Part shown: in pieces, positions 1 to 51,013 of the stretch
How positions within the stretch are numbered: the first letter of the stretch is position 1
Layout: each line of letters begins with the position of its first letter
IMG/VR virus record: IMGVR_UViG_3300031454_000230
Span: 1 to 51,013 of that record
Strand: one strand, 5' to 3'
Length of the DNA stretch: 51,013 nucleotides
DNA from: a virus
Taxonomy: Duplodnaviria; Caudoviricetes
Notes under the pieces: model-generated
Seen by the model: only the letters and a program-made list of their open reading frames with translations
The model's database searches: none
What the model was told of the DNA's origin: nothing
Translations under genes and position numbers: made by a program

Positions 1-1152
1 CTACTCACGCCCGTTTCTGTGGCGCGCCACTTTTTCGGTCCCGAACGACCCTGCCGCGTCGCGCAGATAGTCGGTCGCGTGGTGCGCGTAGACTCGCGTG
101 ATCATCTGCTCCGAAGCCCCGAGATACCCGGCGACTTGCCAGAGCGGGACCGCTTGGTGGAGCAGCCACGTCGCGCACGTGTGCCGGAGTGTGTGTGGGG
201 TCACGTCGTCGAGATGGGCGTAGAGGCAGGCTCGGATGAAGCCTCGCCGCTCCTTCGCGAGCAGCTCCCCTGCATATTCGACGGGGCCGTTGATCGTGAG
301 CCGTCGCCACCTGACCGCGTGCGCCGCGAGCTGGCGCGGAAGCGGGACGGGCGGCCGGCGCTTCGTCGTCTCGCGCTCGCCAGCCCCGCGCCGGTAGAGC
401 AGGCCACGGTTGAGATCGAACCACCCGCCCTCGCTGTTCACGCCCCATCTGAGCCGCAAGATCGCGTCGTGCCGCGTGCCGGTGTAGAGCGCGATCAGGA
501 TGAAGCGAGCGACGTGGTAGTTGCGGGGCCCGACTCGGCGCCACCCGGTCAGCGCGCCCGTTTTCACGTCACACGCCGTCGCGCACCAGCCGAGCGCGCC
601 CGCGAGGAGCCGGGCGGCTTCCGACCGGGTCAACCACCGTTGCCGGGCCGGAGCCTTCGGCGGGAACGTGACCGGCACCGGGCGATCAATCTGGCGCTCG
701 CGAAAGGCGTAGCCGAGCGCGGCCGACAGCGTTTCGAGCTCCCGCCTTGCCGTGCCGACCGCGACCACGCGGCCGAGCCGTCCGGCCGTTCGCTCCTCGA
801 CGTAGCGCCGGCATGACGCGCCGGAGATCCACGAGGCCGACCGGCCGCTGAAGAACCCAAGGAGCGGCATCATGTGGAAGCCGATCGATTCGGGGGAAGC
901 TACGTGCGGGGCCCGGTCGGACGAGTAGAGGGTGAGGACGTCGTCGATGAGGACGTGAGCGGGATTACCGTCCCGGAAGTCCGGGCGGTGCTTCCTCGAG
1001 ATGTAGTCCGCGAGGGCTTTCTCAGCCTCGCCGCGGCTTCCTCGGCCGCAGCCCGTGCCGATCTGATGCGACCCGTCTCGGATGACATAGACGGGCTCGC
1101 GACCGCCCCGCTCTCGGAGCCAGAGGCGGGGGCCTTTCGTCGGACGCGGCAT
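1..1152 (-). CDS. int: Phage integrase (tyrosine recombinase)
   Basis: 383 aa; catalytic motifs GTRHDA (R), HTLRH (HxxR) and VYAH (Y); lies at the prophage end. Confidence 0.95.
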   Translation of the reverse strand: MPRPTKGPRLWLRERGGREPVYVIRDGSHQIGTGCGRGSRGEAEKALADYISRKHRPDFRDGNPAHVLIDDVLTLYSSDRAPHVASPESIGFHMMPLLGFFSGRSASWISGASCRRYVEERTAGRLGRVVAVGTARRELETLSAALGYAFRERQIDRPVPVTFPPKAPARQRWLTRSEAARLLAGALGWCATACDVKTGALTGWRRVGPRNYHVARFILIALYTGTRHDAILRLRWGVNSEGGWFDLNRGLLYRRGAGERETTKRRPPVPLPRQLAAHAVRWRRLTINGPVEYAGELLAKERRGFIRACLYAHLDDVTPHTLRHTCATWLLHQAVPLWQVAGYLGASEQMITRVYAHHATDYLRDAAGSFGTEKVARHRNGRE

Positions 1153-1364
1153 TGCTTCCTCATCGCCTCGATCGCGGCCAGGGTCACATACTCGCGCCCG
1201 GCGATCATCTCGACCTCAAGGTGCCCGCGATCGCGCTCGCGCCGCAAGCCGGTTACCGTCATGCTTCCGTCGGGGAACGCCAGCTCGGCCGCGACCCTGA
1301 GCCGGAGTGGTTCGTGCTGCCCGACCGCCGCGCGGTCGATGGGCTTCCGCTCCTGCGCGCTCAT
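900..1364 (-). CDS. Excisionase-like DNA-binding protein overlapping the integrase 5' end
   Basis: N-terminal wHTH-like segment LRLRVAAELAFPDGSMTVTGLRRERDRGHLEVEMIAGREYVTLAAIEAM; ATGA-coupled to the upstream gene; directly before int. Confidence 0.7.
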   Translation of the reverse strand: MSAQERKPIDRAAVGQHEPLRLRVAAELAFPDGSMTVTGLRRERDRGHLEVEMIAGREYVTLAAIEAMRKQCRVRRKAPASGSESGAVASPSMSSETGRIRSARAAAEEAAARLRKPSRTTSRGSTARTSGTVIPLTSSSTTSSPSTRPTGPRT

Positions 1365-2194
1365 CGGTTCTGCACCTCCGGCATCGCGTCGTGCGTCACG
1401 CCGTCGAGGAGGCGGCCCGCAGCCTTCTTGCCGACGCGGTACATGCCTCCAGGTGGCGGCCCAGCCTCGATACAGGGAAGGTCTCGACTGTAGGCGTCGT
1501 CTTCGGGGAGAAATTCACCCCACTGCTTGAAGAAGAACGCCACCCCCGCGGTCGCGCATTGGTCATGAATCGAGCGAGCCCAGGCAGGGTGCATCGGCCG
1601 GGCCTTCGGGCCGCTCTCGCCGCCGACGATGACGAGTTGAATTCCCGTGAGGTCGATCGCGCCGAGATCCTCGAGCAGCGGTTCGCAGGAGAGGAACCGG
1701 ACACGAGCCGGCACGCGCCTAAGCACGTCGATCCGGCGCTTGCGCGCGGCATCCTCGACCGTCGTGCCGAGCCAAACATTCGGCCAGCCGTCCTCCCACT
1801 CTGGCGCGCCGATCGCCGGTGTCGGCAGCATCTTCGCGATGTTCTCCGGCCGCTTGGTGAGCAGCATCCAGTCGAGACTCGGAGTCTGGTCGATCAGGTG
1901 CCACAGGTCGTCCCTCCACCTGGTCGGAACCTGATTGTCGAACACGTCCGCGAGCGAAGCGCAGAAAGCGCGGTGCCGCTCGCCCGCTGCAGCGGCCGCC
2001 TTGTTCCACCTAATCGGCTGCTGCCAGTTCGACGCCGTCGTGCGCCGCCGCTCGCCCTGCCATAGCTGCGGCTGTCCCGTTCGCCTCGCCCAACTCTCGG
2101 CGTAGCAAAAGTCGCAAGCGGGGGTGAGCCGCGTGCAGCCGACCCACGGGTTGAAGGTGTGGCGACACCACTCGATCTTGCTGTCGGCGGCCAT
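1361..2194 (-). CDS. Phage Gp37/Gp68 (DUF5131) family protein, radical-SAM-like Cys motif
   Basis: MAADSKIEWCRHTFNPWVGCTRLTPACDFCYAE, LLTKRPEN, FLSCEPLL, IVGGESG, FFFKQWG; start ATG at 2194. Confidence 0.92.
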   Translation of the reverse strand: MAADSKIEWCRHTFNPWVGCTRLTPACDFCYAESWARRTGQPQLWQGERRRTTASNWQQPIRWNKAAAAAGERHRAFCASLADVFDNQVPTRWRDDLWHLIDQTPSLDWMLLTKRPENIAKMLPTPAIGAPEWEDGWPNVWLGTTVEDAARKRRIDVLRRVPARVRFLSCEPLLEDLGAIDLTGIQLVIVGGESGPKARPMHPAWARSIHDQCATAGVAFFFKQWGEFLPEDDAYSRDLPCIEAGPPPGGMYRVGKKAAGRLLDGVTHDAMPEVQNR

Positions 2195-2306
2195 GGTCAG
2201 ACGACCATCCGTAGGTCGAAGCTCACGAGCTCGCGCCGGTGCGGCGAGCTGCTCCGGATCGTCGGCCAGCCGAAGACCTGGTGATCGATCCGGTTGAGGG
2301 CGAAGG

Positions 2307-3038
2307 TCATGCGGCTTCGCTCCCGGCCCGAGCCGCCCGTTCGCGGCGCTCGATCTCATGTTTGACCGTGAAGAGGACGTCCTCGTCGAAGTCCCGCTCC
2401 GACACCCAGCGCAGGAATCCGGTGTCGACCTCGGACCAGGACGTGCCGCGGTGCTTCCCGAACTGACATCTGACCTGAAGGGCGGGCTCCGACGACCAAC
2501 GGATCAGCTCGTCGAGAGACGCGAGCTGAAGCAGGTCGCGAAGGTGATGCGCGGTGACATAGGCGTCCGGGAACGCCCGGTGCGCCATGTCGGCGAGCGC
2601 TCGGTCGAGCCCGTCCGGCCGACGCCAGTACCGGAGGCCCTGATTCGAATGCAGCGGGGCTTCGCGCCATAAGCGAAGCGCGCCTTTGTGCGTGCAGATC
2701 CAGCTCCGGTCACCCGCGACGGCCGGCGTGCACCAGAGCCGCTCGAACTTCGCGTTGTGGGCCGCATAGGCGACCGGCTCGCCGGTGAAGACGAGCGGGG
2801 CCACGGCATGCCAGGGCGGGGCGTGCGCGACGTCCTCGTCGACGAGGTGGTGCACCGCCGAGGCCTCAGGCGGGATCGGGCAGCCCGGGTTGATGAGAGC
2901 CGAGCCGCCGCCGGCGACGCGCCAGCCCGCCTCGGACGGCGCGAGGTCGCACCAGCCGATCTCGACGATGCCGCTAGCGTCGCCCTTCGGCGGCTCGAAG
3001 CCGACGGTTTCAATGTCGATCGCGCGTATCAGTGTCAC
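2307..3038 (-). CDS. DEDDh 3'-5' exonuclease, exonuclease X-like
   Basis: DIET...AHNAKFE...HRAFPD motifs and C-terminal FGKHRGTSWSEVDTGFLRWV; GTG start overlaps the upstream stop. Confidence 0.9.
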   Translation of the reverse strand: MTLIRAIDIETVGFEPPKGDASGIVEIGWCDLAPSEAGWRVAGGGSALINPGCPIPPEASAVHHLVDEDVAHAPPWHAVAPLVFTGEPVAYAAHNAKFERLWCTPAVAGDRSWICTHKGALRLWREAPLHSNQGLRYWRRPDGLDRALADMAHRAFPDAYVTAHHLRDLLQLASLDELIRWSSEPALQVRCQFGKHRGTSWSEVDTGFLRWVSERDFDEDVLFTVKHEIERRERAARAGSEAA

Positions 3039-4039
3039 GCCGCCACCTCGCGGGATTGCTCGTCGGCGCGGTCGACTGCCTCCGCGATCACGTCGAGCTC
3101 GGTCGCGATCGCGTCCATCCGCGCGCGCTGGTCCGGCTTCGTGACCTTCCGGCGCGCCTGCTCGAGCGACCACGTGCCTTTTCGAGCCTCGTCTCGCAGC
3201 GCGTCCTCGAAGGATCGACGCGGCTGGTGCGTCGTGCTGCGCTTCTGCGCCGCCCCGCCCGCCGCCCACTCGGCCATCTGCCGACCGGCTACCTCGTCGA
3301 GCGCACGGCCTTCGGTGAAAATGTGCCGGAACTGTTCCGGCAGCTTCATCATCAGCCGTTCGCCGACCGCATCCGAGCGCCATGTGGGAACCCCATCCGC
3401 GCGCGGCATCAGGAGCATGTTGACGGTCATCTCGTAGAGAAGGTCATCGCCGGCGATCGGCATCATGCCGAGGTGGATGATCTTTTCGTCGCTCTCGCTC
3501 TTCGCGCTCCTGTCGGCCGGCTTGCTCTTGTCCCGGGCCCTCGAGCAGAAGATCAGGTTCGCGCCGATTTGCTTGATGCCCTCGATCATGCGCTGCCGCT
3601 TCGGCCCGACCTCCGCCCAGCCGAGCATGCCGAGCTTCTTGCGTTGGTCGTAGGACGGGTTGTCGGTCCTCGCGATCCGGCAGATCGCGGCCTCGGCGCC
3701 CTCCAGGTAGCCGCCCTGTCCGATGTGCTCGTGCGTGATCGAGTCGACGATGATCGTCTTCGCGCCCTCGGCCGCGCAGAAGCGGATCGCCTCCAAGTAG
3801 TCGAGCGAGCCGAAGGGTGGTTTGAAGTCGAGGTGCTTGAACCGGAAGATGTCCGCGTAAGCGAGCATCCGGCGCGCCTCTGTGTCTATCCCGTAGATCT
3901 CTCCGCCGACGAACTCCTGGATGCCCTTGGCGAGCCGGAGCGCGCTGTAGGTTTTCCCGCCGCCGCTTGGACCCATGATGCCGATCAGGAGCGGCACGCG
4001 TTCCCGGACGGCGTCGGCGATCTCGAACGTGCGTGCCAT
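3035..4039 (-). CDS. P-loop ATPase, Sak4/AAA_24-like phage recombination protein
   Basis: Walker A GPSGGGKT, Walker B IIVDS; adjacent to two nucleases. Confidence 0.85.
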   Translation of the reverse strand: MARTFEIADAVRERVPLLIGIMGPSGGGKTYSALRLAKGIQEFVGGEIYGIDTEARRMLAYADIFRFKHLDFKPPFGSLDYLEAIRFCAAEGAKTIIVDSITHEHIGQGGYLEGAEAAICRIARTDNPSYDQRKKLGMLGWAEVGPKRQRMIEGIKQIGANLIFCSRARDKSKPADRSAKSESDEKIIHLGMMPIAGDDLLYEMTVNMLLMPRADGVPTWRSDAVGERLMMKLPEQFRHIFTEGRALDEVAGRQMAEWAAGGAAQKRSTTHQPRRSFEDALRDEARKGTWSLEQARRKVTKPDQRARMDAIATELDVIAEAVDRADEQSREVAA

Positions 4040-4040
4040 G

Positions 4041-5036
4041 TCAGGCGACCTCCGGCATGGGGGCTTGGGGAGAGAGGGCGAGCATCAGCTTCGTGCCGAG
4101 CGCTTGGAGGGCGGGGTCCGCGATCTCGCGCTCCTGCCACCGTGCGGCAGTCCAGGGCGGACTCTCTACGGAGCGAATCTCCGGTGCGTAGCCCGGCCAT
4201 TCGTTCCGGCGCAGGCAGTCCTCGAACCAGACGGCTGCGGTCACGGCCTTCCGCTCGCCGAACCAGCGCTGCTCGCCGGTCAGCCGAACGACGCGGCACT
4301 CGTGGGGCGGTTTGTCCTCGACGAAGACGAAGTTGAAGGTCGCCCTGCCGATGATTTCGGGCCGCAGGATCGAGAGCCCGCGCGTGTACCAGGCCGCCTG
4401 GATGTCCAGTCCTTCCGCGACCCGGTTCGCGAGCTCGCGATCGGAGAGCCCGCCGGCCGTCGTCTTCAGGTCCCAAACGTCGTATTCGGTCGGGCCCCAC
4501 CAATCGAGCATCGCGCGCCCGTAGATGCCGGTCGGGTCGCGCCAGATCGCGACCGCCTCGCCGATCCCGTCCTGGAATGCGCCCTCGGCGCCGGGGATCC
4601 TCGCGAGACGGAGTCGGACCGCGTCGACCATGGCCTCGGCCCGGGCGAGGTCGCACTGCAGGACCGGCGTCAGCCCGGCCGCGAGCGCTTCGTCGCGCTC
4701 TTCCTGCGCCGCCTTGGTCTGGTAGCTCTCGACCGGATTGCCGGCTTTGTTCGGCGCCGCGATCACGTGGACGCCGCGGCCTTGGCCGATCATCAACTCG
4801 TGCGCGACCGAACCGACGTCGAGCTTGCGCTTCCGCTGGTCTTCGTCCCCGCCGCCGAGCCGCGGATGCTTCGCCCACGCGTGCTGCGGCGTGCGGTCCA
4901 GCAGCGTGATCGCGATCGAGCGAGACAGGCTCGGCGCCGGGGCGGCGTCGGCGTGATAGACGGGCGCCGGCATGCGGTAGAGGCCAGGGCCGGCGACTCG
5001 GCCGGCGGTGTGGTCGGTCAACTCGACCTGGTTCAC
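4041..5036 (-). CDS. PD-(D/E)XK exonuclease, RecE/exonuclease VIII-like (DUF3799-type)
   Basis: YHAD..SLSRS, GSVAHEL, RAMLDW...WDLKTT, QAAWY, FVFVEDKPPH; GTG start at 5036. Confidence 0.88.
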   Translation of the reverse strand: MNQVELTDHTAGRVAGPGLYRMPAPVYHADAAPAPSLSRSIAITLLDRTPQHAWAKHPRLGGGDEDQRKRKLDVGSVAHELMIGQGRGVHVIAAPNKAGNPVESYQTKAAQEERDEALAAGLTPVLQCDLARAEAMVDAVRLRLARIPGAEGAFQDGIGEAVAIWRDPTGIYGRAMLDWWGPTEYDVWDLKTTAGGLSDRELANRVAEGLDIQAAWYTRGLSILRPEIIGRATFNFVFVEDKPPHECRVVRLTGEQRWFGERKAVTAAVWFEDCLRRNEWPGYAPEIRSVESPPWTAARWQEREIADPALQALGTKLMLALSPQAPMPEVA

Positions 5037-5254
5037 GGGTCCCTCCTCAGCATGGACCCTTCGCCCCGCGGCTCCGGCCGCTCGCCCTCGCAATCGCGCT
5101 CGACGACCTCGGCCACGGCCGGCCAGATGCGCGCGACGCCGTAAGCCGCACACGCGACGAGCGGCGCGAGCGCCTCCCAGCCGGCGAGCGGCGAGACGGC
5201 GGCGGCCAGCGCGGCGGCAGCGACCGCGAGGTCGAGGAGGAGGAGGGCGGTCAC
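5033..5254 (-). CDS. Small hydrophobic membrane protein
   Basis: Two hydrophobic stretches; GTGA-coupled within the operon. Confidence 0.6.
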   Translation of the reverse strand: MTALLLLDLAVAAAALAAAVSPLAGWEALAPLVACAAYGVARIWPAVAEVVERDCEGERPEPRGEGSMLRRDP

Positions 5255-5472
5255 CGTCCCTCCAGAACATCGGCGACCATCCGGAGCGTGTCGGCAGCGG
5301 ATGGGCCAAGGGTGCGCGTCCAGTCGAGGTCGTCGAGGTGATCGGCGGCGTCGAACGACTCCCGGCGGGCGCGTTCGATCAGCGGGCCAGCGGCGGCCAC
5401 GTGATCGGCGGCTAGGCGGAGCGCTGCGGCGGCGCGGCCGTCGAGGGCGCGGGAGAGCGGAATGACGGGCAT
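5251..5472 (-). CDS. Hypothetical early protein
   Basis: Coupled ORF in the leftward operon. Confidence 0.6.
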   Translation of the reverse strand: MPVIPLSRALDGRAAAALRLAADHVAAAGPLIERARRESFDAADHLDDLDWTRTLGPSAADTLRMVADVLEGR

Positions 5473-5844
5473 CTACGCTGCCCTCTGGAACTCGGCCGGG
5501 AGCGGAGCCCGAAGCGCGGCCGTGAGGTCGGCCCCGATCCGGGCGCGCTCGGCGTCGATCGCGGCCCGCTCCGCTTCGGTGGCGACGAACCGTCCCGGCG
5601 CGTAGAACAGGGCGTCGTAATCGATCTTCAGGCCGTCGAGCCGCTCCGCCATCGCGCGAGCCGCGCAGGGCATCGCGAAGCGCTCGGCCTCACGACGGGC
5701 GTCGTGCCTGGCCCATTTCAGGGCGTCGCGGAGGATCGCGAACCGGGGGCCGTAGGACGTGACGCCGGGATCGGCGAGCGTGCGGCGGGCCTGGGCCTTG
5801 ATCGCGGCGGGGCAGGGTAGGCCGGCGGAAGTGAGGAGGGACAT
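5473..5844 (-). CDS. Hypothetical protein, first gene of the leftward early operon
   Basis: ATG at 5844 preceded by GGAGA SD; directly downstream of the pL-like promoter. Confidence 0.7.
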   Translation of the reverse strand: MSLLTSAGLPCPAAIKAQARRTLADPGVTSYGPRFAILRDALKWARHDARREAERFAMPCAARAMAERLDGLKIDYDALFYAPGRFVATEAERAAIDAERARIGADLTAALRAPLPAEFQRAA

Positions 5845-5870
5845 GGCCGTTCTCCGGGGAGGACGGCTGG

Positions 5871-5923
5871 AACCTGTCACCAATACGGTGACGGGTCAAG
5901 AGGCATGTCACCATTTAGGTGAC
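5871..5923 (-). promoter_or_regulatory. pL-like promoter with repressor operators (oL)
   Basis: GTCACC-N5-GGTGAC at 5876-5892 and 5907-5923; minus-strand TTGACC-17 bp-CAGGTT brackets the first operator; extra GGTGAC half-site at 5946-5951. Confidence 0.85.
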
Positions 5924-6032
5924 GCTTATTTTCTGGTCATGCTCCGGTGACGTCGCGAGCCGAGCCCTTACAGCTTCGCCGCCCGACACCCCGCCGCTTC
6001 GTGCGCGATGAGCAAGGCGTGGTGCGCGGCGG

Positions 6033-6278
6033 CTATCTGGCGACGCCGAAGATGGCCTGGAGCTTGGGCGCCAGCGTCGCGATCGCGACCATCGCAGCTA
6101 GCAGCCCAGCGATGCCTTTAAAGATGAACTCTTTCGTGGGAAGATGAGCAACCCGCTCGTTGAGGCAAGCCAGGTTGTTGCGGATCGATTCCGTGTCGGC
6201 CTTCAAGCGGTCCAGCTCGGATGCGAGATGCTCAACCCCCACCTCGATCCTGGTCATGCGCTCTTCCATGGTCGCCAT
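6033..6278 (-). CDS. Small coiled-coil protein with C-terminal transmembrane helix
   Basis: Heptad pattern MEERMTRIEVGVEHLASELDRLKAD followed by hydrophobic FIFKGIAGLLAAMVAIATLA. Confidence 0.75.
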   Translation of the reverse strand: MATMEERMTRIEVGVEHLASELDRLKADTESIRNNLACLNERVAHLPTKEFIFKGIAGLLAAMVAIATLAPKLQAIFGVAR

Positions 6279-6323
6279 GGTGCCACCCGCCCCAGTTCTC
6301 GGCAAGTGAAGGTAGTTTCAGCG

Positions 6324-6539
6324 ATGCCTGCCATCGAAGAGATATTCGAGATCGAGATTACGCCTGAGATGGTTGCAGCTGGCGTATATGAAGCAAACGA
6401 GCATTGTTTAGGAGAAGGTCTTCAGGGGCTCGTCTCGAATGTATTCATCGCAATGAGGCTCGAGGAGCTATATGCCGGCCGTCTTAGCTTGCGCAATAAG
6501 GTCGCTGAGGTAATCGACGAAAAGCTTACCAACGCCTAG
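6324..6539 (+). CDS. Small acidic hypothetical protein convergent with the HEPN gene
   Basis: MPAIEEIFEIEITPEMVAAGVYEA...; lower-GC segment; 3' end overlaps 6468-7085 by 72 bp. Confidence 0.5.
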   Translation: MPAIEEIFEIEITPEMVAAGVYEANEHCLGEGLQGLVSNVFIAMRLEELYAGRLSLRNKVAEVIDEKLTNA

Positions 6540-7085
6540 AGGCGACCTATCATCAATGTTTTTACCAAGATGCCGCAAGGGCGGGTCAAAAACGTCATTA
6601 TACCTCGTATTTCTGACCTGTTTAAGCGCCAATGACGGCCAGTCGTACATGGCCGTAGACACAACTTCCTCGTTTGAGGAGGTCGCCGTTACATGCCCGC
6701 GGTGATCCGTATCTACCGTTAGCTGTAGACCGGACAGTTTTGTTGGATCGAATGGCTCGCGAAAGGTGAGCGTGGCATCGCCTTTCTTCATCCGCTGGGT
6801 CACATCATCTACGCCGTGCTCCTCAGAATTTCGTGCATGACGCATGTACGAAAGTAGTTGGTCGTATTTTCTTGTTCGCTTCATTTGTCCGAACCAAGCG
6901 GTCGCCTTACCATTCACTTTGCTGCCCTGTTCCAGCTTCGAGTAGATTGCATTACCGGCGATCAATAGATCCGACCAAGCACCCTCGGCATCGTCGAGCG
7001 ACGCGGCTTGCTCAAGGCGACTGATGGCGGAACGAGCCTTACCCAAGCGGGACAGGCCATGTCGTATAGCGGCAGACTCGACCAT
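6468..7085 (-). CDS. Putative HEPN-domain protein (RNase-like)
   Basis: Helical N-terminus and an Rx4H motif RNSEEH (nt 6816-6833) in YMRHARNSEEHG; lower GC than the phage core. Confidence 0.65.
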   Translation of the reverse strand: MVESAAIRHGLSRLGKARSAISRLEQAASLDDAEGAWSDLLIAGNAIYSKLEQGSKVNGKATAWFGQMKRTRKYDQLLSYMRHARNSEEHGVDDVTQRMKKGDATLTFREPFDPTKLSGLQLTVDTDHRGHVTATSSNEEVVSTAMYDWPSLALKQVRNTRYNDVFDPPLRHLGKNIDDRSPLGVGKLFVDYLSDLIAQAKTAGI

Positions 7086-7095
7086 TCTGACCGGG

Positions 7096-7398
7096 TCACT
7101 CCGCGTCGTTCTTCCGCGCCGGCCGGCCAGACAGGAACCGCGAGTTCGAGGCGCGCACGCCGTGCTCGGCCGCCTCATCCGCGCCAGCGTTCGGCCCCTC
7201 GGCCGTGCATTTGCTCGTCGGGGGAGAGCCGCAGACCCGGCCGATATCGGCGTAGCCGACGCACCGCCCGCTCGGCCCGCGATAGCCGGGGCCGCCCTTG
7301 CAGCCGCAACCGGAACAGGATTCCGCCATGGCCGGGCCGAGGCAAAGCGCAGCGGCGAACACCGGCATTCTGGTGAGGCGTGCTCGCGCCCTCGTCAT
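7096..7398 (-). CDS. Small secreted cysteine-rich protein
   Basis: Signal-like VFAAALCLGPAMA followed by CSGCGCKGGPGYRGPSGRCVG...C...C (six Cys in the mature part). Confidence 0.75.
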   Translation of the reverse strand: MTRARARLTRMPVFAAALCLGPAMAESCSGCGCKGGPGYRGPSGRCVGYADIGRVCGSPPTSKCTAEGPNAGADEAAEHGVRASNSRFLSGRPARKNDAE

Positions 7399-7922
7399 TG
7401 CGAGCGGGGCGAGCGACGCGCCTCGCGCATCTCGATCGCGCCGGAGTAGATGCGGGTCGCACGGATGCCCTCGAATTCGAGCATCACCTGCTCGGACTGA
7501 ACGCTCCGCGGTGTAACTTCAACGTCGAAGCGGCATGCCGGCTTCTCGAGGTTCTCAAGGCCTTTGCATGGGCCGATGAGGCGCCCAGCGATCGCGCCGG
7601 TCGTTTGCGCTCCGAGGGCGCTCGACTCGATCCGGAGGGCTTTTCCCCCAAACGTTCCGATGCAGAGGAAGCCGTCTCTCGGCCGATCGACGCAGGCCAC
7701 GTTCCGCACCTGGATGGTCCGCTCCAGGAAAGATCGTGGGCTGTCGATAAGCTGCCGGGGGTCCGGGGTCTCAAGAGCAGAAACTTGGTTCGCCAGCGTC
7801 ATGAGCGTGGCTGCAAGTGCGACGCATGCGACCGCCTTCCTGATCTCGCGGTGGCGTGATGTATCGTCGAGCTTGCGCCAGCGGGCGGCCAGGAACGCGA
7901 ATTCGGGGCGGGGAGGGGTCAC
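7395..7922 (-). CDS. Exported protein with a four-cysteine domain
   Basis: Hydrophobic AVACVALAATLMTLANQVSA segment; resembles the C-terminal half of 7939-8565. Confidence 0.7.
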   Translation of the reverse strand: MTPPRPEFAFLAARWRKLDDTSRHREIRKAVACVALAATLMTLANQVSALETPDPRQLIDSPRSFLERTIQVRNVACVDRPRDGFLCIGTFGGKALRIESSALGAQTTGAIAGRLIGPCKGLENLEKPACRFDVEVTPRSVQSEQVMLEFEGIRATRIYSGAIEMREARRSPRSQ

Positions 7923-7938
7923 GCGGGCACGCGTAACA

Positions 7939-8565
7939 TCACCGGTTGCGACGGCGCTGGGGTTGCGGTGGAGGTGCTACCAACTCGACCGCTTCCGGGC
8001 GAATAATCGTCCGCCGCTGGTAGCCGCTGATCATGTCCTCGTCGACCTCGTCTTCAGAGAACCTGAACCGTATCGACTTCGAGCAGACCGAGGATATCGT
8101 CATCTTTTTCAGTTCCCCGCAATCCTTCTCCAATTTTAGACGCAGGACATCCGGAAACATAGCCGCTGTAAATACAACGACGTTGCGACCACTGATGCAT
8201 CGGTAATCAGAAACGTCAGCGTAGTAGCACTTCATATCGCGCAGCTCGATACTCTTCCCCACGTACTTCTTAGACCCAACGCCTAGGTCCGCAGCATCTA
8301 CCAATGTTGCGTCCGGGAACGAGGCGGCGGCGAGCTTGTCGATGGGAATGGGCTTGCTCCCCCCTGCAGGGGGCGGGGCCACGGCAGGGCTGGTATTCGG
8401 CGCTGGCGCCACCGGGTTTGGGACCCGGTCGAAACAGGCCAGCCTCTCCTTATCGTCCTTCATGGCCCGGCAGTCCGCGAGCCCCTCGGCCGATCTCGCT
8501 ACCTGAGAGCTCAAAAGAACTGACGCCGTCGCGAACAGGACGAGCCTCACCCATTGTTCCTGCAC
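7939..8565 (-). CDS. Secreted protein, Cys-pair N-domain, Pro linker and four-cysteine domain
   Basis: Signal peptide LVLFATASVLLSSQVARSA; CRAMKDDKERLACFD motif; GAGGAGG SD; immediately downstream of cI. Confidence 0.85.
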   Translation of the reverse strand: MQEQWVRLVLFATASVLLSSQVARSAEGLADCRAMKDDKERLACFDRVPNPVAPAPNTSPAVAPPPAGGSKPIPIDKLAAASFPDATLVDAADLGVGSKKYVGKSIELRDMKCYYADVSDYRCISGRNVVVFTAAMFPDVLRLKLEKDCGELKKMTISSVCSKSIRFRFSEDEVDEDMISGYQRRTIIRPEAVELVAPPPQPQRRRNR

Positions 8566-8578
8566 TTGCCCCTCCTCT

Positions 8579-9256
8579 CTATTTCGTCGCGTACTGGCGC
8601 TTGATCTCTTTCTCGCCTACGGGTCGCCTGACTGCCTTCGATGGCACGACGACGTAGACCGACGCGACCTCGGCAAGCTCCTCATCCGGCATCGTGGGCG
8701 CGTTGAAGCTTTCGAGGTTGTAGAGGCCGGGCTCGCTCCCACGAAGAACGCGCTTGATGTAGCGGCGGTTGTCTTTGGTCACGACGAGCGCGACGTCCCC
8801 AAGCACCTGGTCGATCGGCCCGGCCGGCTGGACCAAGACGATATCGCCCGGGTCATACTTCGGAAGCATCGAATTGCCCCACACCTCGAAGGCGCGGATG
8901 CCGGACGGAATCGGGATGTCGAGTTCGATCTGAGCGACGTCGCCTCCATAGGCGAGCTGCACCTCGGGGTTTATGTCCCCGCCGGCTCCAACAAGCCCAT
9001 CGATCAGGATCACGGTCGAGCGGTGGGCATCCGATACATCGCCTTCAGCGAACACCAGTTCTTCCGGACGCTTCCCAAGGTGGGGAGCGATCTTCTGAGA
9101 CCAGTCGATTGGGAGTTTCCTTTCGGCATCCGCCCAGCGCTGAACGTTCTGCTTCGAAGTATCCACGAGGCGAGCGAGTTCGCTCGGACCGACGCCGGCT
9201 TGCTCCATCGCGCTCCTGAGACTGTTCGGATACTTGCCTTTCATGCTCATCAGCAT
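8579..9256 (-). CDS. cI: CI-like repressor (XRE HTH plus S24 peptidase)
   Basis: HTH SELARLVDTSKQNVQRW; VGAG cleavage site; GNSM Ser and YIKRV Lys; start may instead be 9250 or 9244. Confidence 0.95.
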   Translation of the reverse strand: MLMSMKGKYPNSLRSAMEQAGVGPSELARLVDTSKQNVQRWADAERKLPIDWSQKIAPHLGKRPEELVFAEGDVSDAHRSTVILIDGLVGAGGDINPEVQLAYGGDVAQIELDIPIPSGIRAFEVWGNSMLPKYDPGDIVLVQPAGPIDQVLGDVALVVTKDNRRYIKRVLRGSEPGLYNLESFNAPTMPDEELAEVASVYVVVPSKAVRRPVGEKEIKRQYATK

Positions 9257-9334
9257 GTCACCGCTCTGGTGACAAAGGGAGCATCCAAGGTGGTGACGAA
9301 TGGACTTGCGCCGTCACCAAATCGGTGACATCTT
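9257..9334 (+). promoter_or_regulatory. oR operators and pR-like promoter
   Basis: GTCACC-N5-GGTGAC at 9257-9273 and 9313-9329, degenerate GCATCC-N5-GGTGAC at 9281-9297; TTGCGC(9306)-17 bp-CATCTT. Confidence 0.85.
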
Positions 9335-9342
9335 CCGCGCCC

Positions 9343-9591
9343 ATGACGATCACCGAGTTCCTCGCCCAAAGCGAAACGTCCGACGCTGCTCTGGCAGAAG
9401 CGATCGGGGTCTCGCGCCAGTCGCTGCACCGCTACAAGACTGGCGAGCGACGTCCGGAATGGGACGTGCTTGAGCGTCTTGCCAAGGTGACCAACGGTAA
9501 CGTCACCCCGAACGACTTCATCGACGTCCCCCGGCCCGCTCCGGCCGAGACCGAGCCGCAGCCCGGCCCCGCCCAAGGCGTGGCAGCCTGA
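9343..9591 (+). CDS. cro: Cro-like repressor
   Basis: Short HTH LAEAIGVSRQSLHRYKTGERRP and VTPNDF tail; divergent from cI. Confidence 0.92.
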   Translation: MTITEFLAQSETSDAALAEAIGVSRQSLHRYKTGERRPEWDVLERLAKVTNGNVTPNDFIDVPRPAPAETEPQPGPAQGVAA

Positions 9592-9613
9592 CATGCGCCC
9601 CGCGATCCGCGCC

Positions 9614-9907
9614 TCACTGCATCTTTCCCAGCCCGCGGCGGGCGAACTCCGCGGCGAATGCCTGTCGTGCCTTGGAGTCGACTTTCAGGTCGTGGCCGGC
9701 GCACCAGGCGACGAACTCGTCCGGGTCGATTATGGCGCGAACGACGACGTGGCCTTTGCTGGTCAACTCTCGCTCGCCAGTCTCTGCGGCCTTCAACCAT
9801 CTGTCGTACGTCGCGGGGAGCGTATCCGCGTCCTCCATGATCTTGAGAATGCGGCCGTAATCCTCGCGCTTGTACCAGGCGAGGCCGACGGCATCGGGCT
9901 TCTTCAT
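9614..9907 (-). CDS. Hypothetical protein, antisense accessory gene A
   Basis: Protein-like 97 aa (VGLAWYKREDYGRILKIMED...); GGAG SD. Confidence 0.8.
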   Translation of the reverse strand: MKKPDAVGLAWYKREDYGRILKIMEDADTLPATYDRWLKAAETGERELTSKGHVVVRAIIDPDEFVAWCAGHDLKVDSKARQAFAAEFARRGLGKMQ

Positions 9908-10044
9908 GTTCTGGACTCCATCGACGGTGCTGCAATCGCCGATGGTAGTGGGCGGGCGGGGCCGACTCTAGGGCCGGCCTCGCCCTGCTCAACCAAACCC
10001 GAGGGGAGGCCCGCCGACCAGCCGCGCTCCGCCCGCTCCGAAGC

Positions 10045-10504
10045 GGAGGCTGCCGCGTGAGCGAGCCGAAGCAAGCCGTCCCGGCCACAACGCTCTACTG
10101 CTCCTTCTGCGGAAAGACCCAGCACGAGGTCAGCAAGCTGATCGCGGGGCCGGCCGCCGTCTTCGTCTGCGACCAGTGCGTGGCGCTCTGCATGGACCTC
10201 GTTCGCGAGGATGGCTCGGAAACCGAAATCAAGGTGCCGCCTCCCCATACGCCGGTCGCGAACTCCAATGGGTTCGATAGCTGGCGTCCCCGTCTTACCG
10301 CCTTGTCCGTGCACCGGGCAGGACTCGACGGACACGTCTGCCATCTCGTGATCCGAGAGGACGGTGAGGAGCGGTACAGGTTCAAGCTCAGTCACGATCT
10401 GACGCGCCACATTGCTGATCTTCTCTCGTCAGCGGCCGCCGGCCCCGCGCCCTCCGACCGGGAGGCTGCCGCGTGAGCGAGCCGAAGCAAGCCGTCCCGG
10501 CCAC
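10045..10504 (+). repeat. 44-bp perfect direct repeat (10045-10088 and 10461-10504)
   Basis: GGAGGCTGCCGCGTGAGCGAGCCGAAGCAAGCCGTCCCGGCCAC occurs twice. Confidence 0.97.
10057..10476 (+). CDS. ClpX C4-type zinc-finger domain protein
   Basis: [37 protein letters not shown] is the ClpX N-terminal zinc-binding signature; no ATPase domain. Confidence 0.9.
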
Positions 10505-10563
10505 CGGTGGGTTCCCGCCATCCGAAGCGGTCACAGGCCCTCGCAAAGAAATTGATGCCCTGC

Positions 10564-10812
10564 TCATTGCAGCGACACCGGATGATCTCTGTCGAACTCC
10601 AAGCTTCGCACCTTGGATTTCAAGATGCGGAAGGTTGTTGCGTCGATTTCTGTGGCGGTCTTCTCCCAGTGAGAAATCATCTCGTGGAGGAAGCCGATGA
10701 ACTCGGGCCTTTTCAGCGTGCCTATTCGCTCCAAAAAATGGACGAGGCCTAACACGATGGCCCACGTCGTGGCGTCCCCAACGGTCAGGGCTTTGATCTG
10801 TTCTTCTGTCAT
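10564..10812 (-). CDS. Hypothetical protein, antisense accessory gene B
   Basis: MTEEQIKALTVGDATTWAIVLGLVHFLERIG...; lower GC; GGAG SD. Confidence 0.7.
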   Translation of the reverse strand: MTEEQIKALTVGDATTWAIVLGLVHFLERIGTLKRPEFIGFLHEMISHWEKTATEIDATTFRILKSKVRSLEFDRDHPVSLQ

Positions 10813-10902
10813 TGTCATCTCCATCGGCTCGGTTTGCACTGTCGATGGTGAGCGGGCCGGGCCGGCGTCGCAAGGCGTCGTGCCCGGCCTAGGGAGGGCC
10901 AC

Positions 10903-11130
10903 GTGACCGACGGCTCCCGCGTCCTCGGCTCGGTCCTGCCCGCCATCGCCGAGACCGGCCTCTCGCCGCCGCCGATGACGGTGTCGCACGGCGCCGGTCA
11001 TGTCTGGCTCGACGCCACGGCCTTCACGCCGGAGGACGCCGACGATCTTGCGCTCCTGATCCGGGATGCGGCCGCCTGCGAACGACAGTCTGATGGACCG
11101 CGCGTGCCACGGCGGGAGCCCGCGTCGTGA
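10903..11130 (+). CDS. Hypothetical protein
   Basis: GGGAGG SD before GTG; phage-like codon usage. Confidence 0.6.
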   Translation: MTDGSRVLGSVLPAIAETGLSPPPMTVSHGAGHVWLDATAFTPEDADDLALLIRDAAACERQSDGPRVPRREPAS

Positions 11131-11342
11131 CCCCCGTCGTGGTCGACGCCGGCGTCGGTCTCTCCGGCGTCATGGCCGGCGTTCTCGCCCGCCGGCAGGG
11201 CCGGGTGTTTCGGTGCCGCGTCGTCGTGCGCTGGCGCGATGGCGGCTGGTCCCGCCACGAGGTCGGGTCGTGCGGCTGCTGCACCCTGGAGGTCGGCATC
11301 TCCGGCCAGGCGCTCATCGTCTCGACGGCGGGGACGGGCTGA
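11127..11342 (+). CDS. Hypothetical protein
   Basis: GTGA-coupled ORF. Confidence 0.5.
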   Translation: MTPVVVDAGVGLSGVMAGVLARRQGRVFRCRVVVRWRDGGWSRHEVGSCGCCTLEVGISGQALIVSTAGTG

Positions 11343-11406
11343 ATGAGCGCCGTCGTCATCCTTTTCCTCGCGGCCGATCCCCGGCCGCTCTACCTGGAGC
11401 GAACCC

Positions 11407-11838
11407 ATGTCCATGATGTCTCTCGTGACCCGCTTGGTCGAAACCGTGGAGCAGAAGATCGTCGGCCTGGAGGAGCGCGTCTTTGCCAACCTCGGCGCGC
11501 TTCTGCGCTCCACCCATCTGCGCATGACCGAAGACTGGGAGGGGCGGATCAAGGCGCTGGAGAGCCGGATCGCGTCGCTCGAAGCGGCCGCCGGCTCTCA
11601 CGTCGACACGACGACGGAGGTGGCCGGGCAACTCGGCGACCTATCGCAGGCGGAAGCGTTGGAGCAGCGGCTGCTGGCGGCGTTCGCGCCTGTCACGGCG
11701 GCGGCCGCGGTGGCCAATCCGGGTCCGCTCGACATCCCGGTGGGGCTGGTTGCCGAGGATCTGGGACCGCATGCAGCCAGCGGTTCGACGGCGGATGCGA
11801 CCATCGATGGTTCATACGACGCCCGCCTCGCCGCCTGA
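11407..11838 (+). CDS. Hypothetical coiled-coil protein
   Basis: GGAG SD; heptads WEGRIKALESRIASLE. Confidence 0.7.
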   Translation: MSMMSLVTRLVETVEQKIVGLEERVFANLGALLRSTHLRMTEDWEGRIKALESRIASLEAAAGSHVDTTTEVAGQLGDLSQAEALEQRLLAAFAPVTAAAAVANPGPLDIPVGLVAEDLGPHAASGSTADATIDGSYDARLAA

Positions 11839-12144
11839 CCATATCGAGCTTGGGGCCGGTTTGTCTTGCGTCCGGCCGCCCGCGCGTCGCCGTCCACGCG
11901 CCCAGGGTAAGGACGGCAACCCTCCCCCTTGGGGGGAGGGTGCCGCTCTTGCTCGGCTCGCTCCGGTCGCGCTGTCACGCGACGGGCGAAGTGCTTCCTC
12001 GTGTCCTCCAGCGCCGCCGCGTAGCTCTCCCAAGCCGGCGGCGCGTCCTGTCCTGTCGTCACGTGATCTGGGGAGGGCGCTGAATTGGCCGCCCTGTCCG
12101 TCTCCTTCGCTCCCGCATCCATGGCCCGAGGCTATGGAGCAACC

Positions 12145-12498
12145 ATGCGACAGTCCCCACGAACAGGCGTTACAAACGTCACAGATATTCGACAGATGAG
12201 CGATGCTCGGTCCGAGAGGATCGTCGCGCTCCTGATCAAGATGTACCCGACGAAAACGGCGGAGAGCATTCAGGCCGACACCGGGATACGGGCGTCAACC
12301 GTCCGGCAATGGATGTCCCGCGAGTCGGCCCCGAACTTTCGGGCGCTGTTCCGGCTCATGTGCGCCTACGGGCCGGAGCTGCTCTTGGTCGCGCTCGACA
12401 ACCCGCCGGCATGGCTCGACGAAGCCGCCCGGAGGGAAGAGCAGCGAAAGCTCCGGGCCGGAATTGCGGCGCTTCAGGCGAAGCTGGAGCGGGCATGA
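12145..12498 (+). CDS. CII-like HTH regulator
   Basis: KTAESIQADTGIRASTVRQWMSRESAP HTH plus C-terminal coiled coil; located after cro; GGAG SD. Confidence 0.75.
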   Translation: MRQSPRTGVTNVTDIRQMSDARSERIVALLIKMYPTKTAESIQADTGIRASTVRQWMSRESAPNFRALFRLMCAYGPELLLVALDNPPAWLDEAARREEQRKLRAGIAALQAKLERA

Positions 12499-12878
12499 GC
12501 GCGCCGCTTCGCGTCATCGTCGTGTCGCGGTCGCCGACGTTTGCGCGTGCTGCCTTCGACCTGGCGGCCATCTATGTGATCCCAGGCAGGCGCGTTCTTG
12601 AGAGAGGGTCCGCCTGGGCCGCGTTCGGATCAAAGCGTTGGCGGATCGTCGAAGCGTTGGCCGTGAACCCTGGCCTTGCGCCCTGGCCGGCGCTCGAGGA
12701 GATCGTCTGCGGGGATGATCCGGACGGCGGACCGCTCGCTATACGGGCCTTGATCTTCGCCCATCTGTATTACGCGCGACCTGACCTATCCCGCCTCGGG
12801 CTCTGTGTGGAAAACCTTCGCGGACACGGGCTGTTGCTCCGTTCGTCGATCAGCACCTCCTTGCAGGCCGCCGCATGA
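12495..12878 (+). CDS. Hypothetical protein, winged-helix-like
   Basis: ATGA-coupled; WRIVEALA...LEEIVCGDDPDGGP...HLYYARPDL...VENLRGHG resembles an OmpR-type wHTH. Confidence 0.55.
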   Translation: MSAPLRVIVVSRSPTFARAAFDLAAIYVIPGRRVLERGSAWAAFGSKRWRIVEALAVNPGLAPWPALEEIVCGDDPDGGPLAIRALIFAHLYYARPDLSRLGLCVENLRGHGLLLRSSISTSLQAAA

Positions 12879-13042
12879 CCGGCGCCCGCCGCGTCTTCTT
12901 CGCTACCGCGGCCTCAGCCCTCCGCTGGTTCGCTCGCGGCGAGATGAATGCCGGCGAGCGCCTGCTCTCTTGGGCCGAGTGGTGCGAGCTCCGCACCAAG
13001 GCGATCGGCGAGGGCGACCCGCGCACCCCGCAGCCGCCGTGA
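12875..13042 (+). CDS. Small hypothetical protein (55 aa)
   Basis: ATGA-coupled MTGARRVFFATAASALRWFARGEM...; below the ORF-track cutoff. Confidence 0.45.
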   Translation: MTGARRVFFATAASALRWFARGEMNAGERLLSWAEWCELRTKAIGEGDPRTPQPP

Positions 13043-13119
13043 CCTACCCCGAAAGAAAAGCCCGCCCCGGATGCGAGCCGGAGCGGGCGGTATCGAGACC
13101 AACCGTGGAGATGCAGATC

Positions 13120-13890
13120 ATGTCCGAAACAGTCGCTTCCATCAAGGCCGAGCCCACCTTCGACCCCAAGGCCGAGACCCTGAGCGGTGATATTCGCGAT
13201 TGGCTGCTCGACAAGTTCCGGCTGCTCGACAAGCCCTGGACCAAGCTATCCGAGGCGCAGCAACGCCGGCTCATCGACCGCGCCGACGAGATGGGCCGAA
13301 CGAGCGTGCGGCGGGTGCTCGACCTCGTCACCGCGCACAAGTTTCCGACGATCGAGATCCAGGTCGGCAAGTTCAAGGGCGGTGAGAAGGGCGAGGTGAA
13401 GTTCGACAGCACGTGCCAGGATACGGACGGTAACCTCCTGGCGGTCGCGCGCGCCGGACGGGCCGTGCTGGTTCTCGCCAACCCGCAGGTGTTCTTCGGC
13501 GAGCGTGCGGCCGCGACGGCAGAGCCGGACCAGCCCGCGATGGATCTCGGCGGCGGCGACGCAGACCAGCACGGTCTGAACGAGGGAGAGCGGATCGACC
13601 CCGAAACCGGCGAGATCATCGCCGGCCAAGCGCCTCCGGAGAGGCTCGCGCTGCCAGCTCCAGGCACGGCCGGTATCCCGCTCGACGAGGCCCAGCGCCG
13701 GTTCGAGGCGGCTCGCGACAAAGCCCTGACCAAGAAGGCGGAGCGCGAGCGGAAGGCCAACGAGAAAGCCCGCACGAACACGCGGGCCAAGCGCGCCGTG
13801 AAGGTCGCTGGCGAGCCCGTCGAGGCCGAGCGCCGGGATGATCCGCCCGGGATCCCGACCGCGCCGGAGCGCGAGCTCGCCGACGCCTGA
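13120..13890 (+). CDS. Phage hypothetical protein
   Basis: AETLSGDIRDWLL...PWTKLSEAQQRRLIDR...EPDQPAMDL resembles a recurring proteobacterial prophage family (from recall); GGAG SD. Confidence 0.75.
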   Translation: MSETVASIKAEPTFDPKAETLSGDIRDWLLDKFRLLDKPWTKLSEAQQRRLIDRADEMGRTSVRRVLDLVTAHKFPTIEIQVGKFKGGEKGEVKFDSTCQDTDGNLLAVARAGRAVLVLANPQVFFGERAAATAEPDQPAMDLGGGDADQHGLNEGERIDPETGEIIAGQAPPERLALPAPGTAGIPLDEAQRRFEAARDKALTKKAERERKANEKARTNTRAKRAVKVAGEPVEAERRDDPPGIPTAPERELADA

Positions 13891-13900
13891 GCGCGCGCCG

Positions 13901-14413
13901 ATGCCCGACCCCATCGTCATCAGATTGGCTGGCGAGCCCCGCGGCAAGGGTCGGGCCCGCTCGACCATGATCCGGCCGAAGGGCCGGGCGCCCTTCATCT
14001 CGACGTATTCCCAGCCTGAGACGGCGATGTACGAGAGCCACCTTCGGCTCGCCGCTCAGGACGCGATGGAGGGGCGGATGCCGCTCTCGGGCCAGCTGCA
14101 GGTCGTGATCCTGGCCCGGTTCTCGATCCCGGCGAGCTGGTCGGCCCGAAAGCAGAAGGAAGCCAGGCTCGGCCTGCTGCGGCCGACGAAGAAGCCCGAC
14201 TTCGACAACATCGCGAAACTTTGCGACCCGATGAACAAGGTGGTCTGGACAGACGACGCGATCATCGTCGACGGGGCGGTCCGCAAGCTCTTCGGCGAGG
14301 CGCCCGAGCTCGTCTTCATCGTCTCGCACGCCGTGTCGCTCGGAGCTGCCAGCGTCCGTCCGGACCTCGTGCGTTTCGACCAGGCCGAGATGTTCGCCGG
14401 AGCGCCGGGATGA
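13901..14413 (+). CDS. rusA: RusA-family Holliday junction resolvase
   Basis: GEPRGKGRAR N-terminus; KKPDFDNIAKLCD...WTDDAII catalytic motif. Confidence 0.92.
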   Translation: MPDPIVIRLAGEPRGKGRARSTMIRPKGRAPFISTYSQPETAMYESHLRLAAQDAMEGRMPLSGQLQVVILARFSIPASWSARKQKEARLGLLRPTKKPDFDNIAKLCDPMNKVVWTDDAIIVDGAVRKLFGEAPELVFIVSHAVSLGAASVRPDLVRFDQAEMFAGAPG

Positions 14414-14886
14414 CCGCCGCTCGCGAGGGATGGACGCCCAAGCGCGTCGCCGATGTGGAGCTGCTTTGGCGCGGCGGACTGTCCGCCGGACAGATCGCGA
14501 TTGCCCTCGGCGGAGGCGTCACCCGCAACGCGGTGATAGGCAAGATCCACCGGCTTGGCCTAAAGCGACGAGCTGACACCCGGCCCGCGGCGCCGGTCGC
14601 ACGGCGACCCGCGAAGGTCACCCCGGCCCGGACGCCCGAGCCGGTCCATGCGCCGCCCGCCGAGATACCCGCGCCGCCACCTGCCGAACACCGCACGGGC
14701 CCCGTCTCGCTCCTGGAGCTTCGCGACGGCGAGTGCCGCTACCCGATCGGCGACCCGGGGACGCCGAGCTTCGGCTTCTGCGGAAGTCGCGTGCACGAGG
14801 CTGGCGCGTCCTACTGCGCCAAGCACCACCGGCTCTGTGTGTCGGACGTCGTGAACGTTCGCCGACTCGCGAGGGCGGTCAGGTGA
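14410..14886 (+). CDS. gcrA: GcrA-family cell-cycle regulator
   Basis: WTPKRV..LWRGGLSAGQIA..GVTRNAVIGKIHRLGL and LLELRDGECRYPIGDP..FGFCG..YCAKH. Confidence 0.93.
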   Translation: MTAAREGWTPKRVADVELLWRGGLSAGQIAIALGGGVTRNAVIGKIHRLGLKRRADTRPAAPVARRPAKVTPARTPEPVHAPPAEIPAPPPAEHRTGPVSLLELRDGECRYPIGDPGTPSFGFCGSRVHEAGASYCAKHHRLCVSDVVNVRRLARAVR

Positions 14887-15599
14887 GCGCGGCCCTCGTC
14901 CCGTCCGGCTCCTACGCCGTCATGGCGCAACGGCGCGAACCGCCGGACTCGCTCGACTTTTTTCCGACCCCTCCGTGGGCCACGCGGGCGCTCAGCCGGT
15001 GCGTGCTCCAGCCGCAAGGGGTTAAAACGCGCCTTCTCCAGGTTTGGGAGCCGGCCTGCGGCGAAGGCCACATGTCCACTGCTCTCGGGGATGACTTCGC
15101 GACCGTCGTCGCGACGGACGTCTTCGACTACAGTGGCGGCAATCCAACGCGATGGCCTGCCGGCTGGTGGCGCACACTCGATTTCATCGACCCGACCGAG
15201 CCGCAGACGCCAACCGTCGACTGGATCATCACCAACCCACCGTTCAAGGTCGCCGAGGCCTTCGCGCTCCGAGCGCTCGCCCTAACCCATCATGGAGTCG
15301 CGCTCCTCGTCCGATCCACTTGGCTGGAGGGCGTCGGAAGACACGAGCGTCTGTTCCGGCCGCACCCGCCCGCCGTCATCGCGCAGTTTGCCGAGCGCGT
15401 GCCGATGAGGAAGGGCCAGTGGAACCCTGAAGGCTCGACCGCCACGAGCTACGCTTGGGTGGTCTGGCGCAAGGGCTTCACGGGCACGCTGTTCACCTGG
15501 ATCCAGCCCGGGCAGCGGATCGCGCTGACGATGCCGGAGGACACCGCGCGCTTCGGTGTGCGGACCGGCGCGCCGTTGCTGGACGGAGCGGGCCCATGA
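14883..15599 (+). CDS. SAM-dependent DNA methyltransferase (probably N6-adenine)
   Basis: DFFPTPPWAT, WEPACGEGH (motif I), IITNPPF (motif IV). Confidence 0.9.
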   Translation: MSAALVPSGSYAVMAQRREPPDSLDFFPTPPWATRALSRCVLQPQGVKTRLLQVWEPACGEGHMSTALGDDFATVVATDVFDYSGGNPTRWPAGWWRTLDFIDPTEPQTPTVDWIITNPPFKVAEAFALRALALTHHGVALLVRSTWLEGVGRHERLFRPHPPAVIAQFAERVPMRKGQWNPEGSTATSYAWVVWRKGFTGTLFTWIQPGQRIALTMPEDTARFGVRTGAPLLDGAGP

Positions 15600-15808
15600 C
15601 CGCCGCCCGCAACGTCCAATGGGACATGACGCGCGCGCTCGACGCGCCGCCGGCACAGCCGCCGCGGGTGCCGGAGGTCTACGTCTGCTCGATCGCGGGG
15701 TGCGGTCGCGAGGCGAACTTCGCCGAAGGCCGGTTCGAGCTGCGGGGGCAGGCCGGGACGTGGTTCTGCGGGCCGTGCTGGCGCGAGCGGCAGGGGAGGG
15801 CGGGTTGA
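15596..15808 (+). CDS. Small zinc-finger-like protein
   Basis: CSIAGC...WFCGPC; ATGA-coupled. Confidence 0.65.
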   Translation: MTAARNVQWDMTRALDAPPAQPPRVPEVYVCSIAGCGREANFAEGRFELRGQAGTWFCGPCWRERQGRAG

Positions 15809-16020
15809 GCGTCGCCGAGACAGCAGACGACCTCGCGAACACAGCCTTCGCGGAATATTGCGAGGCCGCTCGCCTGGCTCAGGCGACGCTCGACCGTTCG
15901 GACGCCATGAGGGCCGGACGGACTTGGGCGGCGTTCATCGACCTGTTCGCGAGGATCCCACAAGGCGCGAGGGTTCCCACAACGCTGAGCCGGACCGCAG
16001 ACGTCGAGCGCCGGCCGTGA
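15805..16020 (+). CDS. Hypothetical protein
   Basis: TTG start after GGAGGG; DAMRAGRTWAAFIDLF; coupled at both ends. Confidence 0.6.
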   Translation: MSVAETADDLANTAFAEYCEAARLAQATLDRSDAMRAGRTWAAFIDLFARIPQGARVPTTLSRTADVERRP

Positions 16021-17498
16021 GCGAGGTCGCGCACCTGTCCGACTATCGACCGCAGCCGGGCGAAGATGTTTGGCGAGCAGAGGTCAATCTCGCGGCCGAG
16101 GCGGAGCAAGGCCTCCTCGGGGGGTTATTTCTCTACCCGGACAGCTTCCCGGCCGTCTCCGGCTTGATCAAGCCGGCCTACTTCGCGCATCCGGTGCACG
16201 GGCTCATCTTCGATGCCTTCGCGCATTGCCGACGTGCCGGGATTCGGGCCACGCTGGCTGAGATGCGCCAGGCGATCGGGGCGAAGGGCCTCGCGTCGGA
16301 TATGGGCGCCGGCGTCAACCTCGCCGAGTACATCGTCAATTTGAGCCAAGAGGGCGCGACCTCCCGTTCGACGGTGGATTATGCCCGCGCCGTCCGGGCT
16401 CATTGGGCGCTCCGGCAGCTTCATTCCTCGACGGTGATCGGCGACGCTGCCGGGCTTCCCGAAGACAAGGTCAAGAGCGCCTTCGACCGCATCGACGCGC
16501 TCAGGACCGAACTCGCCGAAGCCGGAGCCGAACGCTCACAGATCGGCGCGATCGCCGAGCGCGTCTTGCAGCGGTCGATCGCGATCTCGAACGGCGAGGT
16601 CGAAGAGCCCGGGCTTACCACCGGCATCCTTGACCTGGACCGAGCCATCCTCGGCTTCCGGCCCGGCGAGATGATCATCCTGGCCGGCCGCCCAGGTATG
16701 GGGAAGACAACCGTCGGAACCGCGCTGGCCCTCAACGCGAGCAACGTTCGGCTTGGCGCGAGGCGGGCCGGGGTCGCGCTCTTTGCGCTCGAGATGGGCG
16801 AGGAGGCGATCGGCGCGCGCTGCCTCTCCGATCTCGCTTATGACCGCTACGACGGTCCGACCCATTCCGCGATCCGCGCGGGACACCTCACGGCCGTTCA
16901 GATCGACCGGCTGCGCGAGGCCGAGTGCCTGCTCAACGAACGCGAGCTCGAGGTCGATCACAGATCCTCGATCACCGTCGGCGAGATCGAGGCGACCTGC
17001 CACGCGATCCAGCGCCGCCTCGAGCAGCGTGGCGTCCCGCTCGGGTTGATCATCGTCGACCAGCTGAAGCAGGTCCGTGCGACCGAGCGCTACCGCGGCC
17101 AGCGGGTGTATGAAATCGCCGAGATCACGGCCGGGTTGAAGGACATCGCGAAGCGGTTCGGCGCTTGCGTCGTCCTGCTGGCGCAGCTCAACCGCGGCGT
17201 CGAAAGCCGGGAGGACAAGCGCCCGACCCTCGCTGACCTGCGCGAATCCGGCGACCTCGAAAACGACGCCGACGTGGTGCTCCTGCTCTACCGCGAGGCG
17301 TACTACCTGCGCCGCGACATTCGATCGGCCGATCCGGAACAGGCGGTGTCTCTCGAGCACAAGCTGGAGCAGGTGCAGCACGAGCTCGAGATCATCGCCG
17401 CGAAGAACCGCAACGGCGAAGGCGAGCACACCGTCCACCTGTTCTGCGACATCGGCCGCTCGGCTGTCCGAGCTCTAGCGAAGGGCGCCGCGACATGA
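16017..17498 (+). CDS. dnaB: DnaB-like replicative helicase
   Basis: AEQGLLG, GRPGMGKT, IIVDQL, QLNR, LRESGDLENDAD, KNRNG. Confidence 0.95.
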   Translation: MSEVAHLSDYRPQPGEDVWRAEVNLAAEAEQGLLGGLFLYPDSFPAVSGLIKPAYFAHPVHGLIFDAFAHCRRAGIRATLAEMRQAIGAKGLASDMGAGVNLAEYIVNLSQEGATSRSTVDYARAVRAHWALRQLHSSTVIGDAAGLPEDKVKSAFDRIDALRTELAEAGAERSQIGAIAERVLQRSIAISNGEVEEPGLTTGILDLDRAILGFRPGEMIILAGRPGMGKTTVGTALALNASNVRLGARRAGVALFALEMGEEAIGARCLSDLAYDRYDGPTHSAIRAGHLTAVQIDRLREAECLLNERELEVDHRSSITVGEIEATCHAIQRRLEQRGVPLGLIIVDQLKQVRATERYRGQRVYEIAEITAGLKDIAKRFGACVVLLAQLNRGVESREDKRPTLADLRESGDLENDADVVLLLYREAYYLRRDIRSADPEQAVSLEHKLEQVQHELEIIAAKNRNGEGEHTVHLFCDIGRSAVRALAKGAAT

Positions 17499-18703
17499 GC
17501 GACGATCTCGATGTCCGCCGGTTGCCCTACATGCCGCTCCAGATCGAGCGGCTGAGGCGATCCAAGGCTTGGCTGCGCTGCAAGCGCAGGCCCGAGATGG
17601 CCTTCTTTCTCATGAATCTGTGGATGCGGGCCTGGCACGAGGTCCCCGCCGGCTCGATCGAAGCCGACGAGGACGTGCTGGCCGACGCCGCCATGTGTGA
17701 CCCGATTCGTTGGACGGAGATCCGCGACGAGGTCATGCGAGGATGGGAGCTACGCGACGGGCGCTACTATCACTCGACCGTCACGGAACTCGCCATCGAG
17801 GCAGCCGAACACCTGCGGGGGAAGAAGAAACGCACTGTGGCAGCCCGTGAAGCACTCGAAGCAAAGCGCCTGTCGGACGCCTCACCGGCATCGACAGAGA
17901 TTGTAACAGAGACTGTGACAGAGACTGTGACAGCCGTTGTTACAGGGGACGAAGGGAAGGGAAGGGAAGAGAAGGGAAAGGAAGAAAGAAAGGCCCCGGC
18001 CGCCGCGGGCGCGAGCATGCTGCCTGACGAGAGGCTTCGATGGCTCGTGGAGGGTCTCCCGGTGTTCGTCGCTCCAGACCAGCGCCCCGTTCTCGATCTA
18101 ACCGGCCCCACACCGGAGCGCTTGATGCAGGCCGGGGTCACGGTCGCGATGCAGCTCGGCACGCGCCGGGTCCAGATCATCGGCCCGCGCCGCGACCGCC
18201 CGGTCGGCGACGACGGCGTGGTCCGGCTTCAGGAGGCCCCGCTCGATCGCCTCCACACCCGGGGCCGGCTCGACGGCGACCCGGACACGGACCGCGCCCT
18301 GTACGAGGCCGGGAAGGCGCTCCGGCATCACCACTATCTCGGCGGCCTCGACGCCATCGCGGCGAACGACCTCAATCGCTCCGGCGGCGGCTCGCCGGCG
18401 AACATGCTCCCGATGACGGAGCGCCAGCAGTCGCATCGCGACGAGCTCCGCCGCGCGGCCGCGGCGCTCCATCCCGACGATTGGGCCACCACCTTCGACA
18501 TCGTCTGCCGCGAGATGACGCTCGAGGAAGCGGGACGCCGCGCCGGCTACGGCGAGAAGCACGCGGCCGGGGCTGTGGCGCTGGATCGACTGAGGCGCGG
18601 GCTCATACAGCTCGCGGCCCTGTGGGGCCACCTGCCGCCCGCGCTGGCCCGGCGCACATGGCGGTCGCGAACGACCGGGCGGTGGCGTAGACCCCCCGCT
18701 TGA
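17495..18703 (+). CDS. DUF1376-type replication initiator fused to a DUF6456-like putative late regulator
   Basis: N-term YMPLQIERLRRS..LWMRAWHEVPAGSI..DGRYYH; C-term LDRLHTRGRL..YEAG..DIVCREMTLEEAG..LRRGLIQLAALWG. Confidence 0.75.
   Translation: MSDDLDVRRLPYMPLQIERLRRSKAWLRCKRRPEMAFFLMNLWMRAWHEVPAGSIEADEDVLADAAMCDPIRWTEIRDEVMRGWELRDGRYYHSTVTELAIEAAEHLRGKKKRTVAAREALEAKRLSDASPASTEIVTETVTETVTAVVTGDEGKGREEKGKEERKAPAAAGASMLPDERLRWLVEGLPVFVAPDQRPVLDLTGPTPERLMQAGVTVAMQLGTRRVQIIGPRRDRPVGDDGVVRLQEAPLDRLHTRGRLDGDPDTDRALYEAGKALRHHHYLGGLDAIAANDLNRSGGGSPANMLPMTERQQSHRDELRRAAAALHPDDWATTFDIVCREMTLEEAGRRAGYGEKHAAGAVALDRLRRGLIQLAALWGHLPPALARRTWRSRTTGRWRRPPA
17894..17993 (+). repeat. Iteron-like 12-bp tandem repeats plus purine tract, probable replication origin
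   Basis: ACAGAGATTGTA ACAGAGACTGTG ACAGAGACTGTG ACAGCCGTTGTT ACAG, then GAAGGGAAGGGAAGGGAAGAGAAGGGAAAGG, inside the initiator gene as in lambda O. Confidence 0.75.
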
Positions 18704-18730
18704 CAGGTGCGCACCCGATCGAGCATAGAT
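18700..18730 (+). promoter_or_regulatory. Late promoter (pR'-like)
   Basis: TTGACA at 18700-18705 and GCATAGAT 17 bp later, right after the late-regulator-like gene. Confidence 0.65.
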
Positions 18731-18775
18731 CGAAACAGTCGAGAGGTCCGCGAAGCAGCGTCGACCCTCCTCCCC

Positions 18776-18808
18776 AAAAAGCCCGGCCCGCGCCGGGCTT
18801 CATCGTTT
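18776..18808. terminator. Hairpin terminator (tR'-like, possibly bidirectional)
   Basis: AAAAAGCCCGGC-CCGC-GCCGGGCTT. Confidence 0.65.
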
Positions 18809-18821
18809 CAGGGCCATCGAT

Positions 18822-19103
18822 GTGACGCTCGCCGAAGCCGCCGTCGAGGTGCGCGCGTTGCAGGCGCGCGTCCAATCGTACCGGTTCCGCGGCGCCCAGC
18901 GCTACGTCGAAGACATGGACGATCTCCGGACCGATCTCGGGCGATTGGCCCGCGAACTCGAAGCCGGGTGCGGCGAACAACAGGCCGAGTCTGTCGTGGG
19001 GGCCGACGGCTACCGGCTCCCGGCACACGTGGTCACCGGTCGCGGTCAGGTGATCGTGTGCCAGGTCCGAGCGCCCCGGCGTCTGGGGCGGACCGTTCCG
19101 TGA
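18822..19103 (+). CDS. Hypothetical protein
   Basis: 93 aa ORF after the late promoter. Confidence 0.55.
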   Translation: MTLAEAAVEVRALQARVQSYRFRGAQRYVEDMDDLRTDLGRLARELEAGCGEQQAESVVGADGYRLPAHVVTGRGQVIVCQVRAPRRLGRTVP

Positions 19104-19279
19104 CCGAGGGCTACTACCTCCGCTGCCGCTAGACCGGCGCGATCCTCGCCGGACCCTTCGCTCAGCTCATCCAGGCCTTCGCCGACTACGTGCGCGGCGT
19201 GAACGAGGTCGTGCACCGGCGCGCCTCGGGCGAGGTCAACATCGTTCACGGCGGCTGCCCGCACCGGCAGTCGCACTAA
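19100..19279 (+). pseudogene. Small ORF interrupted by an in-frame TAG
   Basis: GTGA-coupled VTEGYYLRCR*TGAILAGPFAQLIQAFADYVRGVNEVV...H*; GC3-rich codons continue past the TAG at 19130-19132. Confidence 0.45.
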
Positions 19280-19442
19280 GTTCTGCGGTCGACGCCGTAG
19301 CCCATCGCGCGGATTTCGCGCCGGCGTCGGGCAACGCTGAGGGCCAGCGCCGCAGTCACCCTTTCGGTCGAGAGCCCGAGGCCGATTCGCTTCGCGACCC
19401 TCATCATCAGACCGGGCCATCGAGGCCTCGGCCGGAGCCCAT

Positions 19443-19478
19443 GATCACCTCCCATAAGGAGGATTAACGGAAGTCATC
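19443..19478. other. lox/dif-like recombination site candidate
   Basis: GATCACCTCCCATAA-GGAGGA-TTAACGGAAGTCATC: imperfect inverted arms (11/15) around a 6-bp spacer, just upstream of the recombinase. Confidence 0.65.
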
Positions 19479-19496
19479 GCAGAGGGACGGACCGGC

Positions 19497-20414
19497 ATGA
19501 CGGAGGCCGATTTCGCCTCCGCCGAACGCTACGCCGAGGCCGCCGTGGCGGCCGCCACGCGGGCCGCCTACGGAAGCGCGCTCCGGGCCTTCGCGGCATG
19601 GGGCGTCGAACGCGCGCTTGCCACGCTGCCGGCCGATCCCGAGACGGTCGCCGACTACCTTGCCGGCTTGGCCGACCGAGGCTGCAAAGCGGCCACGATC
19701 GATCTCCACGCGGCCGCTATCGCGTCGGCTCACCGGGCCGCCGGGCTCGCGCCGCCGACCGGCGCCGAGTCGGTCCGGGCGACGGTGCGCGGCATCCGCC
19801 GCTCGATCGGCACCCGGGCAACCCGGAAAGCCCCGGCCACGGCCGAGGCGCTCCGAAAGATGATCCGGCGCATCCCGGACACGCTGACGGGCAAGCGCGA
19901 CCGGGCGCTGCTTCTCATCGGCTTCGCGGCCGCGCTGCGCCGCTCCGAACTCGTCGCTCTCACAGTCGCCGACATCGAACGCGCTCCGGAGGGCATCTTC
20001 GTCCACCTCCGACGCTCCAAAACGGACCAGGATGGCGCCGGCCACGCCGTTCCAGTCCCGCGCGGCTCCAAGCTCCGGCCCGTCGAGGCGCTCGAGCACT
20101 GGCTCCAGGCTTCCGGGATTTCCGAAGGCCCGCTCTTTCGGCCCATCGGGAAGGGCGGGCGCATCGGGGCCGAACCGCTGACCGGCCGTTCGGTCGCCGC
20201 CATCGTGAAGGTGCGGGCCGCAGCGGCCGGCCTCGATGCGACGCTCTTCTCCGGCCACTCGCTGCGGGCTGGCTTCGTCACGTCCGCGCTCGCGACGGGG
20301 GCCGACCTCCTCAAGATCATGGCAACGACGAGGCATACGCAAGTCGACACCCTGAAGGGGTACGACCGCCGGGCTCAGAGCTTCGTCGCCCATGCCGGCA
20401 AGGGCTTCCTGTGA
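19497..20414 (+). CDS. Cre-like tyrosine recombinase/resolvase
   Basis: RDRALLLIGFAAALRRSEL, RSKTDQ, FSGHSLRAGFVT, TRH..YDR. Confidence 0.93.
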   Translation: MTEADFASAERYAEAAVAAATRAAYGSALRAFAAWGVERALATLPADPETVADYLAGLADRGCKAATIDLHAAAIASAHRAAGLAPPTGAESVRATVRGIRRSIGTRATRKAPATAEALRKMIRRIPDTLTGKRDRALLLIGFAAALRRSELVALTVADIERAPEGIFVHLRRSKTDQDGAGHAVPVPRGSKLRPVEALEHWLQASGISEGPLFRPIGKGGRIGAEPLTGRSVAAIVKVRAAAAGLDATLFSGHSLRAGFVTSALATGADLLKIMATTRHTQVDTLKGYDRRAQSFVAHAGKGFL

Positions 20415-20618
20415 GGCCTCCGCTACCGGTCGCCACCCTCGCGTGCCGCCTCCGACGCTATGTCGACGAGCGCGGCCGGATCACCGCGGGCCAGTGGATC
20501 CTCGATCCTCACCGCGCCCGTCGTCATGCCGCACGACGACGGCGTCTTCCGGTCGACCACCTTCAACGTGCGGGACGGTCGGCTTCTCGTCCATCAAGAG
20601 CGAGCGCTGGTCCGATGA
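20411..20618 (+). pseudogene. Small gene frameshifted by a 7-bp tandem duplication
   Basis: GATCCTC x2 at 20497-20510; removing one copy gives a clean ORF ending in an ATGA overlap. Confidence 0.5.
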
Positions 20619-20697
20619 TCCGCCAAGCCCTTCGACGCGAGGCCGAAACGGCGGCCGCGCTGCTGATCCTTCGCTACGGCGTGAGGCCCTTCCTGTG

Positions 20698-20901
20698 ATG
20701 CTCCGCCTCGCCATCCTCGCCGCCGCCCTGACGGCCATCCTGGTCGTGGCGGACACGGTCGCCCAGATCGCAACCGCGCCGAGGCTCGGCTTGGTCGTGA
20801 CCTACTGCGCCACCACGAAAGGCCCCTGCATCCCCTGCCGCGACGCCGACGCCATCGCGGCCCGGGACTGGGCGATCAGCTGCCCGACCCCAAGGGTCTA
20901 G
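20698..20901 (+). CDS. Small secreted or membrane Cys-containing protein
   Basis: MLRLAILAAALTAILVVA... with four Cys; TGATG-coupled. Confidence 0.55.
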   Translation: MLRLAILAAALTAILVVADTVAQIATAPRLGLVVTYCATTKGPCIPCRDADAIAARDWAISCPTPRV

Positions 20902-20986
20902 GGACCGTATCCGAGCCCTCAACCCCACGGGTGTAGAGCCCCCCGGGTTCTCGCTCTCTGCAAACCAATTTTCAGGGTGAACGGGC

Positions 20987-21553
20987 GTGGTGAACGGTGA
21001 ACGCCTCACCCTGAGCGAACTGGCTCGGCGGCTCGGCCGAGCCAAATCCGGGCTGCATAAGCTGGCCGCGGCGGGCCAGATCCCGAAAGGTCTCGATGGC
21101 CTCTATGACGTGGCCGAGGTCGAGGCAGCGCTCGCCGCGAACATCGACCCGGCCAAGCGTCCGAAGCTCAGGCTGGCCCCGACCCCGCCGCCGGAGCCGC
21201 CACCTCCGATCCACTCCCCCGACGAGGCCCGCGACGCCGTCACCCTGATCGCCGGCGTGCTGCGCGAGGAGGGGCATGGCGCCGTCGAGGTCGTCGACTT
21301 CAACGCCGCCCGCACAGCCGAAACCATCCTGAAGGCCCGCCTGCGCCTCATCCAGGTCGAGGAAGCAGCGGGCCGTCTTATCCCAGCCGCCGCCGCCGAA
21401 CGGGCCTGGGCCGGCGCCATGGTGCAGATGCGGGCGCGCCTCCTCGCCGTCCCGACCGACGTCGCGCAGCTCCTGCCGCACCTGACGAAGCACGACCTCG
21501 CCATGATCGACCGCGCGTTGCGGGATGCCATGACGGACGCGAGCTCCGGGTGA
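20987..21553 (+). CDS. Terminase small subunit (Nu1-like)
   Basis: N-terminal wHTH LSELARRLG..YDVAEV; coiled coil then GRLIP..RARLLAVP; precedes GpA. Confidence 0.88.
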   Translation: MVNGERLTLSELARRLGRAKSGLHKLAAAGQIPKGLDGLYDVAEVEAALAANIDPAKRPKLRLAPTPPPEPPPPIHSPDEARDAVTLIAGVLREEGHGAVEVVDFNAARTAETILKARLRLIQVEEAAGRLIPAAAAERAWAGAMVQMRARLLAVPTDVAQLLPHLTKHDLAMIDRALRDAMTDASSG

Positions 21554-23406
21554 GCGTCGCCCTCGCGCAAGCCGTCTCCGCCGCCAGAGCTCGCCTCCGG
21601 CCGCCGCCGCGAACCGCGCTGTCAACCTGGATCGAGGAGAACGTTCACCTCCCGGACGGCCTTGCGGCGCGTCCGGGTCCGGTCCGCCTCTGGCCGTTTC
21701 AGCGCGGGATCGCAGACGCGATCTCGGATCCGATGATCGAGCGCGTGACCGTCCTGAAGAGCGTCCGCGTCGGCTACACGATGCTGCTCACGGGCACGAT
21801 CGCGTCCTTCGTCGCGAACGAGCCCGCCCCGATCCTGGTCGTACAGCCGACGGACGACGATTGCCGCGACTATGTCGTGTCCGACATGGAGCCGGTGTTC
21901 GAGGCGTCCCCGGCCGTCGCCGGCGCCCTCTCGGCCGACGTCGACGAGACCGGCCGCAACACCATCCGGCATCGCCGCTTCCCCGGCGGGTCGCTCAAGA
22001 TCGTGGCGGCCCGCTCGCCCCGGAACCTGCGCCGCCACACCGCCCGCATCCTTCTCATCGACGAGGAAGACGCGATCGAGGTGACGCAGGAAGGCGACGC
22101 GATCGACCTCGCGATCAAGCGCACCCTGTCGTTCCCGAACCGCAAGATCGTCCGCGGGTCGACTCCGACCGACCTCGACACCTCGACGATCTGCCGGGAA
22201 TACGACGCCTCCGACCGGCGCGTCTTCGAGATCCGCTGCGTCGAATGCGACGCGGCTCACGAGCCGCTCTGGGACCAGATCCGCTGGGACCCGGGCCGGC
22301 CCGACACTGCCTCATGGCTCTGCCCGAGCTGCGGGACCTTCGTGCCGGAGCGCCACAAGGTCGCCATGGTGGCGGCCGGCGCCTGGCGGGCGACGCGACC
22401 CGAGATCGCGGACCATTCCGGCTTCCGGCTCTCCGCTCTCATCTCACCGCACGCGAACGCATCCTGGTCCAAGCTCGCGGCGGAATACCTTCAGGTCCAC
22501 GACGACCCGGAGCGGCTGCGGACCTTCCACAACACCCTCCTCGGCCGCGGGTGGGCCGAGAGTGTCGAAGTTGCGAGCCCCGAGGTTCTCTATGAGCGGC
22601 GCGAGCCGTTCGGCCTCAATGTCCAGAACGAGGACGGGACCGAGCTACCTTTTCCGGCAAGCGTGCTCCTCCTGTCGGCGGGGGTCGACGTCCAGGACGA
22701 CCGGCTCGAATGCGCCTTCCTCGGACACGAGGAGTTCGGACCGCCGGCGGTTCTCGGCCATGCCATCGTGCATGGCCGGTCTGATGACCCTGCGACGTGG
22801 CGCGAGCTCGACGAGATCCTGCTCACGCGCTGGCGCCACCCGCTCGGCGGCACGATCGGCATCTCGGCGGCCGCGATCGACGCGGGTGACGGCGGCTCCG
22901 CCGAAGACGTCTACGAATTCGCCTGGGCGCGCTCCTCCCGCGGCATCATGGCCGTCAAGGGCATGGCCGGCTTCCGGCCTGCGATCGAGCCGTCCAAGGG
23001 CAAGGTGTCCAAGGGCACCCTATCCGGTAAGGGCCGGCTCTGGATCGTCGGGTCCGACACCGTCAAGGCAGCGCTCCTCACCCGCCTCGCCAAAGCGACG
23101 ACGGGTTCCGGGGCCGACGCGAACGCGATCCGGTTCTCGGCCTCGCTGCCCCGCGTGTGGTTCGAGCAGCTCTGCGCCGAGCGGAGGGTTGTGCGCCGGA
23201 TCGGCGGGCGCCCGCAGCGGCGCTTCGAGCGCATCGGTCACCAAGCCGCGGAAGCGCTCGACTGCGTCGTCTACGCGCTCGCGGCCCGGGCCTCGCTGCC
23301 GGTCGTCAACTTCGAGGCGCGTCGAGCGGCGGTGTCGGGCGAACCGGCCGTCAAGACGCGGCCGTCCTTCGCGGACCTCGGGGCCCGCCTCAACCGGAAA
23401 GAGTGA
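21550..23406 (+). CDS. Terminase large subunit, lambda GpA family
   Basis: KSVRVGYT, LLIDEED, GSTP, Cys pairs, GVDVQDDRLE, EALDCVVYA. Confidence 0.96.
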   Translation: MSVALAQAVSAARARLRPPPRTALSTWIEENVHLPDGLAARPGPVRLWPFQRGIADAISDPMIERVTVLKSVRVGYTMLLTGTIASFVANEPAPILVVQPTDDDCRDYVVSDMEPVFEASPAVAGALSADVDETGRNTIRHRRFPGGSLKIVAARSPRNLRRHTARILLIDEEDAIEVTQEGDAIDLAIKRTLSFPNRKIVRGSTPTDLDTSTICREYDASDRRVFEIRCVECDAAHEPLWDQIRWDPGRPDTASWLCPSCGTFVPERHKVAMVAAGAWRATRPEIADHSGFRLSALISPHANASWSKLAAEYLQVHDDPERLRTFHNTLLGRGWAESVEVASPEVLYERREPFGLNVQNEDGTELPFPASVLLLSAGVDVQDDRLECAFLGHEEFGPPAVLGHAIVHGRSDDPATWRELDEILLTRWRHPLGGTIGISAAAIDAGDGGSAEDVYEFAWARSSRGIMAVKGMAGFRPAIEPSKGKVSKGTLSGKGRLWIVGSDTVKAALLTRLAKATTGSGADANAIRFSASLPRVWFEQLCAERRVVRRIGGRPQRRFERIGHQAAEALDCVVYALAARASLPVVNFEARRAAVSGEPAVKTRPSFADLGARLNRKE

Positions 23407-23411
23407 GGCGC

Positions 23412-25013
23412 ATGGGCATAGCCGGGAGGATCGTCGCGAGCGTCTCCCGTGCGATCGGTGGCGAGGTCAGTCGGCCGACGCCGAAGAGCCTGTTCATGAA
23501 AGGGGAGGGCAATGCCTTCTTCCGCGGTTGGAACCCGGTCCTACGGGACGCGCGCGACGACGTGCGCATCGCCTGGGCTCCGGCGACGGCTCGCGCCGTC
23601 GATGCGATCCATAACTCGGGCTGGCTCGCCGGAGCGATCGACCAAGCCGTCGCTTCGACGGTCGGGCCTGGCCTGAAATTGAACTCGAAGCCGGACGCCG
23701 CGGCGCTCGGCTGGACACCGGAAGAAGCCCAGAGCTGGGCGCGCAGCGTCGAGCGGCGATGGGAGGCGTGGTCGACCTCCCCCGTCGAGTGCGATGTGAC
23801 CGGTCGGATGAGCGTCGGGCAGATCACGGCCGCGGCGCTGAAGACGTGGTTCGCGACGGGCGAGATCGTGGCGACGCTGCCATGGATCGAGCGGCCGATC
23901 GCAGTCACGCGCACCAAGATCGGCCTCGTCCAGCCCCATCGCCTCGCGCAGACGACGCGTGGGCCGGACCTTTATCAGGGCGTCTACCTCGACCGGAACG
24001 GGATGCCGGTCGGCTATCGCTTCCGGGAATGGGCGACCACGACAGTTGCCGGCCTCTACCCGTATCGCAACAACGCCTACGAGATCGACACGCCGGCACG
24101 GGATCGGACCGGGCGGCCGCTCGTCATCCATGTCTTCGACGGCGCCCCCGGACAGGTGCGCGGGATCACGCCACTGACGCCCGCCCTCAAGGTCATGCGC
24201 CAGTACGACCAGCTCGCGGACGCCACGCTGACGGCGGCGATGATCCAGGCGATCTTCGCCGCCACGGTCGAATCCGCCGCGCCGACGGAGCAGATCCTGC
24301 AGGCGCTGCGCGACGACGGCGAGCAGGCCGTGGCGCGCGACCCGTCGCTCCTCGACTTCCTCAGCGCGCGCTCGGCCTTCTACGACGGGGCGAAGATCGA
24401 CATCGGCAATGCCGGCAAGATCACGCACCTGTTCCCGAACGAGACCCTGAAGTTCAACCGCTCGGAGCATCCGAACAGTACCTACGAGGCCTTCGCGAAG
24501 TTCCTGCTGCGCGAGGTGGCGCGCTGCCTCGGCTTCACCTTTGAGGATTTCACGGGAGACTATTCGGCGGCCTCCTACGCGTCGATCAACTCGGCGACGT
24601 CGATTGTCTGGCGGGTCGTCGAGTATCGCCGCTCGCACATCCTCGTGCCCTTCATCGCGCCGATCTTCGCAGCCTGGCTCGAGGAAGAGATCGACGCCGG
24701 CCGAATCCCGTTTCCGGACGGGCTGGGCGGCTTCCTCGCCCATCGCGCCGCGGCATGCCGGGCCGAGTGGCGCGGGCCTGGCAAGCCCCAGGCCGACCTC
24801 CTGAAGACCGCGAAAGCGCTCGAGACGCTCCTCGGTTCCGGCGTCGTCAGCCGCTCTGCTGTCTGCGCCGAGCTCGGCACGGATTACGACGACGTCGCCG
24901 AGGAGCTTGCCTCCGAACGGGACAAACGGGCGTCGCTCGACCTGCCCGAACCGGTCGTTGCCCCGGGCAAGATCGAAGCCGAGACCCTCGACGACACAAA
25001 GGATGCGGCATGA
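23412..25013 (+). CDS. Portal protein, lambda family
   Basis: ARAVDAIHNSGWLAGAID, VIHVFD..PGQVRGITP, TGDYSAASYAS. Confidence 0.95.
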   Translation: MGIAGRIVASVSRAIGGEVSRPTPKSLFMKGEGNAFFRGWNPVLRDARDDVRIAWAPATARAVDAIHNSGWLAGAIDQAVASTVGPGLKLNSKPDAAALGWTPEEAQSWARSVERRWEAWSTSPVECDVTGRMSVGQITAAALKTWFATGEIVATLPWIERPIAVTRTKIGLVQPHRLAQTTRGPDLYQGVYLDRNGMPVGYRFREWATTTVAGLYPYRNNAYEIDTPARDRTGRPLVIHVFDGAPGQVRGITPLTPALKVMRQYDQLADATLTAAMIQAIFAATVESAAPTEQILQALRDDGEQAVARDPSLLDFLSARSAFYDGAKIDIGNAGKITHLFPNETLKFNRSEHPNSTYEAFAKFLLREVARCLGFTFEDFTGDYSAASYASINSATSIVWRVVEYRRSHILVPFIAPIFAAWLEEEIDAGRIPFPDGLGGFLAHRAAACRAEWRGPGKPQADLLKTAKALETLLGSGVVSRSAVCAELGTDYDDVAEELASERDKRASLDLPEPVVAPGKIEAETLDDTKDAA

Positions 25014-25297
25014 CGGCGACCGTCGACTTCGCCGATCCGTGCGCCCGCGCAGCGTACCTGACGGCCGCCTATTACCGCATCCTCGGCGGCGGACAGGCCG
25101 AGCGCATCCGGACCAAATCGGGCGACAGCGAGGACGACGTCTCGTTCTCGAAGTCGAACCTCACGGTGCTGCGCGACGAGATGAACGCGGCTCAGGCCGA
25201 GTGCGCCGCGAAGACCGGCAACCTCGCCGCCCCTCACCGCCGCTTCGCCCTCACGGTCGGGACGCAGCGCCGCCGCGTCGGGTGGCTTTACCTATGA
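25010..25297 (+). CDS. Head-tail joining protein (gpW-like)
   Basis: AAYYRILGG...VSFSKSNLTVLRDEM pattern; ATGA-coupled. Confidence 0.7.
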   Translation: MTATVDFADPCARAAYLTAAYYRILGGGQAERIRTKSGDSEDDVSFSKSNLTVLRDEMNAAQAECAAKTGNLAAPHRRFALTVGTQRRRVGWLYL

Positions 25298-26196
25298 GCA
25301 CTCTCTTCCACCTCGCCGACCGGGTCCTGAACCGGCCGCTCCTGATCACGCCCGACAAGGCCGCCCTGATCGCGGCGGTGCTGGGCGGCCGGATTGGGCT
25401 CGGCGACCTCGCACCGCATCCGGAGGCCTCTCGCTTTGCGCCGAACGAGGCGAAGGACGAGCGGGGTCGGCCGACGGCTCCCTACCTCCGCACGCCGGAG
25501 GGCGTGGGCATCATTACCGTGATCGGCAGCCTTGTGAACCGGGGCGCGAACGTAGGGGCTTCGTCGGGTCTGACCTCGTACGAGGGCATCAAGCACCAGC
25601 TCGCCACCGCGGCAGCCGACCCGAAGGTCCGCTCGATCATCCTCGACCTCGCGACGCCCGGGGGCGAGGCGATCGGCTGCTTCGAAGCCGCGAAGGCGGT
25701 CCGCGACGTCGTCGAAGCCGGAAAGCCCGTCACGGCCGTCGTCAACGGCATGGCGGCCTCCGCCGGCTACGCGCTCGCCTCCGCCGCCTCGCGCATCGTC
25801 ACGACGCCGACCGGCGTCTCGGGCTCGATCGGCGTCGTTCTGATGCACGCCGACCTCTCGCGCGCGGTCGACAAGGCCGGGATCACGCCGACCTTCATCT
25901 TCGCCGGCGCCCACAAAGTCGACGGCAACCCGCTCGAGCCGCTGCCGGATGAAGTCCGGGCGGACCTGCAGGCCGAGGTCGACGCCTTCTACGACGGTTT
26001 CGTCGACCTGGTCGCGAGCGGCCGCCGCAACCTGTCGCCCGCAGCCGTCCGGGCGACGGAAGCCCGCACCTATGTCGGACGAGCCGCCCTCGATATCGGC
26101 CTCGTCGACGAGGTCGGCACGTTCGAGGACGTGCTGGCCGAGATGTCCCGCCAAGCGGTGCGCAGCACCCGCGTCATGAAAGGATTGACCCCATGA
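25294..26196 (+). CDS. S49 head maturation protease (gpC-like)
   Basis: LDLATPGGE, MAASAGYALAS, GSIGV, AGAHKVDGNP. Confidence 0.95.
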   Translation: MSTLFHLADRVLNRPLLITPDKAALIAAVLGGRIGLGDLAPHPEASRFAPNEAKDERGRPTAPYLRTPEGVGIITVIGSLVNRGANVGASSGLTSYEGIKHQLATAAADPKVRSIILDLATPGGEAIGCFEAAKAVRDVVEAGKPVTAVVNGMAASAGYALASAASRIVTTPTGVSGSIGVVLMHADLSRAVDKAGITPTFIFAGAHKVDGNPLEPLPDEVRADLQAEVDAFYDGFVDLVASGRRNLSPAAVRATEARTYVGRAALDIGLVDEVGTFEDVLAEMSRQAVRSTRVMKGLTP

Positions 26197-26582
26197 ACGA
26201 CGACACCATCACGATGGAAGCCCACACGGTCGCGCTCGCGACGGCCCGTCAGGAGGCTCACGAGGCCGGACGCCGGGATGGCGCGACGGCGGGGGCTGAA
26301 GCCGCCGCCACCCGCTTCAAGGCGATCCTCGGGCACAGCGAGGCCGCCGGTCGGGAAGCGCAGGCGCGCAGCATCGCCTTCGACACGAACCTCACGGCCG
26401 AGCAGGCGGGGGCGCTTCTCGCCACCGGCGCGAAGCAATCCGCCCCGACGCTCGCCGAACGCGCCGCCGCCGGCACGACTCTCCTGCCGACCGCCGGCCC
26501 GTCGCCGGAACCCGGCAAGCCCGCGAGCGACTTCGACCGCGGGCGCGAGATCGCCCAGCGCTTCGCCCCGACGGCGAAGTAA
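26193..26582 (+). CDS. Probable scaffolding protein (Nu3-like)
   Basis: RFKAILGHSEAAGREAQARSIAF motif; between protease and decoration protein. Confidence 0.7.
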   Translation: MNDDTITMEAHTVALATARQEAHEAGRRDGATAGAEAAATRFKAILGHSEAAGREAQARSIAFDTNLTAEQAGALLATGAKQSAPTLAERAAAGTTLLPTAGPSPEPGKPASDFDRGREIAQRFAPTAK

Positions 26583-26609
26583 TCCCTCGCTCCTGAAAGG
26601 ACCGCCCGC

Positions 26610-26987
26610 ATGCCGACCTCTCCCTACTTCTTCACGTCGCTCCTCGCGGGCGACACGGAAATCCCGCATCGGGCGATCGTGCTCGCGACGCCTCCGGCCG
26701 ACCTGCCGCGCGGCGCCGTGCTCGGCATCGTGACGGCGAGCGGCAAGTACGTCCTGTCCGCTTCGGCCGCTGGCGACGGATCGCAAGTGCCGAACGCCAT
26801 CCTGGCGTTCGACGTCCCGGCGAGCGCCGGGGCCGACGTTCCGGCCGCAGCCTACTTCATGGGCGAGTTCGTGGCCGAGAAGCTCAGCTTCGGCGCTGGC
26901 CACACGGCCGCGACCGTCGAGGCGTCGTTCCGGTCGCAGGCGGCCCCGATCGTCGTCAAGTCCGTCGGCGTCATCGCCTACCCGTAA
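26610..26987 (+). CDS. Head decoration protein (gpD-like)
   Basis: RGAVLGIVTASGKY..AGDGSQVPNAILA..YFMGEF. Confidence 0.9.
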   Translation: MPTSPYFFTSLLAGDTEIPHRAIVLATPPADLPRGAVLGIVTASGKYVLSASAAGDGSQVPNAILAFDVPASAGADVPAAAYFMGEFVAEKLSFGAGHTAATVEASFRSQAAPIVVKSVGVIAYP

Positions 26988-27029
26988 CCAGCACCAGCCC
27001 TCCGGACCGTCCCGGTCCACCGATCAACC

Positions 27030-27050
27030 GGCCCCGAGAGGGGCCTTTTT
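27030..27050 (+). terminator. Rho-independent terminator between decoration and capsid genes
   Basis: GGCCCC-GAGA-GGGGCC-TTTTT. Confidence 0.75.
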
Positions 27051-27070
27051 CTTGAAAAGGCTCCTCTCTC

Positions 27071-28111
27071 ATGGCGCTCATGGATCGCTACACCACTCAG
27101 ACGCTTCTCGGCATCCTGACCACGGTCAACCGCCCGAAGCGGTTTCTCCTCGAAACCTTCTTCACGCGCGAGCAGACCTTCGAGACGGCCGAGGTCGTCT
27201 TCGACAAGATCATCGGAACCCGCCGGCTCGCGCCCTTCGTGTCGCCGCTCGTCAAGGGCAAGCCCCAGCCGATCTCCGGCGAGGTGCTGTCGACCTATCG
27301 GCCGCCCTACGTGAAGCCGAAGCACGTCCTCGACCCGTCCCAGCCGCTGAAGCAGTTCCCGGGGGAGTCGATCGGCCTGTCCGGCGTGACGCCGGCCGAG
27401 CGCATGGACCGCCTGCGCGTTCGCCTCCTGCAGGAGCAGGACGACCAGATCACCCGTCGCGAGGAATGGATGGCGGCGCAGCTGCTGCTGACCGGCACCA
27501 TGGCGGTTGTGGCCGAGGATCACCCGCCGATGTTGATCGACCTCCTCCGGCCCTCCGCCAACACGGTCGCGCTCACGGGCGCCGCCCGCTGGGGCCAGGC
27601 CGGCGTCTCGCCCTTCCAGTACATCCAGGACCAGGCCGCGAGGATCGCCTCGGCGACCGGCTTCTCGCCGAGCCTCGTCATCCTGGACCCGCTCGCGGCG
27701 CGGCTCCTCCTTAAGGACCCCGTCATCCTGCAGGTCTTCGGCCTGTTCCAGGGCCCGTCCCGCTCGCTCGACCTTCTCGGCCGAGTCGCGCCCGGGTCGA
27801 ACGGCGAGGCCGTCCTGCTCGGCGCCCTCGGGGGCTTCGAGTTCTGGCAGTACCAGCACACCTATTCCGACACGGACGGCACGACTCGAAAGATGCTGCC
27901 GGACAACACGATGATCCTCGGCTCTCCGGCCGGCGCCGAAGGCGTGCGGGCTTACGGCGCGATCCTCGACTTCGGCACGCTGCAGGCCATGAGCCGCTAC
28001 CCGAAGGAGTGGATGGAGGAGGACCCGTCCGCGCACTTCCTGATGACGCAGTCCGCCCCGCTGCCGCTTCTCGGCCGTGCCGAGGCGACCGCCGCCTTCA
28101 CGGTCGCCTGA
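27071..28111 (+). CDS. Major capsid protein (lambda gpE family)
   Basis: FLLETFF, RLAPFVSP, PPYVKPK, RREEWMAAQLL, YPKEW..DPS..MTQSAPL. Confidence 0.96.
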   Translation: MALMDRYTTQTLLGILTTVNRPKRFLLETFFTREQTFETAEVVFDKIIGTRRLAPFVSPLVKGKPQPISGEVLSTYRPPYVKPKHVLDPSQPLKQFPGESIGLSGVTPAERMDRLRVRLLQEQDDQITRREEWMAAQLLLTGTMAVVAEDHPPMLIDLLRPSANTVALTGAARWGQAGVSPFQYIQDQAARIASATGFSPSLVILDPLAARLLLKDPVILQVFGLFQGPSRSLDLLGRVAPGSNGEAVLLGALGGFEFWQYQHTYSDTDGTTRKMLPDNTMILGSPAGAEGVRAYGAILDFGTLQAMSRYPKEWMEEDPSAHFLMTQSAPLPLLGRAEATAAFTVA

Positions 28112-28145
28112 CGCCCTCGCGCGCCCACAACCGGAGCACCAAGCC

Positions 28146-28469
28146 ATGAAGACGACGACCATCATCCTGCCTGCCACCGTCTCGGTGGTGGACGAAGAGC
28201 GCTCGACGCCGATCGAGCGCAACGCCGCCGGCCACGTGATCGGCGGCTCCGTCGTCACGAGGGAGATCCCGGCCGGCGAGGAGGTCACCTTGCCCGAAGC
28301 CGAGGCCCTAGCTCTCGTCGAGCGCTATGGCGGCCGCGTCAAGGATGGGCCGGAGGGCGTGAAGCGCGACCCGGCCTCGACCGATCTCGACAAGGTCGCG
28401 ACCCTGGACGCCGAGCCGCAGGCCGAGGACACGAAGGCGCGGCGTCGCAAGGCCGGCGACGAAGCCTGA
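28146..28469 (+). CDS. Head-associated protein (gpFI-like position)
   Basis: GGAG SD; IPAGEEVTLPEAEALALVER; follows the capsid gene. Confidence 0.65.
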   Translation: MKTTTIILPATVSVVDEERSTPIERNAAGHVIGGSVVTREIPAGEEVTLPEAEALALVERYGGRVKDGPEGVKRDPASTDLDKVATLDAEPQAEDTKARRRKAGDEA

Positions 28470-28473
28470 TCCT

Positions 28474-28869
28474 GTGCCGTCCGCCTACGCTCAGGGCCTC
28501 GGTCAAGCCCGGTCCGCCGTCGCCGACACCATGGGCGAGCCCTTCCTCCTCCATGGCAGGAAGGCATCGGCGGACGTGAACGGGCCGACCGTGGCGGACC
28601 CCGCCCGCCCGGCCCCCATCCCCGTCACTGGCGTCCTGTTCGCGATCGGGGCGAGGCTCAACAAAGCGAACACCTACGATACGAATACATTGAGCCGGCC
28701 GGGATCGGTCAACGCGACGACGACGATCGCCGTGCAACTCCCCGACGGTGCCGAGCTGAGGCGCGGCGACGTGCTCGAGCATGTTGAGGACGGGTCGCGC
28801 TTCCGGGTGTCTTCGATCGTGGGTCACGGCCTCCTCGGCCTGCGCTGCTTCGTCGAACGGCTGAGCTGA
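28474..28869 (+). CDS. Head-tail adaptor (gpFII-like)
   Basis: Position; LRRGDVL..FRVSSI beta-barrel pattern. Confidence 0.7.
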   Translation: MPSAYAQGLGQARSAVADTMGEPFLLHGRKASADVNGPTVADPARPAPIPVTGVLFAIGARLNKANTYDTNTLSRPGSVNATTTIAVQLPDGAELRRGDVLEHVEDGSRFRVSSIVGHGLLGLRCFVERLS

Positions 28870-28879
28870 GGCCCGGCCC

Positions 28880-29677
28880 GTGTCCTTGTCCCGTCTCGCC
28901 CTCCGCCTCGCGGCCGTGGAGGCCCTGCGGCCATCCGCGACGGGTTCGGCCGGGCCGTTCCCGACCCTGGCCGGGCCGCGCGTCTACGACAGCCGCCTCG
29001 ACGTTATCGACACCCTGTCGGACATCGACGCGAAGCCGATGCTCCTCGTCTACACCGAAGAGCAGAACAACAAGCCTTACGGCAACGCCGTGCATCGGCC
29101 GGACGAGTCGATCGTCACCCTCGTGGTCGAGATCTCGGTCGCGTTGCGCGGCGAGGTCGAGATCGCCCATCCGGACGGCACGACCGAGACCGTCAACACG
29201 GTCGAGACGCCGCTCACCGATCGCGAGCACGAGGCGCTCCTCGACGTGCTCGAGGCGACGGTGCGGCGCGTGTTTGACCGGAATGCCACGGTCGCCAGCG
29301 CGGCCCTGTTCTTCCTGGTCGCCATGGAAGTTCGTGCGATCGAAAGCGAACCTCTGCGCGACGCGGACAAGACGACCCGGCTCGCGGCCAGGACCCTCAA
29401 GTTCACCGTCAAGGTCGTCGGCGACCGCTGGCCGGTTCCGACGTTGCCACCGTCACCCGCCGCAACGGGCCTCGCCCGGTTGCCCGAGCCCCTCGCGAGC
29501 GTCGCCCGCGCCGTCCCATCCACCTCGAGCGCCGGCGCCCTCCTCGCGCGTGTCGCGGCCTGGCTGCCCGATCCCGACGGCCTGACGCCGCTCGCCGCCA
29601 TCAACCCGTCCGTCGCGCTCGACCGCGGCACCCCCTCGTTCGACGACGTCGCCGGCGTCGTCCTCACGGAGACCTGA
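28880..29677 (+). CDS. Tail completion/terminator-like structural protein
   Basis: PTLAGPRVYDSRLD..LLVYTEE; between adaptor and sheath. Confidence 0.7.
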   Translation: MSLSRLALRLAAVEALRPSATGSAGPFPTLAGPRVYDSRLDVIDTLSDIDAKPMLLVYTEEQNNKPYGNAVHRPDESIVTLVVEISVALRGEVEIAHPDGTTETVNTVETPLTDREHEALLDVLEATVRRVFDRNATVASAALFFLVAMEVRAIESEPLRDADKTTRLAARTLKFTVKVVGDRWPVPTLPPSPAATGLARLPEPLASVARAVPSTSSAGALLARVAAWLPDPDGLTPLAAINPSVALDRGTPSFDDVAGVVLTET

Positions 29678-29678
29678 C

Positions 29679-29930
29679 ATGCGCCTGACCCTGGTCAAGC
29701 TCGCCGACCCCGACCACCGGCTCCCCATGCCGGATCGCGGCGGCCGCCCTTTCTCGGCCGATGGCGAGTCGGTCGACCTCGACGCGCCGTTCTGGCTCGC
29801 CTGCCTCGCCGACGGCTCGATCGTCGAGGCCAAGACCGACGCGGCCAAGGCCGACGCGGGCGAGGCTCGGCCCGATGCGGGCCTGGCCGTCACTGCTATC
29901 CCGACCACCCCGAACGCGCGAGGCAAGTGA
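29679..29930 (+). CDS. DUF2635-like small tail protein
   Basis: DGESVDLDAPFWLACLADGSIV; precedes a Mu-type sheath. Confidence 0.75.
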   Translation: MRLTLVKLADPDHRLPMPDRGGRPFSADGESVDLDAPFWLACLADGSIVEAKTDAAKADAGEARPDAGLAVTAIPTTPNARGK

Positions 29931-29932
29931 TC

Positions 29933-31438
29933 ATGGCCGGCATTGGCTTCAACTCCATCCCGGGTCAGGGCCTGACGGCTCCGATCTTCGCCTTCGAGGT
30001 CAACTCGGGCGGCCAGTACGACAGCGCGAGCCGCCTCGTGCTCCTCGGCCACAAGACGACGGCCGGCTCGCTCGCCGACAACACGCCCTCCGTCGTGGCC
30101 TCCCAGCAGGAAGCCGACGCCCTCGCGGGCCCGGGCTCCATGCTGCGCGAGATGTACCGGATCGCGCGCGCCAACGCGCCCGTCCAGGAGATCTACGTCG
30201 TGCCCGTCCCGGCGACCGGCGTCGCCCAGGTGTCCTCGGTCACGATCGCGAGCCTGCCCGCCGCGGGCGGGGTCGGCGTGTTCCGGGTCTGCGGCGAGGA
30301 GATCGCCATCACGATCGGGGCCGGCGACAGCGCCACCACGATCGCCGCCGCGGTGGCTGCCGCTATCAGCGGCTACTACAACACCCTCACGGCTGCCATG
30401 CTGCCCGTGACGGCGACGTCGTCCGCAGGCGTCGTGACGATCGCGGCCCGGCATGCGGGGGCGCTCGGCGCCGAGATCGCGATCGAGGTCCCGGCCCGCA
30501 TCGGCAACGTGTTCGCGGCCGCGAACGTGTGGACGCTCGCGACGGTGACGCCCGGCTCCGGCATCCCGTCTCTCGCGGCCGCGCTCGCGGCGCTCGCCGA
30601 CAACCCGGCCGACCTCGTGGTTGGGCCCTGGGCCGACGCGACCTCGCTCGACGCCTACGGCACGACCATGTCCGACGGGGTCGGGCGCTGGGGGTACAGC
30701 CGCCAGAGCTACGGCCACGTCATCGCCTGCAACACAGGCAACACCTCCGCCCAGACCACGCTCGGGCTCGCCCGCAACGACCGCCACGTCACGATCCTGC
30801 CCCGCCCCGCCGGTGCGTCGCATCCGTCCTGGCTGTGGGCGGCCGGCTTCGCGGGACGCGTCATCCCCTGGCTGTCCGATTGCGTGCTCGGCAACGTGTC
30901 TCGCAACCAGACCGGCCTCGTCGTCGAGGGCCTTTCGCCCCCGGCTGACCCGAGCGCTGTCTGGGGCTACGGCGCCCGCAACGTCTTCCTCAATTCCGGG
31001 ATCTCGACCTGGAACGTGACGGCGGACGGCAAGGTCGCGGTCGACAAGCTCGTCACCACCTACCGGCTCGGCGTTCTGGGGCAGCCCGACGCGGTGTTCC
31101 GCGACATCCAGGCCCTGTTCCAGGTGGCTGGTGGGCTGAAGTTCATCCGCAGCGTCATGGCGGACGAGCACGGCCAGAAAGCGATCGCGGACACAAATCC
31201 CGGCAACCTCGCGGCCATCTCGACGCCGTCGGACGTCAAGGCGACCGCGATCCACGCCTACGCGAACCTCTGCGCTCGCGGCGTCTTCGAGGATGAGCCC
31301 GGCTTCACCCGCCGCGTGATCGCTCGCCGGAACGTCCAGAACCCGGCCCGCATCGACCTCCTGATGCCGATGGACCGGGTCAACCCGCTCGACATCCTCG
31401 CGGCCAACGCGACGATCTACGCCCAGTATCCGGTCTGA
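29933..31438 (+). CDS. Contractile tail sheath protein (Mu-like)
   Basis: FNSIP..PIFAFEV, GPGSML, GRW..QSYGH, NSGIST, VTTY, NPARIDL. Confidence 0.95.
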   Translation: MAGIGFNSIPGQGLTAPIFAFEVNSGGQYDSASRLVLLGHKTTAGSLADNTPSVVASQQEADALAGPGSMLREMYRIARANAPVQEIYVVPVPATGVAQVSSVTIASLPAAGGVGVFRVCGEEIAITIGAGDSATTIAAAVAAAISGYYNTLTAAMLPVTATSSAGVVTIAARHAGALGAEIAIEVPARIGNVFAAANVWTLATVTPGSGIPSLAAALAALADNPADLVVGPWADATSLDAYGTTMSDGVGRWGYSRQSYGHVIACNTGNTSAQTTLGLARNDRHVTILPRPAGASHPSWLWAAGFAGRVIPWLSDCVLGNVSRNQTGLVVEGLSPPADPSAVWGYGARNVFLNSGISTWNVTADGKVAVDKLVTTYRLGVLGQPDAVFRDIQALFQVAGGLKFIRSVMADEHGQKAIADTNPGNLAAISTPSDVKATAIHAYANLCARGVFEDEPGFTRRVIARRNVQNPARIDLLMPMDRVNPLDILAANATIYAQYPV

Positions 31439-31470
31439 TCGACCGCACCCCCCTCTGAAGGAGACACACC

Positions 31471-31839
31471 ATGGCCGACTTCGGCGGCGAAATGCGGTTC
31501 ACCTATGACGGCACGCCCCTCAAGCTGCGGGCCGCGATCTCCTACAATCCGGCCCGCTTCGAGATCGAGAGCGTCATCAACCAGGACAACAGCGTCTCGC
31601 GGACGCTGAAGCCCACGGCCTACGACTTCGAGGTCACCTTCGAGGACGCGGCCGGCCACGATTGGGACGCCATCATGCTCGGCGGCCCCTACAATATCAC
31701 CGTCGTCGAGGACACGGTCGGCGCGCTGCACATGTGGACCCGCGCTTCCTTCAAGGGGCGACCGTCCGTCGCCCGCGAGACCGGCGAGGTCACGGGCATC
31801 ACAGGGGTCGCGGAAGCGTACCGCCAGACGCGGGCGTGA
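31471..31839 (+). CDS. Tail tube protein (Mu-like)
   Basis: 122 aa directly after the sheath; GAAGGAG SD. Confidence 0.85.
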   Translation: MADFGGEMRFTYDGTPLKLRAAISYNPARFEIESVINQDNSVSRTLKPTAYDFEVTFEDAAGHDWDAIMLGGPYNITVVEDTVGALHMWTRASFKGRPSVARETGEVTGITGVAEAYRQTRA

Positions 31840-32402
31840 TCGCCTCACTCTCCGCCCACACGGAGGAGATCGCCCGGCTCGGGGCGCGGATCGCGGCCGC
31901 CGGCAAGGGGACGGGGCCGGCCTACGCGGCAGCCCTCAACCGCGTCGGCGCGATGACGCGCACCGGCATGGTCCGCGCGATGGTCGGCCAGACCGGCCTG
32001 AAGCGGAAGGTGATCGACAAGGCGCTGCGCAAGACGACCGCCTCGCCGGGGTCGCTGACCTACATGGTCCGGTCCGCGGGCGGCGACATCAGCCTGAAGT
32101 ACTTCGGGGCGCGCGAGACCCGGCGTGGCGTGTCGGCCGCCCCGTTCGGCCACCGCCAGCTCTTCGCCGGCACCTTCATCAAGGGCGGGCGCTTCCCCGC
32201 CCGAAAGACCGCGAAGGGCCTGAACGGGCACGTCTACCGTCGCACCGGCAAGGGCAGGGGGCCGCTCCGGCTGGTGAAGTCGGGTGTGATCATCCCGCGC
32301 GAGATGGTGATCGACGACACCCGGGCGATCTTCTTCCGCACCGTCCAGGCGAACCTGCCGGGCCGGCTGCTGCACGAGCTCGGGCGACGGCTGGCGAGCT
32401 GA
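31836..32402 (+). CDS. Basic minor tail protein (gpZ-like)
   Basis: AAALNRVG..MVGQTGLKRK, GTFIKGG, GHVYRRTGKGR. Confidence 0.75.
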   Translation: MIASLSAHTEEIARLGARIAAAGKGTGPAYAAALNRVGAMTRTGMVRAMVGQTGLKRKVIDKALRKTTASPGSLTYMVRSAGGDISLKYFGARETRRGVSAAPFGHRQLFAGTFIKGGRFPARKTAKGLNGHVYRRTGKGRGPLRLVKSGVIIPREMVIDDTRAIFFRTVQANLPGRLLHELGRRLAS

Positions 32403-32417
32403 TCCGTGAGGAGCACC

Positions 32418-32768
32418 ATGGCGAAGACCGAGACCGTGAAGCTGACCGAGCCTGTCCTTTGGCACGACCGCCAGCTGACCGAGCTGACCTTGCGCGAGCC
32501 GCGCGCCCGCGACTTCTTCGCCTTCGGCGAGCCCATGACCTGGGCACGCACCGGCGACGGCAACGCTGTGTCCGTCGAGAACCCGGACGTGATCGGCCGC
32601 TACCTCGACGCCTGCATCGTGCATGAGGGCGGCTCGGCCCTTCTCGGCCTCGTCGGCCTCACGGACGCTTTTGCGCTGAAGGACGCCGTGCTCGGTTTTT
32701 TCGTGGCGGCGCGGCTGGCCAGCTTGCCAGCCGATGCGACCTCCTCGTCTTCGACCTCCACGCCGTAA
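32418..32768 (+). CDS. Tail assembly chaperone (Mu gp41-like)
   Basis: VKLTEPV..LTELTLREPRARD; ends near a GFF slippery site. Confidence 0.85.
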   Translation: MAKTETVKLTEPVLWHDRQLTELTLREPRARDFFAFGEPMTWARTGDGNAVSVENPDVIGRYLDACIVHEGGSALLGLVGLTDAFALKDAVLGFFVAARLASLPADATSSSSTSTP

Positions 32769-32857
32769 GCGCGGTCGAGGTTGGCGATCTGACCTTTTCG
32801 GAAGTCCATTACTGGATCGACCGCGCCCTCCGGGCCGGGAAGCTCAAGCGGAAGTGA
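32694..32857 (+). other. Programmed -1 frameshift site and extended chaperone frame
   Basis: GGTTTTTT at 32694-32701; the -1 frame reads ..DLLVFDLHAVSAVEVGDLTFSEVHYWIDRA.. to TGA 32857. Confidence 0.8.
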
Positions 32858-32867
32858 GGGCGCGGCG

Positions 32868-35465
32868 ATGACCGACATGCGCGCCCGGGCCATCATCGAG
32901 GCCGTCGACAAGACCGGGAACACCTTCGACAAGATCGCCGCCAAGATGAAGGCGGTCGACCAAGCGGCGAAGGCCATGAAGACCGCCGTTGCCGCCGGGA
33001 AGATCGGTGCCGAGGTCGACCGCGCGACGCGCGCCATGGCGAAGCTCGGGAAGACGGACGCCTTCCGCGACCAGCACGCCTCCTTCATCGGCGCGCGCAC
33101 CACGTACCGTCGCGTCCAGCAGGACGTGCAACGCCTCGCCCGGGAAATGAAGGCGGCCGAGAAGCCGACGGCGGCGCTGGCGCGGGAGTTCGCGAAGGCC
33201 AAGGTGGCGGTGAAGGACGCGGCTGCGGCGTACGCCGAGAAGGCGCAAGCCGTGAAGCTGGCGAAGCGCGAGATGGAAGCAGCCGGGGTGCCGACCCGCG
33301 CCCTGTCCCGGCAAGAGGACGCGCTGCGTAACACGCTCCTGAACTCTAACCGAGCGCTCGGCCGGCAGACGATTGAGGTCGGAAAAAACAAGGTGGCGCT
33401 TCGCGAACGGCTCGCCACTCAACAGCGGGTGGACCGTCACGCCGACCGCCACGCCGACCGTCAAGCTGGTCGTCACCACGGTTTCGTGGCGGAAGCGACC
33501 GGCGCGGCGGCGGGCGCGGCCGGCGTCCACAGCGTCGTCGGCGGCATCAAGAAGGCGGCCAAGGACGGCGCGAATTACCAGCACGAGCGCGTGGCGCTCG
33601 AAAATGCCGGCCGCACCCACCACGAGATCGACGAGATTGAGCACGTCTCCCGAGAGACGACGAAGCAGCTCCCGACCGCGACCTATTCCGAGAACCTAAA
33701 GGTCATAAACGAGACAACGGGCGCGTTCGGGTCGCTTCACCATGCGATCGAGAATCTGCCGTTCATGCAGAAGACCGCTTCGGTTCTGCACGCTGCGGCT
33801 GGCGACAAGATCCACGAGGGTGCCGGCGAGCTGGGGAACAAGCTGGCCCGCTTCTTCGAAGAGCGCCAAGTCGCTGGCGATACGCCGACGTTCCAGCGAG
33901 AGGCCGAAGGGCTTGTGAGGGCGATGGCCTTCACGCGCGGCAATTTCAATCCTTCGGAGGCCATGAACTTCGCGCAACAAGCAAAGTCATCGCTTCCGAA
34001 CTACAGCGAGCGGTTTCTTACCCGGATCGCACCCTCTCTCGTCACGATGCTGGGGGGGCACAGAGCCGGCACCGCTGCGAATGCTTTCACGAGTGTCGTC
34101 ACCGGCAAGGTCAACGACAAAAAGCAAGCCGAAGAATGGCTCCGCTACGGACTGCTCGATCCGAAGCAGACCACGACGAAGGGCGGACACGCGGTTGGCT
34201 GGCGTGCTGGCGCTGTGAAGGACACAAACCTTGCCCTCTCCGACCCCCTGAAGTGGATGGAAGAGGTCGCCTTGCCGGCCATGAAGGCGAAAGGCGTCAA
34301 GGTCGACGACCGGCTAGAGCTGACGAAAGCTCTCGCGACGATGTTTCGGAACCAGAACGCGAACGTCTTCGCCAACGATCTTGCGCAACCCGCCTCGCGC
34401 ACTCGACTGCACAAAGACGAGGAGATGATCGGCAGGGCCGGAACCCTCGACGAGATTTACCAGCGCAACCTCCGGGAAGACCCGAAGATTGCGCTCACCG
34501 GAGTGACGGCTGGCCTCGACAACCTCCTGACCGTCGCCGCCTCGCCGATGATGGCGAAGGCCGCAGCCGGCCTGACGACTCTCTCCGGTGCCTTGAACAA
34601 GGTTGCGGATTACGGGGCCGAGCACCCGACGGCCGCGCTGGCGGTGGGCGGGGCCGCCGCAGCTGGCGGCCTCGCGGCCTCCGGCGCTGTCACCGCCAGC
34701 CTCATCAACAACGGCATCGGTGGAACGCTCGCCATAGGCGGCAATGCCGTGGGGGCCGGGGTGGGAGCGGCCGCGCGCGCGACACCAACAATGGCGGCTG
34801 GCTACGGTGTTTACGTCCTAGCGGACGCGTTCAAGACGGCGATCGGGGCAGCCCTCGACAATTGGCAGCCGAAGGGGGCGGAGAACATTGCCGGGCTGCG
34901 GCGACAGCTCGACGAGGTCGAAACCAAGCGCAGCGACATTCAATCGCGCCTCCACCCCTCGCGGCGCGGCGAGCCGAACGCCGACCTGGACCGGCTCTCA
35001 GGCGAGGCTGGCGATCTTCGCAATCGCATCCGCTCCGGGGAAGAGAGGATGCGCAAGATCAGTGAAGCAATGGGGACCCGGGGCTCGTCGGCCCCGACGA
35101 CGGTCGGGACCGCCGCCGCCGGCTTCGGCCTGAACGGGCCGCAATTCGCAGCCGCAGGGCCGGTCCCGTCCGCGCCGCTGTCGGGAACGGTCCCGCACCG
35201 GCTGCCGCCACCGCGCCCGGAGGGCATCGGCGCGTCTGGAAAAATCGAAGCGACGGTCAAGCCCGATCAGATTACGGCCAAGGTCACGGAGCCGGTCGAC
35301 GTCACGGGCAAGGTCGAAGCCGAGATCACGGGCGCGGCGCAGGTCGCCGTCACCGTCAAGGTCGAGGGTGGCGGGCAGGTCACGAACATGTCGGCGTCCT
35401 CCTCCGGCAACGTCCGCGCGTCCGTCGGCACGTCCATGCCGCATATCAAGGCGGGGCCGCGATGA
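32868..35465 (+). CDS. Tape measure protein
   Basis: 865 aa, Ala-rich and helical; IIEAVDKT start; follows the chaperone. Confidence 0.9.
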   Translation: MTDMRARAIIEAVDKTGNTFDKIAAKMKAVDQAAKAMKTAVAAGKIGAEVDRATRAMAKLGKTDAFRDQHASFIGARTTYRRVQQDVQRLAREMKAAEKPTAALAREFAKAKVAVKDAAAAYAEKAQAVKLAKREMEAAGVPTRALSRQEDALRNTLLNSNRALGRQTIEVGKNKVALRERLATQQRVDRHADRHADRQAGRHHGFVAEATGAAAGAAGVHSVVGGIKKAAKDGANYQHERVALENAGRTHHEIDEIEHVSRETTKQLPTATYSENLKVINETTGAFGSLHHAIENLPFMQKTASVLHAAAGDKIHEGAGELGNKLARFFEERQVAGDTPTFQREAEGLVRAMAFTRGNFNPSEAMNFAQQAKSSLPNYSERFLTRIAPSLVTMLGGHRAGTAANAFTSVVTGKVNDKKQAEEWLRYGLLDPKQTTTKGGHAVGWRAGAVKDTNLALSDPLKWMEEVALPAMKAKGVKVDDRLELTKALATMFRNQNANVFANDLAQPASRTRLHKDEEMIGRAGTLDEIYQRNLREDPKIALTGVTAGLDNLLTVAASPMMAKAAAGLTTLSGALNKVADYGAEHPTAALAVGGAAAAGGLAASGAVTASLINNGIGGTLAIGGNAVGAGVGAAARATPTMAAGYGVYVLADAFKTAIGAALDNWQPKGAENIAGLRRQLDEVETKRSDIQSRLHPSRRGEPNADLDRLSGEAGDLRNRIRSGEERMRKISEAMGTRGSSAPTTVGTAAAGFGLNGPQFAAAGPVPSAPLSGTVPHRLPPPRPEGIGASGKIEATVKPDQITAKVTEPVDVTGKVEAEITGAAQVAVTVKVEGGGQVTNMSASSSGNVRASVGTSMPHIKAGPR

Positions 35466-35947
35466 AGGACTGGACGCGCTCGCTGCGGCCCGCCTCGTTC
35501 CGGGGCGCCCGCTTCCTCACCGAGACGGAGGAGCTGTCGGCCGGCGGCCGCAACGTCGCGACGCACGAGTTCGTGCGCTCCGAAGACGTCCTGTCCGAGG
35601 ACATGGGCCGCAAGGCGAAGAAGTATAAGGTCAAGGCCTACATCGCCAACGATGCGGCCGAGGCGGACAGCGCGGCGCTCGTCTCGGCCTGCACCGCGCC
35701 CGGCGCCGGGTCGCTCGTTCTGCCCCTGCAGGGCACCGTCCAGGTCATCTGCACAGAAATCTCGTCCAGCCACGCGAAGGAGAAGCTCGGCTACGTCGAG
35801 TTTTCCCTCGAGTTCGTCGAGGCGGAGGACGGGCCGGCCTTCCCCTCGATCTCGCTCGGCGACCGCCTGGCGATCGAGGCGCTGGATGGGCTTGCCGCCC
35901 TCGCCGCCCCGGTCGTCGATCGCGCCAGGGCGGGCCTCGTCCGATGA
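35462..35947 (+). CDS. DNA circularization protein N-terminal domain (Mu gpN-like)
   Basis: WTRSLRPASFRGARF..GGR..HEF..EDMGR..GSLVLP..FSLEFVE. Confidence 0.9.
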   Translation: MKDWTRSLRPASFRGARFLTETEELSAGGRNVATHEFVRSEDVLSEDMGRKAKKYKVKAYIANDAAEADSAALVSACTAPGAGSLVLPLQGTVQVICTEISSSHAKEKLGYVEFSLEFVEAEDGPAFPSISLGDRLAIEALDGLAALAAPVVDRARAGLVR

Positions 35948-36687
35948 GCGTCATCAACGACGAAGCGGCCCGAATCGGGCCAGCGATCCCGACGCTCGCC
36001 GCGCTGCTCTCGATCATTGACGCGGCCCGGGCCGCCATGCCGGGGCTCGACCCGGCTTGCTCGACCGACCTCGGGACCGCGCTCTCCGAAGCGTCGCGAG
36101 CCGCGCGGGCAGCCCGGACCGTCGCCGCGCTCGCGGACGCACTCGCGTCCTGCATCACCGTTCTCCGGGACCTCGGGCGCGCCTCGTCCGACCCGGCGAC
36201 GTCCGCCCCGGCCTGGGCCGCCGCCCAGGATGCCTCTGCGGCCCTGCAACTCTCTTCACGGTCGCCCGCCACTCGCCGCGCGACCGGCCTGCCGAACGCC
36301 GTGGCGGCGCTCGGGGAGGGTGCGTGCCTCGGGGAATGGGCGGTCGCGACCGCCCAGGTGGAATACAGCGACCGCCCGAGCGCGCTCGCCGCCAAGGCGG
36401 CCCTGTCGGACCGCGCCGGCCCGACGCTGGAGCGGGTGGCGCGCCTCGCCGGGCAAGCCCCGTGGCGGCTCCTCTCGCGCGCGGTCGAGCAATCGGCTGC
36501 GCATCTCAGCCGCCGCTCGCTCGACCTCCGGCCGGTCGTTCTCGTCACGACGGCGCGCTCGCTCCCCGCGACGGCGCTCGCCTGGTCCCTCTACGGCGAC
36601 CCGTCCCGCGCGGCCGACCTCGTCAGCCGCAACCGCGTCGGCACGCCGGCCTTCATGCCCGTCCGCTTCGAGGCGCTCGCCCCATGA
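35944..36687 (+). CDS. C-terminal part of a gpN-like tail protein
   Basis: LPATALAWSLYGDPSRAADLVSRNRVGTPAFMP C-terminal motif. Confidence 0.8.
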   Translation: MSVINDEAARIGPAIPTLAALLSIIDAARAAMPGLDPACSTDLGTALSEASRAARAARTVAALADALASCITVLRDLGRASSDPATSAPAWAAAQDASAALQLSSRSPATRRATGLPNAVAALGEGACLGEWAVATAQVEYSDRPSALAAKAALSDRAGPTLERVARLAGQAPWRLLSRAVEQSAAHLSRRSLDLRPVVLVTTARSLPATALAWSLYGDPSRAADLVSRNRVGTPAFMPVRFEALAP

Positions 36688-37736
36688 CGCTCGAAGAGGT
36701 CACGCTCGTGGTCGGCGGCACCGCCTTGCGGGGCTTCCAGGAGATGAACGTCAAGCGCTCGGCCGAGGAGGCCGCGATCGCATTCGGCTTCAAGGCCACG
36801 AACCCGTCTTGGACGGCCGACGCGTTCGCGCTCCGGGTCGGGGCCGCCGTCGAGGTGCGGACCGGATCCGAGCTGATGTGCCGGGGCTATATCGACGAGT
36901 ACAACGGGGACCACGGCGAGAGCGGCTCGCACGAGGTCCGCTGTTCCGGCCGCTCGAAGGCGCAGGACGCGATCGACTGCCCTCCCGCCAAGCACAAGAC
37001 GGGGCGGATCGAGAAGAAGACGCTCTTGCAGGCCGCGAAGGAGTTCGACGAGTTCGGCCTGTCCTGGACGGCCGACGTGCCGCTGAAGCCGATCGCGAAG
37101 ATCCAGCGCAACCCCGACGAGACCGTGTTCGAGACCGTCGAGCGCTACGCGCGGCGCGAAGGCCTGATGCTGCAGGGCGAGCCGGACGGCGGCATCAAGA
37201 TCACGCGGGCCGGCACCAAGCGGCACGCCGGCGCGCTCGTCGAGGGTTCGCCGCCGATCAAGAAGTTCGGCGTCGCGTTCTCGGCCAAGGACAAGAAGTC
37301 GCCGATCGTGGTGCGCGGCCAGCGGGCGACCGGCACGGACGCGAAGTCGCTGCGGCAGGAAATCCAGAGCTTCGATCCGAGCGTCGGCCGCTACCGCCCC
37401 CTCGTGCTGTTCGTCGAGGGCGACGTCGACGACAAGAAACTGAAGAAGCGGGCCGAATGGGAGCGCTCCCGGAGGTCCGGCGCGGGCGTCAAGGTCTCCA
37501 TCACGGTTGCCGGCTGGCGGGACGAAGCGGGCGAGCTGTGGAAGCCGGGCCGGCTTCTCGCGGTGTCGTTCCCATCCGAGCGGCTCGACCAGGACATGTC
37601 TCTGTCGAGCGTCGACTTCAAGCAATCGTCCAGCGGCACGACGGCCGACCTGGAGTTCGTCGATCCCCGCGCGCAGGGCGGCAAGAACCCGAAGGGCAAG
37701 TCCGACAAGGCCTACAAGGCCGAGGCGGATTCGTGA
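36684..37736 (+). CDS. Baseplate hub protein (Mu gp44/gpP-like)
   Basis: VTLVVGG, GYID, SGRSKAQDAIDC, GWRDEAGELWKPG. Confidence 0.92.
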   Translation: MTLEEVTLVVGGTALRGFQEMNVKRSAEEAAIAFGFKATNPSWTADAFALRVGAAVEVRTGSELMCRGYIDEYNGDHGESGSHEVRCSGRSKAQDAIDCPPAKHKTGRIEKKTLLQAAKEFDEFGLSWTADVPLKPIAKIQRNPDETVFETVERYARREGLMLQGEPDGGIKITRAGTKRHAGALVEGSPPIKKFGVAFSAKDKKSPIVVRGQRATGTDAKSLRQEIQSFDPSVGRYRPLVLFVEGDVDDKKLKKRAEWERSRRSGAGVKVSITVAGWRDEAGELWKPGRLLAVSFPSERLDQDMSLSSVDFKQSSSGTTADLEFVDPRAQGGKNPKGKSDKAYKAEADS

Positions 37737-38209
37737 GCCACTCCATCTTCCGCGGCGCCGTCCAGGAAACGGACGATGACGGCGATCTGCAGACCGTCCG
37801 GCTTCTCGGCCCACGCGGGGAGGAGCTGACCAAGGTCCACCGCCCGATGCCGTTCGGCCTCGCGTCGCACGCGCCGGTCGGCTCGCACGGGATCGGCCTC
37901 GCGGCCCATGGCGAGCGCGAGCTCGCGGTCCTGCTCGGGGCGGAACATGCCGACAAGCGCCCGCGCAAGCAGGCCGCCGGCGAGACGACGATCTACAACG
38001 GGCACGGCCAGGCGGTCTCGATCGTCAAGAACGCGGTCCGCATCGCCGGCGGCGAGACGATCACGCTCACCGCCGGCACCATCATTCTCGCCGGGGTCGT
38101 GAAGCTCGGCTCGGCCGACGCCAACCGCGAACTCGCCTTGAAGGGCTCGACGGACAGCGCCGGCCACACGGAAACCGGCAACCTCGCCACCAAGGTCTAC
38201 GGGATCTGA
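37733..38209 (+). CDS. Baseplate spike (Mu gp45-like)
   Basis: DDDGDLQTV, PFGLASHAP, GETTIY. Confidence 0.9.
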   Translation: MSHSIFRGAVQETDDDGDLQTVRLLGPRGEELTKVHRPMPFGLASHAPVGSHGIGLAAHGERELAVLLGAEHADKRPRKQAAGETTIYNGHGQAVSIVKNAVRIAGGETITLTAGTIILAGVVKLGSADANRELALKGSTDSAGHTETGNLATKVYGI

Positions 38210-38216
38210 GCGCGCC

Positions 38217-38729
38217 ATGCTGACCATCACGCCGCTCGAGGAGGCCGGGGTCGCGCTCCTGCCGTTCGACGTCGTGTGGAACGGTTCGGCCGGCGATTTC
38301 GTGGCGGACCCTGTTTTCGGGCTTCAGGCGCGGGACCCGATCGCGACCGCGGTCGTCCTCCTCCTGTTCAGCGACGCGCGCGGCTCGGACGCGGCCCTTG
38401 CACGGGCGGGCGAGAGCGATCCGCGCGGCTGGGTCGGCGACGGCTTCGACGTCGACCGCGCGGGCGGCGAGGCGCCGCTCGGCTCGACCCTGTGGCTCCT
38501 GCGGCGCGAGGCGCTGACCGACGCGGTCGTACGCCAGGTCGAGGATGCGGCCCGCCAGGCGCTTCAGCCGCTCATCCGGCAGGGCGCGGTCGCCCGCATC
38601 GAGATCTCGACTGCCCCGGACGCCGCGCGGCGCATTCTGGGGCTGTCGGTCGCTCTCTTCGGCCGCGATGGCGGTCGGCGTTATGCGGCGCGCTTCGACA
38701 TCCTGTGGAGAGGCGCTCGTGCCCTATAG
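38217..38729 (+). CDS. Baseplate protein (Mu gp46-like)
   Basis: TAVVLLLFSDAR, RGWVGD, LGSTLWLLRRE, ALQPLI. Confidence 0.92.
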   Translation: MLTITPLEEAGVALLPFDVVWNGSAGDFVADPVFGLQARDPIATAVVLLLFSDARGSDAALARAGESDPRGWVGDGFDVDRAGGEAPLGSTLWLLRREALTDAVVRQVEDAARQALQPLIRQGAVARIEISTAPDAARRILGLSVALFGRDGGRRYAARFDILWRGARAL

Positions 38730-39798
38730 CGTGCCGTCTCTCGACGACCTCTCCAAGCGGGCGCGCCAGCTGTTCGCGCTGGCGCTGCCGGGCGCCAAGG
38801 TCGACCTTTGGCCGAGCACCCATGCGGTCGTCGGCAAGGTCGTGGCCTCGATCGGGTTCGAGGTCCACCTTCGGATTGACTGGCTCCTCCGGCAGGTCTT
38901 CGCCTCGACGGCCGATGACGAATGGCTCGACCGGCACGGCTACGAACTCGGGGTGACGCGGGTCGAGGCGCGTCGGGCCATCGGCGATGTCCTCATCGTC
39001 ACCACGGGCTCGGCGTCGTTCCCGGCCGGCCTGCTCTTCCAACGCGGCGACGGCGCGCTCTTCCGGGGTCGCGTCTCCGGCGTGTGCGGCGGGACGGTCG
39101 CGCTCTCCGTCGAGGCCGTCGATCCCGGTCCGGCCGGCAACACCGATCCGGGCGCGACGCTGACGCCGCTGGATGCGACGCCGGGCTTCCCGGCGAGCGG
39201 GACGGTCAACCCAGCCGGCCTATCCGGCGGCGCCGATCGTGAGACCAAGGAGCGATTCCGGGCCCGGGTGCTGACCCGCAAGCGGAAGCCCTCCCAGGGC
39301 GGCGCGCGGTCGGATTACGCCGCGTGGGCGGCCGAAGCCCTCCCGACTGTCCGGGGCGTGTGGGTCGACAGCTTCGTCAACGACACGCGTTCGGTATGGG
39401 TCGCCTTCACGGTCGGCGACCAGCCGAACGGCATCCCGACCCCCAGCCAGGTCGCGATTGTGCAAGCCTATCTCGATGACCCCATTCGCCGGCCCGTCAC
39501 AGCCCGCGTCTTCGTCGTCGCGCCGCTGCCCGTCATCATCCCCGTCGTGATCGCGCGGCTGTCGCCCGACACGCCCGACACGCGGAGCAACGCCGAGGCC
39601 GAGCTCGCGGCCGTGTTCGCAGCTCGAGCTCGGCCCTCGTCGCCGTCGCAGCCCTTCACCCTCGAATACGACTGGCTCGACGAGGCCATCAGCGGGGCCG
39701 TCGGCGAAGACAGCCACGATCTCGTGACCCCGTCCGGCGATATCCCGTTCCCGGTCGGCTACATGCCGGCCCTTGGCGCCGTGTCCTATCCGGCATGA
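38719..39798 (+). CDS. Baseplate J/gp47-like protein
   Basis: TADDEWLDRHG, GPAGN, GGADRE..FRARV, GGARSDYAAWA. Confidence 0.93.
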   Translation: MPYSVPSLDDLSKRARQLFALALPGAKVDLWPSTHAVVGKVVASIGFEVHLRIDWLLRQVFASTADDEWLDRHGYELGVTRVEARRAIGDVLIVTTGSASFPAGLLFQRGDGALFRGRVSGVCGGTVALSVEAVDPGPAGNTDPGATLTPLDATPGFPASGTVNPAGLSGGADRETKERFRARVLTRKRKPSQGGARSDYAAWAAEALPTVRGVWVDSFVNDTRSVWVAFTVGDQPNGIPTPSQVAIVQAYLDDPIRRPVTARVFVVAPLPVIIPVVIARLSPDTPDTRSNAEAELAAVFAARARPSSPSQPFTLEYDWLDEAISGAVGEDSHDLVTPSGDIPFPVGYMPALGAVSYPA

Positions 39799-40757
39799 CG
39801 GCCATCATCCCCACGGCGGGCTGGAGCGCCGATTCCGATCTCACGGCCGACAACGGTCTCGTCACGGCCGACGGCGGCCACCGGTCTGTTCCGAGTAGTT
39901 GGCCGAGTGGTTGGCCGTGCGCTCTGCTCGACGCGACGCCGCCCTTGGTCGACGACGCCCTCACGGCCCCCACGGGCGCCGGCCTGACTCCGCAGGTGCT
40001 GGCGAACGCCCCGCGGGGGGCAGCCTGGGGAACGGACGAGGCTGGCGACGGCTCCGGCGCGTCGCCGGTGCAGCGCCGATTCTGGTCTGCGCTCGCGGGC
40101 TGGTCGGCCGACCTCTACGTGGCTGCGGGCGCGGCTGTGCAGGCCTTCCCGTCCGCCATCACATGGTCGCTCGATGATTGGGAGCGCGAATACGGCCTGC
40201 CCGACCCGTGCCTGTCCGGCGTGGCCGGAACGGACGCCCGGATCGCCGCCGTGCGCAGCCGCTTCGGCGCGATCGGCGGCTCGAGCCCGGCCTATTTCGT
40301 CTGCCTGGCGGCGAGCCTCGGCTACGACGTCACGATCGAGGAGCCGACGCAGTTCCTCGTCGACACGAGCGAGTGCATCGGGGCTGGCCTCGGCGAGGCG
40401 TGGTTCCACTGCGACGACGGAGAGCTCGACGACGAGCCCCTCGAGCGCTTCACCTTCGACGCGAGCCCCGATGACGGCGACGGGGTCGCGGGCGGCATCA
40501 TCGAAGACTGGTTCCTGTGCGACGACGGGGTTGTCGACGAGACCCCGATCGAGGCTGCCGCCCAGGATCCGGCCGGCTCGCTCTGGAAAAGTTGGGTCGT
40601 GCACGTCGATGCCCTCGGTGAGAGCTGGTTCCGGGTCGACGAGGGCGTGATCGACGCCGACCGCCTCGAAGCGTTCCTGCCGGCGAGCGACCTCGAATGC
40701 CTCATGAGGCGGCACGCGCCGCCGCATACCGAACTGCTGTTCGCCTACGCCGCCTGA
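39795..40757 (+). CDS. Baseplate wedge, Mu gp48/YmfQ (DUF2313)-like
   Basis: PRGAAW, LDDWEREYGLPDPC, SPAYFVCLAASLGY, LECLMRRHAPPHT. Confidence 0.9.
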   Translation: MTAIIPTAGWSADSDLTADNGLVTADGGHRSVPSSWPSGWPCALLDATPPLVDDALTAPTGAGLTPQVLANAPRGAAWGTDEAGDGSGASPVQRRFWSALAGWSADLYVAAGAAVQAFPSAITWSLDDWEREYGLPDPCLSGVAGTDARIAAVRSRFGAIGGSSPAYFVCLAASLGYDVTIEEPTQFLVDTSECIGAGLGEAWFHCDDGELDDEPLERFTFDASPDDGDGVAGGIIEDWFLCDDGVVDETPIEAAAQDPAGSLWKSWVVHVDALGESWFRVDEGVIDADRLEAFLPASDLECLMRRHAPPHTELLFAYAA

Positions 40758-40850
40758 CGCGGCACGCCTCGCCCATCCCTTTCGGCTCGACCCTGCGACG
40801 GCGTCCCGCCGGCGTCGGTGAAGCCATGCCGCCCGCGACCGGAGTTTCCG

Positions 40851-41828
40851 ATGCTCTACAATCCCCCGACCGGGTCGACCGACCCGCTGGCGCCCTACGT
40901 CGGCAAGAACCTCGTCACCGGCGAGCAGGGCTCGAAGGTCCCGCCGCGCGCGATTGAGGCCCCCCAACGCGAAATCGTGAACGTTCTCGTGGCTGCTGGT
41001 CTCACACCGAGCGCGACCGACAACGCTCAGCTCCTCAAGGTTTTCGGCATTCTTTCGCCTCGGCTCGTGACGAATCAGACACTTTATGTTCGCACCGACG
41101 GCAACGATGCCAATGACGGATTGGAGAACACTTCGGGGAAGGCATTTCTGACCATCGCCGCAGCCATCGCCGCCACGGCGAAGTTGGTCGCCACCGGTGC
41201 GATCACCATTCAGCTCGGCATAGCCGGCACGTACGCCGCGCCGGGCGGCGTCAATCAGCCGGGCAAGAAGATCATCCTGCGCGGGGATCCCGCGAACCAA
41301 GCCAGTTACATCGTGTCCAGCGCGGGCGCGCCGAACCAGCAGCCGCTCGCAGTCGTCGCCTGCTCGATGGCAGCAAACGGAATAACTTTCGCAAATACCG
41401 GCGTCGTCGCCGACACCGTCGCGGCGATCAACGGCGGCTCGCTTGACCTCACGAACTGCACGTTCACGTCGATCGGCGGCAACGGCAACTTTCACATCGC
41501 TGCGTTCGCGACAGGATCCGTCACCGTCAATTCGGGCTGCATCTTCTCGTCTGGGATGGGAGGATGGCTGAAGGCGGGCGGGGGCGTCATCACCCTCGCG
41601 CAGACGACGTTCACGTTCTCTGGCGCGCCCGCGTGGTCGGACGCTGGGGTACGATCGACGACGGTCGGCGTCGTGCAGACCGTCGGCACGGTCATGTTCG
41701 TGGGCTCGGCCACGGGCCTCCGCTACGCCGCCAACACGAACGGCATCATCAATTCAAACGGCGGCGGCGCGAACTTCTTCCCCGGTAGCACCGCCGGCAC
41801 GACCGACAATGGAGGCCAGTATGTTTAA
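40851..41828 (+). CDS. Tail fibre / receptor-binding protein
   Basis: MLYNPP..GSKVPPRAIEAPQREIV anchor, LYVRTDGNDANDG, beta-helix-like Gly/Thr-rich C-terminus. Confidence 0.85.
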   Translation: MLYNPPTGSTDPLAPYVGKNLVTGEQGSKVPPRAIEAPQREIVNVLVAAGLTPSATDNAQLLKVFGILSPRLVTNQTLYVRTDGNDANDGLENTSGKAFLTIAAAIAATAKLVATGAITIQLGIAGTYAAPGGVNQPGKKIILRGDPANQASYIVSSAGAPNQQPLAVVACSMAANGITFANTGVVADTVAAINGGSLDLTNCTFTSIGGNGNFHIAAFATGSVTVNSGCIFSSGMGGWLKAGGGVITLAQTTFTFSGAPAWSDAGVRSTTVGVVQTVGTVMFVGSATGLRYAANTNGIINSNGGGANFFPGSTAGTTDNGGQYV

Positions 41829-42093
41829 GCCGTTCAACGCTCGTAACTGGTACTGGAAAGCCGACAACGGCCGCGTGTTTTCGTCCGCACGCGGACAGGT
41901 CGTCCCGGTCAGCGATGCTGCGCTCGCGTCCTGGTCTGCGGATGGTTCCGGCCCAACCACGTGGCCCCGAGACGATGATGGAGCGCAAACCGATGCCGCG
42001 CTACGCGACGTGCTGGCGCCCTACGGGCTGACGGGACCCGGCTCGGTTCCCGTTGTGCCGCAGTCGGCGTCCAGAGCCCAAGGAGGGGCCTGA
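41821..42093 (+). CDS. Small tail-fibre-associated protein
   Basis: FNARNWYW..RVFSSAR..TWPRD..LRDVLAPYGL; GGAGG SD. Confidence 0.7.
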   Translation: MFKPFNARNWYWKADNGRVFSSARGQVVPVSDAALASWSADGSGPTTWPRDDDGAQTDAALRDVLAPYGLTGPGSVPVVPQSASRAQGGA

Positions 42094-42095
42094 CC

Positions 42096-43547
42096 ATGTT
42101 GTTGCGCTTCCTGCTCGCCGCGATCCTGGCGCTTGCTCCTGTCGCCGCGTTAGCGGAGCAGCGGCCCGTCAACATTGGCGCTCCCAACTCGGGCACTGGC
42201 GATCCGCTACGGGCCGCCTTTGCGAAGCTGAATGCCAACGATGTCGAGCTGTATGCCTCGGTCAGCACGCTCCTGACGGCGCTCGCTGGCAAGGCCCCGC
42301 TCGCCAGTCCGGCATTGACCGGAACGCCGACCGTGCCGACGCCGTCGGCCGGCGACAACTCGACCCGGATCGCCAACGCGGCTTACGTCAATACGGCGTT
42401 CGCCACCCGGCAACCGCTCGATTTGACCCTCACGAGGCTGAGCACGCTCGGCGTGGCGTCTCTCCTCGATTCCGGCGCCGTGTTCGGCGGGCACAGCGTC
42501 GCGGCCGTTCTGTCGCGCGCTGAGACCCAGGCGCACCCCTTCGATGCCCGCGGCATCCTGGCGATCAGGAAAGAGGCGTTCGGCTCCGGCGTCGACGGGG
42601 GCGGCAGCGTTGCCGTCGCGGACTTCAACACGCTTTTCGAGATCAAGAAAACGAACTGGCTGACGAGCGATCAGCCCGGCGAGGTCGACACGCTGTCGCT
42701 CATCACCCGGCAGGGGCGCCGGGGCGACGCGGGCTCAATCCTCTTCAACGGTCAAAAGGTGAAGGGCACCGCGACCGATACTGGGGGCCTTACTGGGCTT
42801 GAGGGAGAGCTTCGCTGGGTCAACGCTGCCGGCGCGGCCACGATGGGTATCCACGTCACGACGGGCCACCTTGAGGGCGTGGGCGGTATTTCGGGCGGAA
42901 CCGCGGTTGGGTTTACCGCCGAAGCCACGAAGGGCACCCCGTTCGCCGCGTTCCATGCCGGCGCGTTCAATCCGGACGGGGATACGCTTCACCCCAAGTG
43001 GCAGTACGGCTACTTTCAATCCGACACGCGCGATCCGCTGACGGTCAGCTCGTCCATCGATAACCTCGGGCTCGGCTATTTCAAGGGCGGGTTGCGTGTC
43101 GGGACGGGCGCGACAATCGCCACGCTCGGCAATGCGGCAGAAAAGAATACAGGAACTGCAGCTGGAACAGTCGCCGCGGGCGACGATAGTCGATTTTCTC
43201 CAGGCTCGTGGACACAGACCACGCCGGTGCCTTTAGCCGCTGTCGGCACAATAACGTCAGCATCCTCCGTCGTGCGCTATCGGACCTTCGGTAAGACCGT
43301 GTATTTCACCGTCAAGGTAACGATCCCAACAGCTGGCACGGGCAGCAACCAGCTCCTCGTGAATATGCCCTACGCTGCCGTCGAATATTCAGCTTTCGCC
43401 GGTCGCGAGAACGCAGTCAGCGGTAAGATGCTTCAAGGGTTTATCGCTCCTGGTTCCGCAACGTTGAACATTCTCACCTACGACAATCTGACCACGATCA
43501 CGAATGGAGCGGTGGTGATCTGCTCTGGTGTCTACGAAGCGACCTAA
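42096..43547 (+). CDS. Fibre-like protein with signal peptide and gp9/gp10-type GTGD motif
   Basis: MLLRFLLAAILALAPVAALA then VNIGAPNSGTGDPLRAAFAKLNAN; KAPLASPALTGTPTVPT and GTAAGTVAAGDDSRF fibre motifs. Confidence 0.8.
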   Translation: MLLRFLLAAILALAPVAALAEQRPVNIGAPNSGTGDPLRAAFAKLNANDVELYASVSTLLTALAGKAPLASPALTGTPTVPTPSAGDNSTRIANAAYVNTAFATRQPLDLTLTRLSTLGVASLLDSGAVFGGHSVAAVLSRAETQAHPFDARGILAIRKEAFGSGVDGGGSVAVADFNTLFEIKKTNWLTSDQPGEVDTLSLITRQGRRGDAGSILFNGQKVKGTATDTGGLTGLEGELRWVNAAGAATMGIHVTTGHLEGVGGISGGTAVGFTAEATKGTPFAAFHAGAFNPDGDTLHPKWQYGYFQSDTRDPLTVSSSIDNLGLGYFKGGLRVGTGATIATLGNAAEKNTGTAAGTVAAGDDSRFSPGSWTQTTPVPLAAVGTITSASSVVRYRTFGKTVYFTVKVTIPTAGTGSNQLLVNMPYAAVEYSAFAGRENAVSGKMLQGFIAPGSATLNILTYDNLTTITNGAVVICSGVYEAT

Positions 43548-43576
43548 CACCCACTCGGGTTGATCTTCTGCCCCGC

Positions 43577-43597
43577 GCCCTCTTCGGAGGGCTTTTT
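43577..43597 (+). terminator. Rho-independent terminator
   Basis: GCCCTC-TTCG-GAGGGC-TTTTT. Confidence 0.85.
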
Positions 43598-43616
43598 CAT
43601 ATCCGGAGAAGTCAAG

Positions 43617-44186
43617 ATGACGGTCCGCTTCCCGCTCACTCGCGACGCATGGGTCGACCTCGGGGCTGCGCCCCTGTCAGTCGTTCTGGCCAGTGTGTCG
43701 CGAGCCTTCGTCGTCCCGGGTACCGCACCGCCACCCGTGGCGTCAGAAGAAGCCCAAATCCTCTTTCAAGACGGGAACAAAAAGGACATTTTCGGCGTCC
43801 CAGGCCAGCGCGTCTATGCTCGGGCCGTGGATACAACAGCGGCGGTTTGGGCCCTGCCGGTCGCCGCAGCCGTCTCGTCGGGCGGCAAGGTCAGTTACAC
43901 GCTCCTGTCCGCGGCAAGCACGACAGGGGCGGCCTCCACGAACATCGCGGGCGGCAACTACGTCTGGCGCGTCGAGGGCACCTTCGGCGGAGCAACCGCG
44001 ACATTGCAGGTGCTCGGCCTCGACGGCACGACCTGGACGAACGCCAAGGACGCGGACGGCACGACCGATATCACAGCGACGGCGGCGCGCTCAAAGGCGG
44101 TCACGGTCGCCCAGGGCACCGCCGTCCGCGTCGCCATCGCGGGCGGCTCCGGTGTCTCGCTCAACTCCACTCTGGGGGGCTACTAA
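43617..44186 (+). CDS. Two-domain beta-rich virion accessory protein
   Basis: GGAG SD; GTFGGATATLQ..DGTTW motif; beta-strand-rich. Confidence 0.7.
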   Translation: MTVRFPLTRDAWVDLGAAPLSVVLASVSRAFVVPGTAPPPVASEEAQILFQDGNKKDIFGVPGQRVYARAVDTTAAVWALPVAAAVSSGGKVSYTLLSAASTTGAASTNIAGGNYVWRVEGTFGGATATLQVLGLDGTTWTNAKDADGTTDITATAARSKAVTVAQGTAVRVAIAGGSGVSLNSTLGGY

Positions 44187-44189
44187 GCC

Positions 44190-46376
44190 ATGGGCGTCAT
44201 TGGCCTCCCGGTCGCCTTGCCGCTGCTCTATGGGCAGAAAGGACCAGTCGCACCGGCCGTACTCATCCCTTCCGCCCTGACGATCTCCGGCACGCCCGGG
44301 GCTGCCACGGCAGGTGCAGCTTACAGCTTTATCCCGTCGACCTCGGGCGGCTCCGGCACGAAAACCTTCACCATTGCTGGCTCACTCCCGGCTGGGATGT
44401 CATTCTCGCCTGCCACAGGTGCTGTCTCCGGCACCCCGACTATTGTTGGCACTACAACCGGACTGAACATCACGGTTACAGACGCAACCGCATCTGCATC
44501 GCTGGGCGTATTCTCGCTTACTGTAGGCGCAAGCGCGCAGGTTCCAGCCGCCCCGGCGCTCGCCCTGACATCTGGCAACGGCCAACTTACAATCGCATGG
44601 ACGGATGGCAGCAACGGCGGGGCGGCAATCACGTCTCACAAGCTCTATCGCGGCGCGACTTCCGGGGCCGAGACACTTCTCGGCAATGTTGCAACCGCAT
44701 CGCCTTACGTTGATACCGGCCTGACGAACGGGGTGGCCTACTTCTACAAATTGTCGGCTGTAAACTCAATCGGGGAAAGCGCACTTAGTATCGAGCAGTC
44801 CCGTACGCCGTTCGCGCCCTTGGTTTTATCTGGCACGCCGGGATCGGCTGCGCAGAACTCGCCCTATACGTTTACTCCGACCGTTGCCGGTGGTTACGGA
44901 GCCAAGAGCTATACTCTGGCAGGAAGTCTGCCAACTGGCCTATCCTTTTCCACCACAACGGGCGCGATCAGCGGAACTCCGACGGTTGCCGGGACAACTG
45001 CGGGCCTGAACATTACCGTTACGGACGCGAGCGGGTCGGCATCGCTGGGAGCTTTCTCTCTCGTCGTGAGCGCAGCACCTCCAGCCTCGCCTGCCCTAAC
45101 ATGGGTGTCGGACAGCTCCGCCCTCAATCCGACGATGAACGTCGTCCTCGCGCCTAATCCGGCGGTCGGCGACGTAGTGGCGGTGCAGGTTTCTACCGCT
45201 TCCGATTTCTCGACGATTTTCGGGACTGGGACGGCCACGCTCACGAGCACGAATGTCACGAACGGAACGTGCAGCCCGACCGGTTTCCCGACGCTCTCCT
45301 ACGGCAATACCTATTACGCTCGCGCCAAGCTCACGCGCGGCGGGGTTGCCAGCGCATGGTCGGCCTCGGTCTCAAAGGTCATGGATGCGGTCGATAGTGC
45401 TCCCGGTCCGTTCGGTTTCACCGACGTCACCGGCGCGACGCTCTCCACCCTCTACACGTCCAATACGATCACGCCGACGGCGTTCAATAGCCCCACCACG
45501 GCTTCCGTCACAGGCGGCACGATCTCGATCAACGGCAGCGCTTTCGGCGCGGGCGAAACGTTCTTCAACCCAGGGGACACGATTGCGGCGCGGGCCACTT
45601 CTTCCGGTGCCAACTCCACCCCCGTCAACGTCGTCGTCACCATCGGCGGGGTGAGCGATACCTACACGGTCACGACGGCGGCTGCGGCTGGAGGTGGTGC
45701 TCTTGCCTACACCCAAACGGCCAGCCCTGCCCTGCGACCCCTCGGGAATTCGGGCGGCCTCGCCATCACGTTCGCCGCTCAGAATATCGGCGCTGCTTCG
45801 GCCGACCGAATTGTCAACGTCGAGCTCATCGGTTTCGCCAACGCCAGCACGGTCGTCACCGGAATCACGGTCGGGGGGATCTCGCTCGCGAAGAAGGTCG
45901 GAATTGATCCCTCCGCCAATGCAGGAGCCATTTGTGAGGAGTGGGCGCGCCTGCTTACCGCGACAGATATTCCCGGCTCATCAGCAGACATCGTCATCAC
46001 TGCGACCGACACGGCAGGCTCTAATCCCTGGCAGCAGATCGGGATCAGTGTCGGCACGATCAAAGGGTCTGCCACAGCCTCGGTGTCCGGAACCGCGACC
46101 AAGAACCGATCCTACACGTCCGGCACGGCCACCGCGTCTGCGGCTCTCGTCGTCCCGACCGGGGGGCTTATCAAAGCAGCGGCCTTTGAGCAGGGCACGA
46201 CTGCGACCGGCATTACCGGATGGGGCACCGGCATGACGGCCGATTATACGCCGGCTCTGTCGGGGACTTTCATCGGATCGTTCGGACACTCGACCGGTAC
46301 AGGCTCGATCACTCCGGCCGTGACTTTCAACCAGGATGGCAATAACGGCCTCGCCGCCGCAGTATGGAGCCCATGA
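44190..46376 (+). CDS. Large Ig-like (He_PIG x2) plus fibronectin-III adhesin-like protein
   Basis: Two GSLP.G.SF...TGA.SGTPT..G....ITVTD repeats flanking an FN3 unit (WTDGSNGGAAITSHKLYRG..GLTNGVAYFYKLSAVN). Confidence 0.88.
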   Translation: MGVIGLPVALPLLYGQKGPVAPAVLIPSALTISGTPGAATAGAAYSFIPSTSGGSGTKTFTIAGSLPAGMSFSPATGAVSGTPTIVGTTTGLNITVTDATASASLGVFSLTVGASAQVPAAPALALTSGNGQLTIAWTDGSNGGAAITSHKLYRGATSGAETLLGNVATASPYVDTGLTNGVAYFYKLSAVNSIGESALSIEQSRTPFAPLVLSGTPGSAAQNSPYTFTPTVAGGYGAKSYTLAGSLPTGLSFSTTTGAISGTPTVAGTTAGLNITVTDASGSASLGAFSLVVSAAPPASPALTWVSDSSALNPTMNVVLAPNPAVGDVVAVQVSTASDFSTIFGTGTATLTSTNVTNGTCSPTGFPTLSYGNTYYARAKLTRGGVASAWSASVSKVMDAVDSAPGPFGFTDVTGATLSTLYTSNTITPTAFNSPTTASVTGGTISINGSAFGAGETFFNPGDTIAARATSSGANSTPVNVVVTIGGVSDTYTVTTAAAAGGGALAYTQTASPALRPLGNSGGLAITFAAQNIGAASADRIVNVELIGFANASTVVTGITVGGISLAKKVGIDPSANAGAICEEWARLLTATDIPGSSADIVITATDTAGSNPWQQIGISVGTIKGSATASVSGTATKNRSYTSGTATASAALVVPTGGLIKAAAFEQGTTATGITGWGTGMTADYTPALSGTFIGSFGHSTGTGSITPAVTFNQDGNNGLAAAVWSP

Positions 46377-47680
46377 CGATGAGCCTAAATCTCACCCTAT
46401 CGTCGCCGGCAATCGTCACGAGCTACCCATATCAGTTTCCCTATACCAACCCGCACACCTTGATTGTGCCTTCGTCCGTCACCCTTCCGACTACAGCCGG
46501 CGCGAGATACATCGATCCCGAATTTGGGATGCCTGTGATGCTTGCGGCTAATCCCAGTGAGGGCACGCTCGATCAGATGCACGGGTTTGTTTATGGCAAC
46601 GTGAGACCCTTCAACGCGGACAATACTCTGATCCTTATTAACAATGCCGCAGAGCCGCACGGCGTCGCGTTCCGAGCCTTTAATCCGAGCGGTCCGGGTA
46701 CTCTCGGGACGAAATACAGCCTTCCTGCTGTGACGTCCGCGAACAGCATGAATGGTCCGCAGATGCTCTGGCATCCGACCAACCCCTTGATCGCTTTCTG
46801 TGCCGCACCTTACGGGATCGGGCCTAAGGTTCGTAAGATGGATTTTACCGACCCGTCAAACATCGTGATCTCCGACTACGCCGATTTCACCGGCGTCGGT
46901 AGTTTCACAAGCGGCATGTACATTCAGCAGATGTTCCTCGCCGCAGATGGCAACACGATCTCTGGAACTGTCCAGCTGACGTCAGATAATACCTCACCAG
47001 CTTATTTCGTAGCCACGATGTCGCCCAAGGCCGTGCTCTGTTACCACAATGACCAGTACCAGATCAACGAAGGGATCATCAGCCGCGACGGAACTCATGT
47101 CTATGTCCATCGTCTCGCCGCCACAGGGGCAGCAAATCAGGCGTTCAGCCATAACGTGGCCGCTCACAGCCAGATTGAGCTGGGGAATAACTCAGGGTTT
47201 GAGCTCGCCCACTACGACACGTTCGGCACAAAAGGCATAGTTGGCTGGGACGGCTATTTTGGGCAGCTCAAGAAGCTGAACATGAATGACCCGACGAACC
47301 CGACAGTCATCGTGGATTACCGATATGGTCTAGGTTCCGCATTCCAGGGTGTTGGCGGACACATTGAATTGTCAACTGTTCACGCCTCCATGTCGACCTC
47401 CGACGAAACGAAAGTCATGCTCGAATACTATCAGACGAATGAGAAAACCAGCGTGCCAATGTCCAATGAAATTACGGCATGGGCAATGGATGGCAGCCAA
47501 GGAGTAGAGCGGTACTTGAACCACCGCTTCAACGTTGCATCGGGTGACTACAGCGACCTCGCTTACTACGCACAGCCTCATGCGTCGTTTAGCCGAGACC
47601 GACGTTGGCTCGCGTTCGGCGGAAACCTTGGCGTCCTTGGTGGCAAGAACCTGCCGTGGATTGCGGGGCCGTTCTTTTAA
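46373..47680 (+). CDS. Beta-rich (propeller-like) protein
   Basis: YIDPEFG, PFNADNT, WHPTNP, QPHASFSRDRRWLAF resemble TolB/oligogalacturonate-lyase-like propeller blades; lower GC. Confidence 0.65.
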   Translation: MTMSLNLTLSSPAIVTSYPYQFPYTNPHTLIVPSSVTLPTTAGARYIDPEFGMPVMLAANPSEGTLDQMHGFVYGNVRPFNADNTLILINNAAEPHGVAFRAFNPSGPGTLGTKYSLPAVTSANSMNGPQMLWHPTNPLIAFCAAPYGIGPKVRKMDFTDPSNIVISDYADFTGVGSFTSGMYIQQMFLAADGNTISGTVQLTSDNTSPAYFVATMSPKAVLCYHNDQYQINEGIISRDGTHVYVHRLAATGAANQAFSHNVAAHSQIELGNNSGFELAHYDTFGTKGIVGWDGYFGQLKKLNMNDPTNPTVIVDYRYGLGSAFQGVGGHIELSTVHASMSTSDETKVMLEYYQTNEKTSVPMSNEITAWAMDGSQGVERYLNHRFNVASGDYSDLAYYAQPHASFSRDRRWLAFGGNLGVLGGKNLPWIAGPFF

Positions 47681-47764
47681 ATGGATTGGCTCCTCATCTG
47701 GTTCGCTGCCAGCCCGTTCGCGCTCGCCTTTGTACTCGGCTGTTTCGCTATTCAGCGGGACTGA
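47681..47764 (+). CDS. 27-aa hydrophobic peptide
   Basis: MDWLLIWFAASPFALAFVLGCFAIQRD, starting immediately after the upstream stop. Confidence 0.4.
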   Translation: MDWLLIWFAASPFALAFVLGCFAIQRD

Positions 47765-48003
47765 CTGCGCCGTCCAGGTCCTTCGGGACAGTGGGCGGAG
47801 AGGGCCGCGGTTAAGTTCTTAAGGGCGACCTGCCTCTCTGCTACAAGCCTCATAAGGTCAGCGTAGACACCGGGCCGCGGAACATCGTCACCTGCGACCC
47901 ATCGCCGAACCGTGCGGTCCGATACGTCGAGCGCGCGGGCTATCTCAGACTGCCAACGATCTCCGTAGAGAGCTCGGCCGGTTTCGGCGAGGATCTGGCT
48001 CAC
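47752..48003 (-). CDS. Small HTH regulator (Aca-like position)
   Basis: GRALYGDRWQSEIARALDVSDRTVRRWVAG; GTGA-coupled last gene of the operon. Confidence 0.85.
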   Translation of the reverse strand: MSQILAETGRALYGDRWQSEIARALDVSDRTVRRWVAGDDVPRPGVYADLMRLVAERQVALKNLTAALSAHCPEGPGRRSQSR

Positions 48004-48377
48004 AGGTCGTGATCTCGCATCCATCCGATGCATCGCCGGCCTGTCCAATGCGCTGCGTCGTCGACCACCACCAGGCGGCCCTCGCGCCTCGAATTGACCA
48101 CGGACCCACGTGGCAACGCCGCCACCGCGCTCCACATCAAACGATCCGGATGGACCGCGATCATTATGTGATTGAGATGGAGAGCGACCTGTGCAGGCAA
48201 CATGGAGCTCGGGATACCCTCTACCGTAAATCGTGTTGGGTTACTGCTATCAGGTGAGACCTCGACATAATGACTCGATCCGTAGGGCCCGCACCCCAAT
48301 TGGAGCGTGTATTCGGTTGGGGATGCAAACCAGCCGTCGCCAGCAGTTTGAATATCGGCATAAGTGATGGTGGTCAT
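48000..48377 (-). CDS. Hypothetical protein
   Basis: GAGGAGG SD; 125 aa; lower GC. Confidence 0.8.
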   Translation of the reverse strand: MTTITYADIQTAGDGWFASPTEYTLQLGCGPYGSSHYVEVSPDSSNPTRFTVEGIPSSMLPAQVALHLNHIMIAVHPDRLMWSAVAALPRGSVVNSRREGRLVVVDDAAHWTGRRCIGWMRDHDL

Positions 48378-48389
48378 GGCAGGTCCTCC

Positions 48390-48725
48390 TCAGCGCTTGG
48401 ACAGAGAGACGAGGAGCTTGTTGAGGCCGCCGGCCAGTCCGTGTGTCGTCAGGTTGTCGCAGCCCTCATAAGCCTCGATCAAGTCTTTGGCGCTCGCCTT
48501 GGCGAGGACAGGTGCAGCGCGAGCGGTTAGGGCGTCGTTAACCTGGTCTAGCGAGCGGCCCTGAAGGATGTACAACTCGATAGCACCGGCCAACATCTTG
48601 CGGCGAGCATCGTCCGCATAAGCAACCTGACGATCGGAGCCCACAAGAGCCGGAGCGTCCGTGACAGACAAGAGAATTTGATGGCGGGTGGGCTTGGCTG
48701 CCGTGGAGGTGGCGGTGATGATCAT
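48390..48725 (-). CDS. Hypothetical protein
   Basis: AGGAG SD; LVGSDRQVAYADDAR motif. Confidence 0.8.
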   Translation of the reverse strand: MIITATSTAAKPTRHQILLSVTDAPALVGSDRQVAYADDARRKMLAGAIELYILQGRSLDQVNDALTARAAPVLAKASAKDLIEAYEGCDNLTTHGLAGGLNKLLVSLSKR

Positions 48726-48775
48726 GGCGGGTCTCCTACCCTGTCCCGGCGGGGCCGATCCCCATCCGATGAGAG

Positions 48776-48805
48776 AGTATATGTCCGGAAATTAGGACAT
48801 GTCAA
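48776..48805 (-). promoter_or_regulatory. Near-consensus sigma70 promoter with palindromic operator
   Basis: TTGACA-18 bp-TATACT on the minus strand; ATGTCC-N8-GGACAT (48781-48800) fills the spacer. Confidence 0.85.
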
Positions 48806-48971
48806 GCGCCGCCTTAGGCGATTTATTTTTGAGGCCGCTCACAGCGTGGCTGCCGCCGCGATTTCGCAGCTGACCCGCACGCCCGGCGGGGGCTGACCCG
48901 GCGCACCAATCCGCACCTCCGCTTCCGAGCGTCTGACGTGCGCGCCGACCTAGACATTCCGGAGATCCACG

Positions 48972-49826
48972 ATGCTGACCTTCACCGGCCGGGCGCAGAA
49001 GCTCGTCGACACGGACCTGCCGCGCATCGGCGCGAAGATCGGCGTCGGCGAGGATGAGTTGCACGCCTTCCTGGAGGTCGAGACGATCGGGGGCGGGTTC
49101 GACGGCCACGGCCGGCCGAAGATGCTCTTCGAGCCGCACATCTTCTATCGCCACCTCTCCGGTGCGAAGCTGGACCGGGCCATCGCGGCCAGCCTCGCCT
49201 ATCCGAATTGGAAGCCGGGCAACTATCCGAAGGACAGCTACCCGCGCCTACAGGCCGCGATCGCCATCGACGAGGCGGCGGCGCTCAAATCCGCGTCGTG
49301 GGGCATCGGCCAGGTCTTGGGCGAGAACCACGTCGCGGCTGGGTACAACGTGGTCCAGGCGATGGTCGCGGGCTTCGTCGAGCTCGGCGAGGCGGAGCAG
49401 CTGGAGGCGGCCGTCCGGTTCATCTCCTACAACCATCTCGACGACGAGCTGCGGTCTCATAATTGGGCCGGGTTCGCGAGGGGCTACAACGGCGCGCAAT
49501 ACGCGAAGCACGGCTACCACCTGAAGCTCGCCGCTGCCTTTGCGAAGTGGCGGCGGATCCGGGACACGCCGTGGCCGGGGCCGGCGCTCGCGACCACGCT
49601 CGGCGAAGCTCTCCGCTCACCCGGCGTGACACCTGACCAGCCCGCACCGGTTGCGCCCCGACCTCCGCAACCAAACCCGACCCCAGCCCCGATCCGTCAA
49701 CCGGAGCCGGTCGCTGTCCCGCCGAATCCCGCGCCGCCGGCTCACAGCTCCGTCGGTGTGATCGAGCCGGAGCCCAAGGTCAGCCGATGGGCGGGTGTCG
49801 CTCGGATACTCGGGCTCACCCGGTAG
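48972..49826 (+). CDS. Endolysin, N-acetylmuramidase (DUF3380-type)
   Basis: EVET..GF..GRPKMLFEPHIF, SASWGIGQVLGEN, WAGFARGYNG; Pro-rich C-terminus. Confidence 0.93.
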   Translation: MLTFTGRAQKLVDTDLPRIGAKIGVGEDELHAFLEVETIGGGFDGHGRPKMLFEPHIFYRHLSGAKLDRAIAASLAYPNWKPGNYPKDSYPRLQAAIAIDEAAALKSASWGIGQVLGENHVAAGYNVVQAMVAGFVELGEAEQLEAAVRFISYNHLDDELRSHNWAGFARGYNGAQYAKHGYHLKLAAAFAKWRRIRDTPWPGPALATTLGEALRSPGVTPDQPAPVAPRPPQPNPTPAPIRQPEPVAVPPNPAPPAHSSVGVIEPEPKVSRWAGVARILGLTR

Positions 49827-49882
49827 GCGGCCTCACAACCTCGCGCCTCTCCTCCCGCGCCTTCCCCTCGAAAGGACGACCC

Positions 49883-50092
49883 ATGGCCCTGCGCTCTCTC
49901 GTGCGCCGCTTCGGCGCGCTGTCCGTCGTCGGCCTGACGGCCTTGGTCACGATCGTCCAGTCCACCGACCTCGCTCAGATCGTTCCGCCGAACTACGTGG
50001 CTCCGATCCTCTCGCTCGCCACCATCCTCGCAGCCGTGCTGCCCTCGATGCGGCACGCCTTCGAGGACAAGCCGGAAGGGAGCGGCAAGTGA
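49883..50092 (+). CDS. Putative holin
   Basis: 69 aa, two TM segments, charged C-terminus, after the endolysin. Confidence 0.7.
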   Translation: MALRSLVRRFGALSVVGLTALVTIVQSTDLAQIVPPNYVAPILSLATILAAVLPSMRHAFEDKPEGSGK

Positions 50093-50424
50093 TCCGCGAC
50101 CTCCTCCTCTACGTCGGCCTGCCCTTCGGCGGGCTCGCGGCCGTCGCGGCGGCTTTCATCTTCCTGACGCCGTGGGGCCCGGCTGCGCTGACGCTGTTCG
50201 CGAACTCCCGGCTCGCCCGAATCGCGGCGGGGGTCGGCGCGGCCGCGCTCGCCGTCGGGCTCGCCTGCCTTCGCGCGTTCCGGGCCGGCAAGGCGACCGG
50301 CCTGGCCGGCGTCGAGGATGCGAACCGTCGGGCCGTGCTGGATCGTCGGGCCGAAGATGCCAAAGCCGCGGTCGAGCCGGACGACCAGCTGCGGCGCACG
50401 CTCAACGAATGGGGGCCGCGATGA
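50089..50424 (+). CDS. Putative inner-membrane spanin
   Basis: TM segments then RAGKATG..helical tail; precedes a lipoprotein. Confidence 0.6.
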   Translation: MIRDLLLYVGLPFGGLAAVAAAFIFLTPWGPAALTLFANSRLARIAAGVGAAALAVGLACLRAFRAGKATGLAGVEDANRRAVLDRRAEDAKAAVEPDDQLRRTLNEWGPR

Positions 50425-50651
50425 GGCTCGTGTCGATCATGATCCTCTCGGGGATGCTTGCTGCCTGCCAGACCACGGGCGGGCGCGGCGGCGCGTTCTG
50501 CGATGTCGAGCGTCCGACCCGGCTCCGGGCGGAGGTGGTCGCCCGCATGAACCACGGCGAGCTCGCGGCTGCCGTGGCGCGGAACAGGTTCGGCGCAAAA
50601 CAGTGCGGCTGGCGGCCATTGGAGGCCGGCGCGGGACGCCCGCGATGGTAG
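50421..50651 (+). CDS. Putative outer-membrane spanin lipoprotein
   Basis: Lipobox LAAC; FCDVERP..N..GAKQCGW. Confidence 0.75.
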   Translation: MRLVSIMILSGMLAACQTTGGRGGAFCDVERPTRLRAEVVARMNHGELAAAVARNRFGAKQCGWRPLEAGAGRPRW

Positions 50652-51013
50652 ACCTGCTGGAGATGCTGGGCGTCAAGCCGTCCGTCATTCAAGGCGCGGC
50701 GGCAGGCGGCGTGATCGCCTTCGTGCTCGGCACCGGCACCCGCGTCCAAAAAGCGGCTCGGGCCGGGGCGGGCATGCTCTTCGCCTCGATCGGGACGCAG
50801 GGGCTCGTCGAAATGGCGAGCCGCTGGATCCCTGACACGCCTGCCGTCCTCGGGCTGACGGGCCTGATCCTCGGCATCACCGGCATCTACATTGCGGAGC
50901 TGCTGACGCGGATCGCCGGGCGAGCTCGTGATCGGTCGGACGCGATTGCCGATGCCGGGCTCGATCGCGTCGCGCCACGCTCGTCGAGAGAGGAGCCGCC
51001 CCATGCGCCGTGA
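50645..51013 (+). CDS. Holin-like membrane protein
   Basis: Three hydrophobic segments; GGAGG SD; within the lysis cluster. Confidence 0.6.
   Translation: MVDLLEMLGVKPSVIQGAAAGGVIAFVLGTGTRVQKAARAGAGMLFASIGTQGLVEMASRWIPDTPAVLGLTGLILGITGIYIAELLTRIAGRARDRSDAIADAGLDRVAPRSSREEPPHAP

Follow-up and report, generated by a model that had tools for sequence, protein, structure and literature searches.

A provirus cassette of probable acr-aca type, whose regulator belongs to a new Aca-like family with its own operator and leader RNA

Why should a phage carry, between its tail-fibre-like genes and its endolysin, a small operon that runs against both, and what would hold the operon's strong promoter in check? 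The question is raised by a provirus record rated 96% complete, whose entire 51,013 nucleotides I will refer to as the window. The reading I favor, at a probability of roughly 55%, is that the operon is an autoregulated cassette of the acr-aca (anti-CRISPR) type, in which the terminal helix-turn-helix (HTH) gene represents a new Aca-like family and the genes before it (the cargo) most likely encode inhibitors of host defence. The elements of the locus, and those elsewhere in the window that bear on it, are as follows.

48800 to 48805, minus strand: -35 hexamer TTGACA, from the promoter scan
48781 to 48800, no strand assigned: putative operator palindrome ATGTCCTAATTTCCGGACAT, ATGTCC-N8-GGACAT, filling the -35/-10 spacer
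48776 to 48781, minus strand: -10 hexamer TATACT, from the promoter scan
48729 to 48768, minus strand: leader RNA motif of two hairpins (covariance model R1)
48768 to 48747, minus strand: hairpin P1, with a lower stem of 3-4 bp, a bulged A, an upper stem of 5 bp and a 5-nt loop
48741 to 48729, minus strand: hairpin P2, GGGT-AGGAG-ACCC, with the Shine-Dalgarno sequence in the loop
48390 to 48725, minus strand: ORF1 (P0001), 111 aa, cargo gene
48000 to 48377, minus strand: ORF2 (P0002), 125 aa, cargo gene
47752 to 48003, minus strand: HTH regulator (P0003), 83 aa, GTG start at 48003
42096 to 47680, plus strand: tail-fibre-like genes, flanking the operon
48972 to 49826, plus strand: endolysin, flanking the operon (Pfam Muramidase, 1.7e-46)
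8579 to 9591: cI/Cro pair of the same phage

Promoter and palindrome are followed by the two cargo genes and, last in the operon, by the HTH gene, whose start overlaps the stop of ORF2 in the sequence GTGA. The Shine-Dalgarno sequences of the small ORFs are strong (AGGAG and GAGGAGG). The GC content of the operon is 57-63%, as compared to 67.8% for the window, and GC3 is 0.71 and 0.63, as compared to 0.8-0.9 in the structural genes. An initial annotation of the sequence had described just this arrangement, two small lower-GC genes and a terminal coupled HTH gene inserted on the minus strand between the tail and lysis modules, and the coordinates, the base composition and the plus-strand flanks all bear it out. 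A blastn search with the operon DNA found no match among 50,697 phage records.

The near-consensus promoter that had been proposed was recovered by the promoter scan: TTGACA and TATACT, separated by 18 nucleotides (48805 to 48776, minus strand), match the consensus at 11 of 12 positions, in a 5-kb region that has three promoter-like sites where 0.9 are expected. The palindrome was also found to fill the spacer, as claimed, the final base of the -35 hexamer serving as its first base, and ATGTCC-N8-GGACAT has a single exact copy in the whole window. When two mismatches are allowed, three sites appear in the window against 1.33 expected, so that the window alone offers little proof for the palindrome. 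It is judged to be non-random because it recurs upstream of homologous HTH genes elsewhere.

Relatives of the HTH protein form a tight and apparently undescribed family, encoded on 125 viral and 88 genomic stretches, with mainly Alpha- and Betaproteobacteria as hosts. The proteins are 72-83 aa in length, nearly invariant and without an extra domain; in the family alignment (A1), W17, Q18, R23 and the string RTVRRW are invariant. The window protein matches phrog_12690 (2.3e-17) and phrog_3626 (1.7e-11). Its Pfam matches are generic HTH families, all below threshold, and its similarity to PF15943 (YdaS) is weak (17.4 bits, with a cut-off of 30), as are its two PADLOC matches, to mad1 (E 5.2e-4) and RmrA (E 0.018). 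The family profile finds only marginal matches at the top of the PDB list: the antitoxin HigA-2 (9.4e-4), AcrIF25 (1.2e-3) and Aca2 (1.6e-3). Coupling to the preceding gene is widespread, since the HTH start coincides with the end of an upstream ORF on the same strand in 104 of 152 loci; the overlap is of 4 nt in 39 of 76. Fused forms of the HTH exist in 14 of the 152 loci, and the C-terminal extension of the long forms (about 115-150 aa) has no PDB or Pfam match. The idea that ORF2 and the HTH are a split form of fused phrog_12690 proteins was rejected, ORF2 having no similarity to the N-terminal domains of those proteins.

A 20-bp palindrome with the consensus ATGTCCTA-N4-TAGGACAT, from which that of the window departs at two positions, precedes the HTH gene in 93 of 152 loci, counting sites with at most 4 mismatches in 16 positions and no more than 2.5 kb from the gene. 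With at most 3 mismatches the count is 76 of 152. At the looser limit of 4 mismatches, the loci contain only 13 matches in other places, and 8 of these have the full 4. The placement of the palindrome within the spacer, as in the window, is the rarer layout; the majority of relatives have the -10 element (TAWWTT) in the middle of the palindrome itself and TTGACA at positions -17 to -12, matched at four or more of its six bases in 46 of 69 unique promoters, and the window departs from this norm. Operator and protein vary together. The 63 unique HTH proteins that go with GTCCTA operators have D in 61 cases and R in all 63, while the four that go with GTCGTA/TACGAC operators all read VRTVQRW, with V and Q replacing D and R; the change of C to G in the half-site is thus accompanied by a change of the recognition helix from DRTVRRW to VRTVQRW, although the four variants may form one clade and hence record a single evolutionary event. 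The HTH protein is predicted to bind the palindrome.

The second conserved element is an RNA. On the 3' side of the palindrome the family preserves a leader with two covarying hairpins, which in the window would begin near the start of the transcript, placed near 48769 from the position of the -10 hexamer. Model R1 finds the window leader at 48768 to 48729 with 58.9 bits (E 6e-8) and no second match in the window, and over 1.06 Mb it gives 58 matches at E<=0.1, every one oriented as the HTH gene. A strict hairpin parse is passed by 38 of 68 leaders, as compared to 163 of 3400 shuffles. The leader covariation score, 0.29 versus 0.087, was reached by none of 500 shuffles, and slid controls gave at most 0.048. 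Among the 56 aligned R1 matches, 90.4% of pairing cells can pair (77.3% in shuffles) and both sides change in 8 of the 12 leader pairs, in an alignment that was fitted to the R1 structure and is biased in its favour. When 67 leaders were aligned with MAFFT and the alignment was left unadjusted, RNAalifold predicted zero pairs, because two leader sequence classes lie one column out of register in it, and R1 was therefore built from 20 in-register sequences. The fold of the window leader as a single sequence is not significant (z -0.07), and Rfam has only chance-level matches to it at E<=10.

What lies between leader and regulator is far from constant. The initial annotation had suggested that the genes upstream of HTH homologues would be many, different and small, if the acr-aca reading was right, and they are. 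The upstream proteins fall into 87 clusters (118 proteins), and with refined gene calls the cargo consists of 94 proteins from 71 loci in 76 clusters. Their median length is 81 aa, with 81 of 86 unique cargo proteins no longer than 150 aa, and a cassette holds one to four cargo genes, or none (4 loci). Even where the HTH proteins are at least 75% identical, 54 of 68 locus pairs have no cargo in common. A fixed partner such as a toxin, which the same annotation had named as the contrary outcome, did not appear: no toxin Pfam family was found among 117 upstream and 41 further cargo proteins, and the PF15943 matches among the upstream proteins belong to fused forms, in which they cover the HTH part.

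Taken as a mechanism, the favored acr-aca reading would run as follows. A strong sigma-70 promoter, overlapped by the 20-bp palindromic operator, would drive an mRNA that carries in order the two-hairpin leader, the exchangeable cargo (ORF1 and ORF2) and the 83-aa HTH repressor. P2 would present the ribosome-binding site, and translation of the HTH gene would be coupled to that of ORF2. At the first transcription of the DNA there would be no repressor yet, and cargo would be made immediately; the accumulating HTH would then bind the palindrome, presumably in dimeric form, and shut the promoter. If Aca1 and Aca2 are a guide, the P1 hairpin of the mRNA may be a further target of the HTH. In the prophage state the cassette would then be expressed only at a low level. 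That the HTH founds an undescribed two-level Aca family, acting on both an operator and a bulged-A mRNA hairpin as Aca2 does, and that the cargo clusters, at least 76 with those of ORF1 and ORF2, are inhibitors of defence, is a proposal I put forward tentatively, at somewhat less than even odds.

The same regulation might instead serve the lysogen. A cassette for lysogenic conversion or exclusion (a moron) would provide superinfection exclusion, defence or some change in host physiology, and its autorepressed promoter would give steady low expression in the lysogen. The window operon has its own sigma-70 promoter, opposed to the late genes, in the classic moron position between tail-fibre and lysis genes. 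Of the 67 family loci considered, 7 adjoin integrases, at prophage ends (others adjoin DNA methyltransferases, 7; lysis genes, 4; or terminases, 3), and PHROGs yields no match for 75 of the 84 unique cargo proteins. I nevertheless consider this account unlikely. The cargo is very small, below the size of most defence systems; ORF1, ORF2 and the HTH have no convincing PADLOC match; the layout of the leader hairpin is that of acr-aca operons (PMC13551039); and the sole two annotated cargo families are both directed against host defences. Both families count in favor of the acr-aca reading as well, but they amount to only two of the 84 unique cargo proteins from other loci. That of locus L128, a single sequence that one strain has both in its chromosome and in a plasmid (L128 and L130), is strongly ArdC-like by its matches to ArdcN (4.7e-35), MPTase-PolyVal (4e-46) and phrog_7245, 'anti-restriction protein' (3e-82). 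That of locus L006 is weakly AcrIE3-like, matching phrog_8786, 'type I-E anti-CRISPR' (1.4e-4), and AcrIE3 itself (8zey; 1.2e-3, residues 2-53 on 2-53); tblastn did not recover the link to AcrIE3.

It is improbable that the cassette is a module internal to the phage, with antirepressors or timing factors as cargo and the HTH as a secondary immunity repressor, on the pattern of P22 immI. The Cro/YdaS-like character of the HTH would suit such a module, as would the small, helical ORF1 (by its AlphaFold2 model) and an operator within a promoter, a design generic to phage switches, but the phage already has its cI/Cro pair, and turnover of cargo beside near-identical regulators is not expected if cargo must fit its own phage. 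Moreover, phages of unrelated types have the family cassette, at many different places in their genomes.

Loci of the higBA type place the toxin first, followed by a coupled HTH gene, and have a palindromic operator. A reverse-order type II toxin-antitoxin of this kind, with ORF2 or ORF1 as toxin and the HTH as antitoxin and autorepressor, fits the window in its order, coupling and operator and draws on the match of the HTH profile to HigA-2 (positions 22-66) and the weak YdaS matches, but it is the least probable of the readings, as one nearly invariant HTH of 72-83 aa would need to counteract 76 unrelated families of partners, without a match to a toxin Pfam family, exchanged beside near-identical HTH proteins, varying in number from one to four and in some loci missing altogether.

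Returning to the favored reading, of cargo that inhibits host defence, what can be said of the two cargo genes in the window? Neither ORF1 nor ORF2 has a family match in Pfam, PHROGs, PADLOC or NCBIfam. The word-indexed search (for ORF1, of 5.8 billion clusters) returned only the self-match of each, and in the ESM Atlas ORF1 has no informative neighbour and ORF2 no neighbour of any kind. An AlphaFold2 model of ORF1, made with no alignment, is helical with a pLDDT of 75.8, and Foldseek finds nothing for it at E<=0.001 in the PDB or BFVD; a likeness to AcrIF23, third in rank, was set aside as not meaningful (E 0.76, TM 0.23). The AlphaFold2 model of ORF2 is unusable (pLDDT 33). Against 1.84 billion representatives, HMMER gives ORF2 12 distant matches, with E-values from 7.6e-25 to 1.3e-4 and identities of 30-52%. 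A repetitive protein of 857 aa (P0045) looks spurious as a relative and was omitted from the alignment of ORF2 (A3), and two metagenome loci were ruled out by a profile check. No relative of ORF2 occurs among the 160 other loci of the HTH family (the window's own copy, L004, left out), the viral scan found none, and a match is absent from 5 of 5 and from 401 of 401 genomes searched. By family and sequence searches, and for ORF1 by fold, neither protein resembles a known inhibitor, and as anti-defence candidates both are plausible but unproven.

Guilt by association has been the route to most of the known anti-CRISPR and other anti-defence proteins, starting from a few Aca regulators that come mostly from Gammaproteobacteria and Firmicutes. 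With a new regulator family such searches gain a further handle, equipped with a sharply delimited operator, a model of the leader RNA and some 150 prophage loci from Alpha- and Betaproteobacteria, and dozens of small proteins become available to test as anti-defence candidates. If the two-level Aca reading is true, the cargo would constitute a large untapped set of inhibitors of the defence systems of those bacteria. The pairs of operator and recognition helix (GTCC with D/R, GTCG with V/Q) amount to a simple, testable specificity code. Finally, the family is a further and independent case of an operon of acr-aca type with a covarying hairpin in its 5'-UTR, which has implications for how widely counter-defence genes are under translational control.

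How does the family stand with respect to known systems? HigB-HigA (Vibrio cholerae HigA-2) shares with it a small first gene, a coupled HTH gene at the end and autoregulation at a palindrome, which for the window family is a prediction, and differs in that the window family has no upstream toxin family, no toxin-binding extension of the HTH and 76 unrelated partner clusters. Of the chains with solved structures, only that of the AcrIF25 entry (8x24) can be aligned, by its N-terminal domain, with almost all of the HTH domain (profile positions 6-72 on residues 3-76), the family's N-terminal motif G-x-A-L-[FY]-G included, at the marginal E-value given above. The AcrIF25 domain lacks the conserved WQS..RTVRRW, and it is fused to an inhibitor, whereas the regulator of the window is a separate gene. 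Homologues of AcrIF25 are described as carrying an RHH or HTH module that inhibition does not require and whose role is taken to be regulatory, the HTH domain of one of them being regarded as a built-in regulator (PMC13551039).

Among the Aca proteins, Aca9 and Aca5 of Enterobacterales are small, of the HTH type, and have genes that follow variable acr genes in phages and plasmids (PMC7648647). The best Pfam family for Aca5 in AcaFinder Table S2 is PF15943 (YdaS; PMC9765179), which some HTH proteins of the window family also match. As compared by eye in the AcaFinder supplement, Aca4, Aca5, Aca7 and part of Aca8 have no WQS..RTVRRW signature, and the string RTVRRW is absent from that supplement (PMC9765179). 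Homology to Aca1 is limited to the helix-turn-helix core (hhalign probability 34%, 26 columns), with no Aca1 chain among the PDB matches of the HTH profile at E<=10; the match to Aca2 is partial; and Aca9, from a Klebsiella plasmid, reaches a probability of 77% but over 30 columns of the HTH core only. Judged by full-length homology, the HTH is outside the Aca1, Aca2 and Aca9 families, and the term Aca as used here therefore denotes a new putative family.

The acr-aca reading of the initial annotation is partly supported, by the layout, the many different small cargo genes, the family-wide palindrome and the covarying 5' hairpin, and does not extend to membership of the HTH in those three families. 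In the operons acr-aca1 (Pseudomonas phage JBD30) and acr-aca2 (Pectobacterium phage ZF40), too, an inverted-repeat operator overlaps a strong promoter, and between these and the regulator lie one or several small genes that are subject to shuffling. The last gene, often overlapping its neighbor, encodes a small HTH protein, which is an autorepressor in those operons and a putative one in the window. The window operon differs in containing no validated Acr, and the operator sequence of the window family is unlike the JBD30 repeats. In acr-aca1, -2, -10 and -12 the operator lies in the promoter, transcription starts 10-15 nt downstream and the mRNA has a bulged, covarying hairpin at its 5' end (PMC13551039). 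In acr-aca1, acr-aca2 and the window family alike, that hairpin consists of a lower stem, one or more unpaired bases and a covarying upper stem (PMC13551039), and its end lies some 20 nt ahead of the start codon (PMC13551039; JBD30 locus, L164). To this shared plan the window family adds a second hairpin, which presents the Shine-Dalgarno sequence.

I consider the minus-strand operon near the end of the provirus to be best explained as an autoregulated cassette of the acr-aca type whose cargo, the small genes between leader and HTH gene, most likely inhibits host defence, a reading to which I give a probability of about 0.55. The regulatory frame, consisting of promoter, operator, leader, exchangeable cargo and coupled HTH gene, is itself well supported as a feature of the family. 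I assign the cargo to counter-defence on four grounds: the architecture, the size and turnover of the cargo, its position in the genome, and the annotation of two cargo genes.

Judged by PHROG scans of 46 ORFs, the provirus record (51,013 bases, completeness rated 96%) has an ordinary temperate, myovirus-like gene map, into which the operon fits as follows:

1-1152, minus strand, integrase
8579-9256, minus strand, cI-like repressor
9325-9591, plus strand, Cro-like gene
between the Cro-like gene and the terminase, replication genes
20987-23406, terminase
between terminase and sheath, portal, protease and head genes
29927-31438, sheath, then tube, tape measure and baseplate
42096-47680, tail-fibre-like genes
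48003..47752, minus strand, HTH gene (P0003, 83 aa), its GTG start overlapping the ORF2 stop
48377..48000, minus strand, ORF2 (125 aa), strong ribosome-binding site
48725..48390, minus strand, ORF1 (111 aa), strong ribosome-binding site
48781-48800, palindrome ATGTCC-N8-GGACAT, single copy in the window
48805..48776, minus strand, promoter TTGACA-18-TATACT, 11 of 12 positions matched
48972-49826, endolysin (Pfam Muramidase, 1.7e-46)

The initial annotation had described this anatomy correctly: a near-consensus promoter with a palindrome in its spacer, two small genes of lower GC (57-63% in the operon vs 67.8% in the phage; GC3 0.71 and 0.63), and a terminal coupled HTH gene, all opposite in strand to their surroundings, in the gap from the last fibre-like gene to the endolysin. 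The acr-aca-like layout that it named also stands, with the regulatory frame kept family-wide; its proposal that ORF1 and ORF2 are candidate anti-defence proteins holds through guilt by association. The last gene in tail-fibre position (46364-47680, plus strand, 438 aa, without Pfam or PHROG match) is as poor in GC as the cassette (GC3 0.66, region GC 52-58%), defining a low-GC patch at about 46.2-48.7 kb that may have arrived as a single block. The phage also carries, besides its integrase, a second tyrosine recombinase (19497-20414, plus strand; phrog_1, 3.2e-25) between the replication genes and the small terminase, and a DNA methyltransferase (14733-15599, plus strand; phrog_799, 1.2e-53), a possible second counter-restriction function.

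P0003 matches two PHROGs, neither with an assigned function (phrog_12690, 2.3e-17; phrog_3626, 1.7e-11), and in Pfam reaches generic HTH families at sub-threshold level only. Of 46 candidates from a word-indexed protein search, 36 proved to be relatives at E<=1e-3, with lengths of 70-86 aa, and their alignment (A1) has invariant W17, Q18, R23 and R30-T-V-R-R-W35. With A1 as query, the family was confirmed in 125 viral stretches (the best 80 being retained) and in 88 genomic stretches that yielded 77 loci. Alphaproteobacteria form the majority of the named genomes (Phenylobacterium, Acetobacteraceae, Methylosinus, Magnetospirillum, Rhodoblastus, Hyphomicrobium, Bradyrhizobium, Sphingomonas), alongside Burkholderiales and a few other groups, and tblastn placed the domain in 24 records of Xanthomonas, Mannheimia, Acidovorax and Edwardsiella phages. 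Comparing the A1 profile with the plus-strand frames of all loci at E<=1e-12 gave a set of 152, the window included, with nine weaker loci left out and duplicates kept unless otherwise said. In 104 of these a same-strand ORF ends at the HTH start, in 14 an N-terminal domain is fused to the HTH, 32 have neither an abutting upstream ORF nor a fusion, and two lie at a contig edge.

Some members depart from the common form. Long versions (L125 3486-4133; L131 and L135 3486-4022; also L114, L118, L119 and L126) are extended at the C terminus by about 115-150 aa that have no Pfam or PDB match; in three such loci the palindrome directly precedes the HTH gene and cargo is absent. These long versions may join a regulator to an effector, in the same order as AcrIF25. 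Xanthomonas phage vB_XORNC02 has two tandem paralogues (L002 3171-3728 and 3715-4245) and Mannheimia phage 535AP2 one member (L003 3198-3716); in both phages the HTH makes up the C-terminal third of proteins of 170-185 aa (phrog_12690), and the consensus palindrome was not found upstream. In Acidovorax phage Aval, an 87-aa member (L001 3501-3764; record 38256-38519), unannotated in the deposited record, overlaps the gp45 stop by 4 nt and has the palindrome, with one mismatch, 414 nt upstream.

Counting 6-bp inverted repeats without bias in the DNA upstream of HTH genes pointed to a putative operator: the three top arm-and-spacer pairs all belong to one palindrome, ATGTCCTA-N4-TAGGACAT. With at most 4 mismatches in 16 allowed, 93 of 152 loci have it no more than 2.5 kb upstream of the HTH (76 at <=3 mismatches), and elsewhere in the loci it occurs only 13 times, 8 of these with 4 mismatches. 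Usually TTGACA lies at -17..-12 from the palindrome (at least 4 of 6 positions matched in 46 of 69 unique promoter regions, perfectly in 16) and the -10 (TAWWTT) forms the palindrome's centre; the window has a rarer layout, the palindrome abutted by the -35 and followed by the -10. In either layout, protein bound at the palindrome would stand in the way of RNA polymerase. That the HTH reads the palindrome is best supported by a matched variant: operators with GTCGTA/TACGAC half-sites go with V and Q in the recognition helix (VRTVQRW; 4 of 4 unique proteins), those with GTCCTA with D (61/63) and R (63/63; DRTVRRW). The four variant proteins may be one clade, and the change therefore a single evolutionary event.

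Two hairpins are retained in most loci, in the stretch from the palindrome to the first start codon. The first, P1, consists of a 3-5 bp lower stem, a bulged A, a 4-5 bp upper stem and a 4-7 nt loop; the second, P2, has a 3-5 bp stem with the Shine-Dalgarno sequence (AGGAG) as its loop, the start codon following 2-8 nt beyond. A strict parse found P1 in 38 of 68 unique leaders vs 163 of 3400 mononucleotide shuffles, and P2 in 35 of those 38. Stem sequences vary among loci with pairing retained (P1 lower stem GCGC/GCGC, CGG/CCG, GAG/CTC, CGAG/CTCG; P2 GGGC/GCCC, GGGT/ACCC, TGGC/GCCA). R1, a covariance model seeded with 20 in-register leaders, matched 58 times in 1.06 Mb (E<=0.1), always on the HTH strand and exactly once in the window (48768..48729). 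In 56 matches aligned to R1, an alignment fitted to the model itself and containing the 20 seeds, paired cells were 90.4% vs 77.3% in shuffles, 8 of 12 pairs had both-sided changes, and the covariation score was 0.29 vs 0.087, reached by 0 of 500 shuffles (slid controls <=0.048). The window leader alone folded no better than shuffles (z -0.07), and no Rfam family matched the leader.

In some multi-gene operons the leader motif is repeated between successive cargo genes, three times in L076 (2004-2044, 2400-2438, 2773-2812) and four times in L073 (positions listed: 1989-2027, 2647-2686, 3001-3040), and L010, L073, L076 and L047 have a second palindrome; together these suggest one regulator controlling several genes or operons. 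P1 falls into two sequence classes that appear to track host groups, CGG-A-TGGGG..CCCCG-CCG in named Alphaproteobacteria and GCGC-A-GGGC..GCCC-GCGC in named Burkholderiales (L091, L119; by eye L096, L097, L099), resembling the host-specific RNA clusters reported for Aca1.

The sites of the cassette are variable accessory spots of prophages. Among the 126 nearest flanking ORFs of 67 dereplicated loci were integrases and DNA methyltransferases (7 loci each), endolysin or spanin (4), terminase (3), primase or replication genes (3), tail genes (2) and one PAPS reductase. Such spots might hold a moron cassette serving the lysogen, the foremost alternative and an unlikely one; orphan methyltransferases and PAPS reductases are reported as neighbours of anti-defence loci (PMC7648647; PMC13551039).

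Walking from leader to HTH in those 76 loci whose palindrome is good, I found one cargo gene in 47, two in 21, three in 2, four in 2 and none in 4, with a 4-nt overlap with the HTH start in 39 loci and a 1-nt overlap in 5. BLASTP groups the 94 cargo proteins (86 unique) into 76 clusters, and 54 of 68 locus pairs with HTH proteins at least 75% identical lack any common cargo cluster. Cargo is small (median 81 aa; 81 of 86 unique proteins <=150 aa). Pfam, applied to 117 upstream and 41 further cargo proteins, matched the HTH part of fused forms, one KORA-like HTH, ArdC and two sub-threshold cases, besides two neighbours that are not cargo (hydantoinase, portal-like protein). With this turnover of cargo, a phage-internal regulator module seems to me improbable. 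No toxin family was found among the same proteins, and a reverse-order toxin-antitoxin pair is the least probable reading, even with a HigA-2 antitoxin (9.4e-4, HTH profile positions 22-66) among the PDB matches of the HTH.

The counter-defence reading draws its annotated cargo from PHROGs, where 75 of 84 unique cargo proteins had no match, 7 matched families of 'unknown function' and two matched annotated families. The cargo of L128, from a Bradyrhizobium chromosome and present in identical form on a plasmid of that strain (L130), matches phrog_7245 'anti-restriction protein' (3e-82), ArdcN (4.7e-35) and MPTase-PolyVal (4e-46). That of L006 weakly matches phrog_8786 'type I-E anti-CRISPR protein' (1.4e-4) and AcrIE3 chains 8zey and 8hel (1.2e-3, residues 2-53 on 2-53; proteins of 72 and 68 aa), a weak link not seen by tblastn against phage records.

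ORF1 and ORF2 have no match in Pfam, PHROGs, PADLOC or NCBIfam and no relative in any other locus of the family. For ORF1 the word-indexed search found no relative; its predicted structure is helical (AlphaFold2 without alignment, pLDDT 75.8; Atlas model, pTM 0.86) and had no fold match. ORF2 has 12 matches (7.6e-25 to 1.3e-4) among 1.84 billion representatives. One, P0045, looks spurious and was excluded from the alignment; the others conserve P56, P77, W82 and an HWTG motif, so ORF2 does belong to a real small family.

Sequence comparison with known regulators ruled out identity of the HTH with Aca1 (hhalign 34% over 26 columns), Aca9 (77% over just 30 columns) and Aca2 (E 1.6e-3, partial). 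For Aca4, Aca5, Aca7 and part of Aca8, as printed in the AcaFinder supplement, the comparison was solely by eye; 'RTVRRW' is absent throughout that supplement. I found no description of the family or its operator in the literature, to which the supplements of PMC13551039 might add. The PDB profile search gave three marginal, level matches, HigA-2, Aca2 and the AcrIF25-named entry 8x24 (1.2e-3, profile positions 6-72 on residues 3-76), of which the AcrIF25 alignment alone spans the whole HTH domain; one AcrIF25 homologue has an HTH module thought to be regulatory, according to PMC13551039. That paper (NAR 2026) describes acr-aca1, -2, -10 and -12 operons in which the operator overlaps the promoter, transcription starts 10-15 nt downstream, and the mRNA 5' end forms a hairpin (lower stem, unpaired bases, covarying upper stem) that stops about 20 nt short of the start codon and to which Aca1 and Aca2 bind. 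The cassette of the window and its family, here read from sequence, follows the same plan.
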